This document shows positions 1 through 32,000 of a DNA stretch of 32,000 nucleotides, piece by piece. The notes under the pieces are model-generated. The model saw nothing but the letters and a program-made list of their open reading frames with translations. It was not told the DNA's origin and ran no database searches. The number at the start of each line of letters is the position of its first letter. The first letter of the stretch is position 1. Made by a program: the position numbers and the translations under genes. Source of the DNA: Massilicoli timonensis (GTDB lineage: Bacteria; Bacillota_I; Bacilli_A; Erysipelotrichales; Erysipelotrichaceae); NCBI RefSeq assembly GCF_900199515.1, contig NZ_LT963434.1, positions 693,272 through 725,271 on the forward strand, read 5' to 3'.

Positions 1-711
1 TAATCTATTCACAATTTCTTTCATCGTATAATAAAAAAGTTCATCAATTCTTTCATATGAATCTTGCAACTTTTCATCACACAAAATTGTTTGAATTAAT
101 CCACTAGGCATATTTTTCCATGAAGATCGAGATTTACAAAACATTTTGGACAAGCGAACTATTTTTCTAAGTTTTCCATCTGAATTGTCATTTTGTGTTT
201 GAAACCATTCTGTTAAACCTTTAAGTTCCCTTTTTGTCCATTCATTTCCAGCATGTTCATAAATCCAACTATCACTTTGAGTATCATATGTTCTTCTATA
301 GACAGCAAAATCAATATGATAACCCTCTACGTATTTTATCCTAACACAACTTGTTTTCACTTCTGGTTCAGCATTGAATTGTTTTGTTTTTCTTTTGAGT
401 GCATTAGCAACCATATTCCTAGTTGCTTGAGCCCCTTTATCCCCAAGAGATGTTTTATCAAAAACAATTGCAACATCTATATCATAATCACCCTCATCAT
501 TTTGAATGATTGTAGATATTGCCATACTACCTTGTACACATGTTTCTACAATAGAATACGCTGTATCATATTCATCATTGTATTCCTTTAGTCCATCCTT
601 CAAACGTTGTATATTTAAGTTCTTTTTTGCATATAAGTTATCTTGGTTTCCTTGAGATAAAACAACATGCGAACTGTAAAATTCATTAAATTTAGACGAT
701 AAATCAAACAT
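1..711 (-). CDS. cGAS/DncV-like nucleotidyltransferase (CD-NTase / SMODS-type cyclase), 3' end cut by window edge
   Basis: Absent from the ORF track because no stop lies in the window. My translation from the ATG at 711 reads MFDLSSKFNEFYSSHVVLSQGNQDNLYAKKNLNIQRLKDGLKEYNDEYDTAYSIVETCVQGSMAISTIIQNDEGDYDIDVAIVFDK...CVRIKYVEGYHIDFAVY... It shows the pol-beta NTase signature G-S-x12-D-x-D plus a later third Asp (HIDFAVY). 237 codons stay open to position 1. Confidence 0.75.
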   Translation of the reverse strand, partial: MFDLSSKFNEFYSSHVVLSQGNQDNLYAKKNLNIQRLKDGLKEYNDEYDTAYSIVETCVQGSMAISTIIQNDEGDYDIDVAIVFDKTSLGDKGAQATRNMVANALKRKTKQFNAEPEVKTSCVRIKYVEGYHIDFAVYRRTYDTQSDSWIYEHAGNEWTKRELKGLTEWFQTQNDNSDGKLRKIVRLSKMFCKSRSSWKNMPSGLIQTILCDEKLQDSYERIDELFYYTMKEIVNRL

Positions 712-751
712 TTTTCAACCTAATATATATACATGACAATGTAAATGCCAC

Positions 752-780
752 TTATAAATATACCTTTTCCTTTCTATCAA
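752..780 (-). promoter_or_regulatory. candidate sigma70/sigmaA-type promoter for the cyclase gene
   Basis: The minus strand reads TTGATA (780..775), 17 nt, TTATAA (757..752), about 40 nt upstream of the ATG at 711. The context is AT-rich, so a chance match is possible. Confidence 0.3.
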
Positions 781-983
781 CATTTACTCATAGTTGATTT
801 TATTTAACAATTTCATATTGATTTGACCAAGAGATTTAAATATGTTATTCTTAACGAGATGAAATCATTATGCAAATAGCATATTTGAATCTCAGAACGC
901 ATTATTAAGTTATTGCCACTAACTTAATGATGTGTTTTTATTTACATCCATTTTGCATCACCTCCTTAAAGAAGAATCTTATA

Positions 984-1652
984 TCAATACCATGAATCTC
1001 TTTCATGTTGTAATTCTTCTTCCATATATGGATCATAATAGTCTACTCTTTTTGGAGCAATTGAATCTATAAATGTTTGATACTTTAAAACAATACTTTC
1101 ATCAATTACTCTCTCGTCATAAGAGCGATGACTAAAGTCTATTTTTCGAAGTGTATCCAATCGCTTTTTGGCTGCCGTTTTAGACACTTTAAACCAAGAC
1201 ATCAAATTTTCAACGGTAATTTGCTTTCCTCTATTTATTAACTCATTGATAATTTGTTCTGGCATTAACATCTGTGCCGCAAAAAAGTTCGTTTCAACTT
1301 CATAAATTCCATACATATTTTTATTATCTAAATCATGATTCAATTGAATATGACCAAATTCATGATTTAGACTAAAACGTTGTCTCTCTTTACTAGAAAT
1401 TTCTTCATTATAGAAAATTATTCCTTTTCCCTCTAAATTTTGATAAATTGCATCTTGAGAACCAAATGTTTTAATATCTATACCATACATTCCTGCTTTT
1501 AAGTAACTTCGACATGCAATATTAGTTTTCTCCTTAATAACCTTTTTTATTGAAAAGGGAAAAGTTTCTATAACAATTGAAGACACTAAAACATCATTTG
1601 CTTTTTCCAACGCTTTTTTAAAATCTGGTTTTAAGCAATCACTATAAATCAT
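984..1652 (-). CDS. ImmA/IrrE family metallo-endopeptidase (CapP-like)
   Basis: ORF track 984..1694. HEFGHIQLNH gives an HEXXH zinc-peptidase motif in a typical ImmA/IrrE context, directly downstream of an XRE gene. I moved the start to the ATG at 1652 (GAGGGGG Shine-Dalgarno 6 nt upstream), which gives an 11-nt overlap with the XRE stop. Confidence 0.85.
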   Translation of the reverse strand: MIYSDCLKPDFKKALEKANDVLVSSIVIETFPFSIKKVIKEKTNIACRSYLKAGMYGIDIKTFGSQDAIYQNLEGKGIIFYNEEISSKERQRFSLNHEFGHIQLNHDLDNKNMYGIYEVETNFFAAQMLMPEQIINELINRGKQITVENLMSWFKVSKTAAKKRLDTLRKIDFSHRSYDERVIDESIVLKYQTFIDSIAPKRVDYYDPYMEEELQHERDSWY

Positions 1653-2004
1653 CATCTTCCCCCTCATCATCATTAAATATATCGTCAAAAACAACTTTTA
1701 GCATTTTTTCTGCTTTTTGAATCTGTTGGTCATCAAGTTGTTCCAAACCACGTTGGATATATGAAAGTTTTTTATTCACTGTTTCAATTTCATCTTCTAC
1801 TCGATTTCCTAATAGATCATCAATAGAAATACTATATAATTTTGATATTTTTAATAAAATATCATCTCGAGGTACAACTCCTTTATTTTCCCACATACTA
1901 ACTGCACCTTTTGTAACGCCTAGTTGATCCGCAATTTCTTGCATAGTAAATTTGTTGTTACTACGTATTCGCTTAATTGCTTTACTAAACTCTTTATTCG
2001 CCAT
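1642..2004 (-). CDS. XRE-family helix-turn-helix transcriptional regulator (CapH/ImmR-like)
   Basis: ORF track 1642..2037. FTMQEIADQLGVTKGAVSMWENKGVVPRDDILLKISKLYSISIDDLLG is a classic HTH_XRE segment. The start is set to ATG 2004 (MANKEF...), preceded by AAGGAGG. The C-terminal tail is acidic. Confidence 0.85.
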   Translation of the reverse strand: MANKEFSKAIKRIRSNNKFTMQEIADQLGVTKGAVSMWENKGVVPRDDILLKISKLYSISIDDLLGNRVEDEIETVNKKLSYIQRGLEQLDDQQIQKAEKMLKVVFDDIFNDDEGEDDDL

Positions 2005-2041
2005 AATATCCTCCTTAGCACATTTTATTTTGTACAATTTA

Positions 2042-2070
2042 ATTATACATGTTTAATATTGTTTTGTAAA
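2042..2070 (-). promoter_or_regulatory. candidate promoter of the XRE-ImmA operon (extended -10)
   Basis: The minus strand reads TTTACA (2070..2065), 17 nt, TG-TATAAT (TATAAT = 2047..2042), about 38 nt upstream of the XRE ATG. Confidence 0.45.
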
Positions 2071-2204
2071 TATATATTTTACTTGTTTATTTAATTAAAC
2101 AAAAAAATCTTAACTACATTCATTATGTAATTCAGATCGGCGCTTTAAATTCGTGCGCGGGTGTGCCATACCTTTCAACTTTGGTGTTGCTATTTTCAAA
2201 CCTA

Positions 2205-2248
2205 TTTAACATTATGTGTGGGTATCTTTAACATTTGTGTGGATACCC
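2205..2248. repeat. two adjacent imperfect 22-bp direct repeats upstream of the transposase remnant
   Basis: TTTAACATTATGTGTGGGTATC (2205..2226) is directly followed by TTTAACATTTGTGTGGATACCC (2227..2248). GGGTATC and GATACCC also form a 7-bp inverted repeat. Confidence 0.5.
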
Positions 2249-2324
2249 TACTTTTACATATGAAAAAGCCTTCGTGTTATCATTTCTTTGCCGAGAAAAT
2301 ACACACGAAGGAGGTAATATACCT

Positions 2325-2611
2325 ATGTACGATTTTATCACAGATTTATTCAATATTGACAAAAAGATGATCAAAAAAATGAAGTAGTCTCTTCAAAAGA
2401 TTTAACCGTATTTCACATCTCTTTAGTGCCTGAAAAACTTAGATGCCCATATTGTCATGGCTTTACTCATTTACACGGATTTTCAAAACCTAAAGCAATC
2501 GATCATCCTAAGCTTACTGATCGTAAATGTATCATCGTTTTCAAAAACAACAGATATCAGTGCAATGAATGCCTGCGCACATTCTCTGGAAAAAATCCTT
2601 TTACTTTTTGA
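2325..2611 (+). pseudogene. ISL3-family transposase, N-terminal zinc-finger fragment (frameshifted and truncated)
   Basis: GGAGG followed by ATG 2325 gives MYDFITDLFNIDKKMIKKMK*. The reading then continues in another frame as ...VVSSKDLTVFHISLVPEKLRCPYCHGFTHLHGFSKPKAIDHPKLTDRKCIIVFKNNRYQCNECLRTFSGKNPFTF*. The CPxC...RYxCxxC pattern matches the zf-ISL3 N-terminus. The frameshift lies in an A-rich tract near 2360-2385. No HTH or DDE part follows. Confidence 0.6.
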
Positions 2612-3013
2612 TTAAAAACAGTATTTGAAAAGCAACCAGAGAACACAAAAATCAATCAAATCTTAGCTGTATTGAGTACACGTAAAATAGACAACGGTCA
2701 CTGTATACGCTATAAGAACAAGTATTACATACCTGTTACAAAAAACGGAATCAGGACATACTTGAAAAAAGGTACTACAGCCATGGTCATCGAATCCTTT
2801 GAAGGAAGTTTATATGTCAATATTCTTGATCAGCTTTTCGTTATGGTAGAAATTCCTGAACATGAAGAACTGTCTAAAACTTTTGATGTACAATATGAGA
2901 AACCTAAACAAAGAAAGTACTATATACCGTCTATGTCTCATCCTTGGAAACATGCTTCTTATCTCAATTATGTGGCAAAACAAAAGCACCGAATGAACGG
3001 TGCTAATGTTTGA
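2612..3013 (+). pseudogene. C-terminal fragment of a transposase/integrase-like protein (family uncertain)
   Basis: The frame is open from 2612, the same frame as the ISL3 fragment and separated from it only by the TGA at 2609..2611. TRKIDNGHCIRYKNKYYIPV...GTTAMVIESFEGSLYVNI resembles the beta-barrel C-terminal domain of Mu/rve-type transposases. There is no catalytic core and no credible start or RBS. Confidence 0.35.
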
Positions 3014-3073
3014 TTTTTTTTGGGACATTTTCATTTTCGCTTGACAGATATTAAAAGCGCTTTCCAAAAACAC

Positions 3074-3496
3074 CTATAACGCAAACAGGGCATTTTCATA
3101 GTCTTTGACATAGTATCTGATATTCTTCCTGCCTTTTTGGACAATCGTATGTCCTTCCGCTTCCAGCTTCTCTTTCTGTGCCTCAATGCCGCCGGGATAT
3201 TTTGCGTTTAATTCCCCATTTGCCTTTAATGTACGCCAATAAGGTGTTTCATCTTCAGAACGCTGATAACTTGCCCATGCAACAATCGAAACAAATATTC
3301 CTGCTGTAATCGGCTCCGTAAAATCAGCTCCACTTTGTTTTGCAAAATAATCTCTAATCGTACCTAGTGTAAGCAACTTACCAAAAGGCACAAGCCGCAT
3401 TACTTTGTCATATTCAATCGGCGGTGCAAAATACATTTTATCTCCGCCATACTTCTCTATGCTTTTCTTATCCGTAATCGTATGGAATTTGGGCAT
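3074..3496 (-). CDS. MGMT-family (alkyltransferase-like DNA-binding domain) protein, probably 5'-disrupted
   Basis: ORF track, 140 aa. ...ETPYWRTLKANGEL... resembles the P-C-H-R-V region of the O6-alkylguanine transferase DNA-binding domain without the Cys. The strong RBS and ATG lie upstream in another frame (see finding at 3457-3558). Confidence 0.5.
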   Translation of the reverse strand: MPKFHTITDKKSIEKYGGDKMYFAPPIEYDKVMRLVPFGKLLTLGTIRDYFAKQSGADFTEPITAGIFVSIVAWASYQRSEDETPYWRTLKANGELNAKYPGGIEAQKEKLEAEGHTIVQKGRKNIRYYVKDYENALFAL

Positions 3497-3643
3497 ATCC
3501 TTGCTATCGTGTAGAATTGTAGCATTGCATTAAAATCTTTTTTATCTTCATTTGCCATTGTCAGCACCTCCTGTACTCAAGTATAAGTCAAAGAAAAATC
3601 CTATGCAATGAGACGGTTTCAAAATTTCTATGTAATTTCAACT

Positions 3644-3838
3644 TTATGATTTGCTATCCAAAAGTGAAATCTTCATATTTTTGACATTGATAAGTGTTTC
3701 CTGCTTGCATTTCGGGCAGTATAAAGGGAAATTTTTCAGTTCTGTATCTTCTCGTATCATTGTGTGTTTTTTCCCACCGCAAACAGGGCATAAAATCCTT
3801 GCTTCCTTGTTCAGAGTAACCACCTTTCTCGCAAGCAC
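3644..3838 (-). CDS. cysteine-rich KTR-type small zinc-ribbon protein
   Basis: ORF track, 64 aa. Two CxxC pairs (CPVCGGKKHT ... CPKCKQET). Size and position next to a flavodoxin/TetR pair are typical of this family. Confidence 0.6.
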   Translation of the reverse strand: MLARKVVTLNKEARILCPVCGGKKHTMIREDTELKNFPLYCPKCKQETLINVKNMKISLLDSKS

Positions 3839-3840
3839 CC

Positions 3841-4368
3841 TTATTTCTCAAGATAGTCTATTAAGGGTAACAAATATTTTTCATCTGTCCAATCGCAGCT
3901 TTGTCCTACTGCACACATAAGTGCTTTCATCCATGGTTCATATGTGTCTGGATTTCTTTTTGCCACCGACTTTTGAAGCATTTTACACAAAGTCCTGTCC
4001 ATAAATTTCATCTTACTTTCATCCCAAGCTCCTCTACCATAAAAAAGCGGAATCTCTCTTAAATCCCCTGTTAAATTGTGTGTCTTGATTTCCGCAAACG
4101 CACTTTCGTCATAAGGTGAGGCACCAACACAGAATATCGCTATTTTCTTATTTCTCAAACTATTTATATTCTTTTTTAAGAAAGACAAGCCTGCTATTCC
4201 AGAGGCATATATACCACCACATAATAAGACTACTTCATAATTCATCACTTCACTAATCAACGCTTTCGGAGTTTCAACACATTCAAAACCTGTCATCTTG
4301 CGTAGCCATTCAACATATTTTTTTGTGGCTCCATATTTCGATTGATAAATAATAATCCCTTTTTTCAT
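3841..4368 (-). CDS. flavodoxin-domain protein
   Basis: ORF track, 175 aa. The N-terminus MKKGIIIYQSKYGATKKYVEWL is a typical flavodoxin-like FMN-binding start. Its stop lies 2 nt from the start of the downstream KTR gene. Confidence 0.75.
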   Translation of the reverse strand: MKKGIIIYQSKYGATKKYVEWLRKMTGFECVETPKALISEVMNYEVVLLCGGIYASGIAGLSFLKKNINSLRNKKIAIFCVGASPYDESAFAEIKTHNLTGDLREIPLFYGRGAWDESKMKFMDRTLCKMLQKSVAKRNPDTYEPWMKALMCAVGQSCDWTDEKYLLPLIDYLEK

Positions 4369-4410
4369 AGTCGATACCTTTCTTTCAAAATAGTTTATCA
4401 GCTTTTATGA

Positions 4411-4977
4411 TTATTCTTTAGAACATAATGCCTGCCTTAAAAAAGCTTCATAGGCAACTTCTTGCTGCGTATATATTTCATCGGTGGAAATCCCCGGTGT
4501 AGTTACTGAAAATATAGTGCCTATGCCGATGGTATAAATCAGCATATTCAAGTGTAACCGTTTTGCCTGTTTTATGCTGATATTCAATTTTTCCGCAATA
4601 AATTCAGCCATATGAGGATTCGTTTCTGATTGATACAAGTCATTCAATGAAGAAATCCCCTCTCTTTGATGTAAAATGAATATTCTGAATAAGTGAGGTT
4701 CCTCTTGTGCTAAACGAATGTATGAATTACCTGTACTCCGAAACAGATCGTCTTTGTTAATGTGCGTTGCTACATATTCCCGTATAAAGCAATTGATCTG
4801 TTCAACCACATCTTGCCGCAGCCCATCCATATTTTTGCAATAACTGTAAATGGGCTGAACAGAACACCCTATTTTATCAGCAATATTTTTCACCATAACC
4901 TGCTCCATACCGCTTTCCCTTGCAATCTCAAAAGCAGCATTAACGACCATTTCTTTTGTAATTCTCTGTTTTGGCAT
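4411..4977 (-). CDS. TetR/AcrR family transcriptional regulator
   Basis: ORF track, 188 aa. The N-terminal HTH is ITKEMVVNAAFEIARESGMEQVMVKNIADKIGCSVQPIYSYCKNMDGL. A GGAGG RBS sits upstream. Confidence 0.85.
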   Translation of the reverse strand: MPKQRITKEMVVNAAFEIARESGMEQVMVKNIADKIGCSVQPIYSYCKNMDGLRQDVVEQINCFIREYVATHINKDDLFRSTGNSYIRLAQEEPHLFRIFILHQREGISSLNDLYQSETNPHMAEFIAEKLNISIKQAKRLHLNMLIYTIGIGTIFSVTTPGISTDEIYTQQEVAYEAFLRQALCSKE

Positions 4978-4990
4978 TTCCTACCTCCTA

Positions 4991-5031
4991 TATAATACAG
5001 TTATATAATCTATTTATATAACTGTATTATA
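4991..5031. promoter_or_regulatory. perfect 18-bp inverted repeat, candidate TetR operator
   Basis: TATAATACAGTTATATAA (4991..5008), spacer tctat, TTATATAACTGTATTATA (5014..5031). It starts 14 nt upstream of the TetR ATG and overlaps TATAAT-like hexamers. Confidence 0.6.
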
Positions 5032-5110
5032 CAATGAATTTGTTATTTGTCAATTACGAAACAAACAAAAAAGGCAAAAAAGGCAGAGATTTCTCCCTGC
5101 CGCTTTGGTC

Positions 5111-5400
5111 TCATGCGAAGATGTTTTCTTTCTCCACAATTTCCATTGCACGCCCAAATATTATTCATTCTTTTTGTCCATTCTAAGGCGTTTTCTTCCT
5201 TCAGGCATTCCCGTAAAATACCCTGCGCGTGTTTCATCTGCTCTGTAAGTGTTTCAAAGCGTTCCTGTGCCTACCTGTCAATGTTGGCAAGGTAAGTATT
5301 CAGTTTTCCTCTTGTAAGCAGATTTGTGCAGGTAAGTCTTTGATATTCCTTTAAGTGTGCAAACCCACATGAATACAGTGTTTTTACGACATGCAAATTA
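5111..5400 (-). pseudogene. decayed tnpV-like gene (3' two-thirds)
   Basis: The minus-strand reading ...GFAHLKEYQRLTCTNLLTRGKLNTYLANIDR*AQERFETLTEQMKHAQG...EENALEWTKRMNNI... parallels the intact TnpV at 13186..13563 (NLLTSCKLNSYLAGVNEQAEEMFSRL...WVQRMNNIRNRAREIV). There is an in-frame TAG at 5271..5273. A frameshift precedes the ancestral C-terminus AMEIVEKENIFA*, whose stop is at 5111..5113. Confidence 0.6.
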
Positions 5401-5633
5401 TTCAAACTCGTTGCCGAGAACTACAACTTAACGCTTTTTGTTTATAAACCGTGTGATGTAGTTTTCGTATTATTCTGATAATCCATATTATACTGCCTGT
5501 ACGACGAGAATTTATCAATATCTTATCAGGTGCGATAAAACCGATGGTTGCGAGAAAAGAATAAGTGCAACCGGATTGGTTTTGCCAAATGTATTATAGC
5601 ACAAAGCGATATGCCTTGCAATAACTTTTTGAT

Positions 5634-5669
5634 TTTTTACACGCATATTTTTTGTTAATCGTGTAAAAA
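5634..5669. promoter_or_regulatory. 10-bp inverted repeat upstream of abiEi, candidate AbiEi operator
   Basis: TTTTTACACG (5634..5643), 16-nt spacer, CGTGTAAAAA (5660..5669). It lies immediately upstream of TTGTAA (5673..5678), 17 nt, TATACT (5696..5701). Confidence 0.4.
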
Positions 5670-5691
5670 TAGTTGTAATTTTTATCGATTA

Positions 5692-6354
5692 ATGCTATAC
5701 TATAATCACGCAAATAATAAAAAATGCGTGCAGAAAGTCGGTGAACTATTGAATAAACACGAAATAGCAATTGATGTTTTTAATAAAGTCGGAAGCATTG
5801 CGAAGACAGCAGACTTTGTTGCCGTCGGGCTAAAAAACTATGATGTCGTTTCCCTTTGCAATCAAGGTTATATAGAGCGTATTCGCAATGGCTTTTACAA
5901 ACTGCCTAACGCTGAAGAGCCAAAAGAAGAAGCTCTAATTTCTAAACTCCTGCCGCAAGGAATTGTTTGTGTAGAGTCTGCTCTATTTTATTATGGGTAC
6001 AGTGACTTTGCTCCTCGTGAATGGACAGTTGCTGTCCCCCGTTCCTTTTCAAGAGCAATCAAAGCAATGCAGGAAGTCCCTATCAAAGCTTATTATGTTC
6101 AGAACGAGTTTTACCATTACGGTGCTACTGTAGGTGACTTTAATGGTGTTGAATTAAAAGTTTATGACCGAGAGCGAACAATCTGTGATTGCTTTAAGTA
6201 TCGTTCAAAGCTTGATAGTGAAATGTTCAACAAAGCAATCAACGCTTATGTAGCAGATCCGAAAAAGAATCTCGCAAATCTTTCTAAATACGCAAAGGAT
6301 ATGGGCGTTTATACAAAACTTATGAATGTAATGGAGGTGCTGCTCAATGGCTGA
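5692..6354 (+). CDS. abiEi: type IV toxin-antitoxin/abortive-infection antitoxin AbiEi family protein
   Basis: ORF track, 220 aa. It has an N-terminal winged-HTH-like segment (GSIAKTADFVAVGLKNYDVVSLCNQGYIERIRNGFYKL) and a conserved C-terminal region (VYDRERTICDCFKY). It overlaps the downstream AbiEii gene by 8 nt. The true start is probably downstream of 5692 (GTG 5728 or TTG 5749), because the best -10 box lies inside the first codons. Confidence 0.8.
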   Translation: MLYYNHANNKKCVQKVGELLNKHEIAIDVFNKVGSIAKTADFVAVGLKNYDVVSLCNQGYIERIRNGFYKLPNAEEPKEEALISKLLPQGIVCVESALFYYGYSDFAPREWTVAVPRSFSRAIKAMQEVPIKAYYVQNEFYHYGATVGDFNGVELKVYDRERTICDCFKYRSKLDSEMFNKAINAYVADPKKNLANLSKYAKDMGVYTKLMNVMEVLLNG

Positions 6355-7243
6355 TATTGCCGCATCCGTGCTTGCACGACTGAAAAATAAGGCTGCCGAA
6401 AGCGGAAGAAGCTATCAGCTTTGTTTGCAGCTCTTTTGTCAGGAAGAATTTTTGCGCCGTTTGGAAAAATCCAAATATGCGGAAAATCTCGTTCTTAAAG
6501 GTGGTCTGTTTATTTACTCTGTTACCGACTTTGACAGCAGAGTAACGGTAGATGTTGATTTTCTTCTTCGGAGAGTACCAAATACTCCAGAACAGCTAAA
6601 ACCTGTACTGGAAGAAATCATATCCACGCCCACCGGCAATGATTTTATTACCTTTGAAATTAAAGATATTGCACCCATTGCAGTTGCAAAGAAATATGCC
6701 GGTATCGGAGCTTCTATTGTGGCTCGTATTAAAAACACACGAACGCCGTTTAGTATAGACTTTGGTGTGGGTGATGTTATCGTGCCGAAACAGGAAAAGA
6801 GAAAAATCCCGACACAGCTTGACGACTTCGCTGCGCCGGTAGTAAATACATATTCTCTTGAAACGACGATTGCTGAGAAAATAGACGCAATCCTCAGTCT
6901 GATGGAATTTTCCAGCCGAATGAAGGATTATTATGACATTTACTATCTTGCTAATAAATTTGATTTTGACGGCAAGGTGCTCACCGAAGCACTGAAGAAA
7001 ACTTTTGAAAATCGTGGACACGCCTTTACGATTGAACAGTTTGAACAGGTTATGAGCTTTGCAGACGATTCTGCTATGCAGAAAAAGTGGAAAGCATTCT
7101 GTCGGAAGATTGATACTCAAACTGATGATTTCAATACGGTGTTAAAAATAATTGAGGCGTTTTTGACAAAACCGTTTACAGTGGCGGTCAAAGGTGAAAA
7201 ATTTACTGAAAAATGGTCTGCCGCTAATGGCGAATGGATGTAA
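6347..7243 (+). CDS. abiEii: nucleotidyltransferase AbiEii/AbiGii family toxin
   Basis: ORF track, 298 aa. The N-terminus MADIAASVLARLKNKAAESGRSYQLCLQLFCQEEFLRRL...LVLKGG is characteristic of AbiEii. It is paired with AbiEi. Confidence 0.9.
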   Translation: MADIAASVLARLKNKAAESGRSYQLCLQLFCQEEFLRRLEKSKYAENLVLKGGLFIYSVTDFDSRVTVDVDFLLRRVPNTPEQLKPVLEEIISTPTGNDFITFEIKDIAPIAVAKKYAGIGASIVARIKNTRTPFSIDFGVGDVIVPKQEKRKIPTQLDDFAAPVVNTYSLETTIAEKIDAILSLMEFSSRMKDYYDIYYLANKFDFDGKVLTEALKKTFENRGHAFTIEQFEQVMSFADDSAMQKKWKAFCRKIDTQTDDFNTVLKIIEAFLTKPFTVAVKGEKFTEKWSAANGEWM

Positions 7244-7259
7244 TTAGGAGGACGAGAAA

Positions 7260-7766
7260 ATGGAGTGTAAAGACATTTTAAATTTAATAGCTATAATTGT
7301 AATTCCTATAGTTGCCGTCTTGATTGGACAACATTTGCAAAATAGAGCAGAAATAAGAAAAGATAAAATGCACATCTTCAAAGTGCTTATGACTTCTCGA
7401 ATATATGGCTGGACACAGGAAAGTGTGCATTGCCTTAATATTATTGATATTGTATTTTCAGATGATAAAAAAGTCCGTAATGCCTGGAAAGATTTATATG
7501 ACAAATATTGCGTTAAGAACCCAGATGAAGTGCAACTCAAAAAAATTCAGAACGCTCAATATAAATTATTGGAAACAATAGCAAAATCTTTGGGATATAA
7601 GGATAAGGTTACTTGGGAAACCATTCAAAATCCATATATTCCAGATGGAATGATACGGCAACAGCAGGAACAAGCAGCATCTCGACAAGCATACAATGAT
7701 ATTTTGCTAAATATGCAACATATGATACCCAAAAATAATAAGGTGGATGAAAACAATGAGCACTAA
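7260..7766 (+). CDS. hypothetical protein with an N-terminal membrane anchor
   Basis: ORF track, 168 aa. A strong AGGAGGA RBS sits 7 nt upstream. One hydrophobic helix (ILNLIAIIVIPIVAVLIG) is followed by a charged soluble part. The stop overlaps the mod start. It resembles small DUF-type proteins by memory only; this is unverified. Confidence 0.6.
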   Translation: MECKDILNLIAIIVIPIVAVLIGQHLQNRAEIRKDKMHIFKVLMTSRIYGWTQESVHCLNIIDIVFSDDKKVRNAWKDLYDKYCVKNPDEVQLKKIQNAQYKLLETIAKSLGYKDKVTWETIQNPYIPDGMIRQQQEQAASRQAYNDILLNMQHMIPKNNKVDENNEH

Positions 7767-9462
7767 TATATCAAAACAAAAGCGTGAGGACTTATTGAAT
7801 AAAATCAAAGAAATCCGAACCTTTATTTCTGCTGCTCAACAGGATGAGAACACGGGCAATCTTCTTTCCTATCTTTCCGATTTAGAGAAAGATGTAAACG
7901 GCAAGAAATATGGACTTGTATTCGAAGAACACCGTGAGGAAATCGACGATGTGCTTGATACCCATACACCGGTACTGACCGAAGAGAAAGACCTGTTCAT
8001 TGACAACGGCGGACAAATGAATTTTCTCATTGAAGGGGATAACCTTGCTTCTCTTAAATTACTCGAAAAGACACATAAGGGAAAAATAAAAATGATTTAT
8101 ATAGATCCGCCGTATAATACAGCAAATAAAGATTTTGCGTATGATGATACAAGAGTGGATGCTACTGATACATTTAGACATAGCAAATGGCTATCTTTTA
8201 TGAGAGTAAGACTCAAAATTGCTCGAAATTTGTTAAGTGATGATGGTATTCTATTTATTTCAATAGATGATAACGAGCAGGCTGACTTAAAATTGTTGTG
8301 TGACGAAATATTCAAAGAAGAAAACTTTTTCTCTCAGGTTATTGTTCAGTCAAACAAGAGGGGGCAAACCTATAAGCAAATTGCAAAAACACACGAATAT
8401 TTACTTATTTACACACGCTCTCCAGAAGCAGAATTTAACGAGATTGATAAAACTGATGAGGATAATGACCTTAATCTTCTTGACGGCATCAGTGCATACA
8501 ATGTAAGAGAGTTAAGAAATCGTAATCCTAAATTTGGTAAACACAACCGTCCTAATTTGTTTTACCCGATATATGTAAATCCTTTGACTATTGACAAAGA
8601 TGGATTTTGCCCTGTTTCATTAACACAAACTGACGAATATTACATAGAAGTTTTCCCTTATAACTCAACAGGAGTAGAAAGTTGTTGGCGTTGGGGAACA
8701 AAATTATTTAGCGAAAATGTAAATGCTGATACACAAATGAGTAATGTTGTTGCTCGAGCCAAAAGAGATGGCGCATTTAACATATACGAAAAATATCGTA
8801 AAACAACTTATAAGGCAAAATCAATATGGGTTGAAACAGATGTCATTACTGAAAAAGGTACTGTAGAACTTGGTGAACTCGGTCTTGCAGAGCGTTTTCC
8901 GTTTCCAAAACCATTGTTTTTACTAAAAAAATGCTTACAGATTGGAACAAATCCTAACGATATAATTCTCGACTTCTTCGCCGGCAGTGGAACAACGGGA
9001 CACGCAGTGATGAAACTAAATGCAGAAGATGGCGGTAATCGTAAATTTATCCTTTGCACCAACAACGAAAACAACATCTGCCGTGAGGTCACATACGAGC
9101 GTATCAAGCGCGTTATTGACAAAGAGGGTTACTCCGCTTCGTTGAAATATTACAAGGTAGATTATATCCCCATAAGTGAGCGTATGTATTATGAATATGC
9201 GGACGAGTTGTTAAAGCATATCCGTGAACTTGTCGAACTTGAAAACGGCGTTAACTTCACAAACAACGCAGAAATAGCTATCGTTCTTACAGAAGAAGAA
9301 CTTGATAACTTTATTTCTCAACTTGAAAACAACACCAAATGTCGGAAACTATATTTAGGGCACGATATTCTGATAGACGCACAGCAAGCACAAGTTTTGA
9401 GGGATAGGAAGATTACGGCAAATATCATTCCTGACTACTATTACAAAGAATTGGAGGGCTAA
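7756..9462 (+). CDS. mod: type III restriction-modification N6-adenine DNA methyltransferase (Mod)
   Basis: ORF track 7747..9462. Motif IV is IYIDPPYNT and the later motif I is DFFAGSGTTGHAV (beta-class order). It is followed 2 nt later by a Res-type helicase-nuclease. The start is set to ATG 7756 (AAGGTGG 9 nt upstream). Confidence 0.9.
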   Translation: MSTNISKQKREDLLNKIKEIRTFISAAQQDENTGNLLSYLSDLEKDVNGKKYGLVFEEHREEIDDVLDTHTPVLTEEKDLFIDNGGQMNFLIEGDNLASLKLLEKTHKGKIKMIYIDPPYNTANKDFAYDDTRVDATDTFRHSKWLSFMRVRLKIARNLLSDDGILFISIDDNEQADLKLLCDEIFKEENFFSQVIVQSNKRGQTYKQIAKTHEYLLIYTRSPEAEFNEIDKTDEDNDLNLLDGISAYNVRELRNRNPKFGKHNRPNLFYPIYVNPLTIDKDGFCPVSLTQTDEYYIEVFPYNSTGVESCWRWGTKLFSENVNADTQMSNVVARAKRDGAFNIYEKYRKTTYKAKSIWVETDVITEKGTVELGELGLAERFPFPKPLFLLKKCLQIGTNPNDIILDFFAGSGTTGHAVMKLNAEDGGNRKFILCTNNENNICREVTYERIKRVIDKEGYSASLKYYKVDYIPISERMYYEYADELLKHIRELVELENGVNFTNNAEIAIVLTEEELDNFISQLENNTKCRKLYLGHDILIDAQQAQVLRDRKITANIIPDYYYKELEG

Positions 9463-9464
9463 AA

Positions 9465-11660
9465 ATGGATATTATCCTTGCGAACTTTCAGATAAAAGCT
9501 ATCGCCGATTTAACTGAAGCGATGGAACAGCCGAATAGGGATATTATCCTCAAAAGCTGTACGGGAAGCGGAAAAACCATTATACTCACTCATTTTATGG
9601 ATGAATATTTAAAAAGCAATCATAAAACGGTATTTATTTGGCTTACTCCCGGTAAAGGCAACCTTGAGGAACAAAGTAAAGAAAAAATGGATCGGTATAT
9701 CCACGGAAGTCAGACAAAATTAATTTCCGACATTATGACTGCCGGATTTGAAGAAAACGATGCTTGCTTTATTAACTGGGAAAAGCTGACTAAGAAAGGG
9801 AACAATGCTTTGAAAGACAGCGAGCGCACAAACTTTATCGAACACATACGCAACGCTCTTGATAGCGGGCTGTGCTTTAAAATTATTGTTGATGAGTCCC
9901 ATCAAAACGACACAATCAAAGCGGATGATATTATTGAGTTGTTTCATTCAGATAAAATAATCCGATGTTCAGCTACGCCTAAAAATTATAAGAATGCCAT
10001 TTTAATCGATATTCCCGAAGAGGATGTTATTGCAGAGGGCTTAATTAAAAAGTTGCTTATTATTAATGAGAATTTTGAGCAACACATAAATGTGGATGAT
10101 CAGATTACATATTTGATTGATAAAGCGATAGATAAGCAGAGAGAACTACATTCTGAATACCTGAATCAAAAATCAGAAATCAACCCTCTTATTATCGTAC
10201 AAATTCCAAACAAGTCTGACGCTTTACTTGACAGAGTTGAAGAATATTTTGAAAGTAAAGGGATTACTTACGAAAATAATTTACTTGCTGTATGGCTTTC
10301 GGACAAAAAACAAAACCTTGAAGATATTGAGGAACCAAATGCAGAACCTATTGCAGTTATTATCAAACAGGCTGTGGCTACAGGTTGGGATTGTCCTCGT
10401 GCACAGATTCTTGTAAAGCTCCGTGATAATATGAGCGAGGTGTTTGAAATTCAGACTATCGGACGAATTCGCCGTATGCCCGAAGCAAAACACTATGAGA
10501 GTGATTTGCTTGATAGCTGCTATCTATATACTTTAGATGAGAAGTTCACAGAAAGCGTAAAGCTGAGCTTAGGACAAGGAGCGCTCGACGCATACAAGAT
10601 TTTTTTAAAACCGGAGTATCGTTCATTTACACTCATCAGCGAATACAAAACCGATGTCCCATATCCTCGTGATGCAAAACTATCACTTAAAGTAATACAC
10701 AAGTATTTTGAAAAGAAATATCATATCACAGGTGACACTGCTAAAAACAAAGCGCTGTTGGAAGCACACGGTTATTCCTTTTCTGAAGATATTATTGATT
10801 TTACAAAGTCGGGGGCTGTAAGTACCTTATCAAAAGAAAATATAACTGGATTGAACGATATATCGATACACGAGCCGTTGAACACACATAAACACGGCAA
10901 AGAATATCATCATTGTGTCGCAGAAATAGGATATAAAGTAAATTTGGATTACAATAGTACGAATACTATTATGCGTAAACTGTTCCTTAACGGATTGCGT
11001 TGTGAGTCTAAAATTTTAAAAATCGAAACAAGAGAGCTATATGCTTTCATAATCAATAATAAGCGTTTATTGATTGAGGATGTTCGTGATGCTATGGCGG
11101 ATGAATCCCTACAACTGGCTTTGACAATTCCGAAAACAACAGAAAAACCCATCGGTTTTCCGTTAGAAATGATTTTTACCTACGATGGGACTTCGAAATC
11201 GCAGACAGAATTTTCTAAAAATGTATATAAAGGATATCTTTCCTCTGCCGAAAAGCGTTCCTTACCTGAGAAGCTTTTTGAACGCTATTGTGAAAACAGC
11301 AAAAACATTCAGTGGTTTTACAAAAACGGAGATAAGGGGATTGAATATTTTTCTATCGTTTATACGGATAACTTTGGAAAGCAAAAATCATTTTATCCTG
11401 ATTATATTATTGGAACAACTGACAATAAGGTATGGATAATCGAAACAAAAGGTGGATTTACTAAGTCTGGCGATAGTGAAGACATCGATAAGTATACTGC
11501 TAAAAAATTTGGAGTCTTAAAGGCTTATATCGACAAATATAAACTGCTTGGCGGTATTGTTCGACAAGATAAACAAAGCAGTGAACTTTGCATTTGCACA
11601 GAAACATATTCTGACGATATTAAAAGTGACAGTTGGAAACTGCTATCTGATGTATTATAA
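9465..11660 (+). CDS. res: type III restriction enzyme Res subunit (SF2 helicase plus PD-(D/E)XK nuclease)
   Basis: ORF track, 731 aa. Walker A is SCTGSGKT. DEAH-like motif is IVDESH. SAT motif is CSATP. Motif VI is QTIGRIRR. The C-terminal nuclease-like motif is FYPDYIIG...VWIIETKGG. Confidence 0.85.
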   Translation: MDIILANFQIKAIADLTEAMEQPNRDIILKSCTGSGKTIILTHFMDEYLKSNHKTVFIWLTPGKGNLEEQSKEKMDRYIHGSQTKLISDIMTAGFEENDACFINWEKLTKKGNNALKDSERTNFIEHIRNALDSGLCFKIIVDESHQNDTIKADDIIELFHSDKIIRCSATPKNYKNAILIDIPEEDVIAEGLIKKLLIINENFEQHINVDDQITYLIDKAIDKQRELHSEYLNQKSEINPLIIVQIPNKSDALLDRVEEYFESKGITYENNLLAVWLSDKKQNLEDIEEPNAEPIAVIIKQAVATGWDCPRAQILVKLRDNMSEVFEIQTIGRIRRMPEAKHYESDLLDSCYLYTLDEKFTESVKLSLGQGALDAYKIFLKPEYRSFTLISEYKTDVPYPRDAKLSLKVIHKYFEKKYHITGDTAKNKALLEAHGYSFSEDIIDFTKSGAVSTLSKENITGLNDISIHEPLNTHKHGKEYHHCVAEIGYKVNLDYNSTNTIMRKLFLNGLRCESKILKIETRELYAFIINNKRLLIEDVRDAMADESLQLALTIPKTTEKPIGFPLEMIFTYDGTSKSQTEFSKNVYKGYLSSAEKRSLPEKLFERYCENSKNIQWFYKNGDKGIEYFSIVYTDNFGKQKSFYPDYIIGTTDNKVWIIETKGGFTKSGDSEDIDKYTAKKFGVLKAYIDKYKLLGGIVRQDKQSSELCICTETYSDDIKSDSWKLLSDVL

Positions 11661-11675
11661 GAGAGGAAAATAAAA

Positions 11676-12605
11676 ATGAGTAGTCAAGAACCAAAGAAAA
11701 ATGTTCCAATTTACTTTTATTATCTTACAATATCAAAACAAAAGGATAGTAACGATTCTTCCGCTTACGATATACAAAAAATATTGGATTCATTTTCTAG
11801 ATTACTATCATATGTTACAGCGAAGAATCTGACCGATAGAAAAAAGGACATCAAAACTTCAGAAAAAGTTGTATGGCTTGATTCATATGAAGATTTAAAA
11901 AACGGAAATTACAATATTATTTTTAAGTCCGCAAAATATAATCACGTTAGAAATGAGATTGACACAGAAACAATGACTGAATTGGGCACACGTAAGCGCA
12001 AGCAGGATGGCGATGAAGAAAAGACCCATTTATGCATTCGTTATAACGCCGGAGAATACCGATTGCTTACTGTTCACGAAAGCAACCATTATGGTGTGAC
12101 ATTAAATTGTATAGTCGACTATTTGAATACTCAATTCGTAAGTTATAATGAAGATACGGATGATAAATATCATTATTCGATATCGTATGAAATTATGCCA
12201 GGAGAAGATTTTCTTTCATCAATCAAAAAAGCAAAAACTATGTCAATATTAAAGCTGGTAGTGAGCAAAGAAGATATCAAAGATGATTTTATGATGTTTG
12301 CTGGAAGAAATGATATTGCTGATGAAGTTGAAATATGTCTTAAACGCCCAAAAGGAGCTAAAAAGTTCCCTGAAAATTTGATAAAGGCGTATTTTGATAA
12401 TTCTCAGAATAAGGTAACAGGAAAAATCAAGAAAGTTACTATTAAAGGAACAAATTCATTCGGTCAATTTGAAGTTGATACTGAGCTTATGAAAATGAAA
12501 CATTATTTATCAGTTTCAGCTGAAATGGTAACCAACGAAGTAAACAGTTCGGATTTCTTTGAAAAAGCACAAGAATTCATAGAAGAAACGAGGGATAAAC
12601 AATGA
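11676..12605 (+). CDS. hypothetical soluble protein, 309 aa, no recognisable catalytic motif
   Basis: ORF track. A GAGAGGAA RBS sits about 8 nt upstream, and the gene starts 15 nt after the res stop. The protein is rich in charged residues. I found no Walker A, HEXXH, DxD or HTH pattern. Its stop overlaps the next start (ATGA). Confidence 0.7.
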   Translation: MSSQEPKKNVPIYFYYLTISKQKDSNDSSAYDIQKILDSFSRLLSYVTAKNLTDRKKDIKTSEKVVWLDSYEDLKNGNYNIIFKSAKYNHVRNEIDTETMTELGTRKRKQDGDEEKTHLCIRYNAGEYRLLTVHESNHYGVTLNCIVDYLNTQFVSYNEDTDDKYHYSISYEIMPGEDFLSSIKKAKTMSILKLVVSKEDIKDDFMMFAGRNDIADEVEICLKRPKGAKKFPENLIKAYFDNSQNKVTGKIKKVTIKGTNSFGQFEVDTELMKMKHYLSVSAEMVTNEVNSSDFFEKAQEFIEETRDKQ

Positions 12606-13141
12606 AAAGTATAATTTTTATTCCTCTAAAGGATTACTTTTTTTCAAGGAAAAATGTATTAATTAAATTTCTCATTCCAATGCTGATTGCTTTAGCTGCA
12701 TTATTATTATCTATATTTTTTAATATAGGTAATTCAGAAAAAGTTATATCAACCTTTTCTGGATTTATAGATACGCAGATAAATATTGTAGCAATTTTAA
12801 TTTCTTTTTCTATAGCGATTATTACAATTTTAGTGTCTGCTGACAACAAGAATATACAATGCTTAAAAGAAACCGAATCAAACAAAACACAATATAAGCC
12901 TGTTAACGGTAAGCAATTATCTCTATTTCAAATTTTGCTTTCTAATATAACATACAATGTTATTGTAGAAATAATATACCTAGTTGGGCTTATAGCTATT
13001 TCTCTTATAAAAACTATTTTGCCCATTGTATCATTGAAATTCATTGTATCTATTTGTCTCTTTATTATTTTACACATATTGTTTGTGTTACTTGAATCGG
13101 TCTCTCAAATGTATCTGACTTTTTGGGCAAATAAAAAATAG
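12602..13141 (+). CDS. hypothetical integral membrane protein, 179 aa, about four TM helices
   Basis: ORF track. A GAGGGA RBS is present and an ATGA overlap links it to the upstream gene. Hydrophobic stretches: LIKFLIPMLIALAALLLSIFF, INIVAILISFSIAIITILVS, NVIVEIIYLVGLIAISLI, FIVSICLFIILHILFVLL. GC is very low (20% in my count of the line at 12601). Confidence 0.7.
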   Translation: MKSIIFIPLKDYFFSRKNVLIKFLIPMLIALAALLLSIFFNIGNSEKVISTFSGFIDTQINIVAILISFSIAIITILVSADNKNIQCLKETESNKTQYKPVNGKQLSLFQILLSNITYNVIVEIIYLVGLIAISLIKTILPIVSLKFIVSICLFIILHILFVLLESVSQMYLTFWANKK

Positions 13142-13143
13142 TT

Positions 13144-13187
13144 ATTGACGGCAGGGACAGTTTTGATCTCCTGCCGTCAATTTGTTT
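13144..13187. terminator. bidirectional stem-loop terminator between convergent genes
   Basis: ATTGACGGCAGG (13144..13155), 14-nt loop, CCTGCCGTCAAT (13170..13181), then TTGTTTA. It lies between the stop at 13141 (+) and the tnpV stop at 13186 (-). Confidence 0.6.
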
Positions 13188-13563
13188 ATACTGTATAAAT
13201 CAATTCTTTATCTACAATCTCCCTCGCTCTGTTACGAATGTTATTCATCCTCTGCACCCAAAGCATTTGATTTTCAGCTTTGAGCTTTTCTGTTACATTT
13301 TCTTTTTCCGCCAGTTGTTTTACCAGCCGGGAAAACATTTCTTCTGCCTGTTCATTAACCCCGGCAAGGTAACTGTTCAGCTTGCAGGAAGTCAGCAGAT
13401 TCACATAAAGAGTCCTTTTATGCTCCTTAATATACCTCAAGTGTCTTTGTCCCCACACGCCCACTGGCTTCTGTTCTTCTTCGGACAGTGAGAGGCAAGG
13501 GAGATAATAATCTCCCTGCCGTACATAAGTGCCGCCCATTTCTTCAAAAATCGTCTTTGCCAT
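13186..13563 (-). CDS. tnpV: transposon-encoded TnpV-like protein
   Basis: ORF track, 125 aa. MAKTIFEEMGGTYVRQGDYYLPCLSL...WGQRHLRYIKEHKRTLYVNLLTSCKLNSYL matches the TnpV family of Tn4451-type mobilizable transposons as I recall it. Confidence 0.75.
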   Translation of the reverse strand: MAKTIFEEMGGTYVRQGDYYLPCLSLSEEEQKPVGVWGQRHLRYIKEHKRTLYVNLLTSCKLNSYLAGVNEQAEEMFSRLVKQLAEKENVTEKLKAENQMLWVQRMNNIRNRAREIVDKELIYTV

Positions 13564-13572
13564 TTTGTTTTC

Positions 13573-14826
13573 CTACCTTTCATAATTTTTATTTTTTGAA
13601 CGCTTTTCACGCTCTTGTGACTGTGTTTTCGGTGCAGGAATCGGCTCATAAAGAATACTTTTTTCCTGTTTCTTGAACCTCTCAAGGATACCGTCAATAA
13701 ATTCTTTGACCGCTTTAGGCGCCGCTTTTAACGCTTCCAGATACGGTCTGCATTTTTCCGTCAGCTCAGATAAAGCTGTTTTTAGCCGTGAAACTTCAGA
13801 TTGTAATGACCATATCTGCCTTGTTAGATACTGATTTTCTTCCTGTAATTTCTTTGCTTCGGACACCGCTGAGTAGCTTTGTTTTGCAAGGGTGGTTAGC
13901 TTTTCGTAGTCGTCTGCCGACACGGTATATTTGCCTGTAAACGACTTTTTGCCTGAGCTGTCAATCTCATGAAAGGTCATAAAAGCATTGTGATTTTCTT
14001 CATACCGTACCTGTTCTCCAGCGATTTTTTCTTGAAGACTTGATAGTTTCTCTTTGTCTTTCTTGATTTTAAATTCAAGTGAAGCTAAGTTTTCAGCAGT
14101 ACTTCCACGCTCTCCACGGCTGAATCCGTTAAAGCCAGCTTCCTGCATATGCTCATAAAACTTGTCCTGTAATATGCTATAGGAAGCGTGATAGACTGGC
14201 TTTCCTTTGCTGTTCAGAATGGGATTTCCGTTTTCATCAAGCGCCTTTTCGGACTTCCATTTCTTTGAATGGCTCACTTGATGAATGACCTCTTTTACCT
14301 TTCCTACCAGTTCAGGATCTTTACATCGTTTCGTCCAGCGCACATCCTTGTCCACCACCGGCAGCGCCATAATATGCAGATGATAGTGATAAATCGGTCT
14401 GCCGTACTTCTCAGTCATTGCTGTATTCAGTTCATCAGCGTGCATTACTGCAGATACAATATTGTCTTTACCGTAGAGCTTTTCTGCAAAATGGAAGGCT
14501 TCTTCATAGAACCGACAGGCATATTCATAGCCGCCGTTCTGCTCGAAATAGTCGGTATTTACATCCATAATCATCTCGTCAAAGACTGTCGCATCAGGTT
14601 TTAACCCTTTCAAGGATACCTCTCCTGCGGCAATCATTTGGTCAAGATGTTCGTTATAGGTCAGCTCTCCGCAGCTCTTAAAACTTACATTCATAGGTGT
14701 GCGTGAGAGGTCAACATTCATATTTTCATAGCTGTCATTTTTACGCTCGATGTGTCGCTCAAACTTGCCAACCGTTGCTCTTGTACGGGTTTCGATACGG
14801 GCGACACTGAAGTTTTGTTTCGCCAT
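13573..14826 (-). CDS. MobV-family (Pre/Mob, TnpZ-like) relaxase
   Basis: ORF track, 417 aa. The N-terminus is FSVARIETRTRATVGKFERHIERK. The HxDE...HxH motif is MHADE...YHYHLHIMALPV. The C-terminal half is coiled-coil rich. Confidence 0.85.
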   Translation of the reverse strand: MAKQNFSVARIETRTRATVGKFERHIERKNDSYENMNVDLSRTPMNVSFKSCGELTYNEHLDQMIAAGEVSLKGLKPDATVFDEMIMDVNTDYFEQNGGYEYACRFYEEAFHFAEKLYGKDNIVSAVMHADELNTAMTEKYGRPIYHYHLHIMALPVVDKDVRWTKRCKDPELVGKVKEVIHQVSHSKKWKSEKALDENGNPILNSKGKPVYHASYSILQDKFYEHMQEAGFNGFSRGERGSTAENLASLEFKIKKDKEKLSSLQEKIAGEQVRYEENHNAFMTFHEIDSSGKKSFTGKYTVSADDYEKLTTLAKQSYSAVSEAKKLQEENQYLTRQIWSLQSEVSRLKTALSELTEKCRPYLEALKAAPKAVKEFIDGILERFKKQEKSILYEPIPAPKTQSQEREKRSKNKNYER

Positions 14827-14867
14827 TTTCTCACTCCTTTCCGAAGGTGTATTTTCGGGGAGCCGCA

Positions 14868-14978
14868 GTTACACAACTTTTTCAAAGTGTGTAACCCACT
14901 ATGACACTTTCAGCGCTTCGGCTGCAAAGATGTCGTGGGCTCTCCGAGGGGCAAAGAACACCTTTGAAAAGGTGTTCT
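14868..14978. other. candidate oriT region upstream of the MobV relaxase gene
   Basis: Hairpin GTTACACA (14868..14875) / TGTGTAAC (14888..14895), whose 3' arm contains GTGTGT, similar to the GTGTG/T nick context of pMV158-type oriT. A second perfect palindrome is AGAACACCTT-tgaa-AAGGTGTTCT (14955..14978). Confidence 0.4.
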
Positions 14979-15010
14979 CTGCACTCTCCACCAAACTTTA
15001 TTACTTCCCG

Positions 15011-15057
15011 AAAAAAGAACATTGCAAGGTTGCAGATATGCCTGTCTTTGCAATGTT
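15011..15057 (-). terminator. rho-independent terminator of the AAA ATPase gene
   Basis: The minus-strand RNA has AACAUUGCAA (15057..15048), 20-nt loop, UUGCAAUGUU (15027..15018), then C and U6 (15016..15011). It starts 17 nt after the stop at 15074. Confidence 0.55.
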
Positions 15058-15073
15058 GCAACCTTGAAAAACT

Positions 15074-16036
15074 TCACTCTGTTTTTTCGGGAAGCTGCCA
15101 GTACCACTGACTGCCCTCTTTAACCGATTGGACATTTAGTGCTTTCTTTGCTTCATCCAGCACACGCTTTGAAATTCCCATCGCCTGTGCTTTCTTTACC
15201 AATTCTTTCTGCGGGTATTTGCCCTTTGAAAGATATTCGAGTATTAAGTTTTCAGCCTGCTCTGATTTCTTTTCTTTCGGAATGCCACTTAACAGATCGT
15301 CAACCGAGATATCGTAATGACCGAGCCAACTAAATCCGTTTTCTTTGTCCAGTTCAAAGGCAATCGCTTCACCTTCGGGTGCAAGGGAAGACTTGTCCTG
15401 CACCATCACTCGCACCTGCGGATTGTCTTTGATTCTCCCGACAATCAGAACACTTCTTGCCGAAGCTTGAAAGTCAATGGAACCAAGTCCACGGTAGGAA
15501 GATTTGTTTCCGCTTCCTTTGTTCATATGACCGACGAGCAGAACTGCACAGTCATATTTTTCTGCGATTCTTCCCAGCTGTGCCATCACATTGCGGACTT
15601 CATTAGCGTTGTTCATATTGATATTCGCACCGACATACGCCTGAATCGGATCAAGGATTACCACCCTTGCACCGACTTCTATAATTGCTTTTTCAATGCG
15701 TTCATCCAGCATACTGAGTGCGACTTCCGATTCGTCTATAACTTTAATTTGCGTACAGTCTGCCTCAGCCGCTTCCAACCTCGGCTTGATGGTATCTTCC
15801 AGTCCGTCCTCTGCAGTTTGATAGATGATCTTTACAGGCTCACGCTCAGTATCATCATAGGGCGGCGCTTCTCCTTTAGAGAGAAGCGCCGCCAGTCTTA
15901 ACGCCAAAGTTGTTTTGCCCTCACCGGGATCGCCCTGAATAATTGTGATTTTTCCGTATGGGATATATGGATACCAAAGCCAGTTCACTTGTTTGCTCTG
16001 GACTTCATCCATACTGATAATTTTAAGTTCTGCCAT
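15074..16036 (-). CDS. AAA-family (RepA/DnaB-like, AAA_25-type) ATPase of mobile elements
   Basis: ORF track, 320 aa. Walker A is GDPGEGKTT. Walker B-like is VVILDPI. There is a C-terminal HTH-like tail. The N-terminus W-L-W-x-P-Y-I-P-x-G-K is typical of this family. Confidence 0.75.
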   Translation of the reverse strand: MAELKIISMDEVQSKQVNWLWYPYIPYGKITIIQGDPGEGKTTLALRLAALLSKGEAPPYDDTEREPVKIIYQTAEDGLEDTIKPRLEAAEADCTQIKVIDESEVALSMLDERIEKAIIEVGARVVILDPIQAYVGANINMNNANEVRNVMAQLGRIAEKYDCAVLLVGHMNKGSGNKSSYRGLGSIDFQASARSVLIVGRIKDNPQVRVMVQDKSSLAPEGEAIAFELDKENGFSWLGHYDISVDDLLSGIPKEKKSEQAENLILEYLSKGKYPQKELVKKAQAMGISKRVLDEAKKALNVQSVKEGSQWYWQLPEKTE

Positions 16037-16167
16037 TCATACCACCGCCTTTCAAAATAAAAGTGTTGATTTTCAAGTGATATGTGGTTATACTATTAAC
16101 AGATACATTGAGTGACTGCCTTTCATCTGCGCCAACAGATGATTTTCGGGCGGTCATTTCTTTTTTA

Positions 16168-16500
16168 TCATTCATTTGCATTCTCTCCTTTCAGTCCGTG
16201 CATTGTAAAGGCAATAAGGTCAATAGTGTCGAGCAGTTCCGTTTGGACATTCTCACCTGCGGCAATACGCTGTAATTCCTCAAGGATAAATGCCATCTGC
16301 GTTTTCAGCGCCTTATAAACTCTCGGATTTGGCTGAACCACTACCTCACGCCCCATACACTTGCGGTAACAGTATTCCTGTTTCGGCAGTCCCGAAAGAG
16401 CAACTGCTCTGTTGAGTTCTTCCTGTTCTTCGGGTGATACTCGAAATCCTACGGTAATACTGCGGAAACGGTTGTGGCGGTCTACATTTTTAGCTGACAT
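16168..16500 (-). CDS. MobC-like relaxosome accessory protein
   Basis: ORF track, 110 aa. RFRSITVGFRVSPEEQEELNRAVALSG is a ribbon-helix-helix / MobC-type pattern. It sits in the mobilisation module. Confidence 0.55.
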   Translation of the reverse strand: MSAKNVDRHNRFRSITVGFRVSPEEQEELNRAVALSGLPKQEYCYRKCMGREVVVQPNPRVYKALKTQMAFILEELQRIAAGENVQTELLDTIDLIAFTMHGLKGENANE

Positions 16501-16504
16501 ATCA

Positions 16505-16672
16505 TCACACTCCTTTATTCATAAAATCAAGTTTAACTGCCATTTCCTTTTGTTTTGACGGGAATAGATGAGCATAGCGGTAAGTGATTTCTATGCTTTC
16601 GTGTCCCACTCGGTCAGCAATAGCAACGGCGGAAAATCCCATATCAATTAAAAGACTGATATGGCTGTGCCC
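16505..16672 (-). pseudogene. 3'-terminal stub of a tyrosine recombinase (integrase) gene
   Basis: The minus strand reads G-HSHISLLIDMGFSAVAIADRVGHESIEITYRYAHLFPSKQKEMAVKLDFMNKGV* (stop 16505..16507). This is the box II region with the conserved His residues and catalytic Tyr. The frame is closed by the TAA at 16673..16675 exactly where the conserved R of R-H-S-H is expected. Confidence 0.7.
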
Positions 16673-16878
16673 TTACGGTATAATTACGACAAACCGGAAA
16701 AGCCCCGTAGGATCAAGGGTTTTGAGGTTTTCAGTCTGATTTTTTCATCCTTTTCCAAACCGAAAAATCATACTGAAATAAGTCGAATTGCAGGAGGTGT
16801 TTCATTAACGACAAATGAATAGCAGAAAGGAACTCAAAACCTTTTGATTCCAAACACAACAGAATATTGGATTTAAGC

Positions 16879-16918
16879 GAAGCCGTCACTTGTTTTAAGT
16901 GGCGGCTTTTGTTGTTTC
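16879..16918 (+). terminator. rho-independent terminator-like hairpin with no upstream plus-strand gene
   Basis: AGCCGTCACTT (16881..16891), loop gtttt, AAGTGGCGGCT (16897..16907; one G-U pair), followed by TTTTGTTGTTT. Confidence 0.5.
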
Positions 16919-16963
16919 CAGGGCTGTTATGCAGGCACATGACAACACCCAATCAGAAATGAG

Positions 16964-17794
16964 GTGAAGTCATTGAACCCACAAATCATCGCCGTTGCCA
17001 ACCAGAAGGGCGGCGTCGGCAAAACGACTACCTGCGCCAACTTAGGCATCGGGCTGGCGCAGGCCGGAAAGAAGGTGCTGCTGGTGGATGCTGACCCGCA
17101 GGCCAGCCTCACCATCAGCCTGGGCAACCCGCAGCCGGACAAGCTGCCCTTTACCCTGTCCGATGCGATGGGCCGTATTCTCATGGACGACCCGATCAAA
17201 CCCGGCGAGGGCATCCTGCACCACCCGGAGGGCGTGGACCTGATGCCTGCCGACATCCAGCTCTCCGGCATGGAGGTATCCCTGGTGAATGCCATGAGCC
17301 GCGAGACGATTCTGCGGCAGTATCTGGACACGGTGAAGGGACAGTATTCCCATATCCTCATCGACTGCCAACCCTCCCTGGGAATGCTCACGGTCAACGC
17401 GCTGGCCGCCGCCAACAGGATCATAGTCCCCGTCCAAGCGGAGTATCTGCCCGCCAAGGGCCTGGAACAGCTGCTGTCCACCATCAACAAGGTCAAGCGG
17501 CAGTTAAATCCCAAGCTCCAGATCGACGGTATTCTGCTGACGATGGTGGACAACCGCACCAACTTTGCCAAAGAGATCGCCGCCCTGCTGCGGGAGACCT
17601 ACGGCAGCAAAATCAAGGTGTTCGGCACCGAGATTCCCCACTCGGTTCGAGCCAAGGAGATCAGCGCCGAGGGCAAGAGTATCTTCGCACATGACCCCGG
17701 CGGCAAGGTGGCGGAAGCCTATAAAAATCTGACGCGGGAGGTGATAAAACTTGAAAAGCAGCGCGAAAAAAGTAGAGCTGGCCTCAGTCGATGA
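16964..17794 (+). CDS. parA: ParA/Soj-family partition ATPase
   Basis: ORF track, 276 aa. The deviant Walker A is [14 protein letters not shown]. The more likely start is TTG 16973 (GAGGTG 6 nt upstream). Confidence 0.9.
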
Positions 17795-18686
17795 CCTGTT
17801 TTCCACCGAGGAAAGCCGCGCCGACGCCCAGCGTGAAAAAGTCATGGAAATTCCCTTGTCGGAGCTGCACCCATTCAAGGATCACCCCTTTAAGGTCAAG
17901 GACGATGAGGCCATGATGGAGACCGCCGACAGCATCCGGCAGTACGGCGTACTGGTCCCGGCCATTGCCCGCCCGGACCCTAATGGCGGCTATGAGCTGG
18001 TTGCCGGGCACCGGCGGCACCGAGCTAGCGAGCTGGCGGGTAAAGAAACCATGCCGGTGATTGTCCGCGACCTGGACGATGACCAGGCCACCATCATCAT
18101 GGTTGACAGCAATTTGCAGCGGGAAAGCCTGCTCCCCAGTGAAAGGGCTTTTGCCTACAAGATGAAGCTGGAAGCTATGAAGCGACAAGCTGGCAGACCG
18201 TCCAAAGAAAATTGTTCCCAAGTTGGGAACGATTTTGGGAAGAAGTCGAGCGAGGTATTGGCTGAACAGGTCGGCCAGAGTAAAAACCAGATTTTTCGTT
18301 ATATCCGCCTCACCGAGCTAATTCCCGAACTGCTGGACATGGTGGACGAGAAGAAAATCGCCTTCAATCCGGCCTACGAGCTGTCCTTCCTCAAAAAAGA
18401 GGAACAGGTGGATTTGCTGGACGCGATGGACAGCGAACAGGCCACGCCGTCGCTCTCCCAGGCCCAGCGGCTGAAAAAGTACAGCCAGGAGGGCCACCTG
18501 ACCCTCGACATGATGCGGGTCATCATGGGCGAAGAAAAGAAAAGCGACCTGGACAAGATCACCTTCACCAGCGACACCCTGCGCAAATATTTTCCCCGGA
18601 GCTATACGCCCCAGCGGATGCAGGAGACCATCATCAAGCTGCTGGAACAGTGGCAGCGCAAGCGCCAGCAACAGCATGAACGCTGA
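17751..18686 (+). CDS. parB: ParB/Spo0J-like nuclease-domain partition protein
   Basis: ORF track, 311 aa. The ParB N-terminal box is [27 protein letters not shown]. The start is TTG, preceded by GGAGGTG. It overlaps the parA end by 44 nt. Confidence 0.9.
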
Positions 18687-18700
18687 GAGAGGAGTTGCCT

Positions 18701-18979
18701 ATGAGGGATATTTCAGCCCGCGAGCTGAAAGGACATAACATTTTGGCTGTGGAGCGATTTCAGGACAGCACCCGCTGGATGGTGGAGTTTGCGGTCCGCA
18801 AGCCCCGCACCCCTTACGGCAGCCCCGGCGACGAGGTGCGCCTGTTTCTCACCGAGGACGGCTACCGGCAGGCCCTGGACGCCCAGCGCAGCCAGCAGAT
18901 CAAAATTAAGCGCCATGCCCACGTTGTCGAGGGGCACATCATCGACTTCAAGCCGAAGAAAAAGCGCCGCCACCCGTAA
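18701..18979 (+). CDS. hypothetical small basic protein
   Basis: ORF track 18695..18979. GAGAGGAG RBS, then ATG 18701. The codon usage is GC-rich and matches the neighbours. No motif recognised. Confidence 0.5.
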   Translation: MRDISARELKGHNILAVERFQDSTRWMVEFAVRKPRTPYGSPGDEVRLFLTEDGYRQALDAQRSQQIKIKRHAHVVEGHIIDFKPKKKRRHP

Positions 18980-19009
18980 ACCCACCGCTTGCCAAGAAAG
19001 GACTGAACT

Positions 19010-19195
19010 ATGTGTACCGTTAGAGACATTGAAGAAGCCATCCGCGAACACTGCCAATCCCAGCATGACATGGAAAGCACCGAGATCGACCAGGTAATGC
19101 AGCGCCTGCCCTTCGGCACCGCGCAGGACGTTTTTACCCGGCCCCCTGTGCCGAAGCCGCCGTATTCCTGGCGCAGCCGGAACGACCGCACCTGA
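19010..19195 (+). CDS. hypothetical protein (61 aa)
   Basis: ORF track. It is co-directional and followed directly by a terminator. The RBS is weak. Confidence 0.4.
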   Translation: MCTVRDIEEAIREHCQSQHDMESTEIDQVMQRLPFGTAQDVFTRPPVPKPPYSWRSRNDRT

Positions 19196-19198
19196 CCG

Positions 19199-19229
19199 CC
19201 GCAGTCTTTTTGAAGATTGCGGCTTTTTT
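19199..19229 (+). terminator. rho-independent terminator ending the parA-parB operon
   Basis: CCGCAGTCTT (19199..19208), loop tttg, AAGATTGCGG (19213..19222; one G-U pair), then C and T6 (19224..19229). Confidence 0.6.
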
Positions 19230-19259
19230 CATGCCATGAATGCCGAAAGGAGTGATGAA

Positions 19260-20114
19260 ATGGCCGTTTTTCGTATTGAACGGACCCGTGATTATACCGT
19301 TATGAGCAACCACCACCTGCGCGACAAGGCGCTGTCGCTGAAATCCAAGGGGCTGCTTTCCATGATGCTGTCCTTGCCGGAGGACTGGAACTACACCACA
19401 CGCGGCCTCGCCAAAATCTGCAAGGAGGGCGTGGACGCCATCGGCGGGGCGCTGCGGGAGCTGGAAGCCGCCGGGTACATCGTCCGCCACCAGATGCGGG
19501 ACCGGCAGGGGCGCATCAGCGACACCGAGTATGTCATCTATGAGCAGCCCCAGCCGGATACGGCTTCACCAGATACGGAAAACCCGTATCTGGATAGCCC
19601 GGATACGGAAAAGCCCGCAGAATTAAATATAGAGAAATCAAAGACCCAAAAATCAAATACCCAGGGATCAAGTACCGATTCCATTCCCTTCCGGGAAACT
19701 GCGGCGGCCAGGCCGCCGGAACGGAAAGGACGGGATGCAATGTCGGTGGAAGAAATGCAGAGTTATCGGGATTTGGTGTTGGAGAACATCGAGTACGACC
19801 ACCTGTGCCGGGAGTTTGCCACCTACCGGGAGGATTTGGACGAGATCGTGGAGCTGATCGTGGAAACGGTCTGCGCCAGGCGTAAGACCACCCGGATCGC
19901 CGGGGCGGACTTCCCCCATGAGGTGGTGCGGTCCCGGTTCTTGAAACTGGACAGCTCCCACATCGAGTTCGTCATGGAGTGCCTGCACAACAACACCACC
20001 GAGGTCCGCAACATGAAGCAGTACCTGCTGACCGTGCTGTTCAACGCGCCCACCACCATGAACAATCACTACACGGCCCAGGTCAACCACGATATGCACG
20101 CAGGCGGCTGGTAA
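19260..20114 (+). CDS. helix-turn-helix replication-initiator-like protein (DUF6017-type)
   Basis: ORF track 19236..20114. AAGGAGTGA RBS, then ATG 19260. The N-terminus is MAVFRIERTRDYTVMSNHHLRDKALSLKSKGLLSMMLSLPEDWNYT. A central repeated P-D-T-x-x-P linker is typical of this ICE-associated family, by memory. Confidence 0.6.
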   Translation: MAVFRIERTRDYTVMSNHHLRDKALSLKSKGLLSMMLSLPEDWNYTTRGLAKICKEGVDAIGGALRELEAAGYIVRHQMRDRQGRISDTEYVIYEQPQPDTASPDTENPYLDSPDTEKPAELNIEKSKTQKSNTQGSSTDSIPFRETAAARPPERKGRDAMSVEEMQSYRDLVLENIEYDHLCREFATYREDLDEIVELIVETVCARRKTTRIAGADFPHEVVRSRFLKLDSSHIEFVMECLHNNTTEVRNMKQYLLTVLFNAPTTMNNHYTAQVNHDMHAGGW

Positions 20115-20153
20115 TGGCCGCCTTTTCTGCTGCACCGCCCAAGGAGGCACGAT

Positions 20154-20921
20154 ATGAACCAGATGGAAATTTTCAAAAACCCGGAGTTTGGAAGCATCCG
20201 CACTTTTGAGCAGGACGGCAAGGTGCTGTTCTGCGGAACGGATGTAGCAACTGCTTTGGGATATGCCAATCCCCGTAAGGCCGTCCGCGACCACACCCGC
20301 TGTGGAACGAAATGTTCCATAGGGGTCCAGACCGGCAAGAAGGCAGATGGCTCACCCGCCGTACAGATGGTGGAGATGCTCTTTATCCCCGAAGGCGACG
20401 TTTACCGGCTCATCGTCCACAGCAAGCTGCCCTCGGCGGAGCGATTTGAACGCTGGGTGTTCGATGAAGTCCTGCCCAGCATCCGCCAGCACGGAGCTTA
20501 CCTCACCAGAGAAAAGCTGTGGGAGGTCGCCACCTCGCCGGAGGCGCTGCTGAAGCTCTGCTCCGACCTGCTGGCCGAGCGTGAGAAAAACGCGGCACTG
20601 CAAGCGGACAACGCCCGGCTGCAAGGCAAGGCCGTCTACTACGACCTGTTTATCGACCTGCGGCACAGCACCAACCTGCGCACCACCGCCAAGGAGCTGG
20701 AGGTGCCGGAACGGCGCTTCGTCCGCTTTCTGCTGGAACGCCGGTACGTCTACCGCACCCCCTCTGGCTGTGTGCTGCCCTACGCCAAGAGCGCCAACGA
20801 GGGGTTGTTCTGTGTGAAGGATTTCTGCCGCAACGGCCACACCGGCTCCTACACGCTGGTGACGCCCAAGGGCAAGCTGCACTTTGCGGAACTGCGATCG
20901 CTGATCCTGGTGACGGTATGA
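20154..20921 (+). CDS. Bro-N / KilAC-domain phage antirepressor-like protein
   Basis: ORF track, 255 aa. The N-terminal Bro-N pattern is FKNPEFGSIRTF...LFCGTDVATALGYANPRKAV...FIPEGDVYRLIVHSKLPSAERFERWVFDEVLPSIRQHGAY. Confidence 0.85.
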   Translation: MNQMEIFKNPEFGSIRTFEQDGKVLFCGTDVATALGYANPRKAVRDHTRCGTKCSIGVQTGKKADGSPAVQMVEMLFIPEGDVYRLIVHSKLPSAERFERWVFDEVLPSIRQHGAYLTREKLWEVATSPEALLKLCSDLLAEREKNAALQADNARLQGKAVYYDLFIDLRHSTNLRTTAKELEVPERRFVRFLLERRYVYRTPSGCVLPYAKSANEGLFCVKDFCRNGHTGSYTLVTPKGKLHFAELRSLILVTV

Positions 20922-21009
20922 CAGGCCGGTATCTGCTGCGGCGGCTGGTGGTCCCGCCTTAGTATCAAGCGCCACCCCTGCAAAATCCGTGGAAAGGAGG
21001 CGATGACCT

Positions 21010-21510
21010 ATGCAGGAGGAAGTGGAAAACAGGACTTTGACGCTGATCGTCAGCGGGACAAAGTTCACCGGGCGGCTGTTCAAGGCCGCCATATCCAAGT
21101 ACATGGCCCACCGCAGGGAGAAAAAGCTGGAAAAGCAGCGCGGCCGGGATTCCCCCGTCACCCCCAAGGGCAAGCAGACCGTGAAGCAGCTCATCGGGCA
21201 GAACCAGGGCGTCTCCAACATCGAGATCAACGACCCGTCCATCAAGGATTTTGAGCGCATCGCCCGCAAGTACGGCGTGGACTATGCGGTGAAAAAGGAC
21301 CGCAGCGCCTCGCCGCCCAAGTATCTGATCTTCTTCAAGGGCCGGGACGCCGACGCGCTGACCGCTGCTTTTTCTGAATACACCCAGAAAAAGGTCAAGA
21401 AGGCCGACCGCAGCGAGCGCCCCTCCGTGCTGGCAAAACTGGCCCAGTTCAAGGAGCTGCTCAAAAATACCGTGGTGGACCGCAGCCGCCGGAAGGAGCT
21501 GGAACGATGA
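21010..21510 (+). CDS. PcfB-family (DUF3801) conjugation protein
   Basis: ORF track, 166 aa. GAAAGGAGG RBS. ...KQTVKQLIGQNQGVSNIEINDPSIKDFERIARKYGVDYAVKKD... is typical of PcfB. ATGA overlap with the coupling-protein gene. Confidence 0.7.
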   Translation: MQEEVENRTLTLIVSGTKFTGRLFKAAISKYMAHRREKKLEKQRGRDSPVTPKGKQTVKQLIGQNQGVSNIEINDPSIKDFERIARKYGVDYAVKKDRSASPPKYLIFFKGRDADALTAAFSEYTQKKVKKADRSERPSVLAKLAQFKELLKNTVVDRSRRKELER

Positions 21511-23336
21511 AGCAGCTGAATATCAAAAAGCTGGTTCTGCTGAACCTGCCCTACTTCCTGCTGGGCCTGTTCGCAACCAACCTGGGGGAAGCCTGGCGGC
21601 TGGCGACCGGCGCGGATGCGTCTGCCAAGATGCTCTCATTCTTCTCCACCCTGCCGGTGGCGCTGGAGAGCTGGTGGCCCAGCCTGCACCCGCTGGATTT
21701 GCTGGTGGGGCTTTGCTGCGGCGCTGGCCTGCGGCTGGCGGTGTATCTGAAAGGCAAGAACGCCAAAAAATACCGCCACAACGTGGAGTATGGTTCGGCC
21801 CGATGGGGCACCCATGAGGATATTGCCCCCTACATCGACCCGGTGTTCCAGAATAACGTCATTCTGACCCAGACCGAGCGGCTTACCATGTCCAGCCGTC
21901 CCAAGAACCCCAAGTATGCCCGCAACAAGAACGTGCTGGTCATCGGCGGCAGCGGTTCCGGCAAGACCCGCTTCTGGCTCAAGCCGAATTTGATGCAGAT
22001 GCACAGCTCCTACGTCGTTACCGATCCCAAGGGCACCATCCTGGTGGAGTGCGGCAAAATGCTCCAGCGGGGTGCGCCCAAGCTGGGCAAGGACGGCAAG
22101 CCGGTGAAGGACAAACACGGCAAAATCGTGTATGAGCCATACCAGATCAAGGTGCTGAACACCATCAACTTCAAAAAGTCCATGCACTATAACCCCTTCA
22201 GCTACATCCACTCGGAGAAGGACATCTTGAAGCTGGTGACAACGCTGATCGCCAACACCAAGGGAGAGGGCAAGGCCGGGGACGATTTCTGGGTCAAGGC
22301 GGAAACGCTGCTGTACTGCGCGCTGATCGGCTACATCCACTATGAGGCCCCGGTGGAGGAACAGAACTTCTCCACCCTCATCGAGATGATCAACAGCATG
22401 GAGGTCCGGGAGGACGATGAGGAGTTCAAAAACGCCGTGGACCTGATGTTCGATGAGCTGAAAGAGCGGGACCCCAACCACTTCGCGGTGCGGCAATATG
22501 CCAAATATAAATTGGCCGCGGGCAAAACCGCTAAGAGCATATTGGTGAGCTGCGGCGCACGGCTGGCGGTGTTCGACATTGCGGAGTTGCGGGAGGTCAC
22601 GTCCTACGACGAGCTGGAGCTGGACACCCTGGGCGACCGCCGGACGGCGCTGTTTTTGATTATGAGTGACACGGACGATTCCTTTAATTTTTTAATCTCC
22701 ATGTGCTACACCCAGCTTTTCAACCTGCTCTGTGAAAAGGCCGACGATGTGTACGGCGGGCGGCTGCCGGTTCATGTGCGGTGCCTCATCGACGAGTGCG
22801 CCAACATTGGGCAAATCCCAAAACTGGAAAAGCTGGTCGCCACCATCCGAAGCCGGGAGATTTCCGCCTGCCTGGTCTTGCAGGCACAGAGCCAGCTCAA
22901 GGCCATCTACAAGGACAACGCGGATACCATCATCGGCAACATGGATTCCTCCATCTTCCTGGGCGGCAAGGAGCCGACCACCCTCAAGGAGCTGGAGGCC
23001 GTGCTGGGAAAAGAGACCATCGACACCTACAACACCGGCGAGAGCCGTGGGCGGGAGACTTCCCACTCGCTCAACTATCAAAAATTGGGGAAGGCGCTGA
23101 TGAGCCAGGATGAGCTGGCCGTCATGGACGGCGGCAAGTGCATCCTCCAGCTGCGCGGGGTGCGGCCTTTCCTGTCGGACAAGTACGACATCACCCAGCA
23201 CCCCAACTACAAGTACACCGCTGACGCTGACCCGAAGAACGCCTTTGACATCGAAGGTTATCTCAAGGCCCGGCTGAAGCTCAAAACCAACCAGGTCTGC
23301 GACGTGTATGAGATCGACGCCGCAGCTGGCGAATGA
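21507..23336 (+). CDS. VirD4/TraG-type type IV secretion coupling protein
   Basis: ORF track, 609 aa. It has N-terminal TM helices. Walker A is VIGGSGSGKT. Walker B region is RCLIDECANIG. Confidence 0.9.
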   Translation: MKQLNIKKLVLLNLPYFLLGLFATNLGEAWRLATGADASAKMLSFFSTLPVALESWWPSLHPLDLLVGLCCGAGLRLAVYLKGKNAKKYRHNVEYGSARWGTHEDIAPYIDPVFQNNVILTQTERLTMSSRPKNPKYARNKNVLVIGGSGSGKTRFWLKPNLMQMHSSYVVTDPKGTILVECGKMLQRGAPKLGKDGKPVKDKHGKIVYEPYQIKVLNTINFKKSMHYNPFSYIHSEKDILKLVTTLIANTKGEGKAGDDFWVKAETLLYCALIGYIHYEAPVEEQNFSTLIEMINSMEVREDDEEFKNAVDLMFDELKERDPNHFAVRQYAKYKLAAGKTAKSILVSCGARLAVFDIAELREVTSYDELELDTLGDRRTALFLIMSDTDDSFNFLISMCYTQLFNLLCEKADDVYGGRLPVHVRCLIDECANIGQIPKLEKLVATIRSREISACLVLQAQSQLKAIYKDNADTIIGNMDSSIFLGGKEPTTLKELEAVLGKETIDTYNTGESRGRETSHSLNYQKLGKALMSQDELAVMDGGKCILQLRGVRPFLSDKYDITQHPNYKYTADADPKNAFDIEGYLKARLKLKTNQVCDVYEIDAAAGE

Positions 23337-23446
23337 TGTTCCGCTTTAGAAGGGAGTGATCGTATCTATCCGCCACAACCGCCCCGCTGGGGCCATCGGC
23401 GTACAAAGCGGACGATCTCTATCAAAAATAATGAAAAAGGAGGAAG

Positions 23447-23496
23447 GCCGGAGTCAGCCAGCCCGGAAACCGGGCGGCGGATTGTCCGGCTTTTGT
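23447..23496 (+). terminator. terminator-like compound stem-loop after the coupling-protein gene
   Basis: Outer stem GCCGGA (23447..23452) / TCCGGC (23485..23490) encloses CCCGG-aaa-CCGGG and is followed by TTTTGTATG. Confidence 0.4.
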
Positions 23497-23554
23497 ATGC
23501 CTATGAACCATAACTAATCAATCTTTTTCAAACTGATTCCGGCCAACTTTATTT

Positions 23555-23773
23555 ATGGAATTTTTCAATCAGGCAATTACCGTTCTCCAGACCCTCGTTA
23601 TCGCCCTCGGTGCCGGTCTCGGCGTGTGGGGTGTCATCAACCTGCTGGAAGGCTATGGCAACGACAACCCCGGTGCGAAATCGCAGGGCATGAAACAGCT
23701 CATGGCCGGCGCGGGCGTCGCCATCGTCGGCATGGTGCTGGTGCCCCTGCTGTCCGGCCTGTTCACCGTCTGA
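23555..23773 (+). CDS. Maff2-family small membrane protein
   Basis: ORF track, 72 aa. It has two hydrophobic segments with a GYGNDNPGAKSQG loop, the typical Maff2 layout in Clostridia conjugative elements. Confidence 0.7.
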   Translation: MEFFNQAITVLQTLVIALGAGLGVWGVINLLEGYGNDNPGAKSQGMKQLMAGAGVAIVGMVLVPLLSGLFTV

Positions 23774-23842
23774 TCGTTTCCCGCTGAAATCCTCGCCCCC
23801 TCCCGCTGTGCGCGGGAGGGGCAGAAAGGAGGCTGACACCGT

Positions 23843-24712
23843 ATGGATTTCTTATTGGATGCCCTGACCAACTGGCTGAAAGAAATGCTGGTGGGCGGTA
23901 TCATGGGAAACTTAACGGGGATGTTCGACAGCGTGAACCAGCAGGTCGCGGATATATCCGTACAGGTGGGCCAGACCCCGCAGGGCTGGAACGGCGACAT
24001 TTTCAACATGATCCAGAGCCTCTCCAACTCCATCATGGTGCCGATTGCAGGCGTGATCCTGGCCATCGTGATGACGCTGGAGCTGATCCAGATGATAACC
24101 GACCGTAACAACCTGCATGATGTGGACACCTGGATGATCTTCAAGTGGATGTTCAAATCCGCCGCCGCGATTTTGCTGGTCACCAACACCTGGAACCTCG
24201 TCATGGGCGTGTTCGACATGGCCCAAAGCGTGGTGGCCCAGGCGTCCGGCATCATCGGCTCGGACGCTTCCATCGACATCTCCGCCGTCATGACCGATAT
24301 GGAGTCCCGGCTGATGGATATGGACCTGGGGCCGCTGTTCGGCCTGTGGTTCCAGTCGCTCTTTATTGGCATCACCATGTGGGCGCTGTATATCTGCATT
24401 TTTATTGTCATTTATGGCCGCATGATCGAAATTTACCTTGTCACGTCGGTGGCCCCCATCCCGATGGCCACCATGATGGGCAAGGAATGGGGCGGCATGG
24501 GCCAGAACTACCTGCGCAGCCTGCTGGCGCTGGGCTTCCAGGCGTTTTTGATTATCGTCTGTGTGGCGATCTACGCCGTGCTGGTGCAGAACATCGCCAC
24601 CGAGGATGACATCATCATGGCAATCTGGACCTGCGTGGGCTACACGGTGCTGCTTTGCTTCACGCTGTTCAAGACCGGCAGTCTCGCCAAAGCAGTGTTT
24701 CAAGCGCACTGA
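23843..24712 (+). CDS. VirB6/TrbL-like polytopic membrane protein (CD0415/CD1112-type)
   Basis: ORF track, 289 aa. AAAGGAGG RBS. There are multiple hydrophobic helices. The position between Maff2 and PrgI/VirB4 fits the family. Confidence 0.7.
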   Translation: MDFLLDALTNWLKEMLVGGIMGNLTGMFDSVNQQVADISVQVGQTPQGWNGDIFNMIQSLSNSIMVPIAGVILAIVMTLELIQMITDRNNLHDVDTWMIFKWMFKSAAAILLVTNTWNLVMGVFDMAQSVVAQASGIIGSDASIDISAVMTDMESRLMDMDLGPLFGLWFQSLFIGITMWALYICIFIVIYGRMIEIYLVTSVAPIPMATMMGKEWGGMGQNYLRSLLALGFQAFLIIVCVAIYAVLVQNIATEDDIIMAIWTCVGYTVLLCFTLFKTGSLAKAVFQAH

Positions 24713-24724
24713 GGAGGCTTCCGC

Positions 24725-25261
24725 ATGGGAAAATATCAGATTATTTATGCAGACCCGCCCTGGAGCTACCGCAGCGGCAAGGTGCAGGGGGCAGCCCAAA
24801 ATCATTACCCAACCATGTCGGACGAACAGCTGTACCAACTTCCGGTATCTACGCTGGCTGCTGATACCAGTGTTTTATTTTTATGGTGTACTTTTCCCAA
24901 ATTGCCGGAAGCGTTGAACCTCATTAAAGCGTGGGGATTCACCTTCAAAACGGTTGCGTTTGTCTGGCTCAAGCAAAATAAATCCGGCAAGGGATTCTTC
25001 TTAGGGCTTGGCTGGTGGACAAGAAGCAATGCAGAGATTTGTCTGTTGGCTGTGAAAGGAAAACCCAAAAGGAAGAATGCCAGTGTCCGGCAGCTGGTTT
25101 TTGCACCTATTGAGCAACACAGCAAGAAACCTGATATTGTGAGAGATCGCATTTTGGAACTAATGGGCGATTTGCCGAGAATTGAGCTGTTTGCCCGCCA
25201 AGCCTCTCCTGGATGGGACGTTTGGGGCAATGAAGTAAATAGCTCTATCGAATTTCCGTAA
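24725..25261 (+). CDS. MT-A70 family N6-adenine DNA methyltransferase (orphan)
   Basis: ORF track, 178 aa. The catalytic DPPW motif occurs in IIYADPPWSY. GAGGAGG RBS. No cognate endonuclease is adjacent. Confidence 0.85.
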   Translation: MGKYQIIYADPPWSYRSGKVQGAAQNHYPTMSDEQLYQLPVSTLAADTSVLFLWCTFPKLPEALNLIKAWGFTFKTVAFVWLKQNKSGKGFFLGLGWWTRSNAEICLLAVKGKPKRKNASVRQLVFAPIEQHSKKPDIVRDRILELMGDLPRIELFARQASPGWDVWGNEVNSSIEFP

Positions 25262-25276
25262 AGGAGGGAAAAACGT

Positions 25277-25693
25277 ATGGCTTATGTACCCGTACCCAAA
25301 GACCTGACGAAAGTCAAAACCAAGGTCGCATTCAACCTGACCAAGAGGCAGCTTGTCTGCTTCGGCTGCGGGGCGCTCATCGGCGTGCCGCTTTTCTTTT
25401 TGCTCCGGGGTCCTGCTGGCAACAGCGTGGCGGCCATGTGCATGATGCTCGTCATGCTGCCCTTCTTCATGCTGGCGATGTATGAAAAACACGGCCAGCC
25501 CCTGGAAAAGATCATCGGCAACATCCTCAAGGTGGCCGTCATCCGGCCCAAGCAGCGCCCCTACCGCACCAACAACTTCTATGCCGTGTTGGAGCGGCAG
25601 GCAAATCTCGACAAGGAGGTGTATGACATTGTTCGCGGCAAAGACAAAGCGGCAGGCCGAACCGGCAGAGCCGCAGACCAAACCCCGGCGTAA
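25277..25693 (+). CDS. PrgI-family (VirB3-like) membrane protein
   Basis: ORF track, 138 aa. AAGGAGGG RBS. Two adjacent TM helices sit immediately upstream of the VirB4-like ATPase. Confidence 0.65.
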   Translation: MAYVPVPKDLTKVKTKVAFNLTKRQLVCFGCGALIGVPLFFLLRGPAGNSVAAMCMMLVMLPFFMLAMYEKHGQPLEKIIGNILKVAVIRPKQRPYRTNNFYAVLERQANLDKEVYDIVRGKDKAAGRTGRAADQTPA

Positions 25694-28070
25694 GCTGACC
25701 CGCGTCGAACGAAAACAGATCGAGGCAGCGATTGCCTGCGCCAACCGCACAGGCAAAAAGGAACAGTCCGCCCAGGACAGCATCCCCTATGAACGGATGT
25801 GGCCGGACGGCATCTGCAAGGTGGCGGATGGCCGCTACACCAAGACCATCCAGTTCCAGGACATCAACTACCAGCTGAGCCAGAACGAGGACAAGACCGC
25901 CATCTTCGAGGGATGGTGTGATTTTCTCAACTATTTTGACAGCTCCATCCGTTTCCAGCTGTCCTTTTTGAACCTGGCGGCGTCCCAGGAGACCTTCGCC
26001 AACAGCATCACCATCCCGGCTCAGGGGGATGACTTTGACCCCATCCGGGTGGAGTACACGCAGATGCTGCAAAATCAGCTGGCGCGGGGCAACAACGGTC
26101 TCATCAAGACCAAGTACCTGACCTTTTCCATCGAGGCCGACAGCATCCGCTCCGCCAAGCCCCGTCTGGAGCGCATCGAGACTGATGTGCTGAACAACTT
26201 CAAGCGGCTGGGCGTGGCCGCCGAGGTCCTGGACGGCAAAGCCCGGCTGGCCCAGCTCCACGCCATCTTCCACATGGACGAGCAGGCGCCGTTCCAGTTC
26301 GAGTGGGACTGGCTGGCCCCCAGCGGCCTTTCCACCAAAGACTTTATCGCCCCGTCCGGCTTCGAGTTCCGTACCGGCAAGCAGTTCCGCATGGGAAAGA
26401 AGTACGGGGCTGTCAGCTTCGTGCAGATTCTGGCCCCGGAACTGAATGACCGTATGCTGGCGGACTTTCTCGATATGGAAAGTTCCCTCATCGTCAATCT
26501 GCACATCCAGTCGGTGGACCAGGTGAAGGCCATCAAGACGGTGAAGCGCAAGATCACCGACCTGGACCGCAGCAAGATCGAGGAACAGAAAAAGGCCGTC
26601 CGCGCCGGGTATGACATGGACATCATCCCCTCTGACCTTGCCACCTACGGGGCCGAGGCCAAGAAGCTGTTGCAGGACCTGCAAAGCCGCAACGAGCGGA
26701 TGTTCCTGGTGACGTTCCTGGTGCTGAACACGGCGGACAATCCCCGCCAGCTGGGCAACAACATCTTCCAGGCCAGCTCCATCGCGCAGAAGTACAACTG
26801 CCAGCTGACCCGGCTGGACTTCCAGCAGGAGGAAGGCTTGATGTCCTCTCTGCCGCTGGGGCTGAACCAGGTGGAAATTCAGCGGGGGCTGACTACCAGC
26901 TCCACCGCCATCTTCGTGCCGTTCACCACCCAGGAGCTTTTTCAAAACGGAAAAGAGGCGCTGTACTACGGCATCAACGCCCTGTCCAACAACCTCATTA
27001 TGGTGGACCGAAAGCTGCTGAAAAACCCCAACGGCCTGATTTTAGGCACGCCGGGCAGCGGCAAATCGTTCAGCGCCAAGCGCGAGATCGCCAACTGCTT
27101 CCTGCTGACTTCGGATGATGTCATCATCTGCGACCCGGAGGCCGAGTACGCGCCGCTGGTGGAGCGCCTGCACGGGCAGGTCATCAAGATTTCGCCCACC
27201 TCCACCAACTACATCAACCCGATGGACCTGAACCTGGACTATTCGGACGATGAAAGCCCGCTGTCCCTGAAATCCGACTTTATCCTGTCGCTGTGCGAGC
27301 TGATCGTGGGCGGCAAGGACGGGTTGCAGCCGGTGCAGAAAACCATCATTGACCGCTGTGTGCGGCTGGTGTATCAGGACTACCTCAACGATCCGCGCCC
27401 GGAGAATATGCCCATTCTGGAGGACCTGTACGACCTGCTGCGGGTGCAGGATGAGAAAGAGGCGCAGTACATCGCCACGGCGCTGGAAATCTACGTCACC
27501 GGCTCCCTCAACGTGTTCAACCACCGCAGCAACGTGGACATCAACAACCGCATTGTCTGCTATGACATCAAGGAACTGGGGAAGCAACTCAAAAAGATCG
27601 GGATGCTGGTGGTGCAGGACCAGGTGTGGAACCGCGTCACCATCAACCGGGCCGCTCACAAGTCCACCCGCTACTACATCGACGAGATGCACCTGCTCTT
27701 GAAAGAGGAACAGACCGCCGCCTACACGGTGGAGATTTGGAAGCGGTTCAGAAAGTGGGGCGGAATCCCGACCGGGATTACGCAGAACGTCAAGGACCTG
27801 CTTTCTTCCCGCGAGGTGGAGAACATCTTTGAAAACTCCGACTTCGTGTATATGCTCAACCAGGCGGGCGGTGACCGGCAGATTTTGGCCCGGCAGCTGG
27901 GCATTTCCCCGCACCAGCTGTCCTATGTGACCCACTCCGGCGAGGGCGAGGGGCTGCTGTTCTACGGCTCCACGATTCTGCCCTTTGTGGATCACTTCCC
28001 GAAAAACACCGAACTGTATCGCATTATGACGACCAAACCCCAGGAAATGAAGGAGGCTGATAGACGATGA
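25623..28070 (+). CDS. VirB4/TraE-like type IV secretion ATPase
   Basis: ORF track 25482..28070. I place the start at ATG 25623 (GGAGGTG RBS), giving a 71-nt overlap with the PrgI gene. Walker A is GTPGSGKSF. Walker B is YYIDEMH. The N-terminal pattern is SIPYERMWPDGICKV...IQFQDINYQL. Confidence 0.9.
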   Translation: MTLFAAKTKRQAEPAEPQTKPRRKLTRVERKQIEAAIACANRTGKKEQSAQDSIPYERMWPDGICKVADGRYTKTIQFQDINYQLSQNEDKTAIFEGWCDFLNYFDSSIRFQLSFLNLAASQETFANSITIPAQGDDFDPIRVEYTQMLQNQLARGNNGLIKTKYLTFSIEADSIRSAKPRLERIETDVLNNFKRLGVAAEVLDGKARLAQLHAIFHMDEQAPFQFEWDWLAPSGLSTKDFIAPSGFEFRTGKQFRMGKKYGAVSFVQILAPELNDRMLADFLDMESSLIVNLHIQSVDQVKAIKTVKRKITDLDRSKIEEQKKAVRAGYDMDIIPSDLATYGAEAKKLLQDLQSRNERMFLVTFLVLNTADNPRQLGNNIFQASSIAQKYNCQLTRLDFQQEEGLMSSLPLGLNQVEIQRGLTTSSTAIFVPFTTQELFQNGKEALYYGINALSNNLIMVDRKLLKNPNGLILGTPGSGKSFSAKREIANCFLLTSDDVIICDPEAEYAPLVERLHGQVIKISPTSTNYINPMDLNLDYSDDESPLSLKSDFILSLCELIVGGKDGLQPVQKTIIDRCVRLVYQDYLNDPRPENMPILEDLYDLLRVQDEKEAQYIATALEIYVTGSLNVFNHRSNVDINNRIVCYDIKELGKQLKKIGMLVVQDQVWNRVTINRAAHKSTRYYIDEMHLLLKEEQTAAYTVEIWKRFRKWGGIPTGITQNVKDLLSSREVENIFENSDFVYMLNQAGGDRQILARQLGISPHQLSYVTHSGEGEGLLFYGSTILPFVDHFPKNTELYRIMTTKPQEMKEADRR

Positions 28071-28447
28071 AACCCGAAATTCTGCATAACGACCACATGA
28101 TGTTTCTGGACCGGGCGCTGGAAACCCAGCGCACCGCGCTCCTGACGGCGATGGCGGACGCTGTTTCCGAGTGCCGCACGGCGGCGGATCAGGCCGCTGA
28201 ACTGACCGAGACCGGCGAGACCGGCCTGCTGCGGCTGGTGGAGATTCTGTGCGCCGCCAAGGTCCAGCGCGGGCAGGCCGGTGAGACTGTGCTGGAGGGC
28301 ACCGAGGTCCAGATTTTGGCCGACGTAGTGGCCCAGCTCTACGCCTGCCTGACCGAGTGCCGCTTCGTGGGTCCGCTGGGGCTGGCGGCCTATGCGGAGC
28401 TTTCCAGCATGGCGGCCTCCCTCATGCTGGGGGAATGGTTTGATTAA
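28067..28447 (+). CDS. hypothetical Ala/Glu-rich protein
   Basis: ORF track, 126 aa. ATGA overlap with the virB4-like stop. It shares the operon and codon bias of its neighbours. No motif recognised. Confidence 0.5.
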   Translation: MKPEILHNDHMMFLDRALETQRTALLTAMADAVSECRTAADQAAELTETGETGLLRLVEILCAAKVQRGQAGETVLEGTEVQILADVVAQLYACLTECRFVGPLGLAAYAELSSMAASLMLGEWFD

Positions 28448-30173
28448 GGAACCGCGCCTGCGCTTCACGGAGGAAGAACGGGCGGACCCGGCGCTGGAAA
28501 AGCCCATCCGCAAGGCGGAAAAGGCTGCCGCCAAAGCGGATAAGGTGCAGGCAAAAATCCCGAAAAAGCAGGTCAAGCGGGCCGAGGTGGACCCCAAGAC
28601 CGGCAAGGTCACGACCAAGCTGGTGCTGGAGGATAAGCCCCGGCCGCCCTCCAAACTGTCCCATACGGTGCGGGACGCGCCGGGCAACGCGGTGGCGGGT
28701 AAGCTCCATCAGGAGATCCGCAAGACCGAGGACGATAACGTGGGCGTGGAGAGCGCCCACAAGTCCGAGGAAGCCGTAGAGACCGGCGTGCATCTGGTCC
28801 GGGAGGGCTACCGCAGCCACAAACTGAAACCTTACCGCAAGGCCGCCCAGGCCGAGCGGAAGCTGGAAAAAGCCAACATCGAGGCGCTGTTCCAGAAGTC
28901 TGTCTATGAAAACCCTGCGGCAGCCAGCAACCCGCTGTCCCGCTGGCAGCAGAAACAGCAGATCAAGAAGCAGTACGCCGCCGCCAAACGGGCCGCACAG
29001 TTCGGCGGGAGCGCCGCCGGTGCCGCCCAAAAGACCGGCAAGGCGGCCAAGACGGTCAAGGAGAAAGCCCAGCAGGCCGGGGCCTATGTGATGCGCCACA
29101 AAAAGGGCTTCGGCATCGTGCTGGCGATTTTCCTGCTGGTCTGCCTGCTGCTCAACACCATGTCCTCCTGTTCCATGATGGCGCAGAGCATCGGTTCGGC
29201 GATCTCCGGCACCACCTACCCCTCCGATGACCCGGAGCTGGTGGCGGTGGAGGCCGACTACGCCGCCAAGGAGGCCGCGCTGCAAGCCGAGATCGACAAC
29301 ATCGAGAGCAGCCACCCCGGCTATGACGAGTACCGCTATGACCTGGATATGATCGGCCACGACCCCCACGAGCTGGCGGCCTACCTGTCCGCTGTGCTGC
29401 AAGGCTACACGCGGGCAAGCGCCCAGGCGGAGCTGGAACGCATTTTCGCGGCCCAATACCAGCTGACGCTGACCGAGGAAGTGGAGGTGCGCTACCGCAC
29501 CGAGACCCGGACAGACAGCGAGGGCAACGAGTATGACGTGGAAGTGCCCTACAACTACTACATCTTAAATGTGACCCTCACCAGCAAGCCCATCTCCTCC
29601 GTGGCGTTGGAGCTGCTGACGCCGGATCAGCTGGAAATGTACCAGGTGTACCGGCAGACGCTGGGCAACAAGCCCCTGATCTTCGGCGGCGGGTCCGCCG
29701 ACACCAGCGATTCCGAGAGTTTGGCCGGTGTGGAGTTTGTCAACGGCACCCGGCCCGGCAATCAGGCGGTGGTGGACATCGCCAAAAGCCAGGTGGGCAA
29801 CGTGGGCGGCCAGCCCTATTGGAGCTGGTACGGCTTTAATTCCCGCGTGGAGTGGTGCGCTTGCTTCGTGTCCTGGTGTTACGGCCAGATGGGCCTTTCC
29901 GAGCCGCGCTTTGCCGCCTGCCAGTCCCAGGGCATCCCCTGGTTCCAGTCGCACGGACAATGGGGCGGGCGGGATTACGCCAACATCGCCCCAGGCGACG
30001 CTATCTTCTTCGATTGGGACTTGGATGGCAGCGCCGACCATGTGGGCATCGTAGTGGGCACCGACGGCAGCCGGGTTTACACCGTAGAGGGTAATTCCGG
30101 CGACGCCTGCAAAATCAAGAGTTATTCCCTGACCTACGAGTGCATCAAGGGCTACGGCTTGATGAACTGGTGA
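28440..30173 (+). CDS. membrane-anchored CHAP/NlpC-P60-type peptidoglycan hydrolase of the T4SS
   Basis: ORF track 28392..30173. The likely start is TTG 28440 (GGGGGAA upstream). A TM helix is FGIVLAIFLLVCLLLN. The C-terminal CHAP pattern is PYWSWYG...VEWCACFVSWCY ... DHVGIVVG ... TVEGNSG. Confidence 0.8.
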   Translation: MIKEPRLRFTEEERADPALEKPIRKAEKAAAKADKVQAKIPKKQVKRAEVDPKTGKVTTKLVLEDKPRPPSKLSHTVRDAPGNAVAGKLHQEIRKTEDDNVGVESAHKSEEAVETGVHLVREGYRSHKLKPYRKAAQAERKLEKANIEALFQKSVYENPAAASNPLSRWQQKQQIKKQYAAAKRAAQFGGSAAGAAQKTGKAAKTVKEKAQQAGAYVMRHKKGFGIVLAIFLLVCLLLNTMSSCSMMAQSIGSAISGTTYPSDDPELVAVEADYAAKEAALQAEIDNIESSHPGYDEYRYDLDMIGHDPHELAAYLSAVLQGYTRASAQAELERIFAAQYQLTLTEEVEVRYRTETRTDSEGNEYDVEVPYNYYILNVTLTSKPISSVALELLTPDQLEMYQVYRQTLGNKPLIFGGGSADTSDSESLAGVEFVNGTRPGNQAVVDIAKSQVGNVGGQPYWSWYGFNSRVEWCACFVSWCYGQMGLSEPRFAACQSQGIPWFQSHGQWGGRDYANIAPGDAIFFDWDLDGSADHVGIVVGTDGSRVYTVEGNSGDACKIKSYSLTYECIKGYGLMNW

Positions 30174-30206
30174 CAAATTTTTATGAAGAATAGGAGTGAT
30201 TTGACT

Positions 30207-30461
30207 ATGGCTAAAAACAAAATCGAGCGCATCGACCAGGAGATCGCCAAAACCCGCGAGAAGATCGCGGAACAGCAGGAAAAGCTGAAAGACCTGGAAG
30301 CGCAGAAAACCGAGGCGGAGAACCTGGAGATCGTCCAGATGGTGCGCGCCCTGCGTATGACCCCGGCCCAGCTGTCCGCCATGCTGTCTGGCGGCATGGT
30401 GCCCGGCCGGGCGGTGGGTTCTGCCAATCCCGAACAGGAGGAAATGACCCATGAAGAATAA
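30207..30461 (+). CDS. DUF4315-type coiled-coil protein
   Basis: ORF track 30183..30461. AGGAGTGA RBS, then ATG 30207. The sequence is [49 protein letters not shown]. Confidence 0.6.
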
Positions 30462-31233
30462 AAAGATTTTCAGAACCTTTGCCGCCCTTTGCACCTGCCT
30501 GATGCTGATGGGCGGCTTCTCTGTGACCGCCTTTGCCCAGGGCACTGACCCTGCGCCCACGGCCACACCGGCGGCGGACGCCACCAACGACAGCAACGTG
30601 GTGGTGGAGGAAACCGAGGACAGCCCCGCCCTGACCCCGGAGGGCAACGCCGCCCTGGTGGATGACTTTGGCGGCAACAAGCAGCTCATCACCGTCACCA
30701 CCAAGGCGGGTAACTATTTTTACATCCTCATTGACCGCGCCAACGAGGACAAGGAGACCGCCGTCCACTTCTTGAACCAGGTGGACGAGGCCGACCTGGA
30801 GGCGCTGATGGAGGACGGCGAGACGGCGGAGGAAACGCCCGCCGTCTGCAACTGCACGGAAAAGTGCGCCGCCGGTGCGGTGAATACGGCCTGCCCGGTG
30901 TGCGCCGTGAATATGGCAGAGTGTACGGGCCAGGAGCCGGAACCCACCCCTGACCCGGAAACAGAGCCGGAGCCGGAACAGGAACCGGCAGGGCTGAACC
31001 CGGCGATGCTGCTGGTGGTGCTGGCTGTGCTGGGCGGCATCGGTGCGCTGGTCTACTTCAAATTCATCAAGCAGAAGCCCAAGACCAAGGGCAGCGACAA
31101 CCTGGATGATTACGACTACGGCGAGGACGATACCGAACAGGAGGACGAGGACCCTTGGGAGACCGAGGAATCTGACGAGCCGGAGGACGCCGGCGGGGGC
31201 GGCGATGAGGAAAGCGAGAACCCGGCCAAATGA
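30451..31233 (+). CDS. DUF4366 / CD1107-type secreted, membrane-anchored conjugation protein
   Basis: ORF track, 260 aa. It has a signal-peptide-like N-terminus and the block [37 protein letters not shown] Cys cluster is [26 protein letters not shown]. It ends in a C-terminal TM helix and an acidic tail. Confidence 0.7.
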
Positions 31234-31430
31234 CCCGGTTCACCGACAGCCCTTATGAACCCATGATGACGCGCAGGCCGGAGGGCGGGAAGGCAGCTTC
31301 CCGTCCTCCCTCTTTATCTCCCGGCCACCCCTGCTATGGCTGCGGAACCTACCGCCCCGGCCAGCCCTGCGTGGGCTTCTGCCACAAAGAACTGACTGCG
31401 TGGCTGCGCGAAAGGAGAAAAGCAAAATGA
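31230..31430 (+). CDS. cysteine-rich VLP-type small protein
   Basis: ORF track, 66 aa. The motif is [27 protein letters not shown] overlaps occur at both ends. Confidence 0.6.
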
Positions 31431-32000
31431 ATTATTTTATCCAATTTCTCATTGTGTTCGACCTGATCTGCTTCGGCGTCTACTTTGGCGGCGACATCGT
31501 TTGCACGGCGCTCGCCAAGGTGCGCAAAAAGACAGACGAAGAAGAATTTGAAATCTACAAAGTGGAGGACGATACAGACACCTCCAAACCGGCGCTGTCC
31601 ATCGACGCCATCCGCCACTTGTTCCGCGGCGAGGTCCACGATTTTGTCTGCAACAAACTTCTACCCAGCGGGCAGGAAACCCTTTCCGCTCTGACCGAGC
31701 CGGAGCAGACAGCGGCCCGGTTCCTGTTCCGCGCCTTGATCGGCTATCTCAAAGAGGAAGCCCCGATGGATGAGCAGAGCTTCCCGATGGTGATGGAGAT
31801 GCTGAACTATGCCGAGGGCGCGAAAGAGGACGGCGACAAGGACGTGATCGACATTCTGATGGAGGAAACCGCCGCCCGGACACATCTGCGCGAGGAATAT
31901 TTCAGCGATTACCGCCGTTACCAGCTCATGCAGGTGGATAAGACGCGGGTGCTGCTGGCCTGCCGTGTCATCATCAACGACCTGCTGGGAAAGCTGTACC
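31427..32000 (+). CDS. hypothetical protein, partial (runs off the window), with a segment resembling the coupling-protein all-alpha region
   Basis: Absent from the ORF track because no stop lies in the window. ATG 31427 overlaps the previous TGA. My translation reads [35 protein letters not shown]...TEPEQTAARFLFRALIGYLKEEAPMDEQSFPMVMEMLNYAEG... The frame stays open to 32000. Confidence 0.6.
   Translation, partial: MNYFIQFLIVFDLICFGVYFGGDIVCTALAKVRKKTDEEEFEIYKVEDDTDTSKPALSIDAIRHLFRGEVHDFVCNKLLPSGQETLSALTEPEQTAARFLFRALIGYLKEEAPMDEQSFPMVMEMLNYAEGAKEDGDKDVIDILMEETAARTHLREEYFSDYRRYQLMQVDKTRVLLACRVIINDLLGKLY

Follow-up and report, generated by a model that had tools for sequence, protein, structure and literature searches.

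Seven closely packed genes at positions 5692-13141 of a 32,000-nt stretch of Massilicoli timonensis DNA (the window; NZ_LT963434.1, 693,272-725,271 of the forward strand, with positions given in window numbering) constitute three phage-defence modules that are separable from one another, rather than a single machine of seven genes. An integrative mobilizable element of gut Firmicutes bears the array as cargo at its left end, and the array is rather likely to be a mosaic defence operon, probably co-transcribed, in which an AbiEi/AbiEii pair forms the first module, a DUF6680 gene the second, and an old four-gene core, Mod-Res-ORF6-ORF7, the third. The conserved joining of a restriction-modification (R-M) system with a predicted RexAB-type pair appears to be undescribed in the literature searched, and this core is a testable candidate for the coupling of restriction to cell suicide. 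The array and its surroundings comprise the following features.

5157..5357, reverse strand: tnpV pseudogene, immediately beyond the element's left boundary (tblastn: 43% identity to the intact TnpV, in-frame stop, N-terminus missing)
5395..5400, no strand: shared mobile element, left end (blastn alignments of the window to loci L006, L007, L036 and L063-L069 all begin in this interval)
5634..5736, forward: region of two palindromes, 5634-5670 and 5713-5736, flanking the promoter-like site
5673-5701, forward: promoter-like site TTGTAA-17-TATACT from the promoter scan (-35 TTGTAA at 5673, -10 TATACT at 5696-5701)
5692..6354, forward: abiEi, antitoxin/regulator (PADLOC AbiEi 7e-60; probable true start TTG 5749)
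6347..7243, forward: abiEii, nucleotidyltransferase toxin (Pfam PF08843 2.7e-48; PADLOC AbiEii 1.7e-94)
7260..7766, forward: DUF6680 protein whose N-terminus holds a single membrane helix, directly upstream of mod (Pfam PF20385 1.4e-47)
7756..9462, forward: Mod, type III N6-adenine methyltransferase (PADLOC MTase_III 6.5e-114)
9465..11660, forward: Res, SF2 helicase-type ATPase with a predicted C-terminal PD..ExK nuclease (Pfam ResIII 2.6e-18)
11676..12605, forward: ORF6, cytoplasmic protein of 309 aa with a predicted RexA fold (AF2 model; Foldseek; phrog_4672 1.3e-19)
12602..13141, forward: ORF7, predicted four-helix membrane protein in the RexB position (AF2, hydropathy, phrog_4613 1.5e-14)
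13144..13187, no strand: hairpin terminator separating the array from the convergent tnpV (-24.1 kcal/mol, z = -5.9)
13186-13563, reverse: tnpV (Pfam), where the element backbone (13186..16500 in total) begins
13573-14826, reverse: Mob_Pre relaxase (Pfam)
15074-16036, reverse: AAA_25 ATPase (Pfam)
16168-16500, reverse: NikA-like protein (Pfam)
16508..16669, reverse: tyrosine integrase remnant, last 54 codons only (tblastn of the L006 integrase: residues 305-358, 100% identity)

All seven ORFs lie on the forward strand, and their rechecked coordinates and recomputed junctions reproduced the packed single-strand array described in an earlier note on this DNA. The abiEi and abiEii genes overlap by 8 nt, spacings of 16, 2 and 15 nt separate abiEii from the DUF6680 gene, mod from res, and res from ORF6, respectively, and a 4-nt overlap joins ORF6 to ORF7. 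The overlap between the DUF6680 gene and mod amounts to 20 nt with the first ATG (7747) and to 11 nt with the ATG at 7756, the start originally proposed, which is the better choice given the Shine-Dalgarno (SD) sequence AAGGTGG located 9 nt upstream; the 11-nt overlap was also returned by gene callers on related contigs. Such short junctions are usual in operons, and the packing by itself therefore does not exceed what chance could give. Co-transcription of the seven genes as one operon is nonetheless plausible, because the junctions contain SD sequences only. A scan of the forward strand of 5692-13141 likewise gave zero terminator-like sites, in keeping with the earlier claim, and the terminator placed at 13144-13187 proved to be a real hairpin, which none of 200 shuffled sequences matched in folding.

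The promoter had been placed at 5634-5701, and a promoter-like site was indeed found at 5673-5701, but its -10 hexamer overlaps the ATG at 5692 that had been proposed as the abiEi start. The start is more likely the TTG at 5749, giving a protein of 201 aa, because the -10 hexamer sits on the proposed ATG, the ATG is absent from the divergent relative L036, in which the hexamer reads TATAAT, a conserved GGTGA precedes the TTG (GTG in L036), and the PADLOC AbiEi profile matches begin at residue 21-22 and not at the N-terminus. The upstream palindrome is preserved in the L036 alignment via compensatory changes, and by analogy with known AbiE autoregulation the region 5634..5736 is likely to be the AbiEi operator. 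Internal promoters are possible, because the 41 promoter-like matches in the region are not clearly above the 32.7 +/- 5.6 of shuffled sequences; those within abiEii and the DUF6680 gene do not exceed the shuffled frequency. Since self-repression is the norm for AbiE-type promoters, promoters inside abiEii or the DUF6680 gene may drive the R-M genes.

AbiEi/AbiEii is a type IV toxin-antitoxin/abortive-infection pair whose promoter looks autoregulated. As in the AbiE systems of Streptococcus agalactiae and Lactococcus, the antitoxin and toxin genes overlap, the toxin belongs to PF08843 and palindromes surround the promoter, whereas here the pair is merely one among several interchangeable genes upstream of an R-M core. 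The DUF6680 protein, with a hydrophobic segment at residues 1-28 by hydropathy, occurs independently of AbiE, which marks it as an optional accessory gene.

The mod gene precedes res, as in the type III systems of EcoP15I, Mbo45V and Helicobacter Mod. Mod resembles type III enzymes in having DPPY ahead of FxGxG and a variable central target-recognition domain (TRD), and it matches the solved Mods of Mbo45V (7.6e-62) and EcoP15I (1.7e-36). Between loci the TRD (DNA at about 8200-8960) shows 22-38% identity, versus 65-92% for the flanks, a pattern suggesting a swappable domain. Res carries helicase motifs I, II (DExH), III and VI and the C-terminal PD..ExK typical of type III subunits, and 36 distinct homologues retain each of the motifs GSGKT, DESH, SAT, QTIGRIRR, PD and ETK with few exceptions or none. 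In contrast with type III enzymes, it has only 731 aa, matches the PADLOC REase_III models weakly (1e-14, over the helicase core) and gave zero phmmer matches to EcoP15I Res; it is thus predicted to be a short, divergent, type III-like restriction subunit. Unlike EcoP15I-type operons, this one always includes two extra genes.

Among the three ORFs that the earlier note had left uncharacterised, one belongs to the DUF6680 family by Pfam, and ORF6 and ORF7 are predicted from their AF2 folds to form a RexAB-type pair, so that two of the three are counted as resolved. The ORF6 model (pLDDT 92.7) had lambda RexA 8twq as its only significant Foldseek match in the PDB (E 1.6e-8, probability 1.00), albeit with a global TM-score of only 0.33-0.36. 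Sequence similarity to lambda RexA was not significant (hhalign probability 0.4-1.4%, Pfam RexA unmatched), and the homologue in Roseburia phage Jekyll is annotated as 'RexA-like'. The ORF7 model (pLDDT 86.8) contains long helices at 21-39, 45-79, 108-139 and 142-176, consistent with hydropathy, and did not resemble RexB significantly in either profile or fold comparisons; ORF7 follows ORF6 in nearly all loci with sufficient downstream sequence. A Pseudomonas putida prophage pair, consisting of a RexA-like fold and a four-helix partner without sequence similarity to RexB, has been named RexAB-type and reported as a phage-defence system (PMC12894663), and ORF6/ORF7 are classified here on the same kind of evidence. 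In lambda RexA/RexB and in the RexAB-type systems (P. putida PP_5643/5644 and mycobacteriophage Sbash gp30/31), as here, a cytoplasmic RexA-fold protein of about 300 aa comes before a small membrane protein of four helices, the start of the second gene overlapping the stop of the first, and stand-alone pairs reside in temperate phages. The differences are that ORF7 has 179 aa versus 144 aa for RexB, and that the genes of this clade come after a restriction operon, carried by a mobilizable element, instead of next to a phage repressor. Copies without any R-M system are present in Roseburia phage Jekyll, Anaerostipes phages, eight IMG/VR contigs and locus L024 (89% identity), those in phages occupying moron-like positions after the lysis genes; since the pair is found in this form, it looks autonomous and probably works alone.

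Comparison of about 150 related loci revealed that only Mod-Res-ORF6-ORF7 is constant. ORF6 was directly downstream of Res in 67 of the 73 informative metagenome loci of a Res-anchored search, and in 35 species-representative genomes all ORF6 homologues of at least 42% identity, scored only where sufficient upstream DNA was available, had Mod and Res upstream, except in L024 (the pair alone) and in the decayed loci L031 and L048. This linkage holds from 100% down to 37-42% ORF6 identity; the res-ORF6 gap measures 11-27 nt with an SD sequence as its sole content, and the 4-nt ORF6/ORF7 overlap recurs in most loci. By neighbour-joining, all 75 distinct R-M-linked ORF6 sequences belong to one clade, and no intact Mod-Res without ORF6/ORF7 was seen within the clade of at least 67% identity, which functional dependency would also predict. 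Upstream of Mod, by contrast, 43 informative loci displayed neither AbiE nor DUF6680 (19), both (10), AbiE only (8) or DUF6680 only (6), and the slot is elsewhere filled by ThsB, Fic/SoFic, PDC-S01, PDC-S14 or Schlafen-type genes, or in some loci by GIY-YIG genes. Independent assortment of the sub-blocks is therefore seen for the outer blocks, while the four-gene core stays together. In the sister Res clade, the place directly behind Res is taken by a Hachiman-like pair, a HamB-type helicase with a 232-aa ORF ahead of it, or by an unknown 664-aa ORF. Over the whole set, almost all loci that were examined have defence genes as neighbours.

On the mosaic reading, cleavage of unmethylated incoming DNA by Mod/Res would be the first line of defence and ORF6/ORF7 would form a second line that operates on its own. 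Judging from lambda Rex, ORF6 would sense a DNA or protein-DNA state associated with infection and open ORF7, whereupon the membrane would depolarise and the infection would be aborted; AbiE would contribute a further abortive layer, the third, independently of the others. The close spacing of the genes would then have arisen because an R-M lineage gathers defence genes at both ends and moves as one unit. The functional coupling of all seven genes suggested earlier, in which the R-M and Rex-like genes would need AbiE and DUF6680 as partners, is scarcely credible: gap-free junctions, one visible promoter region and one terminator would suit it, as would the abundance of the seven-gene form in gut metagenomes, but the comparative data largely refute it, as AbiE and/or DUF6680 are missing in 33 of the 43 loci and replaced by unrelated defence genes elsewhere, and AbiEi identity is just 57-70% in loci whose AbiEii reaches 82-99%, a sign of separate histories.

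A narrower coupling, which would tie ORF6/ORF7 to the restriction enzyme in the way that PrrC is tied to EcoprrI, is doubtful. The RexA-like protein would monitor Mod/Res or the resulting DNA ends, and the ORF7 channel would open once restriction was blocked by a phage anti-restriction protein or overwhelmed. That restriction can be coupled to suicide modules (the immunity/suicide coupling hypothesis) is a well-known idea, with PrrC as its worked example (Makarova et al. 2012, PMC3506569), and RexA-type proteins bind DNA non-specifically (PMC11077077); moreover, the single R-M-linked clade points to long co-inheritance, and the unbroken four-gene linkage agrees with such a partnership. Both systems place a co-inherited abortive-infection-type module within a restriction operon, but here a Rex-like sensor with a membrane protein takes the place of the anticodon nuclease as effector, the R-M system belongs to type III instead of type Ic, and the pair also exists alone. 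Against the coupling, the solitary copies argue for independent action, the substitutions behind the sister-clade Res suit a general tendency to stack genes more than one specific partnership, and co-inheritance on a mobile element would explain the linkage without any interaction. It is quite improbable that ORF6/ORF7 serve the element or the R-M system instead of defence, for example as a DNA-binding regulator, with element maintenance, restriction alleviation or post-transfer establishment conceivable. Lambda RexA does bias a bistable lysis-lysogeny switch independently of RexB, its fold is shared with the recombination protein RdgC, and ORF6/ORF7 of the R-M-linked clade adjoin tnpV in many loci with sufficient downstream sequence; however, the conserved membrane partner with its exclusion-system-like overlap, the moron-like phage sites and the surrounding defence genes all speak for defence.

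The mosaic defence operon remains the preferred reading; its gene identities, recurring blocks and mobile context are observed, whereas co-transcription and the mechanism are inferred. As in the defence hotspots and islands of P2/P4 and of ICE and IME cargo, variable defence genes occupy fixed backbone positions and are swapped at gene boundaries, whereas here the variable slots lie on either side of a conserved R-M operon, share its orientation and are spaced as within an operon, instead of falling between core genes of the element. The single mobile cargo cassette that had been suggested is borne out by a segment common to relatives from about 5395-5400 to 16669, where similarity to L006, L007 and L009 ends; the array begins about 295 nt inside the left end, beyond which the flank differs between hosts, near-identical arrays being found in a large number of unrelated surroundings. 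The backbone order tnpV/Mob_Pre/AAA_25/NikA is identical in L005-L014 and L063-L070, and the seven-gene layout, followed by tnpV and Mob_Pre, reappears behind another left flank in 10 places that have the exact ORF6 protein (a protein listed in 187 index blocks) and again in 8 places that have a 92%-identical DUF6680 (listed in 1533 index blocks). The tnpV pseudogene outside the left end is a remnant of a neighbouring element; at its site a second tnpV is intact in L008 and short in L068.

The seven plus-strand genes at 5692-13141 are three separable modules in one operon-like unit that is moved as a single cargo, and the constant unit within it is the four-gene core Mod-Res-ORF6-ORF7. The open reading frames and junction spacings that an earlier note had claimed for this array were recomputed and agree, and the layout is as follows.

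abiEi, 5692-6354 (start more likely 5749), + strand, PADLOC AbiEi
abiEii, 6347-7243, + strand, Pfam PF08843 and PADLOC AbiEii
DUF6680 gene, 7260-7766, + strand, Pfam PF20385
mod, 7747/7756-9462, + strand, PADLOC MTase_III
res, 9465-11660, + strand, Pfam ResIII
ORF6, 11676-12605, + strand, model and Foldseek
ORF7, 12602-13141, + strand, model and hydropathy
hairpin, 13144-13187, between the array and the convergent tnpV, -24.1 kcal/mol, z = -5.9

The junctions measure, in order, -8, +16, -11, +2, +15 and -4 nt, the one before mod being counted from the ATG at 7756 and becoming -20 nt if the ATG at 7747 is used instead. The ATG at 7756, already preferred in the earlier note, is the better start, because the Shine-Dalgarno (SD) sequence AAGGTGG lies 9 nt 5' of it and gene callers on related contigs give the same 11-nt overlap; a purine-rich, suitably spaced SD is present in six of the seven genes. 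A consensus scan likewise detected no terminator-like site on the + strand within the array, and the terminator that had been proposed at its end corresponds to the stable hairpin. Expression of the array as a single transcript is plausible; AbiE promoters are usually self-repressed, so that internal promoters are a real possibility. Neither tRNA genes nor Rfam families were found in the window.

The promoter assigned to 5634-5701 stood in part: a promoter-like TTGTAA-17-TATACT occurs at 5673-5701, but its -10 hexamer falls on the proposed abiEi ATG at 5692. In L036, a divergent related locus, this ATG is missing and the -10 hexamer reads TATAAT, while a conserved GGTGA followed by TTG (5749 in the window) or GTG (L036) lies 3' of the promoter-like site, and the AbiEi profiles of PADLOC match only from residue 21-22, which makes 5749 the most likely start of abiEi. 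Palindromes at 5634-5670 and 5713-5736 stand on either side of the -35/-10 elements, the former being preserved in L036 by compensatory changes, and this two-palindrome layout resembles the one known for AbiE and may constitute a candidate operator.

The recurrence of the sub-blocks in other genomes and metagenomes, which the earlier note had put forward as a check, gave a divided answer, in that Mod-Res-ORF6-ORF7 stayed constant but AbiE and DUF6680 varied independently. At close range the whole array recurs. The index lists an ORF6 protein identical to the window's in 187 blocks, and all ten places among the matches listed carry the full array together with the tnpV/Mob_Pre backbone, in five kinds of left flank; a 92%-identical DUF6680 protein is listed in 1533 index blocks, and all eight places among the matches listed show the seven-gene layout beside unrelated host genes. 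Such near-identical arrays in varied flanks indicate that the cassette travels as a unit on recent time scales. In a species-representative set of 35 loci, AbiE with DUF6680 (the full array) lies upstream of the core in eight and in a further one truncated at a contig end, AbiE lacking DUF6680 in two and in the decayed L031, DUF6680 without AbiE in three, and neither in about nine. The core itself was found in this set wherever the upstream DNA suffices, except in L024 (the ORF6/ORF7 pair without restriction-modification genes upstream), L049 and the decayed L031 and L048. This linkage holds down to 42% ORF6 identity, and to 37% on one short contig; the distant ORF6 relatives reached by exact-protein look-up lie on contigs of 1-2 kb only.

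A second set anchored on Res comprised 80 metagenome loci (65-98% Res identity), 73 of them informative, and ORF6 lies directly 3' of Res in 67 of these. Res is disrupted in two of the six loci that depart from this (L131 and L142), and the other four represent a sister clade at 65-66% Res identity with different genes behind res: a 232-aa ORF placed 2 nt after it (L150, 5572-6270, and L145), followed in L145 by a HamB-type helicase (PADLOC 4e-52) in a Hachiman-like arrangement that takes up 4839-7864 of that locus, or a 664-aa ORF of unknown kind overlapping its end (L147, 2668-4662; L148, 7154-9148). No intact Mod-Res of the window's own clade lacking ORF6/ORF7 was encountered among the loci examined. 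Upstream of Mod, 19 of 43 informative loci have neither AbiE nor DUF6680, ten have both, eight AbiE only and six DUF6680 only; all four combinations thus occur, and the functional coupling of all seven genes that had been suggested is not supported. Two forms of decay were also seen: in L131 (5001-8272) an inserted Tn916-type integrase gene cuts Res short, and in L031 (9672-10798) a deletion fuses Mod residue 120 to ORF6 residue 43 with loss of Res.

A neighbour-joining tree of 85 distinct ORF6 homologues gathers every one of the 75 copies linked to restriction-modification into one clade and leaves the nine stand-alone phage or prophage copies outside it, which indicates a single capture of a phage-type pair by the restriction-modification operon and long co-inheritance. 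L024 nests inside the linked clade, which indicates at least one secondary separation.

The first two genes were assigned through AbiEii (Pfam PF08843/DUF1814, 2.7e-48, cut-off 22.5 bits; PADLOC AbiEii, 1.7e-94) and AbiEi (PADLOC 7.2e-60), the gene of the latter lying directly 5' of abiEii with an 8-nt overlap, and are predicted AbiE type IV toxin-antitoxin genes with a putative toxic and abortive role. Between the window and L005, L008 and L015-L036, AbiEi is 57-70% identical where the adjoining AbiEii is 82-99% identical, and AbiEi may either have been swapped separately or be evolving much faster than its toxin. The DUF6680 protein (Pfam PF20385, 1.4e-47) has a single N-terminal membrane helix by hydropathy and was seen only immediately 5' of this Mod lineage; no mention of it was found in the literature searched, and tblastn and pattern scans returned no copy in plasmid, phage or IMG/VR collections. 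At its place between abiEii and mod, two related loci that both carry AbiE hold a different ORF of 113-123 aa (L018, 5616-5957; L019, 1862-2233) with neither a membrane helix nor a family match; the L018 ORF shares the NNEH-stop ending of DUF6680, since its junction falls immediately 5' of the conserved start of mod.

Where AbiE is absent, the slot just 5' of mod is often filled by another defence-type gene in the same orientation, the spacing to mod ranging from an overlap to a gap of about 70 nt and being mostly very short. The occupants comprise a ThsB TIR gene (6e-74), Fic/SoFic/PDC-S04, AAA_14-DUF4143/PDC-S01 (1e-146), GIY-YIG/DUF4357/PDC-S14, Schlafen AlbA_2, AAA-ATPase_like/PDDEXK_9 and a 444-aa ORF without assigned family, with slot genes at L029 5320-6138, L030 5004-5927, L034 1185-2378, L037 3796-6045, L040 4155-5456 and L044 5286-6116.

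Mod matches PADLOC MTase_III at 6.5e-114 and solved type III Mods at 7.6e-62 (Mbo45V), 4.3e-53 (Helicobacter Mod) and 1.7e-36 (EcoP15I Mod), and its DPPYN motif precedes FAGSGTT, the order of beta-class N6-adenine methyltransferases, with a central target recognition domain (TRD). This domain (residues ~151-410, window 8200-8960) is only 22-38% identical between loci, flanking parts of Mod reaching 65-92%, and the window's TRD allele was found again at 88% in L045 and L054, where the backbone Res is 81% identical. Such exchange of the TRD between elements that are otherwise almost identical corresponds to the reshuffling of specificity by which active type III systems are typically marked. Res (731 aa) has a ResIII N-terminus (Pfam 2.6e-18), and its motifs GSGKT, DESH, SAT, QTIGRIRR, PD and ETK, which are those of an SF2 helicase-like ATPase with a C-terminal PD-(D/E)xK nuclease, are invariant or nearly so among 36 distinct homologues at 67-100% identity. 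The match to PADLOC REase_III is weak (1.8e-14) and covers residues 139-366, the helicase core, and phmmer gave no match to EcoP15I Res at E <= 1; being short and divergent, Res is called type III-like. The gene mod stands directly 5' of res with a 2-nt gap, in identical order in all relatives, and together they probably encode a type III-like restriction-modification system, with predicted cleavage and methylation activity.

No Pfam, NCBIfam or PADLOC family was obtained for ORF6 (309 aa) or ORF7 (179 aa), and they match phrog_4672 (1.3e-19) and phrog_4613 (1.5e-14), respectively, both phage families of unknown function. Tblastn against phage genomes located their homologues side by side in Anaerostipes phages AC844P1-3 and in Roseburia phage Jekyll, where they directly follow a holin and an endolysin and the ORF6 homologue is annotated as 'RexA-like protein'. 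At the level of sequence, ORF6 does not match the Pfam RexA family (PF15969) even at E <= 10, hhalign of its 10- and 88-sequence profiles with lambda RexA reached a probability of 0.4% and 1.4%, respectively, and searching the PDB sequences with a profile yielded no RexA link. The AlphaFold2 model of ORF6, built with 88 diverse homologues (pLDDT 92.7, pTM 0.84), has lambda RexA 8twq as its sole significant PDB match in Foldseek, with probability 1.00 and a full-length alignment (E 1.6e-8 for 8twq_B and 8e-7 for 8twq_A; next match 7e-3). The TM-score of this pairing is low (0.33-0.36), as would be compatible with two domains hinged differently, and the crystal form of lambda RexA has been described as closed (PMC11077077). 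ORF6 is thus predicted to have the RexA fold, its link to RexA running through fold comparison alone.

ORF7 is encoded immediately 3' of ORF6, the ATGA 4-nt overlap being kept in most loci, and the gap between res and ORF6 measures 11-27 nt across loci and contains only an SD. The ORF7 model consists of four long helices (pLDDT 86.8), in agreement with hydropathy; no Pfam match to RexB (PF15968) was obtained, hhalign gave a probability of 0.9%, and a fold search of BFVD gave nothing significant and no RexB, its best match (E 0.22) belonging to the phage metagenome record that also supplied the best match of ORF6. A prophage pair of Pseudomonas putida, reported as a phage-defence system, was termed 'RexAB-type' on the basis of a RexA-like fold and a four-helix partner without RexB homology (PMC12894663), and the classing of ORF6/ORF7 relies on equivalent evidence. 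From their models, the two proteins fit this looser RexAB-type class, not the RexA/RexB sequence families.

Kiwa was also considered for a four-helix membrane protein with a partner of ~300 aa. PADLOC-DB 2.0.0, which contains Kiwa models, returned no family whatever for ORF6 or ORF7 at E <= 0.01, and Pfam gave none either; in Kiwa, moreover, the membrane gene (four-helix KwaA) comes first, followed by KwaB, which is the opposite order to that seen here, and Kiwa was rejected on these grounds.

The array is the cargo at the far left end of a mobilizable element, as delimited by blastn against relatives: the shared DNA begins at 5395-5400 in many hosts and extends to 16669. Beyond the right end of the array, the - strand carries tnpV (TnpV 1e-48), a Mob_Pre relaxase gene (4e-41), an AAA_25 ATPase gene and a NikA-like gene. 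The element is an integrative mobilizable element with a tnpV/Mob_Pre backbone whose flanks differ by host, and the idea of a single mobile cargo cassette, raised in the earlier note, is upheld by the same array and backbone lying between different flanks. A tyrosine integrase gene adjoins a guaA-like GMP synthase gene in four related loci (L006, L007, L009 and L011); the window keeps only the last 54 integrase codons (16508-16669, - strand), 100% identical to L006, and L009 is 99.8% identical to the window exactly to 16669 and then continues with an intact integrase. Either the element was immobilised by rearrangement or an assembly join falls at the integrase remnant. Megablast against plasmids gave no match to the array.

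Layered defence would be the most economical mechanism for the array, restriction by Mod/Res acting as the first layer, the Rex-like sensor ORF6 with the membrane effector ORF7 as an abortive back-up, and AbiE as a further abortive layer. A closer tie would be that the pair is more than a neighbour of the type III-like restriction enzyme and is wired to it as a fail-safe, a Rex-type counterpart of PrrC-EcoprrI in the manner of restriction-suicide coupling (PMC3506569). That an intact Mod-Res lacking the pair was never encountered in this clade speaks for such wiring, but the other genes behind res in the sister clade point to a general stacking habit, and the occurrence of the pair by itself in phages and L024 suggests that it is independent, so that we consider the wiring unlikely. 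On this unlikely reading the pair would sense blocked or overwhelmed restriction, or DNA ends made by Res, and then kill or arrest the cell, and a mobilizable element would have carried such a fail-safe across the human gut microbiome. Layered defence by separable modules is preferred, and should the layers be independent of one another, the locus would remain a clear case of defence genes added at gene boundaries to either side of a restriction operon.

Nothing is new about AbiE, type III restriction-modification, RexAB-type pairs, mobile elements with defence cargo or the concept of immunity/suicide coupling taken singly, and whether co-located restriction and suicide modules actually cooperate has been under debate since PrrC. 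A limited literature search found no description of a conserved fusion of type III-like restriction-modification with a RexAB-type pair, of its wide spread in gut Firmicutes, or of variable defence slots at both ends of this restriction-modification operon. The locus is a compact four-gene case (mod, res, Rex-like sensor and membrane protein) that makes the question of cooperation testable, with natural controls in the lone pair of phages and L024, the Hachiman-like pair of the sister clade and L031 without Res. It also extends the RexAB-type family to abundant gut Firmicutes, in which few defence systems have been tested, and a single mobilizable element carries a three-layer defence package, with a reshuffled Mod specificity domain, among many gut hosts; the assembly of such cargo is relevant to phage therapy and to the range of hosts that gut mobile elements reach.

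A tnpV pseudogene (5157-5357, - strand) just beyond the left end of the element shares 43% identity with the intact TnpV, lacks the N-terminus and contains an in-frame stop. The idea that a direct repeat or duplication bounds the array was considered and rejected: the flanks resemble each other only in this pseudogene and tnpV, at 43% aa identity, and the two are remnants that stem from two different elements and not from a duplication. In L008 and L068 a second tnpV occupies the pseudogene's place, with type II restriction-modification or C5-methylase cargo beyond, and it seems that such elements accumulate side by side. The GC content, ~30-45% over the first ~16.6 kb, rises to 57-64% in the remainder, with the jump at ~16.7 kb, and right after the integrase remnant a ~60% GC conjugative element module (16964-30173, + strand) carries genes for ParA, ParB, HTH_36/DUF6017, Bro-N/ANT, DUF3801, a coupling protein, an MT-A70 methylase (24725-25261), a VirB4-like ATPase and a CHAP/NlpC-P60 hydrolase. 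To the left of the pseudogene lie TetR, flavodoxin and paired HTH/ImmA-like genes. The pair, an HTH_3 repressor-like and a Peptidase_M78 (ImmA/IrrE-type) gene that overlap (984-2037, - strand) in the lowest-GC part of the window, is of a regulatory type typical of mobile elements and prophages. The TetR-family gene (4411-4977, - strand) has just upstream a perfect 18-nt inverted repeat, TATAATACAGTTATATAA / TTATATAACTGTATTATA, that overlaps a 12/12 consensus promoter, TTGACA-16-TATAAT, the two features lying at 4991-5031 and 5026-5053 (- strand), and together they are probably its operator and promoter.

Follow-up and report, generated by a model that had tools for sequence, protein, structure and literature searches.

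Phage lambda encodes the RexA/RexB system, whose sensor binds DNA and, when a phage infects, opens a small membrane channel so that the cell is shut down. The ratio of the two proteins matters for lambda Rex and also for the system of P. putida. To our knowledge, the trigger of Rex has still not been identified after 70 years. PrrC is a single cytoplasmic tRNA (anticodon) nuclease, which the EcoprrI type I restriction-modification (R-M) complex physically keeps in a latent state. Among abortive-infection (Abi) systems, those of the RexAB type have been known longest, and the five that are given as characterised in PMC12894663 include none from Firmicutes. One of them, RexABpp (PP_5643/PP_5644) of the P. 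putida prophage P1, has been shown by experiment to defend via RexB-dependent membrane damage (PMC12894663). In the published architecture of RexA, a dimerisation domain is inserted into a globular domain and splits it, and RexA homologues of actinobacteriophages dimerise and bind DNA non-specifically (PMC11077077).

The window (the whole stretch of DNA that was analysed, 32,000 nucleotides) contains two coupled genes, here termed A and B (Table 1), which probably form a RexAB-type Abi (phage exclusion) module, most likely a distant relative of the lambda RexA/RexB system. In the initial annotation, the pair had been put forward as an undescribed defence module composed of a soluble sensor and a small effector with several transmembrane (TM) segments. 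The general idea of such an Abi module was borne out by the RexA fold predicted for the A product and by the RexA/RexB architecture of the pair; the term "undescribed" had to be given up, since RexAB-type systems are already known and the pair represents a divergent family of that type. New are the sequence family, which is missing from Pfam, PADLOC and NCBIfam and has no function assigned in PHROGs, and its location within an R-M operon. Neither protein gave a match in Pfam, NCBIfam or PADLOC, relaxed thresholds (E up to 1-10) included, and PADLOC, the defence-annotation library tested here, thus misses the pair. A literature search for "RexA-like" returned nothing on Clostridia or on linkage to R-M systems.

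Table 1. Features of the defence array and the adjoining mobilizable element (coordinates refer to the window).
Feature	Coordinates	Strand	Description
AbiEi	5692-6354	+	PADLOC 7e-60; half of a toxin-antitoxin/Abi pair spanning 5692..7243
AbiEii	6347-7243	+	PADLOC 1.7e-94; Pfam AbiEii; pair lies 16 nt upstream of the DUF6680 gene
DUF6680 protein	7260..7766	+	168 aa; one N-terminal TM helix; Pfam PF20385 1.4e-47
Type III Mod methyltransferase	7747..9462	+	Pfam N6_N4_Mtase; PADLOC MTase_III 6.5e-114
Type III-like Res	9465..11660	+	731 aa; Pfam ResIII/DEAD; PADLOC REase_III; SF2 helicase domain
Shine-Dalgarno-like GAGAGGAA, gene A	11661..11668	+	Sequence reading; within the 15-nt res-A gap
Gene A	11676..12605	+	309 aa, ATG start, soluble; ORF confirmed; RexA-like two-domain fold; putative DNA-binding dimeric sensor
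Shine-Dalgarno-like GAGGGA, gene B	12590..12595	+	Sequence reading; within the 3' end of gene A; 6 nt before the ATG
Gene B	12602..13141	+	179 aa, ATG start, four-TM; ORF confirmed; putative RexB-like effector (ion channel/pore)
Intrinsic terminator-like hairpin (13144-13181) with UUGUUU tail	13144..13187	+	Folding; closes the + strand array; adjoins the stop of the convergent tnpV
TnpV	13186-13563	-	Pfam TnpV; belongs to the mobilizable element carrying the defence cassette
MobV relaxase	13573-14826	-	Pfam Mob_Pre; NCBIfam MobV; same mobilizable element as TnpV

The defence context proposed for the pair, with AbiEi/AbiEii followed by a type III mod/res unit, was corroborated. The DUF6680 gene is the first of a mod-res-A-B operon, overlaps the start of mod by 20 nt and is conserved in many related loci; no papers on DUF6680 turned up in a literature search. 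The C-terminal PD..ExK motif of Res (YPDYII...VWIIETKG, read from the translation) ruled out a defective or helicase-only enzyme, and NCBIfam placed a restriction endonuclease region at residues 601-666. The array is co-directional, with no gap exceeding 16 nt and a single terminator, and in many related loci the A/B pair is followed by TnpV, as it is in the window.

The local signals agreed with the initial reading of a coupled pair with two good ribosome-binding sites. Gene A begins after a spacing of 15 nt from the end of the res ORF and is preceded, 9 nt upstream of its ATG, by GAGAGG(AA), while genes A and B share the ATGA at 12602-12605. The order of sensor gene and membrane protein gene, together with the ATGA overlap and the short gaps, corresponds to the co-expression at a fixed ratio that characterises RexAB-type modules. 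Likewise, the terminator 3' of the pair had been taken to be the only one of the plus-strand array: the hairpin with its tail folded at -22.7 kcal/mol compared to a shuffle mean of -9.6 (z = -5.8, 0/200 shuffles equal), and a simple terminator scan of positions 5000-13141 yielded no other on the + strand.

The AF2 model of the gene A product (pLDDT 93.1, pTM 0.84) was compared with the PDB using Foldseek. The best match was lambda RexA (8twq_B, E 7.3e-9, probability 1.00), followed by the second chain of the same entry (8twq_A, E 1.2e-6, probability 1.00). These chains were the sole significant matches in the PDB (next match E 7.5e-3), and their alignments were full-length, spanning 320-325 columns. 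The Foldseek TM-score was only 0.33-0.36 and the rmsd 18 A, as may be expected of a hinged two-domain protein. In the model, the chain passes from a beta-rich N-terminal domain into an inserted alpha/beta domain and then, via a return strand, into a long helix at the C-terminus, an order that matches the published RexA architecture (PMC11077077). Based on AF2 and Foldseek, the gene A product is predicted to have the RexA fold.

Judged by sequence, the same protein appears to lie outside the RexA family (Pfam PF15969, PHROG 12654). It did not match PF15969 at E<=10, and a Pfam scan of 92 family members at E<=1 gave weak DUF6731 matches in four of them, with neither RexA nor RexB (PF15968) among the 25 families listed. 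In PHROGs, the gene A product matched phrog_4672 (1e-19), while lambda RexA is assigned to phrog_12654. Searches of PDB sequences for RexA by phmmer or hmmsearch, with the single sequence or the family profile, returned noise only. The relatives of lambda RexA in IMG/VR are nearly all identical and gave no useful profile; in hhalign comparisons, the family A profile reached a probability of 2.4% against the single lambda RexA sequence and of 13.6% against a five-sequence RexA alignment. The latter match was collinear over 173 columns with a score of 28.9, compared to a maximum of 20.4 in 40 block-shuffles and 14.0 for the reversed alignment. An equivalence between the conserved G140 of family A and the G140 hinge of lambda RexA was considered and dropped, since the hhalign register places the lambda residue near residue 176 of A. 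In GenBank LR596902, the homologue of gene A in phage Jekyll is labelled "RexA-like protein".

Hydropathy analysis of the gene B product revealed four hydrophobic segments (about residues 20-38, 60-78, 108-139 and 142-177), and its AF2 model (pLDDT 82.8) was a four-helix TM bundle. Its earlier description as almost entirely four hydrophobic helices was correct as to the number of TM segments and slightly overstated otherwise, because its N-terminus forms an amphipathic helix and TM2 is joined to TM3 by a polar loop of about 28 residues. Hydropathy, model and gene neighbourhoods (see below) agree that the RexA-like protein has a small, adjacently encoded four-TM partner. Relatives of gene B numbered 492 at 90% clustering, and among 20 representatives of this membrane family E123 (TM3) and H158 (TM4) were conserved. 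Their spacing equals that of the conserved RexB residues E94/H128, and both pairs were aligned by hhalign in a comparison with the RexB family that had a low probability (about 10-12%) and a score of 25.4, compared to a maximum of 23.6 in 60 shuffles. The gene B product did not match the RexB family of Pfam (PF15968) at E<=10; it matched phrog_4613 (1.5e-14), while lambda RexB is phrog_14878. Searches of BFVD with the gene B model gave no significant viral structural match (best E 0.15), and the 50 matches listed did not include RexB; the best BFVD matches of A and B (that of B not significant) both came from phage ctylc9. The likeness to RexB is limited to size, topology and the conserved Glu(TM3)/His(TM4) pair, so that the gene B product is no more than a candidate RexB homologue. 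The residue pair common to the two families provides a concrete hypothesis for a channel gate and makes E123 and H158 of gene B candidate residues for mutation.

An opposite division of labour, in which soluble A would be the toxic or antiviral effector and membrane-bound B would sequester it until infection, has a precedent in the Rex-like gp30/gp31 system of mycobacteriophage Butters, which works in this manner according to PMC12894663. The strongly conserved acidic and basic motifs of gene A (FKSAKY..R at 82-92, DGDEEKTH at 111-118 and LDTE at 267-270) could form an active site. We nevertheless regard such an arrangement as improbable: no match to a known nuclease or other enzyme family was obtained for A in Pfam or in sequence and structure searches of the PDB, and the ionisable Glu and His in TM3 and TM4 of B are more in line with a channel that conducts or is gated than with a passive anchor. 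Moreover, the membrane protein is the effector in four of the five characterised RexAB-type systems (PMC12894663).

Relatives of gene A numbered 359 among the cluster representatives at 50% identity, which adds a large family not captured by the three annotation libraries. The genome collection was searched with an alignment of 13 closer A sequences. Gene B adjoined gene A in every relative with enough flanking sequence, with a spacing that ranged from -4 to +6 nt in the majority of the related genome loci and a convergent orientation in some distant members; the pairing persisted at 28-31% identity in phages Jekyll and AC844P2 and in the IMG/VR contig L074. The neighbourhood comparison suggested in the initial annotation thus found the two genes side by side in all intact relatives examined, with mod/res in some loci and without in others. 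Members of the family are frequent in Clostridia of the human and animal gut and in the temperate phages of these bacteria. The distant ones occur in temperate phages of gut Clostridia, where the pair lies just upstream of the terminase gene (L051, L074, L083-L086) or, in L078, the A homologue stands directly 3' of a CI-like repressor gene that diverges from a Cro-like gene, the position of rexA in lambda. These distant members share the encoding of RexAB-type modules by temperate phages, in the immunity region of the lysogen or as a moron, whereas the window copy lies outside any prophage and has no CI-like repressor nearby. Mod/res genes are missing from the vicinity of the phage and prophage copies, and R-M genes are also absent from the genome loci L043-L045 and L051. 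A megablast comparison of the cassette with plasmids gave no match.

RdgC acts in recombination. The fold of lambda RexA resembles that of RdgC, and lambda RexA acts on the lysis-lysogeny switch independently of RexB (PMC11077077). The pair might by extension serve its element or phage, as a RexA-like protein modulating a genetic switch or DNA transactions, an addiction module or a lysis or regulatory membrane protein, and it is always found on mobile DNA, either a phage or the TnpV/MobV element. Of the alternatives weighed here, such a role outside defence appears the least probable. RdgC was not among the best 50 PDB structure matches of A, which were headed by RexA, and the window holds no repressor switch to be modulated; the strict retention of the four-TM protein, the AbiE and R-M neighbours and the replacement of the pair by HamB described below point to defence cargo.

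Gene A follows res at a distance of 1-27 nt in 38 of the 48 genome loci, and this linkage holds while A diverges to 42% and res to 67% identity. Of 80 loci retrieved by Res similarity alone, 68 extended far enough downstream, and 61 of these had both A and B; in the window's clade, about 90% of the loci have the pair behind res. Together with the compact array closed by a single terminator, these data would suit a guard that depends on the R-M system, in which A monitors Mod/Res or its DNA products and triggers B, by analogy with PrrC. Such a guard might respond to the inhibition of restriction by a phage, for instance through anti-restriction factors acting on Mod/Res, or to the accumulation of Res-generated or stalled DNA-protein intermediates, and proteins of the RexA type do bind DNA (PMC11077077). 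We consider a non-autonomous guard unlikely in view of the phage and prophage copies and the genome loci without R-M genes. In addition, in a sister clade of res (~65% identity, full-length relatives) the same slot holds either an unrelated gene of 664 aa or a pair with HamB (Hachiman helicase, E 4e-52), as would be typical of a slot for cargo rather than of an obligate partner. Because the slot is filled with other genes in the sister clade, the A/B pair is best seen as exchangeable defence cargo and not as an R-M subunit, and with the phage copies that lack R-M this favours an autonomous, exchangeable module. Obligate R-M subunits were ruled out, given that some loci have the pair and no R-M genes, and others have res followed by different genes. 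A function of the pair as a backup to the type III R-M system, as envisaged initially, is plausible. With its RexAB-like pair, HamB pair or 664-aa gene, the slot lends itself, as a natural system, to distinguishing mere co-transfer of Abi modules with R-M from functional coupling between the two, and it could be mined for more new defence genes. Were the guard to exist after all, the position behind res would serve as a docking site of general use, with different DNA-state sensors serving as alternative second-line effectors of a restriction enzyme.

For the preferred RexAB-type module, a mechanism can be outlined in which the sensing of DNA by A, the channel activity of B and the resulting defence are inferred from the characterised systems. 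By analogy with lambda RexA and its characterised homologues, the gene A product, probably as a dimer, would bind DNA or a phage-made DNA-protein complex at infection. Activated A would engage B in the inner membrane, with its four TM segments, and B would then open as an ion channel or pore, leading to the collapse of membrane potential and ATP, to growth arrest of the infected cell and to failure of the phage. The ATGA overlap would fix the A:B ratio. The family probably arose in temperate phages of gut Clostridia as a moron expressed in the lysogen. In the clade of the window, the slot that follows res in a type III R-M operon (DUF6680-mod-res), itself located on a mobilizable element beside AbiE, has probably captured the pair, which is presumably transcribed there by read-through from the R-M promoter and would act as a second, independent defence layer.

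Among the known systems compared, Kiwa (four-TM KwaA followed by KwaB with DUF4868) likewise combines a soluble with a four-TM protein of roughly similar size, a resemblance pointed out in the initial annotation. It differs in its reversed gene order and from the RexA-like fold predicted for the soluble protein of the pair. Kiwa was rejected on the opposite gene order and the lack of similarity to KwaA, KwaB or DUF4868 (PADLOC KwaA/KwaB absent at E<=1, Pfam DUF4868 at E<=10). PrrC/EcoprrI shares with the window the location of an Abi gene inside a co-transcribed R-M operon and thus two layers of defence, whereas the pair is a two-protein membrane system whose observed tie to R-M is genetic linkage. 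The pairs gp30/gp31 of Sbash, gp44/gp43 of CarolAnn and gp30/gp31 of Butters, compared by their description in PMC12894663, also consist of a prophage-encoded soluble RexA-like protein and a membrane protein and exclude heterotypic phages; unlike the window pair, they have actinobacterial hosts and, as described there, no linkage to an R-M operon, and the effector of Butters is the soluble protein.

Lambda RexA/RexB resembles the pair in the order of soluble and membrane protein, the close coupling, the RexA fold, the four-TM partner and the spacing of the TM3 Glu and TM4 His, and prophage relatives of the pair follow a CI-like repressor. It differs in that A is 30 residues longer than RexA and B, with its polar loop of ~28 residues, 35 residues longer than RexB, in that the hosts of the pair are Clostridia and those of lambda enterobacteria, and in that the window pair matches neither the RexA nor the RexB sequence family and is located, within a mobilizable element, in the operon of a type III R-M system instead of a phage immunity region. 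RexABpp, as described in PMC12894663, similarly combines a protein matched to RexA by structure or profile with a four-TM partner that lacks detectable homology to RexB; it belongs to another sequence family and phylum and is found in a cryptic prophage, close to a CI-like repressor, rather than in an R-M operon. RexABpp represents the best functional precedent for the pair.

The initial annotation had described two translationally coupled ORFs behind res, the restriction gene of a type III restriction-modification (R-M) system: one encoding a soluble 309-aa protein (A), the other a 179-aa protein with four transmembrane (TM) helices (B). Its particulars were confirmed, including the coordinates, the start of A 15 nt downstream of the res stop (11660), the ribosome-binding sites (GAGAGGAA before A and GAGGGA before B), the ATGA overlap of the two genes and the terminator. 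Seven co-directional genes extend from AbiEi to B with gaps never exceeding 16 nt, and a consensus scan within this array detected no plus-strand terminator-like site besides the hairpin after B. Since Res combines helicase motifs with PD..ExK at its C-terminus and is encoded alongside Mod, the R-M system looks complete. The DUF6680 gene overlaps the start of mod by 20 nt and is kept at the same position in many related loci; a literature search on DUF6680 returned nothing.

Coordinates of the array in the window, its flank and the alternative gene sets found after res
Feature	Location	Strand	Remarks
AbiEi/AbiEii pair	from 5692 (AbiEi, start of array)	+	upstream of A/B
DUF6680 protein, 168 aa	7260-7766		single N-terminal TM helix; heads mod-res-A-B operon
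Type III Mod	7747-9462		upstream of A
Res, 731 aa	9465-11660		upstream of A; SF2 helicase motifs and C-terminal PD..ExK (YPDYII...VWIIETKG)
A, 309 aa	11676-12605	+	ORF list and sequence
B, 179 aa	12602-13141	+	ORF list and sequence
Terminator-like hairpin with UUGUUU tail	13144-13181 (hairpin)		-22.7 kcal/mol; z = -5.8 vs shuffles
TnpV, MobV relaxase, AAA_25 ATPase, NikA-like protein	downstream of B	opposite	
232-aa + 776-aa pair after res	L161:4839-7864; L166:5572 onward		metagenome loci, sister Res clade
Unrecognised 664-aa protein	L163:2668-4662; L164:6154-8148		overlaps res end; sister Res clade

Searches of A against Pfam, NCBIfam and PADLOC yielded no matches, while a PHROGs search placed it in phrog_4672, a family of unknown function. 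Homologues were identified by tblastn in the genomes of Anaerostipes phages AC844P1-3 and Roseburia phage Jekyll, the latter labelled 'RexA-like protein' by its depositors; the family comprises 359 representatives at 50% clustering. AlphaFold2, run with a 90-sequence alignment, produced a confident model of A (pLDDT 93.1, pTM 0.84). When this model was compared with the PDB using Foldseek, as the initial annotation had proposed, the sole significant matches were the two chains of phage lambda RexA (8TWQ; E 7.3e-9 and 1.2e-6), aligned at full length over 320-325 columns with a probability of 1.00; the next match had an E-value of 7.5e-3. In the model, a beta-rich N-terminal domain that includes one long helix is followed by an inserted alpha/beta domain and then by a return strand and a long C-terminal helix, an order that agrees with the published topology of lambda RexA (PMC11077077). 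At the sequence level, hhalign aligned the A family profile collinearly with five RexA sequences over 173 columns (A 112-300, RexA 84-264; score 28.9, probability 13.6%), against a maximum of 20.4 for 40 block-shuffles and 14.0 for the reversed alignment, a faint but real link. Together, the Foldseek match, the topology and the faint hhalign signal show A, as modelled, to be a RexA-fold protein whose sequence family is separate from Pfam RexA and PHROG 12654. Weak Pfam matches to DUF6731 were seen in 4 of 92 A-family members (best E 6.9e-5); DUF6731 is possibly another uncharacterised family with the RexA fold, related to this one. The C-terminal 180 residues of A recur, at 70% identity, at the C-terminus (residues 392-570) of a 576-aa protein (P0246), which may represent either a fusion or, together with an upstream gene, a frameshifted gene call.

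Besides its four TM helices, B has an amphipathic helix at the N-terminus and, linking TM2 to TM3, a polar loop of ~28 residues; it falls in phrog_4613. Its model had no significant match among solved or predicted viral structures. The closest BFVD match (E 0.15) was to a protein, itself uncharacterised, from Siphoviridae sp. ctylc9, the phage that likewise supplied that of A (E 5e-17, TM-score 0.65); thus, the pair is conserved even at 14-20% identity. In hhalign comparisons with a 22-sequence RexB alignment, B reached a probability of just 10-12%, yet its scores (24.7-25.4) were higher than that of the reversed alignment and those of 60 controls shuffled by column or by block (maximum 23.6). 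The alignment pairs E123 (TM3) and H158 (TM4) of B with E94 and H128 of RexB, in each case the sole ionisable residues inside those helices and spaced 35 and 34 residues apart, respectively. Of 20 B-family representatives, 17 keep this Glu/His pair, as do almost all RexB sequences. These alignments are suggestive of distant B-RexB homology, not proof of it; the P. putida RexB-type protein is likewise without detectable RexB homology (PMC12894663).

Gene neighbourhoods, whose analysis had also been proposed, showed that A and B co-occur both with res and without R-M genes. Among 48 Clostridia loci (one genome per species), the two were adjacent wherever the contig allowed, mostly with gaps of -4 to +6 nt, and res lay 1-27 nt upstream of A in 38, down to 42% identity for A and 67% for res. 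Conversely, 80 metagenome loci were selected by Res similarity alone; 68 of these extended 1.5 kb or more past res, and in 61 of the 68 A and B directly followed it, the seven exceptions being two truncated res genes, one decayed A without B and four members of a sister Res clade (~65% identity). Distant pairs (25-45% identity) were found in phages or prophages, with R-M genes not nearby: 3' of the lysis genes in Jekyll, repeatedly between late regulator and terminase genes (L051, L074, L083-L086), and, in L078, immediately behind a CI-like repressor gene transcribed divergently from a Cro-like one, the position held by rexA in lambda. In two distant family members, L075 (949-1470, minus strand) and L078 (3599-4111, minus strand), the B-like four-TM gene is convergent to the A-like gene, with stop codons 8-11 nt apart, as opposed to a co-directional overlap. 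Decayed copies were observed in L020 (10094-10804), L041, L133, L137, L088, L112 and L128, with A 5'-truncated or frameshifted or B missing; L020 has lost mod/res and carries a truncated A. The module thus disappears or decays rather frequently, as would be expected were it costly.

In the sister Res clade, the slot after res holds other genes. PADLOC identifies the 776-aa protein as the HamB helicase of Hachiman (E 4e-52); its 232-aa partner is unrecognised. The 664-aa protein, a candidate new defence module, is without Pfam or PADLOC match. Defence modules seem to be swapped in and out at this position. As HamB belongs to a recognised autonomous defence system, its presence there supports a defence function of the pair, and a non-defence role in the service of the mobile element appears very improbable. 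It also supports the pair being exchangeable rather than an R-M subunit. A PrrC-like guard wired to the type III R-M system would accord with the 90% linkage to res, but is unlikely in view of this exchange and of the phage copies without R-M.

G+C content in the window (1-32000) rises in sharp steps near 13000 and 17000, from 29-41% (up to ~13 kb) through 39-46% (13-17 kb) to 54-64% in the remainder. Genes for ParB, DUF6017, a BRO/ANT antirepressor and a T4 coupling protein mark the high-GC part as conjugative-element DNA, so the window is a mosaic, in which the defence cassette is cargo of a low-GC mobilizable unit beside a high-GC conjugative element. At its left end (984-2037, minus strand), the gene of an ImmA/IrrE-type M78 peptidase and the 131-aa ORF upstream of it overlap; the two may regulate a mobile element as an XRE/ImmR-ImmA-like pair. 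Read most simply, the family represents a RexAB-type exclusion module borne by phages. One of its lineages would have been taken up into the 3' cargo slot of a type III R-M operon, which spreads among gut Clostridia on TnpV/MobV elements, frequently with AbiE.

By analogy with lambda, actinophage systems and P. putida, from which we infer the mechanism, an A dimer would bind DNA or a phage DNA-protein complex and would then activate B, which would dissipate the membrane potential and arrest the infected cell. The ATGA overlap would fix the A:B ratio; such a ratio matters in characterised RexAB-type systems (PMC12894663). A Butters-like reversal of the roles of the soluble and membrane proteins seems quite improbable. 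For the RexAB-type arrangement, the RexA fold of A and the four TM helices of B favour the sensor and membrane-effector idea of the initial annotation; its description as an undescribed module did not hold, as the RexAB type is known.

The resemblance to Kiwa (four-TM KwaA and DUF4868 protein KwaB) suggested there was rejected, since neither A nor B matched KwaA/KwaB in a PADLOC scan (E<=1) or DUF4868 in a Pfam scan (E<=10). In a literature search, RexA-like proteins were described neither from Clostridia nor in linkage with R-M, and a 2026 paper puts described RexAB-like systems at just five (PMC12894663). The analysis thus reveals a large gut-microbiome RexAB-like family missed by Pfam, PADLOC and NCBIfam, provides a testable Glu/His signature common to B and RexB, and uncovers a position at the tail of the R-M operon where Abi modules are exchanged. 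The pair does not bring a new principle. It would work like RexAB, whose architectural and structural features it shares; A and B lie outside the Pfam and PHROG families of RexA and RexB, and the window copy is located outside a prophage immunity region.
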